IMG/VR virus record: IMGVR_UViG_3300032167_002503
DNA length: 20,629 nt
Strand: one strand, 5' to 3'
Origin: a virus
The position numbers were made by a program, and so were the translations under genes. Shown here piece after piece: positions 1 through 20,629 of the stretch; the first letter of the stretch is position 1, and the number at the start of each line of letters is the position of its first letter. The notes below the pieces were generated by a model. That model was not told the DNA's origin. It did not search any database and saw only the letters and a program-made list of their open reading frames with translations.

Positions 1-1673
1 GAGGTGTCGGTGCTGCGGGAACGCGTCCAGTACCATGCTGCGGTAGCGGTAGAGTCACTCTGATTCTTAACACGATTGGCGTTGCTACTATAATAGCTAT
101 AAGCAGCAGAGCAACCATTGGTATATTCACCTGTTGTTGGAGCATACTGATAGCTGGCAAGACCCATCTCGTGGATAGAGGGCAGGAATACGGTTTCGTC
201 GGTATAGGCTACAGAAGAGCTATTATAGTTGGTGTTAGTTCCCTTGCTTACGGTCTTGATAGAAGCTTTTCCAGGGAAAGCGTTATAATAGCTAGTACAA
301 ATGGTCTTAGCAGTAGAGTCAGTACCTGGGTCCCATTGAGCACTAGAGCCGAAAGCTGTGGTAGTTGGTAGACAGTTGACAGTCTGCCAAGTTACAGTGT
401 TAGAACCGTCTTGGTCGACACCAATAACACGAATAGTGTGTGTGGTAGCACCTTGAACAGCACTAGACAAAGTAACACTCTTAGTTGCACCAACAATGCT
501 AGAACCACCTGTTGTTTTGATTGTAGAACCCTTGTTAGAAGCAAGGTAACTCTTCAATCCAGCAAACCAAGCAGCATCAGCAGCTTCACCAGTACCGGCA
601 CCGAAGGACCAGTATTGGGCAGAAACCGTGAATGTTGCGTTGGAAGGGGCAGTGTAGTTGGTACCAGCAGATACCTTCACCGTAATTGTCGTGGACGACA
701 CATTGGTACTTCCATTACCTTTCACAGTGATTGTTTTGCCACTGACGCTTAAAGTCAAGCCTGTTACGCTAGTAGGAGTGATACTAACAGTACCATCAAA
801 GTTACCGCTCGCAGTAACAGTTACACCGGCAGAGTAGTTGCTTGCAGTGATAGCGACAGTGGTGGGACTGAGAGATAGAGTACCTGTTGCTTTGTTGATA
901 GTCCAGTTGACATCAAGAGCAGTGGTGGTCCCATCGGCCCAACGATAATTGCTCTTCAGGGTGAAAGTGGCGGTATAAGTACCAGCATTGGTAGAAGAAG
1001 TGGTTCCACCAATGGTCATATAAGTGGTGTTATAGTTGTTCCAAGAACCTGTACCACTTACAGACTGAGCGCTACCGTTATAGGTAAGATTGCTCTTCCA
1101 GGTAGGCTTAGTGACAGATTTACGATTGACTACCACATTGAAGGTAGTGGTTTTAGTTACTCCGTTCTCTGCATAAGAAACAGTAATAGCTTGAGAGTTA
1201 GTTACAGTATTCAAAGCAGTTGGAGAGCAAGAGTAGCCAGTAACAGCCGCGGTCTTACCATCGGAGTAAGTAGCAGTAACTATCATGCCCGCTGTTGCTA
1301 GGGTATCACCATACTCATAAGAAGTCTTTGTAGGATTGGTGGTAACAGCAATCTTAGTCAACTTATGGGTTACAGTAACAGCTTGTTGAGCAGTACAAGT
1401 GACGCCACCCTCAGAATAGGTGATAGTCACAGAAGTTACGCCATCGGACAATGTGGTAGGAGAAACAGTATAACCAGTAACTTCCGTAGTAGCGATTGGC
1501 ACAGAACCAATCACATAGGTAGCTTCGACTACCATGCCAGATGCATTGAATGTATCGCCGGCAAGATAACTGGTTTTAGTAGGAGCAGTCTTAATTGCAA
1601 TGCTTTGAAGCACAACAGAACTGCCGCCGCCTCCACCGGAGCCTTGCTGTTCGGTTAAAATACACTTAGGCAA
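1..1673 (-). CDS. Large surface/adhesin-like protein with tandem bacterial Ig-like (Big_3-type) repeats. It starts at TTG (plus 1671-1673) and continues beyond the window start, so the in-window part is the N-terminal ~557 aa.
   Basis: Hand translation of the minus strand from TTG begins MPKCILTEQQGSGGGGSSVVLQSIAIKTAPTKTSYLAGDTFNASGMVVEATY.... AAGGAGG lies 8 nt upstream. An in-frame TAG upstream closes the ORF. Repeated 'TKTSY..GDT...GM.V.ATYSDG' units are characteristic of Big_3 (PF07523). The segment near window position 1 reads ...ETVFLPSIHEMGLASYQYAPTTGEYTNGCSAAYSYYSSNANRVK...AAWYWTRS, resembling the FLLS...WWLRSP motif of DUF6273-type Firmicutes surface domains. No minus-frame stop was found in the stretches scanned. 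The ORF is absent from the supplied track because it has no in-window stop. Confidence 0.7.
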   Translation of the reverse strand, partial: MPKCILTEQQGSGGGGGSSVVLQSIAIKTAPTKTSYLAGDTFNASGMVVEATYVIGSVPIATTEVTGYTVSPTTLSDGVTSVTITYSEGGVTCTAQQAVTVTHKLTKIAVTTNPTKTSYEYGDTLATAGMIVTATYSDGKTAAVTGYSCSPTALNTVTNSQAITVSYAENGVTKTTTFNVVVNRKSVTKPTWKSNLTYNGSAQSVSGTGSWNNYNTTYMTIGGTTSSTNAGTYTATFTLKSNYRWADGTTTALDVNWTINKATGTLSLSPTTVAITASNYSAGVTVTASGNFDGTVSITPTSVTGLTLSVSGKTITVKGNGSTNVSSTTITVKVSAGTNYTAPSNATFTVSAQYWSFGAGTGEAADAAWFAGLKSYLASNKGSTIKTTGGSSIVGATKSVTLSSAVQGATTHTIRVIGVDQDGSNTVTWQTVNCLPTTTAFGSSAQWDPGTDSTAKTICTSYYNAFPGKASIKTVSKGTNTNYNSSSVAYTDETVFLPSIHEMGLASYQYAPTTGEYTNGCSAAYSYYSSNANRVKNQSDSTATAAWYWTRSRSTDT

Positions 1674-1796
1674 GTTGATAACCTCCTTGTAATCTTTATC
1701 TAGAGGTTAGTATCCAAGATACCTAATAGCTAGCTTAAAGATTGAGGATGGAAGGCAATCTTTGCCCTAGTGTTTTAGAAATCCCGTAGACACTTT

Positions 1797-1823
1797 CCGA
1801 GAAAAAGTACACTTTTTAACGGG
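1797..1823. repeat. Left arm of an inverted-repeat pair. The 12-bp perfect core GAAAAAGTACAC at 1801-1812 is the reverse complement of GTGTACTTTTTC at 1965-1976. The flanks are imperfectly extended (CCGAG...AACGGG).
   Basis: The core 12-mer and its exact reverse complement sit about 150 bp apart. Chance occurrence in a 400-bp intergenic region is roughly 0.5%. The flanks match at CCGTAA with a 2-3 nt indel. Confidence 0.6.
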
Positions 1824-1905
1824 AAAATACTTCTTCGTCTAGATAATAAAAAATTGGGAAAGAGTATACATACCCTTTCCCATTACAAGTGAGTATCTTA
1901 CTCTT

Positions 1906-1945
1906 TCAATATATATAAAAAAAGCCATGGATAAATTATCCATGG
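1906..1945 (-). terminator. Intrinsic-terminator-like hairpin oriented for the minus strand. It has a perfect 9-bp stem CCATGGATA / TATCCATGG with a 3-nt loop (1925-1945). On the minus strand it is followed by CTTTTTTTATATATAT.
   Basis: Seen directly in the sequence: aaaaaaagCCATGGATAaatTATCCATGGttgccc. The T-tract is present only on the minus-strand side. The hairpin lies inside the segment bounded by the 12-bp inverted repeats, in the leader region upstream of the Big_3 gene. Confidence 0.5.
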
Positions 1946-1957
1946 TTGCCCAAAATT

Positions 1958-1985
1958 CCGTAATGTGTACTTTTTCAAAGGTCTG
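1958..1985. repeat. Right arm of the inverted-repeat pair (GTGTACTTTTTC core at 1965-1976).
   Basis: Exact reverse complement of 1801-1812. The flanking CCGTAAT resembles the reverse complement of the left flank. Confidence 0.6.
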
Positions 1986-2009
1986 GATAGATGAAAGGAG
2001 CTTTTAAGC

Positions 2010-2699
2010 TTGGCTGTAAAATGTGCGGATTGGCAATTTTTTGGGCAAAAGTGGTTAAATAAAATTGCCAATTCCGCAAGTATCTATGAGGTGATAAAGG
2101 TGTTATATGGTTATGCATGTGTTAGTTCACGAGACCAAAACTTAGACCGCCAGATCGTTGCTCTTGTTGACGCTGGGGTCGATGAAAACAATATCTTCAT
2201 AGATAAACAGTCGGGTAAGGACTTCAATCGTCCCGCCTATCAGAAAATGTTATCCACAGTTAGCCAAGGCGATATGATTCTACTTAAGTCGATCGATCGC
2301 CTTGGCCGCAACTACTCCGAAATCCTTGAGCAATGGGGCTTAATCACAAAGACCAAGGGAGTGGATATAAAGGTTCTAGATATGCCTCTACTAGATACAT
2401 CCTATTGTAAGGACATTATGGGTACCTTTATATCCGACCTGGTCTTGCAAATCTTATCCTTCCAAGCTGAACAAGAACGTACTTATATCAAGCAGCGGCA
2501 AGCGGAAGGAATAGCGGCTGCGAAACAGAAAGGCGTGAAATTCGGGCGCCCGCGCAGACCGCTTCCCGATAATTTCGATGAACTCTATGAACGCTTCCTT
2601 CGCAACGAGCCCGTCTCAAAACTAGCCAAAGAGTGCGAAGGAATGTCAGAAAGTACGCTCCGCCTACGTCTCAATGAACGATTGGCCGAAAGTGGTTAA
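2010..2699 (+). CDS. Small serine recombinase (resolvase/invertase family, ~200 aa). The most likely true start is GTG at 2100, preceded by GAGGTG; the TTG at 2010 in the ORF track is probably too far upstream.
   Basis: From 2100 the protein reads (M)LYGYACVSSRDQNLDRQI..., the classic resolvase N-terminus with the catalytic serine. The C-terminus GVKFGRPRR...STLRLRL matches the resolvase HTH domain. Confidence 0.88.
   Translation: MAVKCADWQFFGQKWLNKIANSASIYEVIKVLYGYACVSSRDQNLDRQIVALVDAGVDENNIFIDKQSGKDFNRPAYQKMLSTVSQGDMILLKSIDRLGRNYSEILEQWGLITKTKGVDIKVLDMPLLDTSYCKDIMGTFISDLVLQILSFQAEQERTYIKQRQAEGIAAAKQKGVKFGRPRRPLPDNFDELYERFLRNEPVSKLAKECEGMSESTLRLRLNERLAESG
2027..2075. promoter_or_regulatory. 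Inverted repeat GGATTGGCAATTTT (2027-2040) / AAAATTGCCAATTCC (2061-2075), with a third related half-site TTGGGCAAAAG in the 20-nt spacer. It sits immediately upstream of the serine recombinase start. It is a candidate recombinase binding site (res/operator-like).
   Basis: Seen directly. The TTGGCAA half-sites occur in inverted orientation. A TAAAAT -10-like element lies at 2017-2022. Confidence 0.4.
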
Positions 2700-2745
2700 T
2701 CAATCTTCCTTTTGTTTCAAATATAATATAAAGGAGGAATAGACT

Positions 2746-3138
2746 ATGAATATGGAAATGATTGCTCAGATTTTCGAGCTATGTATTCTCCCCCTGCTCG
2801 GTATTTTAACCAAGTTCCTCGTGGACTTCTTAAACGCAAAGCGTGATGAGGCTCATGCCAAAACCGATAGTGTAATCACTCAGAAGTATGTAGACATGAT
2901 CCACAAAACCATTACCGATTGCGTTATTGCTACCAACCAAACCTATGTTAATAGCTTAAAGGATGCGGGCACTTTTGATGAAGCGGCTCAAAAGGAAGCC
3001 TTTAATAAAACATTAAGTGCGGTGCTGGCAATTCTCACCGATGACGCCAAGGAATATATTACCGAGGCAACTGGCGATGTAAATACATATCTCACTCAGC
3101 TAATCGAGGCTGAAGTCAACAAGAATCGCAAAGCATGA
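2746..3138 (+). CDS. Holin-like small membrane protein (LL-H-type architecture). It has one N-terminal TM helix followed by a charged helical tail.
   Basis: The translation begins MNMEMIAQIFELCILPLLGILTKFLVDFL and continues with a K/E/D-rich helical region. GGAGG lies 9 nt upstream of the ATG. The assignment rests on architecture only. Confidence 0.4.
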   Translation: MNMEMIAQIFELCILPLLGILTKFLVDFLNAKRDEAHAKTDSVITQKYVDMIHKTITDCVIATNQTYVNSLKDAGTFDEAAQKEAFNKTLSAVLAILTDDAKEYITEATGDVNTYLTQLIEAEVNKNRKA

Positions 3139-3139
3139 T

Positions 3140-3172
3140 AAGACGGGCGTATAGCCCGTCTTATTTTTTTTC
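3140..3172 (+). terminator. Rho-independent terminator: 9-bp stem AAGACGGGC / GCCCGTCTT with loop GTATA, followed by ATTTTTTTTTCG.
   Basis: Seen directly, immediately after the TGA stop of the 2746..3138 ORF. Confidence 0.8.
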
Positions 3173-3204
3173 GTTAAAAAGTGGGAAAAAAATTGGCAAA
3201 ATTG

Positions 3205-3235
3205 TTCAAACAGCTTATCTCAATTTTCATATAAT
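3205..3235 (+). promoter_or_regulatory. Possible sigma-70-type promoter: TTCAAA at 3205-3210, a 19-nt spacer, then TATAAT at 3230-3235.
   Basis: Hexamers seen in the sequence, 40 nt upstream of the strong RBS TAAGGAGG of the 3277 gene. The spacer is 2 nt longer than optimal. Confidence 0.3.
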
Positions 3236-3276
3236 AATGAAAGACCAAGAGAAAAAATTTTTAAGGAGGCTTAAAC

Positions 3277-3708
3277 ATGGCAGTTAACTATCCATACTAC
3301 CCACAGTAGCAGCCGTAGCAACAGCAAATGATGAACCCGTATGTTGCACGGATGCCATATGTGGAGCAGCCCTAGATTGGAATTAAAGGCCGCCCAGTTT
3401 CTTCAATCGAAGAAGTTAGGGCGACAAGCATTGACTTTGATGGCTCCATCTTCTTCTTCCCTGACCTTGCCAATAAGAAAATCTATACCAAGCAAATCAA
3501 CATAGATGGAACATCAACGCTAAATGTGTATGAACTCAAAACTATGCCGCTCGTTGAAAACCCTAATAGTACCATCGACTCTACTCAGTTTGTAACGCGA
3601 GAAGAGTTCGAGGCAGCATTAACCCAGATAAAAGAAAAAATTGCGCCGCAACCAGTACCAGTGGTCGCGACGCAGTCGTAGAATGGCGAGCAGTATAAAA
3701 ACTTTTAA
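3277..3708 (+). CDS. Q/P/Y-rich small protein (143 aa if TAG is read as a sense codon). It contains four in-frame TAG codons (3307, 3316, 3373, 3679) and terminates at TAA 3706-3708.
   Basis: TAAGGAGG lies 7 nt upstream of the ATG. Translation with TAG=X gives MAVNYPYYPQ X QP X QQQMMNPYVARMPYVEQP X IGIKGRPVSSIEEVRATSIDFDGSIFFFPDLANKKIYTKQINIDGTSTLNVYELKTMPLVENPNSTIDSTQFVTREEFEAALTQIKEKIAPQPVPVVATQS X NGEQYKNF*. The reading frame is continuous and protein-like across all four TAGs. Under the standard code the ORF would be only 10 aa despite the strong RBS. Confidence 0.7.
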
Positions 3709-3720
3709 GGAGAGAAGAAA

Positions 3721-3954
3721 ATGACCCCAATGGAAATAATTCAAATGATTAGGAATGGACAGAACCCTCAGCAGATTACAATGAATATTCTCGAAAGCAG
3801 ACTTGGCAGCACTCCGATGGGTGCCAATTTGCTTGCTCTAGCAAAAGACAACAATACTCCAGAAATCGAGAAAGTTGCACGTAATCTGATGTCCCAAAGA
3901 GGGTTAGACTATGACAAGGAGTTGGCTTCCTTTAAGAAGATGTTTGGTCTTTAA
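3721..3954 (+). CDS. Hypothetical small protein (77 aa).
   Basis: ORF with AAGGAGA RBS. No recognisable family. Confidence 0.5.
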   Translation: MTPMEIIQMIRNGQNPQQITMNILESRLGSTPMGANLLALAKDNNTPEIEKVARNLMSQRGLDYDKELASFKKMFGL

Positions 3955-3977
3955 TAATCTTAAAGGAGGAACACTTA

Positions 3978-4829
3978 ATGTTCAACACTAACAATGGTTA
4001 TTCTTTGTCTGATATCGCGGCTGTCACAGGTTCTGGCAACAACGGAAATGGTATGTGGGGCGGAGACGGTGCATGGTGGGTTATCATCCTGTTAATCCTG
4101 TTTGCAGGTGGTTGGAATGGTAACGGCTTCGGAGGCGGCAATGGAGCTGCGGGAACCGAAGGTACTATTACTCGTACCGCTATCCATGATGGTTTTACTA
4201 CCAATGGTATTGAGAATGGCATTCGTGGTATTCAGCAGGGTCTCTGCGACGGTTTCTATGCTATGAACACCGGTATGCTTAACGGCTTCAATAGCGTGAA
4301 CAATGCTATCTGTGATGCTGGTTATGCTACACAGCAAGGTTTTAACACCACCAATGTAGCCTTGATGCAGGCTCAGAACGCTCTTGCAACTCAGCTTGCA
4401 AATTGTTGCTGCGATACTCGCGCCGCAATCCAGCAAGCAAGCTTTGACAATGCTCAGGGTATGAACGCACTCACTCGCCAGGTTGCTGATTGTTGCTGCG
4501 AGACCGGCCGCCAGATTGAGAGAGGCTTTGCCGATGTCAACTACAATATGGCAACCAACACCGGCGCACTTCAGACCTCTCTGGCTAACAGCACTCGTGA
4601 CATTATCGACAGCCAGAATGCAGGCACCCGTGCAATCCTTGATTATCTCTGCCAGGAGAAGATTGCAGACCTGCAAAGCGAGAATCAGGCACTTCGTCTT
4701 GCCGCTTCTCAGCAAGCTCAGAACAACTATCTCATTAGCGAGCTTGCGCCTAAACTCCCGGTTCCCGCATATGCGGTACCCAATCCCTTTGTGCCCTATG
4801 GGTATACTAACTGCAACACTTGTTGCTAA
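3978..4829 (+). CDS. Gly-rich, Cys-cluster-containing protein with an N-terminal TM anchor (283 aa).
   Basis: AAGGAGG RBS. The N-terminus is a G/N-rich stretch followed by a hydrophobic segment WWVIILLILFAGGW. Three Cys clusters are present: NCCCDTRAAIQQ, DCCCETGRQIE and a C-terminal NCNTCC. There is a central Q/A/N-rich repeat region. No recognised family. Confidence 0.6.
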   Translation: MFNTNNGYSLSDIAAVTGSGNNGNGMWGGDGAWWVIILLILFAGGWNGNGFGGGNGAAGTEGTITRTAIHDGFTTNGIENGIRGIQQGLCDGFYAMNTGMLNGFNSVNNAICDAGYATQQGFNTTNVALMQAQNALATQLANCCCDTRAAIQQASFDNAQGMNALTRQVADCCCETGRQIERGFADVNYNMATNTGALQTSLANSTRDIIDSQNAGTRAILDYLCQEKIADLQSENQALRLAASQQAQNNYLISELAPKLPVPAYAVPNPFVPYGYTNCNTCC

Positions 4830-4863
4830 TTAACTGACACCATAAAAGGAGAGATTTGGTTCA

Positions 4864-5286
4864 ATGGAAATTATTGCGAACGCTTTACAAACCGTAGAAG
4901 CTAATCAAAACGTCCTTTTTACCGACACTGTAGTAGGCTGCTCCAACAGCCTACTACATCGTACTGGTAGTGGACTTGTTACTCTAAGAGGTAACGCATC
5001 AACACAGTGTCGTGCGCGTTATCGCGTGTTCTTCAGCGGAAATATCGGCCTTCCCGCAGACGGAACCGTAGAAGCTATCTCCATTGCTATTGCTATCAAT
5101 GGTGAAGCTGTTGCTTCTTCCACAATGATTTTTACCCCTGTTGCCGCAGAAGACTTGGGCAATGTAGCAAGTATGGTATTCATCGACGTACCTCGTGGCT
5201 GTTGCTTTGAGGTTTCTGTACGCAATACCTCTACTCAGGCTATTGATGTGCAGAACGCAAATCTGATTGTAGAAAGGGTGGCCTAA
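4864..5286 (+). CDS. BclA C-terminal domain-like (TNF/C1q-like beta-sandwich) protein, 140 aa. It is standalone, with no collagen-like repeat region.
   Basis: The C-terminus ...AIDVQNANLIVERVA resembles the BclA CTD ending ...IIIEKVA. The preceding segment ISIAIAINGEAVASSTMIFTPV resembles the BclA beta-strand region. GGAGAG RBS. Confidence 0.5.
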   Translation: MEIIANALQTVEANQNVLFTDTVVGCSNSLLHRTGSGLVTLRGNASTQCRARYRVFFSGNIGLPADGTVEAISIAIAINGEAVASSTMIFTPVAAEDLGNVASMVFIDVPRGCCFEVSVRNTSTQAIDVQNANLIVERVA

Positions 5287-5288
5287 GT

Positions 5289-5939
5289 ATGACAGAAAGA
5301 CTAAAAAGAATGAAAGAAACTCTAGCCTCTTGTGTCGAAGGGCAGCTTGGCAATCTGCAAAACGTCGATGCAAAAGAACTTGGCGAAGTAGTAGACATGG
5401 TGAAAGACCTTGAAGAGGCTATTTATTACTGTACTATTACAAAGTCCATGGAAGAAGCCGAACAAAAAGAAAAGCATACCGAGCATCACTATTATACGCC
5501 TATGTATTATCGTGATATGGATCGTTATGACCGTGGTAGAATGTACTACCCAATGATGGAAGAACCAATGTACTATGACGGCCAACCTCGCGACTCCCAG
5601 GGTCGTTTTATGGATGATGGACGTCGTCAGTATGGTGGCAATGGAAATGGTGGCGGCAATGGTGGTTCCACTCGCCAGTATCGAGAAATGGAAATGCCTA
5701 TTGACTGGAGAGATGAACGCGAAGGCCGCAGTCCCATGAGCCGTAAAATGTACATGGAGTCCAAGGAGATGCATAAAGATAAGGCCACTAAGCTCAAAGA
5801 CCTAGAGCACTACATGAAGGAATTGAGCGAAGACGTGGTAGAGATGATTAAAGACGCTAGCCCAGAAGAGAAGCAACTCTTGGAGAAAAAGATTAGTGCT
5901 CTTGCTACCAAGGTTGGTTCTTTGAACACAAGTGCTTAA
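5289..5939 (+). CDS. Tyr/Met/Arg-rich low-complexity protein (216 aa) with helical N- and C-terminal regions and a disordered Y-rich core.
   Basis: The core reads HHYYTPMYYRDMDRYDRGRMYYPMMEEPMYYDGQPRD...GGNGNGGGNGG. No recognised family. Confidence 0.55.
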   Translation: MTERLKRMKETLASCVEGQLGNLQNVDAKELGEVVDMVKDLEEAIYYCTITKSMEEAEQKEKHTEHHYYTPMYYRDMDRYDRGRMYYPMMEEPMYYDGQPRDSQGRFMDDGRRQYGGNGNGGGNGGSTRQYREMEMPIDWRDEREGRSPMSRKMYMESKEMHKDKATKLKDLEHYMKELSEDVVEMIKDASPEEKQLLEKKISALATKVGSLNTSA

Positions 5940-6243
5940 TATCAATGGGGAGGAGTGGAGACTGCTCTTCACTTCCTCCAATCATCCCGCGCTTATGAGA
6001 AGCGACGGCTCCTATACAATAGGCGCCTGTGACAATACGACAAAGGCTATCTATATTCGAGAAGGATTACCGCCAGCTCTCACAAAGAAAGTTCTATGCC
6101 ATGAGCTAACCCATGCTGCAATGTTTAGCTATGATGTAGAACTGTGTCTAGAACAAGAAGAATTGCTAGCTGATTTAATAGCCACATATGGTCAAGAGAT
6201 TATATCCATGACGAATGGTATATTCTCGAGACTAAGAAAATAA
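5932..6243 (+). CDS. Short ImmA/IrrE-family (M78-like) metallopeptidase-domain protein with an HExxH motif (103 aa).
   Basis: ...TKAIYIREGLPPALTKKVLCHELTHAAMFSY matches the 'I.IN..l....rRFTLAHELGH' core of COG2856/DUF955. Its start overlaps the upstream gene's end. Confidence 0.55.
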   Translation: MLNINGEEWRLLFTSSNHPALMRSDGSYTIGACDNTTKAIYIREGLPPALTKKVLCHELTHAAMFSYDVELCLEQEELLADLIATYGQEIISMTNGIFSRLRK

Positions 6244-6279
6244 GGGGAACCCAATCAAGGGTTCCCCTTTTTCTTATTG
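6242..6279. terminator. Bidirectional intrinsic terminator: 11-bp stem AAGGGGAACCC / GGGTTCCCCTT with T-tracts on both strands. It is shared by the convergent plus operon (TAA at 6241-6243) and the minus module (TAA at 6274-6276).
   Basis: Seen directly. The stop codons of both convergent genes abut or overlap the hairpin. Confidence 0.8.
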
Positions 6280-6714
6280 TTGTGCTTCTTCGTGGGTAGG
6301 CAAATCCATCACTTTGTTGTAATACTCCTCCGCCTGACCGTTTCCGCCAAGTCCATGGTATACCTTATAGAACTCGCTTAACTGCTCGTACTATTCTTGG
6401 GTGGTATATCCTTGTTTAATGTAGATTCTACACAGTTGGACTAACCGAAAGCGGTATGAAGAAATGATTAAATCTAAACGTGCCTAGTTTGCGACTTCCG
6501 TGTTTAACACGTGTTTTCGCAATTCCTCGATTTCTTCCTTTATCGGTTGAAGCTTGGTCTCAATCGCTTCATCCAAGTCTTCGCGCTTCTCGTTCTCTAA
6601 AAGAGTTTTATAGTTCTTCAACTGCTTAGAGAGATACTTACAACCTGCAAGAGCGCCCGCAGAAATTAAGCCGAAGACTATTTCCAAAAGGTGTTCGGTG
6701 ATAAAGGCTCCCAT
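6274..6714 (-). CDS. Membrane-anchored coiled-coil protein (146 aa with TAG read as sense). It has an N-terminal TM helix with BhlA/holin-like architecture. There are two in-frame TAGs (6484-6486, 6391-6393), and the gene ends at TAA.
   Basis: AAAGGAGGA RBS. The translation MGAFITEHLLEIVFGLISAGALAGCKYLSKQLKNYKTLLENEKREDLDEAIETKLQPIKEEIEELRKHVLNTEVAN X ARLDLIISSYRFRLVQLCRIYIKQGYTTQE X YEQLSEFYKVYHGLGGNGQAEEYYNKVMDLPTHEEAQQ* stays protein-like for 70 codons beyond the first TAG. The supplied track truncates it at 76 aa. Confidence 0.6.
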
Positions 6715-6790
6715 AAAAGAAAATCCTCCTTTCTTCCACTTCTCTTATTATTTCAAAGTTTAATAAGAAGGATTAACTTATTTGGCCCAA

Positions 6791-7261
6791 TTACCAAGCA
6801 CACTGATTTTTCTTGATGTAGGCGGTACCGATGCAAATTGCATCGCTTTCATCCTGTGTGGCTTTAACATTGTATGTATTGGTAACATACTACTGTGCAT
6901 TACGCTTTTGCTCTGCACGCGCCTTACCTTTTACCCCAAGAGCGGATTTCCAGGTAACAGCCATAATAGTGGAATAGGGGATTTTGAGGAAAGTGAGAAG
7001 TTCCATCAAAACACCTTGTACTTGTGCCAATACTTTGAAAGTGAGAATATTGTTTTGCTCTTGAATATCCTCAAAGACTACCTCATCGGGGAAATAAGTG
7101 TCAATTAGTTCTTCTATCTTAAGACGAAACTTCTTCAGACGAACTCCTACGATTTCATCATCAAAAGTGAATTTTCCATAGTCATGAAGCTTGCCGTCTT
7201 TAAATACGGCCCAACCTGTGGTACGCGAAGACTAGTCGAGCGCCAGTATAGTATAACTCAT
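6791..7261 (-). CDS. RuvC-like Holliday-junction resolvase (156 aa). It has two in-frame TAGs (7232-7234, 6890-6892). Its ATG overlaps the TGA of the upstream endonuclease gene (ATGA).
   Basis: MSYTILALD X SSRTTGWAVFKDGKLHDYGKFTFDDEIVGVRLKKFRLKIEELIDTYFPDEVVFEDIQEQNN...TIMAVTWKSALGVKGKARAEQKRNAQ X YVTNTY...DESDAICIGTAYI carries RuvC hallmarks: an N-terminal I-L-x-L-D-x-S-x-x-T-G-[WY]-A, an E in (V/A)-(I/F)-E-x-x-F, and a C-terminal D-x-x-D-A-x-x-I. Without TAG read-through the catalytic N-terminus would be lost. Confidence 0.75.
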
Positions 7262-7920
7262 TCTTTAAACCTCCATTTATATCCATAGGCTGTAGTTCGA
7301 GCACCTCTACAAACCGCTAGGATATTACTAGCGCCACTTAAACCTTTGCCTATTGCTTTTGAAGCCTGGCCGCCAGATGGGTATTCCGCTAAAATATCGT
7401 TGGTTGTTTTATCAATCTGGAGCACTGGTTTAGCATTACTTGCTACGGTCCCCATCCTTGCCTATCGCGAAGCTTCTACTCCTTTTCGCTAGTCTTCGGG
7501 AGTTAAAAAATGTCGATTAGGATTATTTACAATCTTATCTCTATATTCCGCATTTTGCCAACGCTTTTTCATATGTTCTGACAATCTGCGGCGCCCATCC
7601 TCGGTTAAAAAGTCAGCATTTCCCGTTGGTTTACCACCCTAATGTAGGTTATATCCAAAATCAGGATTGGTTAATTGCATTTCTGCAATAACTTCTTTTT
7701 CTTTGTTTAGTGCCTCTTCCTCATTATCAAAGATAAAAATAACCTCTTTGATTATATTATCCCAACCATACTTCTAAATGGCTTTCCATACTAAGGGGCA
7801 TTTCTCGTAGCCTTCTCCGTGGCCTCCCCATCTTTTATTAAGACTTCTGGAAGTAAAACCGCAATAATGCTTGCCGTTTGGGAAAGTAAATAAATAAATT
7901 TTGTATTGCTTTTCTTGCAT
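7258..7920 (-). CDS. Free-standing GIY-YIG homing endonuclease (220 aa) with a C-terminal homing-endonuclease-type DNA-binding module. It has four in-frame TAGs (7774-7776, 7639-7641, 7489-7491, 7462-7464).
   Basis: MQEKQYKIYLFTFPNGKHYCGFTSRSLNKRWGGHGEGYEKCPLVWKAI X KYGWDNIIKEVIFIFDNEEEALNKEKEVIAEMQLTNPDFGYNLH X GG... shows the GIY-YIG motifs (KIY...YCG, R...H, E...N). The C-terminus ...ILAEYPSGGQASKAIGKGLSGASNILAVCRGARTTAYGYKWRF is the typical homing-endonuclease 'S...I...C.G.RK.A.GY.W' DNA-binding tail. The RBS AAAGGTGG is 7 nt upstream of the ATG. Confidence 0.8.
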
Positions 7921-7925
7921 AACAA

Positions 7926-7959
7926 AACCACCTTTCATTATATAATGAAAAAGGTGGTT
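7926..7959. promoter_or_regulatory. Hairpin with a 10-bp stem AACCACCTTT / AAAGGTGGTT. Its loop is the perfect palindrome TCATTATATAATGA, which reads TATAAT on both strands. The minus-strand copy of the stem contains the endonuclease gene's Shine-Dalgarno sequence.
   Basis: Seen directly. T-rich tracts follow on both strands (GATGATTTATTTATTTTTG on plus). Confidence 0.55.
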
Positions 7960-8028
7960 GATGATTTATTTATTTTTGACCAATCTACCAAAATTTTTCT
8001 TATTGGATTGATCATGTTGACATAAAAC

Positions 8029-8087
8029 AAATCACCTGCCGTTAAAAATTCTCATATATAATATATGAAAATTCCGGCAGGTGATTT
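8029..8087. repeat. Long imperfect palindrome/cruciform with 13-bp outer arms AAATCACCTGCCG / CGGCAGGTGATTT and an inner AT-rich near-palindrome. It sits between the dUTPase stop and the endonuclease gene. It could be a minus-strand terminator (followed by TTGTTTTATG) or a regulatory site.
   Basis: Seen directly. A plus-strand TTGACA lies at 8015-8020. Confidence 0.5.
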
Positions 8088-8116
8088 AATTGAGTTTGCC
8101 CAACGGCTTAAATTTT

Positions 8117-8683
8117 TTACACCGTCTGTCCAGTAGAACCGAAGCCGCCCATTCTCTTGCCGCTGGCGGCGTCATCATCGGTTACGCTATAAGTCTTGAT
8201 AATACCCTGGCCAATCTTATCTCCACGCTTAAGCTGAACAGCAAAAGGTAGAAGATTGATAACCTGGAAGAAAATCTCTCCCTCATTATCAGGGTTATCC
8301 GCGTAGTCGCGGTCGATAATGCCAATAGCATTACCAATAATCAGCCAATGCTTGAGAGGAGTAGAGCTACGAGCGCTCAACTCGAGATACTGACCAGGTT
8401 CAAGATACACCTTCATACCAGTAGAAACAAGAGGAACCTTAGCTTTAAGTTCCTTGGTCAGCTTGGCGACATCTTCCAAAGTAAGAGGGTTGATAAATCC
8501 ATAGAAGTCAACGCCTGGAGTGTGCATTACCTTCTCGTGGATTTTATCTTTGAGGAAGTCATAAGGGGGGATAACAATATCTTCTGCCACAACAAAATCG
8601 TAACCTGCGGAATCCGAGGTACCGCGCTGTGGCATGGGTAGATCAATGTCTGCAAATCTGGAAACCTTTTCAAACTTAATCAT
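8117..8683 (-). CDS. dut: dUTP diphosphatase (trimeric dUTPase).
   Basis: Motifs SAGYDF, RSS(T), IGIIDRDY and a C-terminal KRMGGFGSTG are present. Confidence 0.9.
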   Translation of the reverse strand: MIKFEKVSRFADIDLPMPQRGTSDSAGYDFVVAEDIVIPPYDFLKDKIHEKVMHTPGVDFYGFINPLTLEDVAKLTKELKAKVPLVSTGMKVYLEPGQYLELSARSSTPLKHWLIIGNAIGIIDRDYADNPDNEGEIFFQVINLLPFAVQLKRGDKIGQGIIKTYSVTDDDAASGKRMGGFGSTGQTV

Positions 8684-8684
8684 G

Positions 8685-8927
8685 TTAGTTATCCTCCATG
8701 TTGATAATCATAACGCCCTCAGGCTCTTTCTCATTGTCGATAGTAATAGTGGCGGTAACCACCTGATACTCTTCGATGATTTCGCCTTTCTGCTTAATAT
8801 ACTTGGTAGCATACTTGAAGGCGGTCAGTTCACCAACAGAGTTCTTCTCAAGCCACTTGCGAAGACGCAGAGCATCCTCAACAGTGGCAACACGATATGT
8901 ATTAGTTGTTTTTAGATTGTAGCACAT
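8685..8927 (-). CDS. Hypothetical protein (80 aa).
   Basis: ORF tightly packed within the operon. No family recognised. Confidence 0.5.
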   Translation of the reverse strand: MCYNLKTTNTYRVATVEDALRLRKWLEKNSVGELTAFKYATKYIKQKGEIIEEYQVVTATITIDNEKEPEGVMIINMEDN

Positions 8928-8928
8928 A

Positions 8929-9192
8929 TTAAATTACCCCAATGTCCAAAGTATTCTTGTTATACAGAGTTTTTGCAGAAGTCTCGATGACTCTCTTCAT
9001 TTCGCTGTAAATCGCAAATGGAGCATGAATCTTTACAGCATCAATACCATGCTCATAGGCGCAACCAATCGCGGCTTCCGCGAGTTGCTGAATGTCTGAA
9101 CTTACCTTTACTTGCTCTTGATGCCCGTCTTTCACGACTGAGATACGAGATTCAAAAGCAAAAGGGTCATACATAATAACCACTGTGTTCAT
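8929..9192 (-). CDS. Hypothetical protein (87 aa).
   Basis: ORF whose stop overlaps the next gene. No family recognised. Confidence 0.5.
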   Translation of the reverse strand: MNTVVIMYDPFAFESRISVVKDGHQEQVKVSSDIQQLAEAAIGCAYEHGIDAVKIHAPFAIYSEMKRVIETSAKTLYNKNTLDIGVI

Positions 9193-9545
9193 AGCTCAAT
9201 AACACCCCAATCGTAGGGAAACAGCATATACATGGAACACTCTTTTGTTTCCTTATCCTGCACCCAATATTCAATGTTATGGTCGTCTCGTGGAGAGATG
9301 TCCTTCATTGTGCAGCCACGGTTCTCGAGAATATCGAGGATTTCATTCCACATCTTAGAGTAGTCTTCATCCATATCGGTAATCTTAAAGACCGTGTAAT
9401 CGCTCTTCTCTTTACATAAAAGCATGAAGTAAGAAGCATTTTTGTCAAGAGCCTTGTAGACACTTGCAGCCGCTTCTCTGAATTGTTCTTGTGTCATGTC
9501 TGACAGTTGTGCGTAGGCTTGTTTGTTAATGTCGTATAGTGTCAT
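9189..9545 (-). CDS. Hypothetical protein (118 aa).
   Basis: ORF with AAGGAGAGAG RBS. No family recognised. Confidence 0.55.
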   Translation of the reverse strand: MTLYDINKQAYAQLSDMTQEQFREAAASVYKALDKNASYFMLLCKEKSDYTVFKITDMDEDYSKMWNEILDILENRGCTMKDISPRDDHNIEYWVQDKETKECSMYMLFPYDWGVIEL

Positions 9546-9582
9546 AAATCTCTCTCCTTATGGTTATATAATAACATAACAG

Positions 9583-10125
9583 TTAAATTCTGTCAATCAG
9601 TAGTGCCCCTACTGCATTACCAGCGGCAACCACAAGTAAGAATAAGACTGACTCAAACGAAAGCGCATTGGCCATTAACACATAGCATAAATCAGCTATA
9701 CAGTGTTCGGCTCCGCACAGAATAAAACCAGCTACGCAAATAGGAACCATATAGTCTTTACCTCTGCGGTAACAAGCAACAGCACTATAAATGAAGATGC
9801 CACATATAACACCCTCAATGAAAGTAATGGGTAACGGTGCAGACAATTTGGTGGCAACCACTGAACCTGCGGAACCGATCGGAAAGACTAGGCTCCCGCA
9901 GGTTCCAATGATATTGCCAATCAGAATAACCAAGTTATCCCTTACATCTTCTTTACTCTTGATGTAGCCTACTGTGCCAGTGAATAACTTAAATTCCATA
10001 TTTAGAATTAAAAATAGTCCAATGGAGAACAGGAAGGCTCCAACAATTCCATTAAACTGTAAATAGATACAGCTTGCTATTGCTATGGATAAACCGCCGA
10101 GAATACTTTTCTCAAACAGTTTCAT
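9583..10125 (-). CDS. Compact multi-pass membrane protein with formate/nitrite transporter (FNT)-like signature motifs (180 aa).
   Basis: The ordered motifs FSIGLFLILNMEFKLFTGTV, GNIIG, GAEHCIADL and AGNAVGALL resemble the FocA blocks SLGLILCVVCGADLFTSTV, GNLVG, FEHSIAN and GNIIGG. There are five to six hydrophobic segments. It is about 100 aa shorter than canonical FNTs. The assignment comes from remembered motifs only. Confidence 0.4.
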   Translation of the reverse strand: MKLFEKSILGGLSIAIASCIYLQFNGIVGAFLFSIGLFLILNMEFKLFTGTVGYIKSKEDVRDNLVILIGNIIGTCGSLVFPIGSAGSVVATKLSAPLPITFIEGVICGIFIYSAVACYRRGKDYMVPICVAGFILCGAEHCIADLCYVLMANALSFESVLFLLVVAAGNAVGALLIDRI

Positions 10126-10594
10126 GAAGGTAAATCACCCTTTGGTTACGACTACCTCTCATGGGAAGCGTAATGTCACGCTCCTCTTCTTTATATGGGC
10201 CATCGATAATACAGTCGGCTAGCTCCAAGATTCTTTTCATGTGGTTGTCAGAGACTTTCAATAAGTCTTCGTATTGATAACCCGTCCAGATATAAACCTT
10301 GGTATTTGGCAGAGCCTTTTTAACTGATTCGATGACCAAGTGTGTCAAGAACAAATTGTCTTGACACAGTGGTTCTCCACCCATGATACACAGGTCTCTA
10401 TTGATATTATTGGCTTGTAGGCCTGCAATAATGGACTCAAGGGTTTGTGGAGTAAACTCTTTTCCTCCCTCAAAATCCCATGTCTCTTGGTTGTGACAGC
10501 CTTTGCAATGGAAAGGACAGCCTTGGGTAAAGAATGACAAGCACACACCTGGTGCTGATGAAAAATCGTTGTAAATGATACCACTATATCTCAT
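10112..10594 (-). CDS. nrdG: Anaerobic ribonucleotide reductase activating protein (radical SAM, NrdG).
   Basis: GCPFHCKGCHN is the CxxxCxxC cluster. The size and the position next to nrdD fit NrdG. Confidence 0.9.
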   Translation of the reverse strand: MRYSGIIYNDFSSAPGVCLSFFTQGCPFHCKGCHNQETWDFEGGKEFTPQTLESIIAGLQANNINRDLCIMGGEPLCQDNLFLTHLVIESVKKALPNTKVYIWTGYQYEDLLKVSDNHMKRILELADCIIDGPYKEEERDITLPMRGSRNQRVIYLHETV

Positions 10595-11241
10595 GCTTTA
10601 CTCTCCTCAATTTCTAACTCTAGGTCTTCAATATCATCCATATCATCGGTAATAATGTAATAATAAATACATGAGCAATATGGATGATACGGTGGAAGCG
10701 GTATGTTTTCATCTGCGGGATATTCTCCCTCATAGTCAGCACAACCACTCTCACAATCAGCCCCAGAGGTTTCTATTACAAGGATAGTTGCAACTGGAGC
10801 AATCTTATTTGAGATTACTCCATTGCGAATGATTAGAGTTTCATTCTCAAGCAGTCTATCCAACATGGTAGAAAGAAAGAGACTAATTTCTTTTTTGGAG
10901 TGTCCTTCTTCCACCATGAATTTTCCGGTTTGGCAATATTGCTTTATTCTTTCTTCAAGAGTTTTGCCGTCACTGCGATAAGTGAGCGATAATACATCTT
11001 CGATATCGAATTCTTTTACTTTCGAGTAAATTTTCTTCATTTCTTGAGATGTAAAACTATAAGCCTTAGTTAATGAGTCAATAAAGATTTCCAGTATTTT
11101 CTCACTACCTTCTTGCCAATCGAATATACCATCTATACATTTAAGCACAACAGACACAATTTTTTCAAGGTCTTTGTCCTTAGAGGACAAAAGCGATGAG
11201 TTCATGGCTTGTATCCTGGCTTTAAGTTCTGCCCTAGTCAT
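10591..11241 (-). CDS. Hypothetical protein between nrdD and nrdG (216 aa). The C-terminal region carries a PPYHPYCSC motif.
   Basis: ...CADYEGEYPADENIPLPPYHPYCSCIYYYI resembles the conserved PPxHPNCRC block of the phage Mu gpF / SPP1 gp7 family (PF04233). The link is weak. The C-terminal tail is acidic. Confidence 0.5.
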   Translation of the reverse strand: MTRAELKARIQAMNSSLLSSKDKDLEKIVSVVLKCIDGIFDWQEGSEKILEIFIDSLTKAYSFTSQEMKKIYSKVKEFDIEDVLSLTYRSDGKTLEERIKQYCQTGKFMVEEGHSKKEISLFLSTMLDRLLENETLIIRNGVISNKIAPVATILVIETSGADCESGCADYEGEYPADENIPLPPYHPYCSCIYYYIITDDMDDIEDLELEIEESKA

Positions 11242-13460
11242 TCTAGCCTACCTGCGTGCTTTACTCTATCATCAGCTTCAGAGATTTTTCCTTTATTAAA
11301 AGCAGTTTTATAGTTGCCAGTCAAATAGCCTGTAACTCTTCTGAGCTGCTGAATATTCTCGCTTTCACATACTGGGCAATGGTCGTTAAACTCGTCCATA
11401 AAACCACATTCAAGGCAGGTGTCATTTGGAACATTGATTGCAAAATAGGGGATGTCATGTTCCATGGCATAACGAACGAGAGTCTCTAAAGCGTCAATAT
11501 TGTGTTTTACTCCACTATCCAATTCAACATAGGTGATACAGCCAGCAGAAGAATATCCGGTGAGTTGGCACTCAATGTCAATCTTCTCGAAGGGAGACAT
11601 TTCTTTCCATACAGGTACGTGCATAGAGTTAGTAAAGTAATCTCTGTCAGACACGTTAGGAATCTCGCCATACTCCTCCTTAAACTTAGACATGGCGGTA
11701 TAGCAGAGGTTTTCTGCGGGTGTATAATACACACCGAAGTTTAACTTATACTCTTGCTTAAACTCAGCGCAGCGATCTTTGTATAGTTGCTCAATACGTT
11801 TAGCGAGTTCCATGCCGGCCGCAGTAGTATGGTCACAGCCAATCAAGATTTGCAGTGTTTCTGCCAAACCAAGCTGGCCGAGAGATAGTGTACCGTGTTG
11901 CAATGCACTACGAGTAGTTTTGCCATCATATCCTGCCATCAGACCATTTTCATACATGAACTTAGCACTTTCGGCAGGCTGTGCGCAGATATATTCAAAA
12001 CGTTCAATGAGTATATCTTTAGCTTCATGAATCTTCTGGTCTAGGAAATCCATAAAGGTTTCGACGCAAGAGTCATCTCCACTAGGATTATTCTCCCAGT
12101 ATTCTTTGGCTTGCATAGCAATAGTTGGCATGATAATGGTTACAGGGCAAATATTGCCGCGTCCATCTTTCTGTTGCTTGAGACCGTTAATATCGAAACC
12201 ATTAGCGGTTCTACAACCCATGGTGCTGAAATAAGTGCTAGGGTCATTGATATCATAACCAGCATTACCGCTCCAGTCAACGTTGGCGTAGTTTGGATAT
12301 AGACGAGTGGCAGTAGACTCTAAAGCCATGCGGAATAGGTCATAGTTGGGGTCGCCAGGTTTTTGGTTAACACCCTTCATGCACTGGAAAATTCCGCAAG
12401 GGAAGATAGAGGTCTTGCGCAGTTTGCCTAGACCCTCTTTGGATACTTCCAGCAGGGCCTTGGTTACCATGCGACCCTCTGGTAGAGTGCAAGTACCATA
12501 GTTGATAGAAGTGAATGGCAGTTGGTTACCACTACGAGATTGCAGGGTATTTAGGTTGTGGTACATACCCTCAACAGCCTGGTGGGTTTCCTTGATGGTC
12601 ATATCAAGAGCGTATTGATATGCAGCATCGAAAGTTTTATATCCTTCATCATCAATAGGCAAGCTATTGGTAATAACACCATCATACTTGGTAGTATCAA
12701 TGTTGAGGATATATTTACAACCTTCCTTCCAGTGCTTATAGAAGCTCTTGCGCACGTATGGAACCATGGTCCAGTCGAGGTGCGTAGCAGATACACCACC
12801 GAATTGTTGTAGACTTTGTAACTGGAAAATAACAGCCACAAGCTGGAAGGCAGTATTGATAGAGCCGGCTGGGCGTACATCAGTCTGACGAGTATTGAAA
12901 CCTCGTGCCAGCAGGTCATCAAAAGGAATGGATAAGCAGTTGTGCATACCAACGGCATATGCACTCAAATCGTGGATATAGATTTCATTGTTAAGATGAT
13001 TGCGGCGAGCCAGGTCTGAGACGCAGTAATCCAAGGCGTAACGCTTCATTTGAAGGTCACTACCGGCACCTACACGTCCGCCGAATGACATTTCGTCTAC
13101 ATTGGCGTTTTGGTTTTCAATGACTTGACCACTAATCTTCTCAGAGAAGGCTTTGATGAAATCATCGCTACCCTTACGGGCAACCTCTCTCTTGTATCTG
13201 TATCGAATGTATGCCTTGGCAACATCTCTACGCTCAGAACGCATGAGATAATCTTCAATCATGTCTTGAATAGTCTCTACGCTCATGGCATCAGAGTTGA
13301 TTTTTACGACATATTTAACTTCATCGGCGATGTCGTTAGCAGTATCTTCTTCATATAGTGTACCATCAACCTCGATGAAAGCCTTGTTGATAGCATTTAC
13401 GATACGGTCTCTGTCGAATGGCACAAGGACACCATTTCTCTTCTTTACTTGTAACATCAT
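11238..13460 (-). CDS. nrdD: Anaerobic ribonucleoside-triphosphate reductase (class III, NrdD), 740 aa.
   Basis: The N-terminal ATP-cone-like region, the C-terminal Zn ribbon CLECGF...CPVCES and the glycyl-radical motif RVTGYL are present. AAGGAGG RBS. Confidence 0.95.
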   Translation of the reverse strand: MMLQVKKRNGVLVPFDRDRIVNAINKAFIEVDGTLYEEDTANDIADEVKYVVKINSDAMSVETIQDMIEDYLMRSERRDVAKAYIRYRYKREVARKGSDDFIKAFSEKISGQVIENQNANVDEMSFGGRVGAGSDLQMKRYALDYCVSDLARRNHLNNEIYIHDLSAYAVGMHNCLSIPFDDLLARGFNTRQTDVRPAGSINTAFQLVAVIFQLQSLQQFGGVSATHLDWTMVPYVRKSFYKHWKEGCKYILNIDTTKYDGVITNSLPIDDEGYKTFDAAYQYALDMTIKETHQAVEGMYHNLNTLQSRSGNQLPFTSINYGTCTLPEGRMVTKALLEVSKEGLGKLRKTSIFPCGIFQCMKGVNQKPGDPNYDLFRMALESTATRLYPNYANVDWSGNAGYDINDPSTYFSTMGCRTANGFDINGLKQQKDGRGNICPVTIIMPTIAMQAKEYWENNPSGDDSCVETFMDFLDQKIHEAKDILIERFEYICAQPAESAKFMYENGLMAGYDGKTTRSALQHGTLSLGQLGLAETLQILIGCDHTTAAGMELAKRIEQLYKDRCAEFKQEYKLNFGVYYTPAENLCYTAMSKFKEEYGEIPNVSDRDYFTNSMHVPVWKEMSPFEKIDIECQLTGYSSAGCITYVELDSGVKHNIDALETLVRYAMEHDIPYFAINVPNDTCLECGFMDEFNDHCPVCESENIQQLRRVTGYLTGNYKTAFNKGKISEADDRVKHAGRLE

Positions 13461-13518
13461 ATTAAAAGTCCTCCTTGTCTATGGGATACACTATATATTG
13501 TGGTTTTGGGAAGGACGA

Positions 13519-14097
13519 TTAACTAAAATTGTCCGGCGTCTCAAAACTCATGACATGAGCCAGCACCATATCTACCGCACGCTGAATATCTCCAGGAGTC
13601 TCATTGGTAAGTTCATAGTCTGGCTGAAATCTCAGTTCAGAGAAGTCGTTTTCATCGGCGGAAAAGCGACGTATGATTTCCTGTACGTTAGGATTATCTT
13701 CTCTATTCAGCTATCTCAGTAGGCGCGTCTTATCTCCCGCCCGCACATAAAACACTGTTACGTCAATATCTTTGTTAGCCAGTAAGGAGCGCACTCCGGT
13801 TGGATTAAAGACGCCAATGTTAATGCTCTTGTTTGATAGGCAAGATTTAGCTGTTCCATAACACCAACCGTTAAAGGTTGTTGTTTCAAGCATATCACCA
13901 TTTACAGTTCGTTGAACAAACTCTTCATCAGTGAGATAGAAGTAGTTGACGCCTTCTTTCTCACCTTCCCTCATGGGGCGAGTGGTACAACTCACAATGT
14001 TATTGAAGTTATTTGGGAAACGGGTAGCTAAGGCGGTAGCGATAGTATCCTTACCGCTACCAGCCTTACCCATGATGGCAATTATCTTAGTCTTCAT
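13519..14097 (-). CDS. gmk: Guanylate kinase (192 aa), reading through one in-frame TAG at 13711-13713 to TAA at 13519-13521. The supplied 128-aa ORF is the TAG-truncated version.
   Basis: P-loop GKAGSGKDT and TTRPMREGEKEGVNYFYLTDEEF...FNGWCYGT are present. After the TAG the frame continues LNREDNPNVQEIIRRFSADENDFSELRFQPDYELTNETPGDIQRAVDMVLAHV. This matches the Gmk C-terminus (L..RL..Rg.(d/e)s.e.i..Rl..a..E......fDyvivNd..e.a...l). A 128-aa Gmk would lack that region. Confidence 0.75.
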
Positions 14098-17000
14098 TAT
14101 CCTCTGATTCTTCTCCTACATATCTTTCACTACGAAGCACCAGGGTTCCATCTTCGCCATAGTCATCAATCTTATACAACTGATGACTATTGCTGCTTGC
14201 GTACTTCTTAGCGATAAACTCGTTGCCTCGTCTAATTCCCTGTACGAGAATCTTCTGTCCTCTATTGAACCAAGAGCGCTCAAGAACCTTTCTTGTTCCA
14301 TCAGCGTTTCTCTGGAAGGTCTGCTTATCAAAAAGGGCAAAATATTCCTTACGGAATTTCACGGGTACAACACCATCAGTCGTGAGCAAAAAGACCGTAC
14401 CCTTATCTTTGTTCTTTGCGATACAAGTACCGCAGATTTTTGTGAGCTTATAGATAGGGATTGTAGAGCCTCCACGATGGAATACCTTATCAACAACTGG
14501 CTCTTCGGGAAGAGAATAGAAGTCGGCCAAGCCGTATTTCTTCATGTCCACATTCTTGAGTTCGTGGTCGTGATAATAGAAGCACATGGCTTCCATTTCC
14601 CAAGAAGAAACATTTCCCTCTGCGTACTTCTCCCAATCTTTCATAAAGATGGAAGTATTCAATGCATCAAGAACTTCTTCCTTGTTACCCTTAATCCAGT
14701 CGCGGAAAGTGTCCATGTATGACTGATAGACGTTATCCCAAGCTTTTGTAGTGACAAAGAAATCGTCGTCATACAGGTTCTCCAAACCAAGGCTATTAAG
14801 GAAGTCAATGGCTCTCACATCAAGCTTAAAACCTTCCAAAGTCTTGCATTGGTCTTTCAGATAACGATTAAACTCGTATACTCTACGAGGAGTCACAAAC
14901 TCTTCTCCTGTTGGTAATAGGTCATGTTTAATCAAGCCGGGCATATTCTGCAACGTAAGCCGCTGTTTCTTGTCACAGCTTAACCATAGATATTGCACCA
15001 TGGCCTCTTCTTGACTACAGAACTCACTGAACGCACCACCCTTAATCAAAGAAATCATTTCTTGACGCTTAGGTGAAGCTCTATGATAGAAGTCTACCAA
15101 TGACACATAAGGTCTACGTTCAATGATATTATTAACAAAGTCATCGCTGATATTAACCAATGCTTTAAGACCGAACATGATGCGATTATGCTTTTCATCT
15201 GGCTCAAAACCGAGAGCAGACTGGTTAATATCAACAAGAGAAACAGATACTCCCTCGTCACGGATGCGGTTAACAGACTGCGCCATTTTTGCATAGTCGG
15301 TTGAACCATCTTCACCACCGCTGTCTGCAATCAAACAAGCGGTGTTCCAATAGATTGTGGGAAATCTAAAAGCCAGATTCATCTCTTGCAAAGCGATAAG
15401 AGAATAGGCAAGTGTGTGCGATTTGTTGAAGCCATAACCACGGCTAGTTGCCACAAGGACATTCCAGACATAGTTGCATAGGTTCTTACTAAGACCCTTT
15501 GCTTCAACGCCTTCAAAATATTCTTTGGTAAGCTGGTTATACTCTTCTGGTTTTTTCTTCGCAATAGATTTGCGAAGACGATCGGCCCAGGTAAGGTCAA
15601 ATCCACCACACTCGGGAATTTGTACCAACTGCATGAAGCCCTCTTGGGACTCACAAATACCAGAGCTGGGTAGTAAGATGGGTTCAAGGATTTTTTGTTC
15701 TTCCTTGGTGAGTCCATACTGTTCCATCTCCTTATACCACTCATTTATGTCTTGACGGAAACGAGCAAATTTATTCAATGGCTGTTCTGCATTTTTTTCT
15801 GGTGCCATCAATCGAATGACAGAGTTTAGAGTTGCAAGGTCGTCTACGCTCAAAGGCTTAGACAAAGCGATACCTTGAATACCGCTCTGTTTCTCCATCT
15901 GGAACAAAGACAAAATCTTGTGGTCATGCACCATTTTCCACATATCGGGGTCATTGCGCTCGATATTATAGATACCAATACAGCTCTCGTAAGTATCCTT
16001 GATATTGCCTTTATCCTCTATATAACCATACTTAATCAGCAGGTCAAGACAATTATGAATCTTGTCCAGTGCTTCGACCGACAAGACGTCGTACTTAATC
16101 AAACTTACAGCTTCACAGTCATGAAGCTCATATGCCGTTACGATTGTACCATCGGGTGCAGTCATCAATGCAGTAGATTCTGTGAACGGTCTATCAACAA
16201 AGATAACACCACCTGCGTGAATACCCATACGACAGATAAGGCCCTCAATTTTCTGGGCAACCTTCCACAATTCTGGGTTGGTATCCATTGCTTGTACAAA
16301 CGGCTTTACAGGTGCCCATCCTTCACCCTCGTCACCATAATAACATTGCTTTAGAGAGCGCAACATCCCGCGGTCCGCAGGTATGAGTGAAGAAATATAC
16401 TGGGCTTCGTCAATATCAATACCGAGACCTCTTGCTGCTGTTTGAATAGCCGCCTTACTTTTCTCGGTACCGAAGGTGGCAACGTTAGCCACTCTATCTT
16501 GACCATAAACCTGTCTCAATCTCTCAAGAACAACACCACGGCGTCCGCCCTCAATGTCGAAGTCTACATCCAAAACAGATACACGACTTGGGTTCAAGAA
16601 ACGCCAAGCAAAAGTAGGAGTTGTTTCTCTGAGAGGGTTAATCTGTGTGATGCCCAAGATATATAGTAGAATAAAACCAACGCCAGAACCACGACCAGGT
16701 CCAACAAGAGAACCAGCATCCCAACAGGTATCAATAATGTTTTGCAGATTGAGATAATAAGAAGACCAGTGGGTCTTATTAACCTCAGAAGATTCCCAAG
16801 TCATATCAAGACATTCGTTGATTGCATCGTAGGTCGCTTGATTTTGTAGGGTCGTATCCCATTCAAGTCTTTCTACTATTGCTTGCGCGAGGCGCACATC
16901 ACCGTGATAATCAGACTCCACAAATCTCTTCAATTCGGGAATCTTATCATACCAAAGAGAGAGCTTACCCTTGGGCGCCGCAAACTTCCAAGGAAGTTCC

Positions 17001-17902
17001 GGAATATTTAGCGGTTTCGTGAGGTCGTAATCCTCACACATATCGAAAATATGCTGGATGGTTCTATATGCGGGTTGCACTACCTCTTGGTCGTTCTGGA
17101 AATATTTTTCCAGTTCCTCGGTAGACATCATATAAGTAGTAGCATAGAAGCTATCCACTTCTCGGTCACCATCTTGAGCATTAAGGTAAGCCTTGTGGAT
17201 AGAGGCATCTTCCTTTGCTAGATAGTGAGTATCCGTAGTAATGATATATGGAATATCCAGCTTGAAGCTTAGCTCTCGCAAAGCCGCATTGACAAGAGCC
17301 TGTTCGTTTTCTGGGTCTGCGGGCGGCTGTAATTCCAGATAGAAGTTACCTTCTCCGAAAAGTCGCTTCATTTGTAGCAGCCATTTTTCCGCCTCTTCAA
17401 ACCGACCATTCAAGATAAGAAATGGAACATACCCACCAAGGCATGCAGTAGAACCTATCACGTGGCCTTTGTTGCCATCAATAACATCAATGATGTCTTG
17501 ATAATAGGTAGGTACTCTTTTCATTTTACCTTGCTTCCAGCTTCTTAACCATGCTCTTGAGGAAATCTCTCGAATTTGTCTATGACCCTCTGCATCCTTA
17601 GCAAGCAGAATAAAGTGCCAAAATCTGTCTTGACCACTGGTATAGTTCTCTTTGGTCATACCATTTCGGCACAGATAAATCTCATTACCGAGAATCATCT
17701 TGAAGTCTGGATGTTCCTTCTTGACTTTCTTATAATGCTTTTGCGCACGAATAGAATTGCAAATAGACTCGTGGTCTGTAATTGCAACTCCTGTGTGTCC
17801 AAGTTTAATAGCTTGGTCAATTAGGTCTTCAGTTTTAATGATACAGTCTCGCAATCTGATGTTTGAGAAATCAGTGTGATTGTGTAAACTACCTGGATAC
17901 AC
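14087..17902 (-). CDS. dnaE: DNA polymerase III alpha subunit, DnaE-type, with an N-terminal PHP domain (1271 aa). It starts at GTG.
   Basis: The PHP motif HNHTDFSNIRLRDCIIKTEDLIDQAIKLGHTGVAITDHESI is present. The length and the conserved polymerase core fit DnaE. RBS GGAGAGGAG. Confidence 0.93.
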   Translation of the reverse strand: MYPGSLHNHTDFSNIRLRDCIIKTEDLIDQAIKLGHTGVAITDHESICNSIRAQKHYKKVKKEHPDFKMILGNEIYLCRNGMTKENYTSGQDRFWHFILLAKDAEGHRQIREISSRAWLRSWKQGKMKRVPTYYQDIIDVIDGNKGHVIGSTACLGGYVPFLILNGRFEEAEKWLLQMKRLFGEGNFYLELQPPADPENEQALVNAALRELSFKLDIPYIITTDTHYLAKEDASIHKAYLNAQDGDREVDSFYATTYMMSTEELEKYFQNDQEVVQPAYRTIQHIFDMCEDYDLTKPLNIPELPWKFAAPKGKLSLWYDKIPELKRFVESDYHGDVRLAQAIVERLEWDTTLQNQATYDAINECLDMTWESSEVNKTHWSSYYLNLQNIIDTCWDAGSLVGPGRGSGVGFILLYILGITQINPLRETTPTFAWRFLNPSRVSVLDVDFDIEGGRRGVVLERLRQVYGQDRVANVATFGTEKSKAAIQTAARGLGIDIDEAQYISSLIPADRGMLRSLKQCYYGDEGEGWAPVKPFVQAMDTNPELWKVAQKIEGLICRMGIHAGGVIFVDRPFTESTALMTAPDGTIVTAYELHDCEAVSLIKYDVLSVEALDKIHNCLDLLIKYGYIEDKGNIKDTYESCIGIYNIERNDPDMWKMVHDHKILSLFQMEKQSGIQGIALSKPLSVDDLATLNSVIRLMAPEKNAEQPLNKFARFRQDINEWYKEMEQYGLTKEEQKILEPILLPSSGICESQEGFMQLVQIPECGGFDLTWADRLRKSIAKKKPEEYNQLTKEYFEGVEAKGLSKNLCNYVWNVLVATSRGYGFNKSHTLAYSLIALQEMNLAFRFPTIYWNTACLIADSGGEDGSTDYAKMAQSVNRIRDEGVSVSLVDINQSALGFEPDEKHNRIMFGLKALVNISDDFVNNIIERRPYVSLVDFYHRASPKRQEMISLIKGGAFSEFCSQEEAMVQYLWLSCDKKQRLTLQNMPGLIKHDLLPTGEEFVTPRRVYEFNRYLKDQCKTLEGFKLDVRAIDFLNSLGLENLYDDDFFVTTKAWDNVYQSYMDTFRDWIKGNKEEVLDALNTSIFMKDWEKYAEGNVSSWEMEAMCFYYHDHELKNVDMKKYGLADFYSLPEEPVVDKVFHRGGSTIPIYKLTKICGTCIAKNKDKGTVFLLTTDGVVPVKFRKEYFALFDKQTFQRNADGTRKVLERSWFNRGQKILVQGIRRGNEFIAKKYASSNSHQLYKIDDYGEDGTLVLRSERYVGEESEDNED

Positions 17903-17934
17903 TATTTACGCTCCTCTCCATGCTTTATATAACT

Positions 17935-17963
17935 ATAATAGCATAAATAATATGTTAAGTCAA
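17935..17963 (-). promoter_or_regulatory. Consensus-like sigma-70 promoter on the minus strand: TTGACT (17958-17963), a 17-nt spacer, TATTAT (17935-17940). It lies immediately upstream of the polymerase gene.
   Basis: Seen directly in the 60-nt gap between the helicase stop and the dnaE start. Confidence 0.5.
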
Positions 17964-19136
17964 TCAGTTTTTCAGCACAAGGGTCAGCTTGGACTCTGCT
18001 CTCGTTACACAAGTATACATATGTCGAGCATGCTCAATCGGGTCGAATGGGAATCCCTCTTCAATGGTCAAAACCTTACCCCATTGACTACCCTGGCCAC
18101 GGTGTCCGGTAATCGCATATCCATAGTTAAATTCAATAGGCAACATTGGATTAGCCTTGTTTCTACGAATAGCATATTCCTGCTTAGGGTCAAAATACTT
18201 GACTCCGGTGGTTAAAGCAGTATAGTCAACCGGTAGGTCAATATATTTATCGTTCTTCGTAGTAATGGTAGTTCTTAAAATTGGCGCGGTTACAGTTGCT
18301 CCATTTAGCTTATAAGCTACAGTTTCTGGAACCATACTCTCAATCCAACCAATAGAACCATTGATTAGTGGGTCGCACTTTTCAAACGACATGGTATCCC
18401 AACAATTCCGCAGACAGATGATTTTATCGCCAATTTCCGGCTCTGTGCCACGGCCATTTATTTCTCTCATATAAGAGTTAATGTCATGACGAGTACGATT
18501 GGTAGCAACCAAAATCTGGTCTGCCCAATGATACATACCGTCTACCAAATCTCTTTTATGAAAGACTTGAACATCATTTCCCTTAAAAGGGGCAATCTTC
18601 TTGCCTTCTCTAATGTCCATGCTCAAACAGATAATGTCGCTCTCTTTGGCCTGTCGCATAATTTCGTCAAGGAAAATATGCGGATTGTCAAGAACATGGT
18701 TGTCCTGAGTCTTGTCTATTGGCGGTATCTGGAAGGGGTCGCCGCAAGCAATCACATAAACTCCATGACTAAGCAGCAAATCCCACATATCTTTTGGTAA
18801 CATACTAACCTCGTCTACAATAACAAGGTTGTAATCAATAGAGGGTCTAGGTCTAAAGATAAATTTGCCAGAGGCTAACTGCTTACTATAATAAAGCAGC
18901 TTATGTGCGGTCATGGCATTGGGGTTGCCCTTCTCTCTTAAAACCTCAGACGCTTTACCCGTAAAGGTGATATAGGCTACCTCTTCTGGAGCGAAATCAA
19001 GAGCAGCAACAATGAAGTTAATCAAGGTAGATTTGCCTGTACCAGCATATCCCGCAATTACAGTATATGCTTCATGATTTCTATATCTCTCAAGAGCAAT
19101 CCTTAATCCTTCCTCTTGTTTACGTGTTAGTTCCAT
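17964..19136 (-). CDS. RecD/Pif1-like superfamily-1 DNA helicase (390 aa).
   Basis: Walker A GYAGTGKST, Walker B LVIVDEVSM, motif III-like MTAHKLL and a C-terminal YAITGHRGQGSQW (RecD motif VI-like) are present. Confidence 0.85.
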   Translation of the reverse strand: MELTRKQEEGLRIALERYRNHEAYTVIAGYAGTGKSTLINFIVAALDFAPEEVAYITFTGKASEVLREKGNPNAMTAHKLLYYSKQLASGKFIFRPRPSIDYNLVIVDEVSMLPKDMWDLLLSHGVYVIACGDPFQIPPIDKTQDNHVLDNPHIFLDEIMRQAKESDIICLSMDIREGKKIAPFKGNDVQVFHKRDLVDGMYHWADQILVATNRTRHDINSYMREINGRGTEPEIGDKIICLRNCWDTMSFEKCDPLINGSIGWIESMVPETVAYKLNGATVTAPILRTTITTKNDKYIDLPVDYTALTTGVKYFDPKQEYAIRRNKANPMLPIEFNYGYAITGHRGQGSQWGKVLTIEEGFPFDPIEHARHMYTCVTRAESKLTLVLKN

Positions 19137-19338
19137 TGTTCACACTCCTTGTGTTTTCCATTTGTGCTCCGCAGAAAGGGCAATAAGGGTATTGGCCATC
19201 CGCGGGAGATCGTTTACCACAATGACTACAAGTTCTTTCGAACCAAGTAAAGTATTCTGGTTCTTCCCATAAGCCTTGGATACATTCATTATGCGGAGTT
19301 TCTAACCATTTTGCTTTCATATCAATCATGCTCTCCAA
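19120..19338 (-). CDS. Small zinc-ribbon protein (72 aa).
   Basis: CSHCG...CPFCG is a CxxC...CxxC pair. The stop overlaps the helicase start. Confidence 0.5.
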   Translation of the reverse strand: MESMIDMKAKWLETPHNECIQGLWEEPEYFTWFERTCSHCGKRSPADGQYPYCPFCGAQMENTRSVNNGTNT

Positions 19339-19531
19339 TCAATTCATCGAGGATTTGGTAAAACCGCATCATATCTCTGTCCGCGGCTCGTTGAGCACGA
19401 TACCCATCACCCTCGTATTTATTGTGGATTTCGGCGCGCATTTGCGCTTCTCTTGCTATTTTATATCTCAAACAAAGACTGTCATATCCATATCCCTTGA
19501 TTCTTTTCTCCAGGGCGGCGAGTTCTTTCAT
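19322..19531 (-). CDS. Hypothetical small helical protein (69 aa).
   Basis: ORF with GGAGG RBS. No family recognised. Confidence 0.5.
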   Translation of the reverse strand: MKELAALEKRIKGYGYDSLCLRYKIAREAQMRAEIHNKYEGDGYRAQRAADRDMMRFYQILDELIGEHD

Positions 19532-19570
19532 ACTTTTGCCTCCAAAAATAGGTAAACCAATTTTAGGTTT

Positions 19571-19604
19571 GGAGGACGGCCGAGCTCGTCCCGGCCAGTC
19601 CTCC
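19571..19604. other. GC-rich nested stem-loop GGAGGAC-GGCCG-...-CGGCC-A-GTCCTCC in an AT-rich context. It lies between the lysozyme-like gene and the downstream minus-strand genes.
   Basis: Seen directly. No clear U-tract on the minus strand. A T-rich run follows on the plus strand. Confidence 0.4.
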
Positions 19605-19615
19605 TTAATGTATTG

Positions 19616-20374
19616 TTAGCTTATAAAGTAGTTATACGCGGCAAGGGCATTTTTCTGTCTCGCTGCGTAGCTACCAGAGCCACATCTTTCGTATGCTTTC
19701 GCAAAGGCCAGTGCAGCCTGCTTACAATCTGTTAGCTGCAAGAAGTCTTCATAATCAAAGCCTTTCTTATATGCATATCCAAAAGTATCTATCTCATAAG
19801 CTATCGTATCTCGTAAAAAAGCGCATTGCTCTTCTAAAGAGGCTCCCCATACCTCTTCTAAATACGCTTTGTTCCACTGGCACATTCCATAATATCCATT
19901 GCCAGATAGCTGGTACTGAATGTCAAGCGTTTGTCCACCGACTTCCGCCATTAAGTTGCCCATAATACCTGCACAGACATAATCGCTGTACCCTAATTCC
20001 TTGAAGTAGCTCCATATATAAGTTGCTGTTGAATACTCTTCTTCTTTCTGATGCCAATGTTCCACAAGTTCATCGTGCACGGCTTTATATGCAAGCCATG
20101 TAGCATTTGCCTCTTTCCATTCGGCTTTTGCTAATACGATAACCTCATGCGTGTCTTCGTAGCCTAGCTGTCTAGCAGCTTCAGCCATTTGATGCGCGGC
20201 GTTCATAAGCGAGATTTGTTCTTCCATAAGCTCTACCAATGTATCTACATCTGAATAGGTATAGCTAACATTGTTATATTGTACTTCATATGCAGAAGCA
20301 ACAGGCATGGTATATCCAGCCATTAACAATATAATCATTACAGTTGCGACAAAAGAACTAATAAAGCGTTTCAT
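19616..20374 (-). CDS. Secreted cell-wall hydrolase with a phage-tail-lysozyme-like (PF18013-like) C-terminal domain and an N-terminal signal peptide. The likely start is the ATG at 20372-20374 (MKRF...), not the upstream TTG.
   Basis: AAGGAGG RBS upstream of MKRFISSFVATVMIILLMAGYTMPVASA|YEV. The C-terminal domain VCAGIMGNLMAEVGG...GYYGMCQWN...FAKAYERCG matches the 'GN..aESG...G.GL.QW...yERp' pattern of that lysozyme family. Confidence 0.6.
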   Translation of the reverse strand: MKRFISSFVATVMIILLMAGYTMPVASAYEVQYNNVSYTYSDVDTLVELMEEQISLMNAAHQMAEAARQLGYEDTHEVIVLAKAEWKEANATWLAYKAVHDELVEHWHQKEEEYSTATYIWSYFKELGYSDYVCAGIMGNLMAEVGGQTLDIQYQLSGNGYYGMCQWNKAYLEEVWGASLEEQCAFLRDTIAYEIDTFGYAYKKGFDYEDFLQLTDCKQAALAFAKAYERCGSGSYAARQKNALAAYNYFIS

Positions 20375-20416
20375 ATTGATTGTTTCCTCCTTTAGCAAGA
20401 GGTTGCGCAATCACCA

Positions 20417-20629
20417 TTAAAAGTAGTATTCTTGTTTGCTGATGATTTCATAGTCCACAACAATGAGTTGTGGTGTTACACTGTTGAAGTATTTATTAAC
20501 CTCTGGTCGTGCAACAAGGTTAATGGTAACGCAACCTGAGTTGGGAGCCAATAGGCTCGTGAACTCGTCCTCGTTCGACTTAAACTTGATGCAAGCAACT
20601 CCATTAGATAATTGAATCTTCAAGGTCGG
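20417..20629 (-). CDS. C-terminal end of an unknown protein. The gene start lies beyond the window end.
   Basis: The ORF runs to the window edge. The M at 20623 is probably internal. Confidence 0.4.
   Translation of the reverse strand, partial: PTLKIQLSNGVACIKFKSNEDEFTSLLAPNSGCVTINLVARPEVNKYFNSVTPQLIVVDYEIISKQEYYF

Follow-up and report, generated by a model that had tools for sequence, protein, structure and literature searches.

Phage fiber inversion switches are textbook cases, with Mu and P1 as the standard examples. In the Mu G segment/Gin, P1 C/Cin, e14 P/Pin, and p15B Min systems, a phage serine recombinase inverts DNA at tail-fiber genes and thereby gives rise to alternative fibers. 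Segments of the Mu/P1 type are kilobases long and join alternative C-terminal fiber exons to a fixed promoter and N-terminal part; at any time one of the two alternative fibers is made, a form of host-range bet-hedging. The 26-bp hix and gix sites at which such enzymes act carry an AA/TT core, and this subfamily depends on a recombinational enhancer bound by Fis. Other switches invert regulatory signals. In Salmonella, the Hin serine recombinase inverts the H segment, which is about 1 kb long, contains hin itself and an outward-directing regulatory signal, and exerts on/off control of one operon. In Clostridioides difficile, the orientation of a short invertible leader decides whether a terminator forms before the surface-protein gene cwpV; there, the tyrosine recombinase RecV does the flipping, the promoter is external to the switch, and the outcome is bacterial on/off control of one gene. 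Sin and beta recombinases of Gram-positive plasmids, finally, work at directly repeated copies of a compact res/six site, which spans about 90 bp and comprises a crossover site and an adjacent accessory site, and do so together with an HU-like protein; they serve mainly in plasmid multimer resolution, although the beta recombinase is also capable of inversion.

The locus analyzed here lies in a 20,629-nucleotide stretch of viral DNA (IMG/VR record IMGVR_UViG_3300032167_002503), which as a whole is referred to below as the window. Taking all evidence together, we hold with considerable confidence that it carries an invertible control cassette that is flipped in related phages between two opposed fiber genes, and whose copy in the window is probably locked. 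The function would be like that of Mu Gin and the G segment, whereas the design appears different: a non-coding regulatory cassette, about 175 bp long, would flip between two complete fiber genes that stay fixed outside it, with no exchange of exons. The cassette would thus work like the promoter or terminator invertons of Hin and cwpV, but with a Sin-like enzyme and an AC-centered site. Unlike in the Hin system, the cassette does not include the recombinase gene and has a divergent gene on either side; unlike at cwpV, the recombinase is of the serine type, and the toggle would be between two phage genes. The cwpV leader is nevertheless the closest analogue of the terminator model put forward in the original prediction for this DNA. 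To our knowledge, the known phage fiber inversion switches all shuffle coding exons, and our literature searches found no description of a phage regulatory fiber switch of this kind. According to a 2026 paper, the handful of candidates it describes are the first putative invertons to come from gut viral genomes assembled from metagenomes (PMC13501310).

The window, a piece of phage DNA, has genes for a 1271-aa DNA polymerase (PHROG_405), an NrdD-like reductase, a Dda-like helicase, and a holin (2746-3138), besides other, unnamed ones, and a megablast search of positions 1 to 6500 against deposited phage records returned no match. At the left end, on the minus strand, lies a partial tail-fiber-like gene with Big_3 and DUF6273 domains (1-1676; Pfam matches of 2e-11 and 2.2e-6, respectively), which starts with TTG at position 1676, 8 nt after AAGGAGG, and runs off the end of the window. 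Its protein begins with MPKCILTEQQ, followed by a Gly-rich linker. Among the related contigs described below, L056 ends beside the start codon of this gene. A 423-nt intergenic region (1677-2099) holds the switch and separates the Big_3 gene from a small serine recombinase gene on the plus strand (2100-2699). These domain matches agree with the arrangement originally described, namely, a minus-strand Big_3 gene, a segment flanked by inverted repeats, and a plus-strand small serine recombinase. An Rfam search of positions 1500 to 2300, with E values up to 5, gave only sub-threshold chance matches.

The 12-mer GAAAAAGTACAC occurs at 1801-1812, and its exact reverse complement is found at 1965-1976. 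The perfect 12-bp inverted repeat of the original prediction is therefore real, but the segment was put at about 134 bp, and the spacer between the two 12-mers is in fact 152 nt. The repeat stretches to 15 nt with 14 of 15 positions matching (1801-1815 and 1962-1976), and both arms are halves of longer imperfect palindromes, each with an asymmetric 2-bp center. The left recombination site (1794-1825) is an imperfect palindrome of about 32 bp that reads AAAAAGT-AC-ACTTTTT, with its AC center at 1809-1810, and holds the arm at 1801-1812; the right recombination site (1953-1985) reads GTAATGT-GT-ACTTTTT, with its GT center at 1967-1968, and holds the arm at 1965-1976. Neither site is assigned to a strand. 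The hexamer TTGCCC is located at 1946-1951, just inside the right site. Such an anatomy is what would be expected of two crossover sites in inverted orientation, each binding a serine-recombinase dimer, and the same pair of inverted imperfect palindromes with asymmetric 2-bp centers was found in four other contigs (L003, L004, L006, and L007). The left site is kept in all lineages, and the inversion end-points seen in relatives map to its repeat. With an AC/GT center and A5-GT half-sites, the sites appear distinct from the 26-bp hix/gix type with its AA/TT center. They likewise differ from the compact res site of Sin and beta in that two separate inverted palindromic sites lie about 150 nt apart; no recognizable accessory site was established, a T(T/G)(G/A)NCC sequence beside one site being the only candidate accessory element, and it is speculation that a conserved palindrome inside the cassette could be an accessory site.

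In dinucleotide shuffling (2000 rounds), 1.15% of the randomized versions of the 423-nt intergenic region contained a perfect inverted repeat of at least 12 nt with a spacer of 50 to 400 nt. The whole window contains four such inverted 12-mer pairs, three of them besides the switch pair, with 0.6 expected. By itself, the repeat is modestly significant: suggestive but not decisive. Some further sequences resembling it were considered and set aside. The stretch at 3166-3183, behind the holin terminator, is complementary to 1810-1827 at 16 of 18 positions, but it has only one half-site in common with the repeat and falls within the range of the chance pairs in the same list. The fiber-gene starts also resemble the repeat (AAGTGTATTTTA versus AAGTGTACTTTT), a similarity better explained by a shared N-terminal K-C-I-L peptide than by extra recombination sites. 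One arm of a terminator in the cassette (GAAAGAGTATAC, two mismatches to the repeat) has no such resemblance in the other lineages, and we treated it as a coincidence.

The recombinase is a 199-aa protein with a GTG start that matches the Pfam Resolvase domain (2.4e-28) and PHROG_125, annotated as "DNA invertase" (4.7e-50). Among solved structures, the best match was Sin (2r0q; 4.7e-35, full length), followed by the gamma-delta and Tn3 resolvases (about 1e-23) and Gin (4m6f and 3uj3; about 1e-16). By sequence, the enzyme is thus much closer to Sin than to Gin, and the PHROG term "DNA invertase" is a family name only. The original assignment to the Gin/Cin/Hin type must therefore be revised: neither Gin nor Hin is among the closest relatives, and the site center is AC, not the AA/TT of Gin-type sites. 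Codon 7 of the recombinase (2118-2120) is TGT, which places Cys where the catalytic Arg should be; the codon of the Ser nucleophile is present at 2124-2126. The N-terminal motif thus reads GYACVSS in the window, whereas most of the 120 best homologues (97) have GYARVSS, and among these 120, Cys at the Arg position was restricted to the window's own cluster. The intact Tyr-Arg-Ser active site (YxRxS) is hence broken in the window, with the Resolvase domain and nucleophile preserved. Within the window lineage, codon 7 is CGT (Arg) in L018, L030, L031, and L032 and TGT (Cys) in the window and L029, and the upstream regions are rearranged in both Cys-7 loci. The corresponding residue of Tn3 resolvase, R8, belongs to a set of six at which mutations strongly impair both cleavage and recombination (PMC2794168).

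We then turned to related loci. A gapped pattern demanding only the two 12-mers matched one viral contig and six metagenome contigs, of which L001, L002, and L005 were homologous to the window over the whole intergenic region. Relatives' loci were gathered through contigs encoding individual recombinase proteins from a homology search; the homologous cassette was present in about 60 related phage contigs, many of them near-identical copies, which fell into seven cassette lineages. In lineage P0024, whose recombinase is 81% identical to that of the window, L115 and L116 share their flanks at 100% identity (566 and 584 nt), with a central 175 nt that are 100% identical in reverse complement. The 12-nt overlaps equal the repeat arms, and the recombinase protein is the same in both. 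In lineage P0085/P0093 (recombinase 74% identical), L013 is reversed relative to 16 others, such as L008, over 196 nt at 97.4% identity, and in lineage P0054 (76% identical), both L131 and L132 are reversed relative to L133 over 174 nt at 97.1% identity. Altogether, about 59 loci have the orientation of the window, and four (L013, L115, L131, and L132) are reversed; in the window's own lineage, the assembled contigs show one orientation at 4 of 4 loci. Furthermore, L025, L026, L027, L127, and L130 start at the first base common to both orientations, at the inner edge of the right repeat, and such starts are the mark that would be expected of an assembly-graph branch from a mixed population. 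The repeat cores, a terminator, and the small inner palindrome are kept in the four lineages that were aligned, at a mean column identity of 82%.

It is the comparison with relatives, more than the repeat alone, that makes the case for a putative inverton: in three related lineages, the homologous locus is found inverted. The original prediction of an inverton at a phage fiber or surface gene, served by its own small serine recombinase, is partly supported, the homologous cassette existing in both orientations in these lineages; the copy in the window is probably not switching, given the Cys at the catalytic Arg position.

In most relatives, the cassette is located between the Big_3 gene and a divergent second fiber module, and the recombinase gene lies 2-3 kb further on. 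The "classic layout" originally ascribed to this locus, with the recombinase next to the switch, fits the window, whereas the relatives have two divergent fiber genes and a distant recombinase. Their second module comprises a variable protein of 320-655 aa, often plus a DUF4376 protein; the second-module proteins match tail fiber PHROG_4492 (5e-11 and 3e-8), and the DUF4376 protein matches tail fiber PHROG_1348. On the other side, the Big_3 gene of relatives is followed by a retroelement-type reverse transcriptase. Both divergent genes open with the same peptide, M-x-(x)-K-C-I-L-x-x-Q, which may be a docking peptide for alternative fibers. Only 20-35 nt lie between the right repeat and the ribosome-binding site of the second gene in relatives; therefore, the controlling signals must lie in the cassette. 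The same gap is too little for an outside promoter and, together with the serine-type recombinase, distinguishes this arrangement from a cwpV-type switch. The cassette is carried on contigs of up to about 155 kb that form a clade of large gut phages.

The window has lost one side of this arrangement. Relative to L018, whose recombinase is 98% identical, it lacks 2,151 bp (L018 1621-3771), which is the whole second module: window positions 405-2024 correspond to L018 1-1620, and window positions 2018-6702 correspond to L018 3772-8453, so that the deletion junction is a 7-nt AAAATGT microhomology at 2018-2024. A remnant of the second fiber module persists on the plus strand at 1994-2024, with a ribosome-binding site (AAAGGAG, 1994-2000), a TTG start at 2010, and the first five codons (MAVKC), and ends at the junction. 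It is because of this deletion that the recombinase adjoins the cassette in the window. Since no alternative gene is left and the catalytic Arg is replaced by Cys, the switch of the window is probably locked or nearly so. The window would therefore represent a degenerate, probably frozen variant in which the second fiber module has been lost and recombinase activity has probably been lost as well.

Within the cassette, two terminator-like hairpins with T-runs were found, both on the minus strand. The main one (1845-1882; stem from 1882 to 1855, T-run from 1854 to 1845) has 12 pairs, 5 of them GC, and points at the Big_3 gene; it is present in all seven lineages, with compensatory stem changes and RNA folding energies of -19 to -28 kcal/mol. 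The second (1916-1945; hairpin from 1945 to 1925) has nine pairs and is lineage specific, being missing from lineages 2-4, and the P0054 lineage has a different hairpin and T-run in the same place. In two lineages, the window's included, a second terminator thus lies just upstream of the main one on the same strand. The 9-bp hairpin with a minus-strand U-tract that had been proposed as the single terminator is the one at 1945-1925; the stronger hairpin at 1882-1855 had gone unmentioned.

Next to the main terminator, on the same strand, is the conserved block GAAAGAGTAAGATACTCACTT (1887-1907), which contains the palindrome GAGTA-AGA-TACTC (1891-1903) and a near-invariant TAAGAT. The arms of this small palindrome co-vary among lineages (GAGTA/TACTC, AGGTA/TACCT, and GGATA/TATCC). 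Moreover, its 5' arm region and the 3' half of the terminator have complementary sequences in 7/7 lineages, and this alternative pairing, with the terminator 5' half blocked, has an energy of -8 to -17 kcal/mol. The order along one strand is conserved in the seven lineages: AT-rich TATAT(T/C), TGAAAAG, the small palindrome, and the strong hairpin with its T-run. In the window, the AT-rich stretch with -10-like sequences, the mini-hairpin, and the main terminator all face the Big_3 gene. The wobble pairs of the stem in the window, L044, and L115 are G-T on the terminator strand, not A-C, which mildly favors an RNA-level structure transcribed in the terminator direction. The conserved block was also considered as a repeated late-promoter or antiterminator-loading element and rejected as such, since the window and each of the large contigs of relatives have just one copy of it; other matches to a 17-mer of the block fell in coding regions of unrelated phages.

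At the opposite end of the cassette, facing away from Big_3, the T(T/G)(G/A)NCC element stands 15-16 nt before the TACTTT of the repeat in every lineage. The two together could be a weak outward promoter, which would fit the assignment made in the original prediction. The directional terminator is present and conserved, and no candidate passed a sigma-70-type promoter scan inside the cassette. Hand searches for conserved -35 and -10 elements on either strand across lineages found nothing consistent: TTTACA-17-TAAGAT was confined to the P0043 lineage, and TTGGAT-17-TATACT was confined to the P0085 lineage.

We propose that the small serine recombinase encoded alongside acts at two sites, whose cores are the repeats at 1801-1812 and 1965-1976, and that these sites would bound an invertible regulatory cassette of about 175 bp. 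The cassette would hold the signals that choose which fiber gene is transcribed, and flipping would re-point these signals, the result being a host-range toggle by regulatory inversion between two fixed tail-fiber genes. In one version of this mechanism, the cassette would contain a promoter with a regulated leader terminator downstream of it, and late transcription would be routed to whichever gene it faces, which is Big_3 in the window. That the present orientation feeds transcription toward Big_3 in this way is, in our judgment, evenly balanced. We lean to it because the orientation is that of the majority and is kept where Big_3 is the sole remaining fiber gene, and because the Big_3 gene differs from that of L018 by 36 synonymous and 4 non-synonymous codon changes. 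The deletion variant indeed keeps both the present orientation and an intact Big_3 gene; the G-T wobbles on the terminator strand and the second upstream terminator of two lineages point the same way. Against it stands the strong terminator that any transcript from a cassette promoter would meet before Big_3; this reading therefore requires read-through or antitermination, and no antitermination factor was identified for it.

The original prediction made the opposite assignment: an active inverton whose terminator end blocks Big_3 in the present orientation, such that inversion either lifts the block or points an outward promoter at the far end toward Big_3. The tandem pair of minus-strand terminators between the right repeat and Big_3, and the conservation of the main terminator with compensatory changes, speak for such a block. 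The far-end element, found in every lineage, would supply the promoter, and the promoters in L003, L004, and L006 likewise sit at one end and face outward. However, Big_3 would then be off in 59 of the 63 assemblies, including the variant without a second fiber gene. In addition, what is invariant in the far-end element is CC, where a -35 would be expected to have TTG; TACTTT makes a poor -10; the space outside the cassette in relatives is too small for a leftward promoter; and the recombinase of the window is without its catalytic Arg. We consider this model rather doubtful and lean against a block on Big_3 in the present orientation; with 59 of 63 relatives in that orientation, including the deletion variant in which Big_3 is the sole fiber gene, the opposite assignment fits somewhat better.

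Two explanations dispense with switching in the window lineage or altogether. The repeats might be a static regulatory or binding structure, such as operators or a res-like site, with only other lineages inverting. All four loci of the window lineage share one orientation, the recombinase is Sin-like, and Sin-family members bind res sites and autoregulate; furthermore, the inner palindrome and the terminator stem have half-site-like repeats in common. Yet lineages 2 and 3 have the very same sites, and those of the lineages in which inversion was seen are near-identical; the catalytic Arg is retained in L018, L030, and L031; and two inverted sites about 150 nt apart are unlike the layout of the known res sites. 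Autoregulation is also unlikely, because the sites are 2-3 kb from the recombinase gene in relatives. A static structure is thus improbable. Far less credible still, and effectively refuted, is a chance inverted repeat in AT-rich intergenic DNA with reversed forms that are assembly artefacts. The shuffling frequency of 1.15% and the three other inverted 12-mer pairs in the window would allow for such a repeat, but it is kept across seven lineages and recurs beside homologous recombinases around unrelated DNA. The reversed forms come from three lineages and different samples, with contig names of different assembler styles, and the flanks of L115 and L116 are 100% identical. We infer that assembly confusion did not produce them, since the assembly word sizes suggested by the contig names exceed the 12 nt of the repeat, which should leave an assembler unable to flip the segment there.

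The preferred reading, a control cassette flipped between opposed fiber genes, can be extended into a joint one that we give about an even chance of being correct. A clade of large gut phages that apparently read TAG as a sense codon would use a Sin-like recombinase to flip a non-coding leader cassette (about 175 bp) and so choose between two complete, oppositely oriented fiber modules; the cassette would carry a promoter and an attenuator formed by the mini-hairpin and terminator; one module would be linked to a diversity-generating retroelement, with a docking peptide common to both; and the recombinase together with its repeats would, in addition, act on other mobile elements as a portable promoter switch. 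If true, host range would be switched by regulatory inversion, not by fiber-exon shuffling, as a layer on top of retroelement-driven diversification, and a single phage genotype would have two host-recognition states. Host prediction and strain tracking would be affected, as contigs break at the switch, and so would phage-therapy design. The window itself would serve as a natural experiment, a variant minus one fiber module and probably minus recombinase activity.

The same repeat also occurs with other recombinases. A scan of bacterial genomes with the gapped repeat pattern yielded a single match, located in a Calothrix assembly, where a contig ends in a 98-nt palindrome; we took it for an artefact. 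In L003, L004, L006, and L007, identical 12-mers lie about 150 nt apart around an inner sequence unrelated to that of the window. The segments of L003, L004, and L006 each hold a canonical promoter, e.g., TTGACT-17-TAAAAT, and within about 60 nt of their repeat pairs are recombinase genes whose products are 60%, 44%, and 58% identical to that of the window, respectively; L007 has the repeat pair, and no recombinase was found in its 4.2 kb of contig. Because the same or related repeats adjoin homologous recombinases around unrelated DNA, this class of repeat travels with the recombinase family. Right after more distant recombinases (55-58% identical) in viral contigs, among them L077/L078, L082, L096, and L104, related palindromic sites such as AAAAAGTATACTTTTT and CAAAAAGTATACTTTTTG bound segments of 108-145 nt.

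In relatives, the Big_3/DUF6273 fibre-like gene is followed by genes for two proteins, one small and basic and the other a reverse transcriptase (contigs L002, 3827-5972, and L033, 1-1043). The reverse transcriptase carries a YMDD motif and matches PHROG_1423 (6.7e-82) and RVT_1, and the array as a whole resembles a diversity-generating retroelement. A candidate target of this putative retroelement is the fibre gene adjoining the invertible switch; no template or variable repeat was located. Furthermore, both divergent fibre genes beside the cassette open with a common N-terminal peptide, M-x-(x)-K-C-I-L-x-x-Q, as read from 1650-1676 (-) and 2010-2024 (+) of the window and from the compared contigs L008, L018, L036, and L044. 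This peptide, which may serve as a docking peptide common to both fibres, precedes a Gly-rich linker in the Big_3 protein. The DNA of both gene starts is also similar to the repeat core.

The recombinase and repeat module is not confined to phages. In contig L004 (5132-10218), repeats of the same class as those of the window bracket a 175-bp promoter-bearing segment, with a MobA/MobL relaxase and a recombinase on one side and the gene for a 743-aa SLH-domain lipase on the other; therefore, the module is present on a non-phage mobile element as well. In its present orientation, the L004 promoter points away from the lipase gene. Among the phage recombinases, the Arg-to-Cys change of the window enzyme is also found in the close relative L029. 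Moreover, codon 17 of the L018 recombinase, within an NLDRQ motif, encodes Cys instead of the Arg of the others, a further Arg-to-Cys change in the window's recombinase lineage.

Just 5' of the recombinase start lies a strong hairpin (2027-2075). It has a 20-nt loop and a 16-bp stem carrying one bulge, and it is kept in L018 and in two other relatives, L030 and L032. The loop is similar in sequence to the 3' terminus of the recombinase gene (2041-2058 versus 2682-2699), and the ATTGGCAA motif noted with it occurs a second time near 3192. L029 (1-188) and L032 (1-117) carry still other sequences 5' of the recombinase, and this junction appears to be a rearrangement hotspot. On the other side of the cassette, two large viral contigs, L056 (1-60) and L034 (1-46), end 45 to 59 nt outside the left repeat. 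The L056 end immediately adjoins the Big_3 start codon. Such ends might reflect a second polymorphism, located where the gene begins, or the contigs might simply stop there arbitrarily.

Some genes of the window's phage seem to read TAG as a sense codon, because a 143-codon frame at 3277-3708 (+), interrupted by four in-frame TAG codons (11, 14, 33, and 135), has TAG at identical positions in L018 and L030, where a 143-aa product is listed. No tRNA genes were found in the window. In the fibre genes, lineage 2 has TAG at sites where the window carries CAG, a sequence comparison suggesting that TAG is decoded as Gln. Finally, a 283-aa gene at 3978-4829, Gly-rich in its N-terminal part, contains a 50-nt imperfect direct repeat (4368-4504; 72% identical, 87-nt period).

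Follow-up and report, generated by a model that had tools for sequence, protein, structure and literature searches.

The window, i.e., the whole stretch of 20,629 nucleotides analysed here, derives from a gut phage genome of ~149 kb, represented by a same-species contig of 148,937 bp (XIEF21-1_SAMN15830104 scaffold_177); the loci L380 and L040 both belong to this contig, and L040 is 95-98% identical to the window. Exactly 13 in-frame TAG codons are spread over five genes (Table 1), which correspond to 19% (5/27) of the complete ORFs counted as genes, or to five of 26-27, as the 50-codon ORF at 3135-3287 is doubtful. A sequence-only reading of this DNA had described these five genes and 13 TAGs, and all were recovered where it had placed them.

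Table 1. Genes of the window discussed in the text, with their in-frame TAG codons (for the GIY-YIG gene, the high coordinate of each codon is given).
Gene	Coordinates	Strand	Size	Family or domain	In-frame TAG	CAA/CAG codons
Tail-fibre-like	3..1673	-	589 aa (5' 1671 nt)	Big_3, DUF6273	none	
Holin	2746..3138	+		phrog_13712	none	
Q/P-rich protein	3277..3708	+	143 aa	PHROG 21718 (phrog_21718)	4: 3307, 3316, 3373, 3679	
Membrane/coiled-coil protein	6274..6714	-	146 aa	PHROG 4105/4257 (phrog_4257)	2: 6486-6484, 6393-6391	
RuvC-like Holliday junction resolvase	6791..7261	-	156 aa	Pfam RuvC, phrog_159	2: 7234-7232 (codon 10), 6892-6890 (codon 124)	
GIY-YIG homing endonuclease	7258..7920	-	220 aa	Pfam GIY-YIG, phrog_314	4: 7776, 7641, 7491, 7464	
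NrdD (anaerobic ribonucleotide reductase)	11238..13460	-			none (in species)	30
Guanylate kinase (Gmk), between dnaE and nrdD	13519..14097	-	192 aa	Pfam Guanylate_kin	1: 13713-13711 (codon 129)	
DnaE (DNA polymerase III alpha)	14087..17902	-			none	52
Helicase	17964..19136	-		AAA_30/UvrD_C_2	none	10

No internal TAA or TGA was found in any of the five TAG-bearing genes, and no frameshift either. Off frame, TAA and TGA together make up 5.8% of codons in the window, so that a frame of 143-220 codons free of both would arise by chance with a P of 2e-4 to 2e-6 per gene. The TAGs are clustered non-randomly in these genes (Fisher p = 1.3e-10), and the base located 3' of each shows no constraint (C, C, A, A, G, T, T, T, A, G, C, G, C). 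The 27 complete ORFs end with TAA (17) or TGA (10) and none with TAG (P = 0.002 if TAG made up 20% of stops), as had been claimed from the sequence, and ~40 further genes of the same species located outside the window also end with TAA or TGA only.

Protein family matches run across the TAGs, which upholds the earlier proposal of TAG as a sense codon: RuvC is matched by the Pfam RuvC family over residues 5-144 and by phrog_159 over residues 2-154, Gmk by Guanylate_kin over residues 3-176, and the GIY-YIG protein by Pfam GIY-YIG and phrog_314 (homing endonuclease) over residues 1-220, while phrog_4257 and phrog_21718 span the TAGs of the membrane and Q/P-rich proteins. Furthermore, the number of independent assemblies sharing identical TAG codons ranges, depending on the gene, from 2 to over 20: these codons are present in 24 loci for Gmk, in 19-21 same-species loci for the Q/P-rich gene, in 12 loci for the membrane protein gene and, for RuvC and GIY-YIG, in 3 loci that stem from 2 independent assemblies. 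The GIY-YIG gene is a strain-specific insertion, with window positions 7223-8015 being absent from other strains. Gmk has 128 aa under code 11 versus 192 aa with TAG as sense; public-collection gene calls on long contigs span the TAGs (Gmk, 192 aa; RuvC, 155; membrane protein, 144; Q/P-rich protein, 143), and public code-11 calls truncate Gmk to the shorter length and fragment or omit the other four genes, as anticipated for standard-code callers. Other TAG carriers in the species include homing endonucleases, RecJ, ThyX, AAA_24, and the reverse transcriptase and Avd of a diversity-generating retroelement (DGR).

The use of TAG is gene-specific and spares the replication genes, as the sequence-only reading had noticed in the window, and the other members of the family keep to the same pattern. 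Among Gln-type codons, the proportion of TAG is highest in RuvC (0.55), followed by the invertase (0.44), the membrane protein (0.30) and RecJ (0.19), homing endonucleases being also among the TAG-rich classes, and it reaches its low end in NrdD (0.012) and DnaE (0.003), which together with DnaB and the helicase are essentially TAG-free. DnaE genes of 8 relatives, heavily recoded genomes included, contain 1 TAG versus 329 CAA/CAG codons; TAG constitutes 1.2% of Gln-type codons among 10 aligned NrdD orthologues, and the NrdD copy of a heavily recoded relative (L011) has 14 TAGs in the ORF listing. Standard-code, lightly recoded and heavily recoded members are all present in the clade, and TAG counts in relatives amount to 9 in the endolysin, 26 in the tape measure protein and 12-17 in tail proteins. 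The holin is a late-function gene, yet it carries no recoded codon in the window, and TAG makes up 1.7% of its Gln-type codons family-wide. The 3' end of the tail-fibre-like gene holds the variable repeat of a DGR.

Sequence comparisons indicate that some of the genes use TAG as a glutamine codon, and they provide stronger backing than the Q-rich context from which this residue had originally been proposed. Four sites are polymorphic among strains of the species, always TAG versus CAA/CAG and never TAG versus TCN or TTG: RuvC codons 10 and 124 are CAA and CAG, respectively, in 9 close strains; codon 14 of the Q/P-rich gene is TAG in the window and CAG in strain L039; and codon 117 of the same gene shows the reverse, with TAG in L039 and a Gln codon in the window. 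Across the family, the window residue opposite a relative's TAG is Q in 338 of 686 cases (49%), a 12.8-fold enrichment over a 3.9% background, with S at 1.3% (0.2-fold), L at 6.3% (0.8-fold) and Y at 0.3% (0.1-fold); conversely, relatives show Q opposite the window TAGs in 102 of ~212 cases, all these counts being inflated by related sequences. The position of Gmk codon 129 is occupied by Q, S or A in relatives.

The suppressor tRNA predicted from the window was found in the same species. A tRNA(CUA) is located at ~102.2 kb on the 148,937 bp contig, ~43 kb from the window-equivalent region; the contigs on which it was seen are of the same species, not the window's own. Its sequence is identical in 6 assemblies and scores 53 bits against the Rfam tRNA model (gathering score 29), and 12 of 20 stem pairs display compensatory changes relative to five other phage tRNA(CUA) genes. 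Unusually, the variable region of this 91-nt tRNA contains an insertion of 17 nt, and its gene immediately adjoins tRNA-Ser(UGA), features that on structure alone would still allow charging with Ser. Of the 28 genes around it, 26 lack TAG, and 9-10 tRNAs, with a single suppressor, were seen over the inspected part of the species. By the identity rules of GlnRS and GatCAB, the tRNA(CUA) is Gln-like in having C34-U35, G73 as the discriminator base and no pairing at 1:72 (U.U). A weak first base pair 1:72 is part of Gln tRNA identity (PMC2811023). The closest relatives and phAss-1 also encode a tRNA(CUA), and their 75-nt suppressor aligns with the 91-nt tRNA in the D-arm, acceptor stem and anticodon arm. 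ARAGORN labels the latter 'Pyl' from the anticodon alone; unlike in pylT, its anticodon stem is the ordinary 5 bp, its D-loop is normal and its T-loop reads GTTCGAA. No tRNA was detected in the window, nor in most of the family DNA scanned, which amounts to several Mb. Neither RF2 nor an RF1 antagonist or GlnRS was seen among the Pfam families of the genes called in the ~56 kb inspected (38% of the species genome), and pylS and pylBCD were not seen in the inspected regions either.

Various alternatives were weighed against glutamine decoding. If the TAGs were true stops, the five genes would be pseudogenes or truncated genes of a decaying or defective element, a reading in line with the shortening of genes under code 11, such as Gmk to 128 aa, and with the common degeneration of homing endonucleases; however, the interruptions are by TAG alone, never by TAA, TGA or a frameshift, homology goes on 3' of each TAG, the TAGs are fixed across as many as 24 assemblies, dozens of relatives have orthologues with TAGs elsewhere that align with Q, and no gene has a terminal TAG, which leaves this reading exceedingly improbable. 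Nothing speaks for sequencing or assembly errors, which were considered because the window is metagenomic; their probability is vanishingly small, and they were ruled out by the identical TAGs in separately assembled ENA, JGI and Logan samples.

Decoding of TAG as serine, leucine (code 16) or pyrrolysine appears unlikely. The long variable region with its 17-nt insertion, G73 and the position directly after tRNA-Ser(UGA) would fit serine, the disregard of the anticodon by SerRS and LeuRS would fit serine or leucine, and the anticodon-based ARAGORN call would fit pyrrolysine; nevertheless, Q far exceeds S, L and Y opposite TAG (49% versus 1.3%, 6.3% and 0.3%), and four of four within-species variants exchange TAG with CAA/CAG. 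Moreover, the tRNA arms align with the phAss-1 suppressor, assigned to Gln by the phAss-1 authors (PMC10607447), and both the ordinary anticodon stem, D-loop and T-loop and the lack of pylS/pylBCD in the inspected regions speak against pyrrolysine. Read-through could instead depend on the host, which would itself decode TAG, or be programmed by context without a dedicated tRNA; in this regard, a suppressor tRNA is detectable in only ~40% of the TAG-recoded phages surveyed (bioRxiv 10.1101/2021.08.26.457843), and most of the family DNA scanned, like the window, yielded no tRNA. Against this stand the tRNA(CUA) encoded by the species, its closest relatives and phAss-1, the unconstrained base after TAG, and the full avoidance of TAG in core replication genes, which would serve no purpose under constitutive decoding of TAG by the host. 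No bacterium is known to use code 15, and we consider host-dependent read-through very improbable. Judging from these comparisons, the window phage very likely uses genetic code 15, with UAG translated as glutamine.

With UAG decoded as glutamine by the phage's own tRNA, the host machinery would transcribe and translate the part of the genome that lacks TAG, which includes the replisome genes and the region of the tRNAs and auxiliary genes; the suppressor tRNA would build up, receive Gln from a host enzyme and outcompete release factor 1, and full-length products of the TAG genes would appear only after its accumulation. The genes gated in this manner would comprise RuvC, homing endonucleases, RecJ, the membrane protein, the Q/P-rich protein, Gmk, ThyX, and the DGR reverse transcriptase and Avd in this species, and besides these the invertase, endolysin and tail genes in relatives. 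The recoded codon may thus gate the translation of genes that are late, dosage-sensitive or selfish, and TAG could control the timing of late and selfish genes. The fit to a timing model is imperfect, as the holin and tail-fibre genes of the window are TAG-free and Gmk, ThyX, RecJ and AAA_24 carry TAG. The same model has been proposed for recoded gut phages, involving the same gene classes, namely homing endonuclease and transmembrane lysis-cassette protein (bioRxiv 10.1101/2021.08.26.457843).

Recoding of TAG to Gln is already well documented in gut phages; therefore, the window is a clear new example rather than a new phenomenon, and its recoding is of the same type, genetic code 15, as that of crAss-like, Lak, Agate and phAss-1 phages. 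The phage itself is very probably a tailed phage with a ~149 kb genome, distantly SPbeta-like, and its host is probably a member of Clostridia. Phage phAss-1, of the proposed Phassvirus group (OQ749652; Babkin et al., 2023; PMC10607447), is placed by NCBI in the 'Caudoviricetes code 15 clade'. phAss-1 and the window phage both have large genomes from gut metagenomes (~136-149 kb) and a predicted Clostridia host, encode a DnaE-type polymerase, NrdD/NrdG, ThyX, RecJ, RuvC, NadV and PRPP synthetase, and read TAG as Gln in part of their ORFs (28% in phAss-1; PMC10607447); the tape measure protein has ~3150 aa in phAss-1 and 2902 aa in a relative of the window phage. The 75-nt suppressor of phAss-1 aligns closely with that of the closest relatives of the window phage, and phAss-1 also carries a 91-nt tRNA(CUA) with a long variable arm. 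However, the two phages are distant (identity of 34-37% in DnaE, 39% in NrdD and 34% in RecJ), phAss-1 has 36 tRNAs and 3 suppressors, against 9-10 tRNAs and a single suppressor seen over the inspected part of the window species, and its suppressors adjoin nrdD instead of lying ~43 kb away.

Borges et al. described recoded gut clades including Lak, crAss-like, Agate (~127 kb) and Garnet, among others (bioRxiv 10.1101/2021.08.26.457843), which likewise read TAG as Gln, consist of a mosaic of standard-code and recoded genes, show different codes among close relatives and variable recoding of replication genes, and have homing endonuclease and transmembrane protein genes among the most strongly recoded. 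Conversely, their share of TAG genes is higher (clade means of 26-71% versus 19% in the window), and the holin of the window is TAG-free. The code 15 crAss-like phages of Peters et al. (2022; PMC9523058) were validated by metaproteomics and are the only known case with peptide-level proof of TAG-to-Gln reassignment. These phages share the same reassignment but constitute a separate lineage (Crassvirales, with Bacteroidota hosts and podovirus-like morphology), and no homology between them and the window genome was seen beyond generic enzymes.

By analogy, the window system most likely works as E. coli supE does, with a tRNA bearing CUA and Gln identity features (U35, G73 and a weak 1:72 pair) competing with RF1 at UAG. 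supE is a chromosomal point mutant of tRNA-Gln conferring partial suppression, whereas the tRNA of the window species is phage-encoded and conserved, and displays compensatory changes and the 17-nt variable-region insertion. Bacillus phage SPbeta, which we take to be a standard-code relative, provides with its own relatives the best isolate match to DnaE (YorL, 38% identity over 99% of the protein); although SPbeta is remote, with less than 40% identity to the window DnaE, it resembles the family in genome size, and YorF and YorH domain proteins occur in the family as well.

Candidate genes were all translated with TAG marked, and stop codons were tabulated per frame. The sequence-only reading had described five genes broken only by in-frame TAG and about 30 gene ends using only TAA or TGA, and both observations were borne out: the five genes contain 13 in-frame TAG codons and no internal TAA or TGA (see the table), and the 27 complete ORFs listed as genes, among which one 50-codon ORF is doubtful, end in TAA (17) or TGA (10) and never in TAG (P = 0.002 if 20% is expected). 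Two further regions of the species gave the same picture, with TAG terminating 0 of 21 called genes in one and 0 of 28 in the other. The off-frame density of TAA plus TGA in the window is 5.8% per codon, and the chance of a frame of 143-220 codons without either is 2e-4 to 2e-6 for each gene. The TAG codons are concentrated in these genes, with a TAG to CAA/CAG ratio of 13:39 versus 0:218 elsewhere (Fisher p = 1.3e-10). The segments after the TAGs are conserved, as Pfam and PHROG matches extend across them: RuvC (residues 5-144), Guanylate_kin (3-176), the homing-endonuclease phrog_314 (1-220), phrog_4257 (42-143) and phrog_21718 (6-133). Under a TAG-sense table the coding density, by a crude ORF-coverage measure, rises from 0.763 (table 11) to 0.811 in the window, and by the same crude measure from 0.57 to 0.87 and from 0.55 to 0.81 in heavily recoded relatives.

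Coordinates of the features discussed; TAG positions in minus-strand genes are given by the highest coordinate of the codon
Feature	Sequence	Position	Strand	In-frame TAG
DGR repeat	window	1-27, extending to about -82 outside the window		
Tail-fibre gene	window	<1-1673	-	
Serine recombinase	window	2010-2699		
Junction of the extra 2.2 kb	window	~2018-2024		
Doubtful 50-codon ORF	window	3135-3287		
Q/P-rich protein	window	3277-3708	+	3307, 3316, 3373, 3679
Membrane protein	window	6274-6714	-	6486, 6393
RuvC	window	6791-7261	-	7234, 6892
Strain-specific insertion (GIY-YIG)	window	7223-8015		
GIY-YIG endonuclease	window	7258-7920	-	7776, 7641, 7491, 7464
Strain-specific insertion (216-aa ORF)	window	10599-11247		
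Guanylate kinase (Gmk)	window	13519-14097	-	13713
dnaE	window	14087-17902		
DGR template/variable repeats	L001	1546-1655 and 2301-2410		
tRNA-Ser(UGA)	L380	8313-8405		
tRNA(CUA)	L380	8406-8496		
DUF2828/DUF7788 and vault-shoulder proteins	L380	10001-14284		
TAG-poor auxiliary region	L384	21072-21506		
TAG-poor auxiliary region	L134	120-566, 4122-4985, 5052-5582		
TAG-poor auxiliary region	L380	18458-19732		
Mobile elements in replication genes	L047	13072-17200		
Mobile elements in replication genes	L011, L015, L016	~10001-15200		

Exact-protein look-ups returned many independent ENA, JGI and Logan assemblies, 96-100% identical to the window, which appears to correspond to positions 190-20818 of the JGI contig Ga0318466_10008443 (73.7 kb). 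Assembly errors were rejected as the origin of the ambers, since each TAG recurs in independent assemblies: those of the Q/P-rich gene in 19-21 loci, those of the membrane protein in 12, that of Gmk in 24, and those of RuvC and the GIY-YIG gene in 3 loci from 2 assemblies. Pseudogenes were also rejected as an explanation of the TAGs. Context-dependent programmed read-through, which calls for a conserved sequence or structure downstream of the stop and typically concerns a single site per gene, was discarded because the 13 contexts share no common motif and because genes contain as many as 4 TAG here and as many as 26 in relatives. As anticipated for standard-code callers, public code-11 calls shorten Gmk to 128 aa, and the other four TAG genes are broken up or missing. 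Calls on long contigs, which still carry the TAGs, cross them and give full-length products (Gmk 192 aa, RuvC 155, membrane protein 144, Q/P-rich protein 143); the look-ups with DnaE, NrdD and the helicase brought back none of these long contigs. The start of dnaE also depends on the caller, being a GTG yielding 1271 aa in code-11 calls, with 1203 aa in the TAG-spanning calls of long contigs.

The proposal that TAG is likely glutamine was supported by two kinds of comparison. Within the species, where TAG and CAA/CAG replace one another between strains of 96-97% nucleotide identity, four polymorphic sites were found, each TAG versus a Gln codon: RuvC codons 10 and 124, TAG in the window and, respectively, CAA and CAG in 9 strains; codon 14 of the Q/P-rich gene, TAG or CAG; and codon 117 of the same gene, a Gln codon in the window and TAG in strain L039. 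Further, window-species proteins were aligned with orthologues in IMG/VR relatives, and Q occupied 338 of the 686 window residues facing a relative's TAG (49% versus 3.9% background, 12.8-fold), while in the reverse comparison Q was found at 102 of ~212 relative residues facing window TAGs; both counts overstate independence because related sequences are included, but the direction that these alignments indicate, TAG to Gln, is unambiguous. Lysine came second opposite the relatives' TAGs (2.2-fold), and S, L and Y were depleted, so that decoding as serine or leucine was rejected. At the level of sequence, these comparisons show TAG to behave as a sense codon interchanging with Gln codons.

The search for a CUA suppressor tRNA yielded none in the window, and located it on same-species contigs, in the closest relatives and in phage phAss-1 (OQ749652). 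With ARAGORN, the window and ~5 Mb of family loci from IMG/VR (dnaE-centred, endolysin-centred, tail-fibre, baseplate, tape-measure and tail-tube) yielded no tRNA, and scanning the window and five loci against Rfam was equally negative; looser ARAGORN settings, its intron mode and a custom scan for an anticodon arm and T-arm gave only false positives within genes, or nothing. A metagenome scan with the vault-like protein of the closest relatives as query led to a cluster of tRNA-Ser(UGA), tRNA(CUA), tRNA-Leu(CAA) and tRNA-Cys, and P0079, an orthologue of the DUF2828 protein adjoining it, occurs on contigs of up to 148,937 bp; its look-up provided the same-species locus L380, which shares a contig with L040, a locus 95-98% identical to the window. 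There, the 91-nt tRNA(CUA) begins at the base right after the encoded CCA of tRNA-Ser(UGA), with a spacer of 0 nt, at ~102.2 kb of the contig and ~43 kb from the window-equivalent region; its sequence is identical in six assemblies. It scores 53 bits against the Rfam tRNA model (gathering score 29), has a variable region extended by a 17-nt insertion, shows a non-standard pair at 1:72 (a U.U mismatch), and displays compensatory changes in 12 of 20 stem pairs when aligned with five other fetched phage tRNA(CUA) genes. In the closest relatives the tRNA(CUA) is 75 nt long and lacks the insertion; phAss-1 carries both versions. C34-U35 and G73 are identity features recognized by GlnRS. An open first base pair (1:72) is also a Gln identity feature (PMC2811023). 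With C34-U35, G73 and an open first pair, the tRNA(CUA) has the features of a putative Gln-type tRNA. Pyrrolysine decoding, to which the 'Pyl' label given by ARAGORN might point, was rejected: the label reflects the anticodon only, the D-loop, variable loop and T-loop of a pylT-type tRNA are atypical and the molecule has a canonical T-loop and D-arm along with its general-model score, and no Pyl genes (pylS, pylBCD) are among the listed Pfam families. The search for the other factors proposed in the sequence-only reading was negative: none of the Pfam families listed for called genes in ~38% of the species genome corresponds to RF2, GlnRS or an RF1 antagonist.

Around the tRNA(CUA), 26 of 28 genes lack TAG, and this region would thus be expressible by the host machinery under the standard code. 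Two TAG-free genes conserved family-wide adjoin the tRNA cluster; one encodes a DUF2828/DUF7788 protein, the other a protein of 800 aa that contains a major-vault-protein shoulder domain. A TAG-poor auxiliary region near the tRNAs encodes a free-standing YqeY, the GatB-tail/tRNA-Gln-binding domain, together with an RNA-ligase-like protein, metallophosphoesterases, a nicotinamidase and a PRPP synthetase, to which relatives add Thg1 (tRNA-His guanylyltransferase family), an AAA_33 kinase and NadV; it looks like a tRNA-repair and NAD-salvage module. Five IMG/VR contigs sharing NadV (L364-L368) have arrays of ~24 tRNAs upstream of this gene, with a tRNA(CUA) between tRNA-Glu(CUC) and tRNA-Cys in two of them and none at the same spot in the other three. 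These phages have only the NAD-salvage genes in common with the window family, and their inter-tRNA spacers contain a repeated hairpin-like element; theta (HDV-like) ribozymes have been reported beside phage tRNAs.

Recoding is gene-specific, as had been noticed in the window, and this holds in the rest of the species and in the family. Outside the window, the species carries one TAG in each of ThyX, AAA_24, and the reverse transcriptase and Avd of a diversity-generating retroelement (DGR), at least 6 in RecJ, and TAG also in a second GIY-YIG gene; DnaB, a primase-like protein, YorF, YorH and a lysozyme-like gene are TAG-free. Across relatives, the TAG fraction of Gln-type codons was calculated per gene, being high in RuvC (0.55), the invertase (0.44), the membrane protein, p103 and GIY-YIG genes (~0.30), ThyX and p77 (~0.27) and RecJ (0.19), versus 0.003 in DnaE, 0.012 in NrdD, 0.015 in the dUTPase-like gene, 0.017 in the holin and 0 in YorF and the lysozyme-like gene. 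Gene sequences across the family thus show the TAG-free and TAG-rich sets to be conserved. Within the clade, some members use the standard code (loci L007, L012 and L014) and others are lightly or heavily recoded. An endolysin with 9 TAG occurs in the closest IMG/VR relatives, whose DnaB is 82% identical. Another subfamily has 26 TAG in its tape measure protein of 2902 aa and 12-17 in tail/baseplate proteins.

A phage tRNA cognate to TAG exists in the species, and expression may be ordered in time, with TAG genes produced at full length only once the suppressor is abundant, a model already proposed for recoded gut phages (bioRxiv 10.1101/2021.08.26.457843). Its fit here is imperfect, the holin and tail fibre being TAG-free and Gmk, ThyX and RecJ carrying TAG. 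That the window represents a lineage caught in the middle of recoding and equipped with an unusual code-switch module is, in our estimate, improbable. More speculatively, YqeY could be a dedicated cofactor for charging the atypical suppressor tRNA with Gln, and would then constitute an undescribed phage-encoded aminoacylation accessory.

Recoding of TAG to Gln in phages is already well documented, and the window phage is a further example. In crAss-like phages, code 15 is reported to be validated by proteomics (PMC9523058), and the most recoded genes in the survey by Borges et al. included one for a homing endonuclease and one for a transmembrane protein of the lysis cassette (bioRxiv 10.1101/2021.08.26.457843). 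A suppressor tRNA is frequent, although not universal, among code 15 phages; five tested features of such phages are all found in the window species. phAss-1, described in PMC10607447 and filed at NCBI under 'Caudoviricetes code 15 clade', belongs to the proposed genus Phassvirus, whose members share 80-86% nucleotide identity and a conserved gene order. It is a distant relative of the window species (DnaE 34-37%, NrdD 39% and RecJ 34% identity); its 75-nt suppressor aligns closely with that of the window phage's nearest relatives, and it also carries a 91-nt long-arm tRNA(CUA), so that the long-arm form was already present in a deposited genome. Membership in Phassvirus was rejected, with no megablast match in the phage collection and protein identities of 23-61% to phAss-1, and the two phages belong at most to the same broad group.

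Compared by megablast with the phage collection, the window had no match, and no isolate phage resembles it in DNA. The best isolate match of DnaE is YorL of SPbeta (38% identity), and YorF and YorH domain proteins are present in the species. Contigs of the same species that measure 146.5-148.9 kb, among which two have precisely 148,937 bp, indicate a genome of ~149 kb. Regarding the host, the only hint comes from a relative whose contig falls in the bin of an uncultured Clostridia MAG. From left to right, the window encodes a tail-fibre-like protein (Big_3/DUF6273), a small serine recombinase, a holin (phrog_13712), the Q/P-rich protein, several proteins of unknown function, the membrane protein, RuvC, the GIY-YIG endonuclease, a dUTPase-like protein, NrdG and NrdD, Gmk, DnaE, a helicase and a tail-lysozyme-like protein. 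A tail-tube homologue search for the structural module gave no match tied to the species, and the ThyX query matched mostly unrelated phages of ~30-45 kb. MT835477.1, a distant relative by one protein, uses the standard code, and its only tRNAs are tRNA-Gln(UUG) and tRNA-Ile(UAU).

The understanding of phage recoding is unchanged by the window. What remains novel is the within-species TAG/CAG polymorphism, a TAG arriving with a homing-endonuclease insertion, and an unusual suppressor tRNA accompanied by a phage YqeY protein. In practice, table-11 callers truncate or drop one fifth of the window genes and most structural and lysis genes in relatives, and this abundant gut/rumen phage family therefore needs annotation with table 15. 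With its standard, lightly and heavily recoded members, the family offers a natural series for a stop-to-sense codon change, to which the polymorphism adds value. It is also useful for asking which genes phages gate; here these comprise the junction resolvase, the invertase, homing endonucleases and the DGR reverse transcriptase, in addition to the lysis and tail genes emphasised in the literature.

Two strain-specific insertions distinguish the window from strains 96-97% identical to it. One is the GIY-YIG homing endonuclease, whose insertion also exchanges the initial 13 RuvC codons, among them the TAG at codon 10; as one RuvC TAG came with this insertion, mobile elements may spread recoded alleles. 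The other, between nrdD and nrdG, is an ORF of 216 aa that matches no family; its orthologues in relatives are rich in TAG, which makes up 28% of their Gln-type codons. In strains and relatives, mobile elements split large replication genes, nrdD being interrupted by an intein and NUMOD/HNH-type ORFs; matches to dnaE are split in three relatives, yet dnaE is TAG-free.

At the left edge, the tail-fibre gene is the target, at its C-terminus, of a DGR; the reverse transcriptase of 387 aa (RVT_1, E = 2.6e-8) is encoded immediately beyond the left end of the window, together with an Avd-like ORF. In locus L001, the template and variable repeats are 110 nt long and 84% identical, and each of their 18 mismatches corresponds to an A in the coding strand of the template. 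Most assemblies end at the variable repeat, including all contigs from the holin look-up. Divergently beside the tail-fibre gene lies the serine recombinase (229 aa, Resolvase domain), which has 7 TAGs in one subfamily of relatives. Other strains contain an extra 2.2 kb (DUF4376 and a 407-aa gene) exactly at the junction, and in these the recombinase ORF is 150-199 aa, which suggests site-specific rearrangement of the tail-fibre locus.

Follow-up and report, generated by a model that had tools for sequence, protein, structure and literature searches.

A short FNT-family membrane protein encoded beside the class III ribonucleotide reductase genes of a gut-type phage

[quoted passage not shown] We call this protein mini-FNT. 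It retains the six transmembrane (TM) segments and the pore signature of the family, and its relatives recur next to nrdD and nrdG in divergent phages. We consider it moderately probable that mini-FNT is an ungated channel for formate or formic acid that feeds the phage class III RNR; as its substrate we infer formate, and as its direction uptake.

The window contains a holin, a DnaE-type polymerase, a Dda-like helicase and a dUTPase, which identify it as phage DNA and bear out the view of the earlier note that the channel-like gene is phage-encoded. The phage is of the gut type. The features used below are as follows.

9583..10125, minus strand: mini-FNT gene, 180 aa, six-TM FNT-family protomer (PF01226, hhalign, AF2, Foldseek, dN/dS)
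9691..9711, minus strand: AEHCIAD, S-loop motif, residues 139-145, with E140 (FocA E208), invariant H141 (FocA H209) and D145 (FocA N213)
9970..9987, minus strand: LFTGTV, Omega-loop motif, residues 47-52, with L47 (FocA L89) and invariant T49 (FocA T91)
10112..10142, minus strand: junction of nrdG and mini-FNT, with a 14-nt overlap and a Shine-Dalgarno-like element upstream
10112..10594, minus strand: nrdG, class III RNR activase, 160 aa (TIGR02491, 141.2 bits against a cutoff of 126.1; PF13353; phrog_626)
10591..11241, minus strand: ORF216, 216 aa, function not assigned, between nrdD and nrdG
11238..13460, minus strand: nrdD, class III (anaerobic) ribonucleoside-triphosphate reductase with ATP-cone, 740 aa (PF13597, 468 bits; TIGR02487, 471.6 bits)
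12210..12221, minus strand: MGCR finger-loop motif of NrdD, residues 414-417, of the single-cysteine, Met-containing, formate-dependent type
2746..3138: holin (phrog_13712, 105 bits)

The earlier note gave positions 9583-10594 for its observation; this span holds two genes, mini-FNT and nrdG. It also placed the membrane protein directly downstream of nrdD-nrdG. This is correct for nrdG, which overlaps the mini-FNT gene; however, nrdD and nrdG are not contiguous in the window because ORF216 intervenes. The mini-FNT gene begins before nrdG has ended: its ATG (10125-10123) falls within the final five nrdG codons and is preceded by a Shine-Dalgarno-like AAGGGTG at 10142-10136. A promoter and terminator scan of the window found no terminator between the two genes; its counts were at the level of shuffled sequence and its promoter-like sites at chance level. 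Because of the overlap, the Shine-Dalgarno-like element and the lack of an intervening terminator, mini-FNT is likely to be translationally coupled to nrdG.

ORF216 is probably an independent mobile insertion that forms part of the transcription unit. It is missing at the corresponding site in a 94%-identical relative (L001), and homologs with 42-44% identity are placed between nrdG and the FNT gene in other phages. Its only PHROG matches are weak ones to head-morphogenesis families, confined to its C-terminus. The window contains a second ORF of 216 aa; paralogy of the two was considered and rejected, the ORFs being unrelated.

Assignment of mini-FNT to the FNT family is supported by several methods. 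The protein matches PF01226 with 56.1 bits (gathering score 34.6, E = 4.7e-15), query residues 2-176 aligning to profile positions 20-232 of 240, and all of the 120 homologs listed carry the same domain. With hhalign, it aligns to FocA of E. coli over FocA residues 29-269 (probability 97.7%, E = 1.4e-12). The AF2 monomer model (pLDDT 97.0, pTM 0.91) has helices at residues 3-24, 26-43, 48-54, 58-80, 98-120, 126-136, 142-151 and 157-179, corresponding to TM1, TM2a/2b, TM3, TM4, TM5a/5b and TM6; TM2 and TM5 are each broken by a loop (the Omega loop and the S loop, respectively), giving an aquaporin-like six-TM protomer. The best 50 Foldseek matches in the PDB are all FNT channels (TMq 0.80-0.91). 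Thus, the proposal of a 180-aa FNT-type membrane protein with a compatible topology is upheld by both profile and structure comparisons. By analogy with all solved FNTs, mini-FNT presumably forms a pentamer.

On the other hand, scores against the finer NCBIfam models are far below their cutoffs: 22 bits against 290.1 and 11.4 against 440 for the FocA equivalogs TIGR04060 and NF008069, and 21 bits against 232.3 for the generic fnt subfamily TIGR00790. Therefore, none of the characterised FNTs is orthologous to mini-FNT. When known structures are scored with the profile of the short family, FocA of V. cholerae gives 79.6 bits, the hydrosulfide channel HSC 74.5 bits and NirC, the weakest bacterial PDB match, 55 bits. 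Within the FNT family, mini-FNT falls in a short, uncharacterised subfamily.

The four FocA-like blocks that had been picked out by eye occur in the order given, namely LFTGTV (47-52), GNIIG (70-74), AEHCIAD (139-145) and GNAVG (169-173), and they stay in register in a proper alignment, where LFTG contains the equivalent of T91, AEHCIAD those of E208-H209 and N213, and GNAVG that of N262. FocA residues F75, L79, L89, T91, K156, F202, E208, H209 and N262 are identical in mini-FNT. In mini-FNT numbering, the hydrophobic constrictions are F33, L37, L47 and F134, the central pair is T49-H141, the vestibule lysine is K93, and E140, D145 and N170 are structural; T49, H141, F33, L47, F134 and N170 are invariant across 99 family members. 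For the set F75, L79, L89, F202, K156, N172, E208, N213 and N262 of FocA, seven of nine are conserved, and the two exceptions are N172, replaced by Gly, and N213, replaced by Asp. Gly is a natural variant at N172, and the FocA variant N213D is near-native (PMC9380403).

The size difference noted earlier, roughly 100 residues relative to known FNTs, is also real: 180 aa compares with 285 in FocA and 261-268 in HSC and NirC (88-105 residues). The missing part comprises the N-terminal gating helix of FocA, loops and the C-terminal tail, while all six TM segments are kept. Residue 1 of mini-FNT corresponds to residue 32 of FocA, and the alignment ends at about FocA residue 272, so that the alignment covers neither the cytoplasmic N-terminal domain nor the tail. 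A longer reading frame upstream is impossible: going upstream from its ATG, the frame meets a stop codon before any further start. In FocA, the N-terminal domain is required for translocation in both directions (PMC8914244), and C-terminal residues are also required (Hunger 2017, cited in PMC8115048). Since these required elements are absent, the mode of action of mini-FNT cannot be exactly that of FocA. A partner might be needed, and we infer that mini-FNT lacks gating.

The adjacent NrdD is predicted to be of the formate-dependent type. Its C175, M414-G-C416-R and G711 align to C175, M382-G-C384-R and G681 of the E. coli enzyme, which means that it has the beta-A cysteine, a one-cysteine MGCR finger loop with the upstream methionine, and the C-terminal glycyl-radical glycine. 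The MGCR finger loop marks formate-dependent reduction in NrdD (PMC9669993), and formate is the reductant of the E. coli, T4 and L. lactis enzymes (PMC4390871). The finger loop was retrieved for 50 linked NrdDs, and it reads TMGCRT in every one of them; note that this test is necessary but not discriminating, because the MGCR type is also the common type in phages. The nrdDG genes of phage T4, E. coli and L. lactis, which share this finger loop, the beta-A cysteine, the glycyl-radical glycine and the activase family with the window, have no associated transporter, unlike those of the window.

Linkage between the short FNT and class III RNR extends well beyond the window. NrdD and/or NrdG was found within 6 kb of the FNT gene in 60 of 80 IMG/VR loci, counted with iterated HMMs (tblastn undercounts NrdD; the divergent NrdD of locus L084, for example, was recovered by Pfam). 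After dereplication at 70% FNT identity, 19 of 32 viral clusters are linked. With D, G and F standing for nrdD, nrdG and FNT, the gene orders are DGF in nine clusters, DFG in four, GF in two, and DF, FG, FDG and an opposite-strand arrangement in one each, and the gap between FNT and the nearest nrd ORF is at most 216 nt in 16 of the 19. The linkage holds for FNT identities as low as 33% and NrdD identities as low as about 45%. The adjacency across divergent phages in several gene orders, together with the MGCR-type NrdD, strengthens the idea of the earlier note that the channel is coupled to class III RNR, and the recurrence of the pair in many unrelated phages suggests a phage-borne reductant supply line for DNA precursors. 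However, the short FNT family is not dedicated to RNR, because for 13 of the 32 viral clusters, and likewise for about 90% of the copies in bacteria, no nrdDG lies within 6 kb. The adjacency is rare in bacterial genomes, with eight of 80 loci, and no fewer than four of these eight are binned phage; it is present, though, on one clearly chromosomal contig, from Christensenella (L151).

Under the interpretation that we favour, mini-FNT would be co-transcribed with nrdD-nrdG, probably with translational coupling, and expressed as part of the replication and nucleotide-metabolism module, at an early stage of infection. Formate or formic acid would cross the host membrane through the mini-FNT pore, and cytoplasmic formate would equilibrate with the formate-rich anaerobic surroundings or, alternatively, would be concentrated from them under an inside-alkaline pH gradient. 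It would serve as the stoichiometric reductant of the MGCR-type NrdD, one formate being oxidised to CO2 per dNTP, and viral dNTP synthesis would be freed from host formate production and FocA/PflB gating. If this is true, phages of anaerobes bring along a supply line for the sacrificial reductant in addition to the anaerobic dNTP enzyme, which would be a new auxiliary metabolic gene logic, co-substrate provision, and would link the replication of phages in the gut and rumen to formate cross-fed within these communities.

A stronger version of this proposal, which we think unlikely, is that the phage NrdD docks physically onto mini-FNT at the membrane, so that the two make up a viral equivalent of the FocA-PflB pair in which imported formate is handed directly to the active site. 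In both pairs a channel would be combined with a glycyl-radical enzyme, NrdD and PflB being structurally related. The smallest known FNT would then be a partner-gated channel, and dNTP synthesis would be self-contained and fed by the environment. Such a complex would have to use a new interface, because the N-terminal docking domain of FocA is absent.

The competing explanation that survives best, to which we assign a small but appreciable probability, is that mini-FNT is a working FNT channel whose substrate is some other weak acid or small anion, for instance nitrite, hydrosulfide, lactate/acetate or bicarbonate. It could clear nitrite/NO- or sulfide-type compounds that poison the Fe-S and glycyl-radical system of NrdD/NrdG, which is sensitive to oxygen and radicals, or it could be unrelated to RNR, as the many family members located away from nrdDG would allow. 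Channels for formate, nitrite, hydrosulfide and lactate share their pore core, as do all FNT subfamilies (PMC8914244), and because of this the substrate of an FNT cannot be read from its sequence. The closest solved structures are in fact those of HSC (FNT3) of Clostridioides difficile (PDB 3TDO and others; best Foldseek matches, TMq 0.90-0.91, rmsd 1.8 A, 22-24% identity), a protein that, at 268 aa and with an N-terminal helix, is longer than mini-FNT but also comes from Bacillota, and its score with the family profile is near that of FocA. HSC is linked to the asrABC sulfite reductase genes, and no asrABC-type neighbour was found at any short FNT examined. In addition, relatives are automatically named 'nitrite transporter NirC' by JGI, and the only published viral FNT was read as a nitrite transporter (PMC8115048). 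Against nitrite, NirC scores lowest among the bacterial matches to the family profile.

Gene context points to formate rather than to these other substrates. At the copies examined, no adjoining gene for nitrite reductase, sulfite reductase or lactate metabolism was seen, and the single partner gene that recurs in phages encodes an enzyme that consumes formate. Bacterial contexts are diverse, and no single conserved operon partner that would name the substrate was found; the only informative one is at four Finegoldia loci, where the short FNT lies between fdhD (PF02634, 174 bits) and moeA/mobAB, genes that mature formate dehydrogenase. FdhC-type FNTs are encoded in formate dehydrogenase clusters. 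The Finegoldia arrangement (fdhD-FNT-moeA-mobAB) follows the same logic, a formate channel with formate-oxidising machinery, although it is bacterial rather than phage-borne. As for PflB, no homolog occurs in any viral locus, and a PflB-like gene lies 2 kb away in one bacterial locus (L100).

A quite unlikely explanation of the adjacency is a single capture of FNT next to nrdDG in an ancestral phage module, followed by passive inheritance, so that the adjacency would say nothing about function. FNT and NrdD identities to the window do drop roughly together across loci, as co-inheritance predicts, and a few related large-phage lineages, which share DnaE, guanylate kinase and dUTPase neighbours, account for most of the linked loci. 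Linked copies are scattered among unlinked ones over the neighbour-joining (NJ) tree of the family, which argues against a single capture, but since this tree has no support values, it does not separate one ancient linkage from repeated recruitment. Passive inheritance fits poorly with the strong purifying selection on mini-FNT (dN/dS = 0.11 against L001) and with the pore residues invariant in 99 sequences. A dN/dS value for L016 was set aside, because the coordinates used were guesses and probably out of frame. Moreover, the adjacency survives changes of order (DGF, DFG, FDG, FG, GF and opposite strand) and the coming and going of other genes (ORF216/211 and introns), and it is also present on the Christensenella chromosomal contig.

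It is very unlikely that the channel works outward, as a formate safety valve (or in pH homeostasis) once the fermentation of the host is upset by phage takeover, its place beside nrdDG reflecting shared early-gene regulation only. Efflux is the main role of FocA in exponential fermentation (PMC8914244); exit of the anion is favoured by the membrane potential, and an FNT without the gating N-terminus could act as an open efflux pore. However, such a pore would deplete the substrate of the adjoining NrdD, and the repeated association with nrdD/nrdG in several orders would be left unexplained, as any early-region site would do. In addition, the central His, which is needed in FocA for uptake and not for efflux (PMC8914244), is invariant in the short family.

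That the FNT scaffold serves as a membrane-active phage protein (a holin or pinholin, a depolarising factor or a superinfection-exclusion factor) is hardly credible: mini-FNT is small, very hydrophobic (68% apolar residues plus Gly) and without a PHROG family, but the complete FNT pore signature is kept, and hundreds of bacterial species have chromosomal homologs in housekeeping contexts. The holin role in particular is rejected because the window has a separate, dedicated holin and mini-FNT is encoded within the replication and nucleotide module rather than the lysis module. Some relatives are placed among small phage ORFs without assigned function.

Returning to the formate channel that we favour, among its closest known parallels is the focA-pflB operon of E. 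coli, V. cholerae and Salmonella. FocA has the same fold (Foldseek TMq 0.81-0.89), is the best match to the family profile, and shares the constrictions, the central Thr and His and the vestibule Lys. Both genes lie beside those of a glycyl-radical enzyme and its activase, and formate would link the gene products. The differences are that mini-FNT is 105 residues shorter, with trimmed loops and neither the N-terminal cytoplasmic domain nor the C-terminal tail, that it carries the substitutions N172G, N213D, S210C and D88K, and that its partner NrdD consumes formate whereas PflB produces it.

A viral precedent is the cyanophage focA-nirA auxiliary metabolic gene pair, in which an FNT under purifying selection is encoded next to the enzyme acting on the anion it transports (Gazitua et al. 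2020, PMC8115048). That FNT is a full-length nitrite transporter of the cyanobacterial type, 86% identical to Prochlorococcus FocA, with a charged C-terminal regulatory region, and is linked to nitrite reductase on a single marine scaffold (PMC8115048). The short FNTs differ in forming a distinct minimal subfamily, present on at least 99 IMG/VR contigs, with linkage to class III RNR. If the proposed function holds, they define a large, unstudied FNT subfamily that dispenses with the N- and C-terminal gating elements of FocA, and the short FNT would be a natural minimal model of FNT pores and a compact part for formate-uptake engineering.

Among 50,697 deposited phage records, a megablast search with the whole window gave no match, and tblastn with the FNT detected one relative only, on an unannotated 4.6-kb fragment. 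The subfamily as a whole comprises more than 1000 clusters at 50% identity, with lengths of about 180-200 aa, and its carriers are mostly anaerobic Bacillota and uncultivated phages.

The window is phage DNA: it encodes a holin, a DNA invertase, a DnaE-type polymerase, a Dda-like helicase, guanylate kinase, dUTPase and NrdDG, and its nearest relative is a 115-kb metagenomic contig carrying the same module. The genes considered here are arranged as follows.

9583..10125, minus strand: gene of the 180-aa formate/nitrite-transporter-family protein (mini-FNT; PF01226 match)
10112..10594, minus strand: nrdG (TIGR02491, 141 bits; cutoff 126)
10591..11241, minus strand: 216-aa ORF between nrdD and nrdG (ORF call)
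11238..13460, minus strand: nrdD (PF13597, 468 bits)

The region 9583-10594, given in an earlier note for the membrane protein, holds two genes, mini-FNT and nrdG. The position claimed for it, directly downstream of nrdD-nrdG, is correct for nrdG, with which it shares a 14-nt overlap, but nrdD and nrdG are not contiguous, because the 216-aa ORF separates them. The mini-FNT ATG, which falls within the final five nrdG codons, has an AAGGGTG element 10 nt upstream, and a promoter/terminator scan found no terminator between the two genes; mini-FNT is probably translationally coupled to nrdG. The ORF cannot be extended upstream, since its start is the first start codon past an upstream stop.

Mini-FNT is a member of the FNT family, and is not FocA, NirC or HSC (formate, nitrite and hydrosulfide channels of the family). 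A PF01226 (Form_Nir_trans) search gave 56.1 bits over profile positions 20-232 of 240, which exceeds the gathering score (34.6). The four motifs singled out in the earlier note occur in the order it gave (LFTGTV 47-52, GNIIG 70-74, AEHCIAD 139-145 and GNAVG 169-173), and their region aligns properly: a profile built from 17 relatives matches residues 29-269 of the E. coli formate channel FocA with a probability of 97.7% (E 1.4e-12). A 99-sequence family profile matches all FNTs of solved structure (V. cholerae FocA 79.6 bits, HSC 74.5, Salmonella FocA 72, E. coli FocA 67, LCIA 65, NirC 55 and PfFNT 45). The AlphaFold2 model obtained from a 99-sequence alignment (pLDDT 97.0, pTM 0.91) has a compatible topology, in which the helices follow the FNT plan with TM2 (26-43/48-54) and TM5 (126-136/142-151) broken, and the best 50 Foldseek matches in the PDB are FNT channels only (query-normalised TM-score 0.80-0.91). 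The sequence and the monomer model cover four of the six features that define an FNT, and all four are present; the other two are pentamer assembly and transport. Judged by NCBIfam scores (FocA 22 bits against a cutoff of 290, fnt 21 against 232), mini-FNT is not orthologous to any characterised FNT. We consider it very probably a functional channel of the family.

About 105 residues are missing relative to FocA, in agreement with the earlier estimate of roughly 100, and they do not amount to the loss of any pore domain. According to the alignment, the N-terminal cytoplasmic helix (FocA 1-31) is absent, every inter-helix loop is trimmed (the TM5-TM6 loop accounts for about 24 residues), and the final ~13 residues of FocA have no counterpart. 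Identical pore residues (FocA/mini-FNT) are F75/F33, L79/L37, L89/L47, T91/T49, K156/K93, F202/F134, E208/E140, H209/H141 and N262/N170, of which F33, L47, T49, F134, H141 and N170 are invariant among 99 family members. Two important FocA residues differ: N172 is replaced by Gly, the sole natural variant at that position in the FocA mutagenesis literature, and N213 by Asp, a substitution that leaves FocA close to native for efflux and uptake alike (PMC9380403). The central His of FocA, required for uptake and dispensable for efflux according to PMC8914244, is conserved without exception in the 99 members. Against the 94%-identical relative L001, dN/dS is 0.11 for mini-FNT, 0.04 for nrdG and 0.02 for nrdD, and the mini-FNT gene evolves under purifying selection. 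Mini-FNT is a full FNT pore kept by selection and encoded within an early operon of replication and nucleotide genes.

Mini-FNT contains eight Cys. C108 (~9802-9804), beside the FocA N172 position, and C142 (~9700-9702), at the S210 position, adjoin the Thr/His pore centre and are invariant or nearly so across the short-FNT family.

In a word-indexed search 126 relatives came up; almost all have 168-220 aa, and PF01226 is present in every one among the matches listed. An exhaustive search of 1.84 billion representatives gave 1025 clusters at E <= 1e-30, the best 150 of which are almost all 176-249 aa, which makes the short form a large discrete subfamily rather than a truncation. Its signature, [EP]HCIADx[CF]Y, occurs in 357 species-representative bacterial genomes, mainly of anaerobic Bacillota (Lachnospiraceae, Coprococcus, Eubacterium, Finegoldia, Oscillospiraceae, Christensenella, Erysipelotrichaceae) with a minority in Fibrobacter and Lentisphaerota, and relatives are found on at least 99 IMG/VR viral contigs. 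PHROGs has no family matching mini-FNT, and among 50,697 deposited phage genomes only a single unannotated 4.6-kb record encodes a relative. A 2017 FNT phylogeny, in which N-terminal segments average 25-55 residues, has no mention of phages or of a minimal-length group (PMC5525234). In the literature searched, a viral FNT is reported once, on a marine cyanophage scaffold (PMC8115048); that focA is full-length, of cyanobacterial type, adjacent to nirA and read as nitrite assimilation, whereas the window has the short form by nrdDG. A search combining formate nitrite transporter, phage and ribonucleotide reductase found no paper, and in a phage RNR survey formate appears only within the name pyruvate formate-lyase.

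In Bacteroides acidifaciens-type contigs (L002-L005), a relative 55-56% identical (8001..8723 in L002) is called with a 60-residue N-terminal extension, which may be a mis-start. Its neighbours, in what resembles a prophage, are LemA, NADAR, an RnlB antitoxin, a BPD_transp_1 permease, PspA, an NMT1/OmpA protein and a Sak-type recombinase; there is no nrdDG nearby.

Loci were counted as linked when iterated HMMs run on all ORFs placed NrdD and/or NrdG no more than 6 kb from the FNT. By this definition 60 of 80 IMG/VR loci are linked, 54 having both genes; in two of the 20 unlinked loci the contig breaks off at the FNT itself. Dereplicated at 70% FNT identity, the loci form 32 clusters, of which 19 are linked, and in 16 of the 19 the nearest nrd ORF is at most 216 nt away. 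The order is nrdD-nrdG-FNT in nine clusters, nrdD-FNT-nrdG in four, nrdG-FNT in two, and nrdD-FNT, FNT-nrdG, FNT-nrdD-nrdG and an opposite-strand arrangement in one each. Linkage is still seen in loci whose FNT is as little as 33% and whose NrdD is about 45% identical, and in a neighbour-joining tree drawn without support values linked copies are interspersed with unlinked viral and bacterial ones. Linkage is rare by contrast in bacterial genomes, at 8 of 80 loci, and the eight include phage contigs binned into MAGs (L096-L099), one of which, L099, carries the same DnaE-guanylate kinase-nrdD module. Another of the eight, L151 (Christensenella), is clearly chromosomal, with housekeeping genes on its flanks and a divergent nrdG-nrdD about 600 nt from the FNT.

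The four MAG contigs (GTDB, 59-149 kb) are whole phage genomes or fragments with a DnaE-kinase-nrdD-nrdG-FNT module; their labels (Eubacterium, Oscillospiraceae, Clostridium, Bacilli) hint weakly at Bacillota hosts, and their presence in these bins is also contamination.

Formate is the reductant for NrdD of E. coli, T4 and L. lactis (PMC4390871), whereas SCCR/MCCR enzymes can use thioredoxin (PMC9669993). In the window's NrdD, C175, M414-G-C416-R and G711 align with E. coli C175, M382-G-C384-R and G681, and the finger loop is TMGCRT in all 50 FNT-linked NrdDs with a retrievable loop. This test is necessary and weakly discriminating, because MGCR, the motif of formate-dependent NrdD, is also the usual phage type. 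Bacterial short-FNT neighbourhoods vary widely. The clearest hint of formate among them comes from four Finegoldia loci (L119, L133, L142 and L145, including F. magna DSM 20470), where the gene is flanked by fdhD (PF02634, 174 bits) and moeA/mobA-mobB, maturation genes of molybdenum formate dehydrogenase (5228..8814 in L145). No viral locus has a PflB homolog. In Pseudobutyrivibrio ruminis (L100, 4878..5462 and 7442..8143), the short FNT is followed ~2-2.7 kb downstream by a glycyl-radical enzyme of PflB-like type and an ORF resembling an activase, a layout that recalls focA-pflB.

We slightly favour a role for mini-FNT in supplying formate to the phage RNR. According to PMC8914244 and PMC12559229, FNTs pass formate/formic acid both ways and the central His enables proton-coupled uptake, from which we infer that mini-FNT would admit formic acid into the infected cell; an inside-alkaline pH gradient would make formate accumulate in the cytoplasm, to be oxidised there by NrdD, one formate per dNTP. 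The main caveat is that the N-terminal gate and C-tail, on which FocA itself depends, are absent, so that mini-FNT is probably ungated or otherwise gated. Carriage of another anion, such as nitrite, hydrosulfide or lactate, is a less likely reading: the pore core is common to all FNTs and HSC is the top structural match, but a matching reductase is never adjacent among the copies examined. Passive hitch-hiking beside nrdDG is improbable given the varying gene orders, the purifying selection and the one chromosomal instance of linkage, and an efflux or pH valve slightly more so, as the His is invariant and the partner specific. A membrane-active lysis or exclusion protein is hardly credible in a replication module of a phage with a separate holin, bacterial housekeeping homologs being common.

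Several observations concern possible gene insertions. The 216-aa ORF at 10591..11241 is missing from the nrdD/nrdG junction of L001, and homologs of 42-44% identity occupy the nrdG/FNT junction in other phages (L006 5382..6017; L028-L045 around 5391..6008); it behaves as one that inserts independently and may be mobile. From its C-terminus (PPYHPYCSC) come no more than weak matches to PHROG head-morphogenesis families (MuF/SPP1 gp7-like), and paralogy with the 216-aa ORF at 5289..5939 was rejected, the two being unrelated. In L055, L064, L074, L075 and L088 the NrdD match is split, the alignment ending right after 'TMG', before the catalytic Cys of MGCR, which points to the insertion of an intron, an intein or a homing endonuclease exactly at the active-site codon. 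Upstream of nrdD, within 13461..14097 (minus strand), the guanylate kinase ORF has only 128 aa, compared with 181-192 aa in relatives, and a gap of ~250 nt comes after it; at this position L001 (6211..7313) has a full-length kinase and a GIY-YIG ORF. The shortened gene and gap may be left over from a homing endonuclease that was gained or lost. Two small minus-strand ORFs, 7258..7455 ('...TTAYGYKWRFKE') and 7774..7938 ('YKIYLFTFPNGKHYCGFT...'), located between the dUTPase region and the divergent gene block, look like fragments of a putative GIY-YIG/NUMOD-type homing endonuclease.
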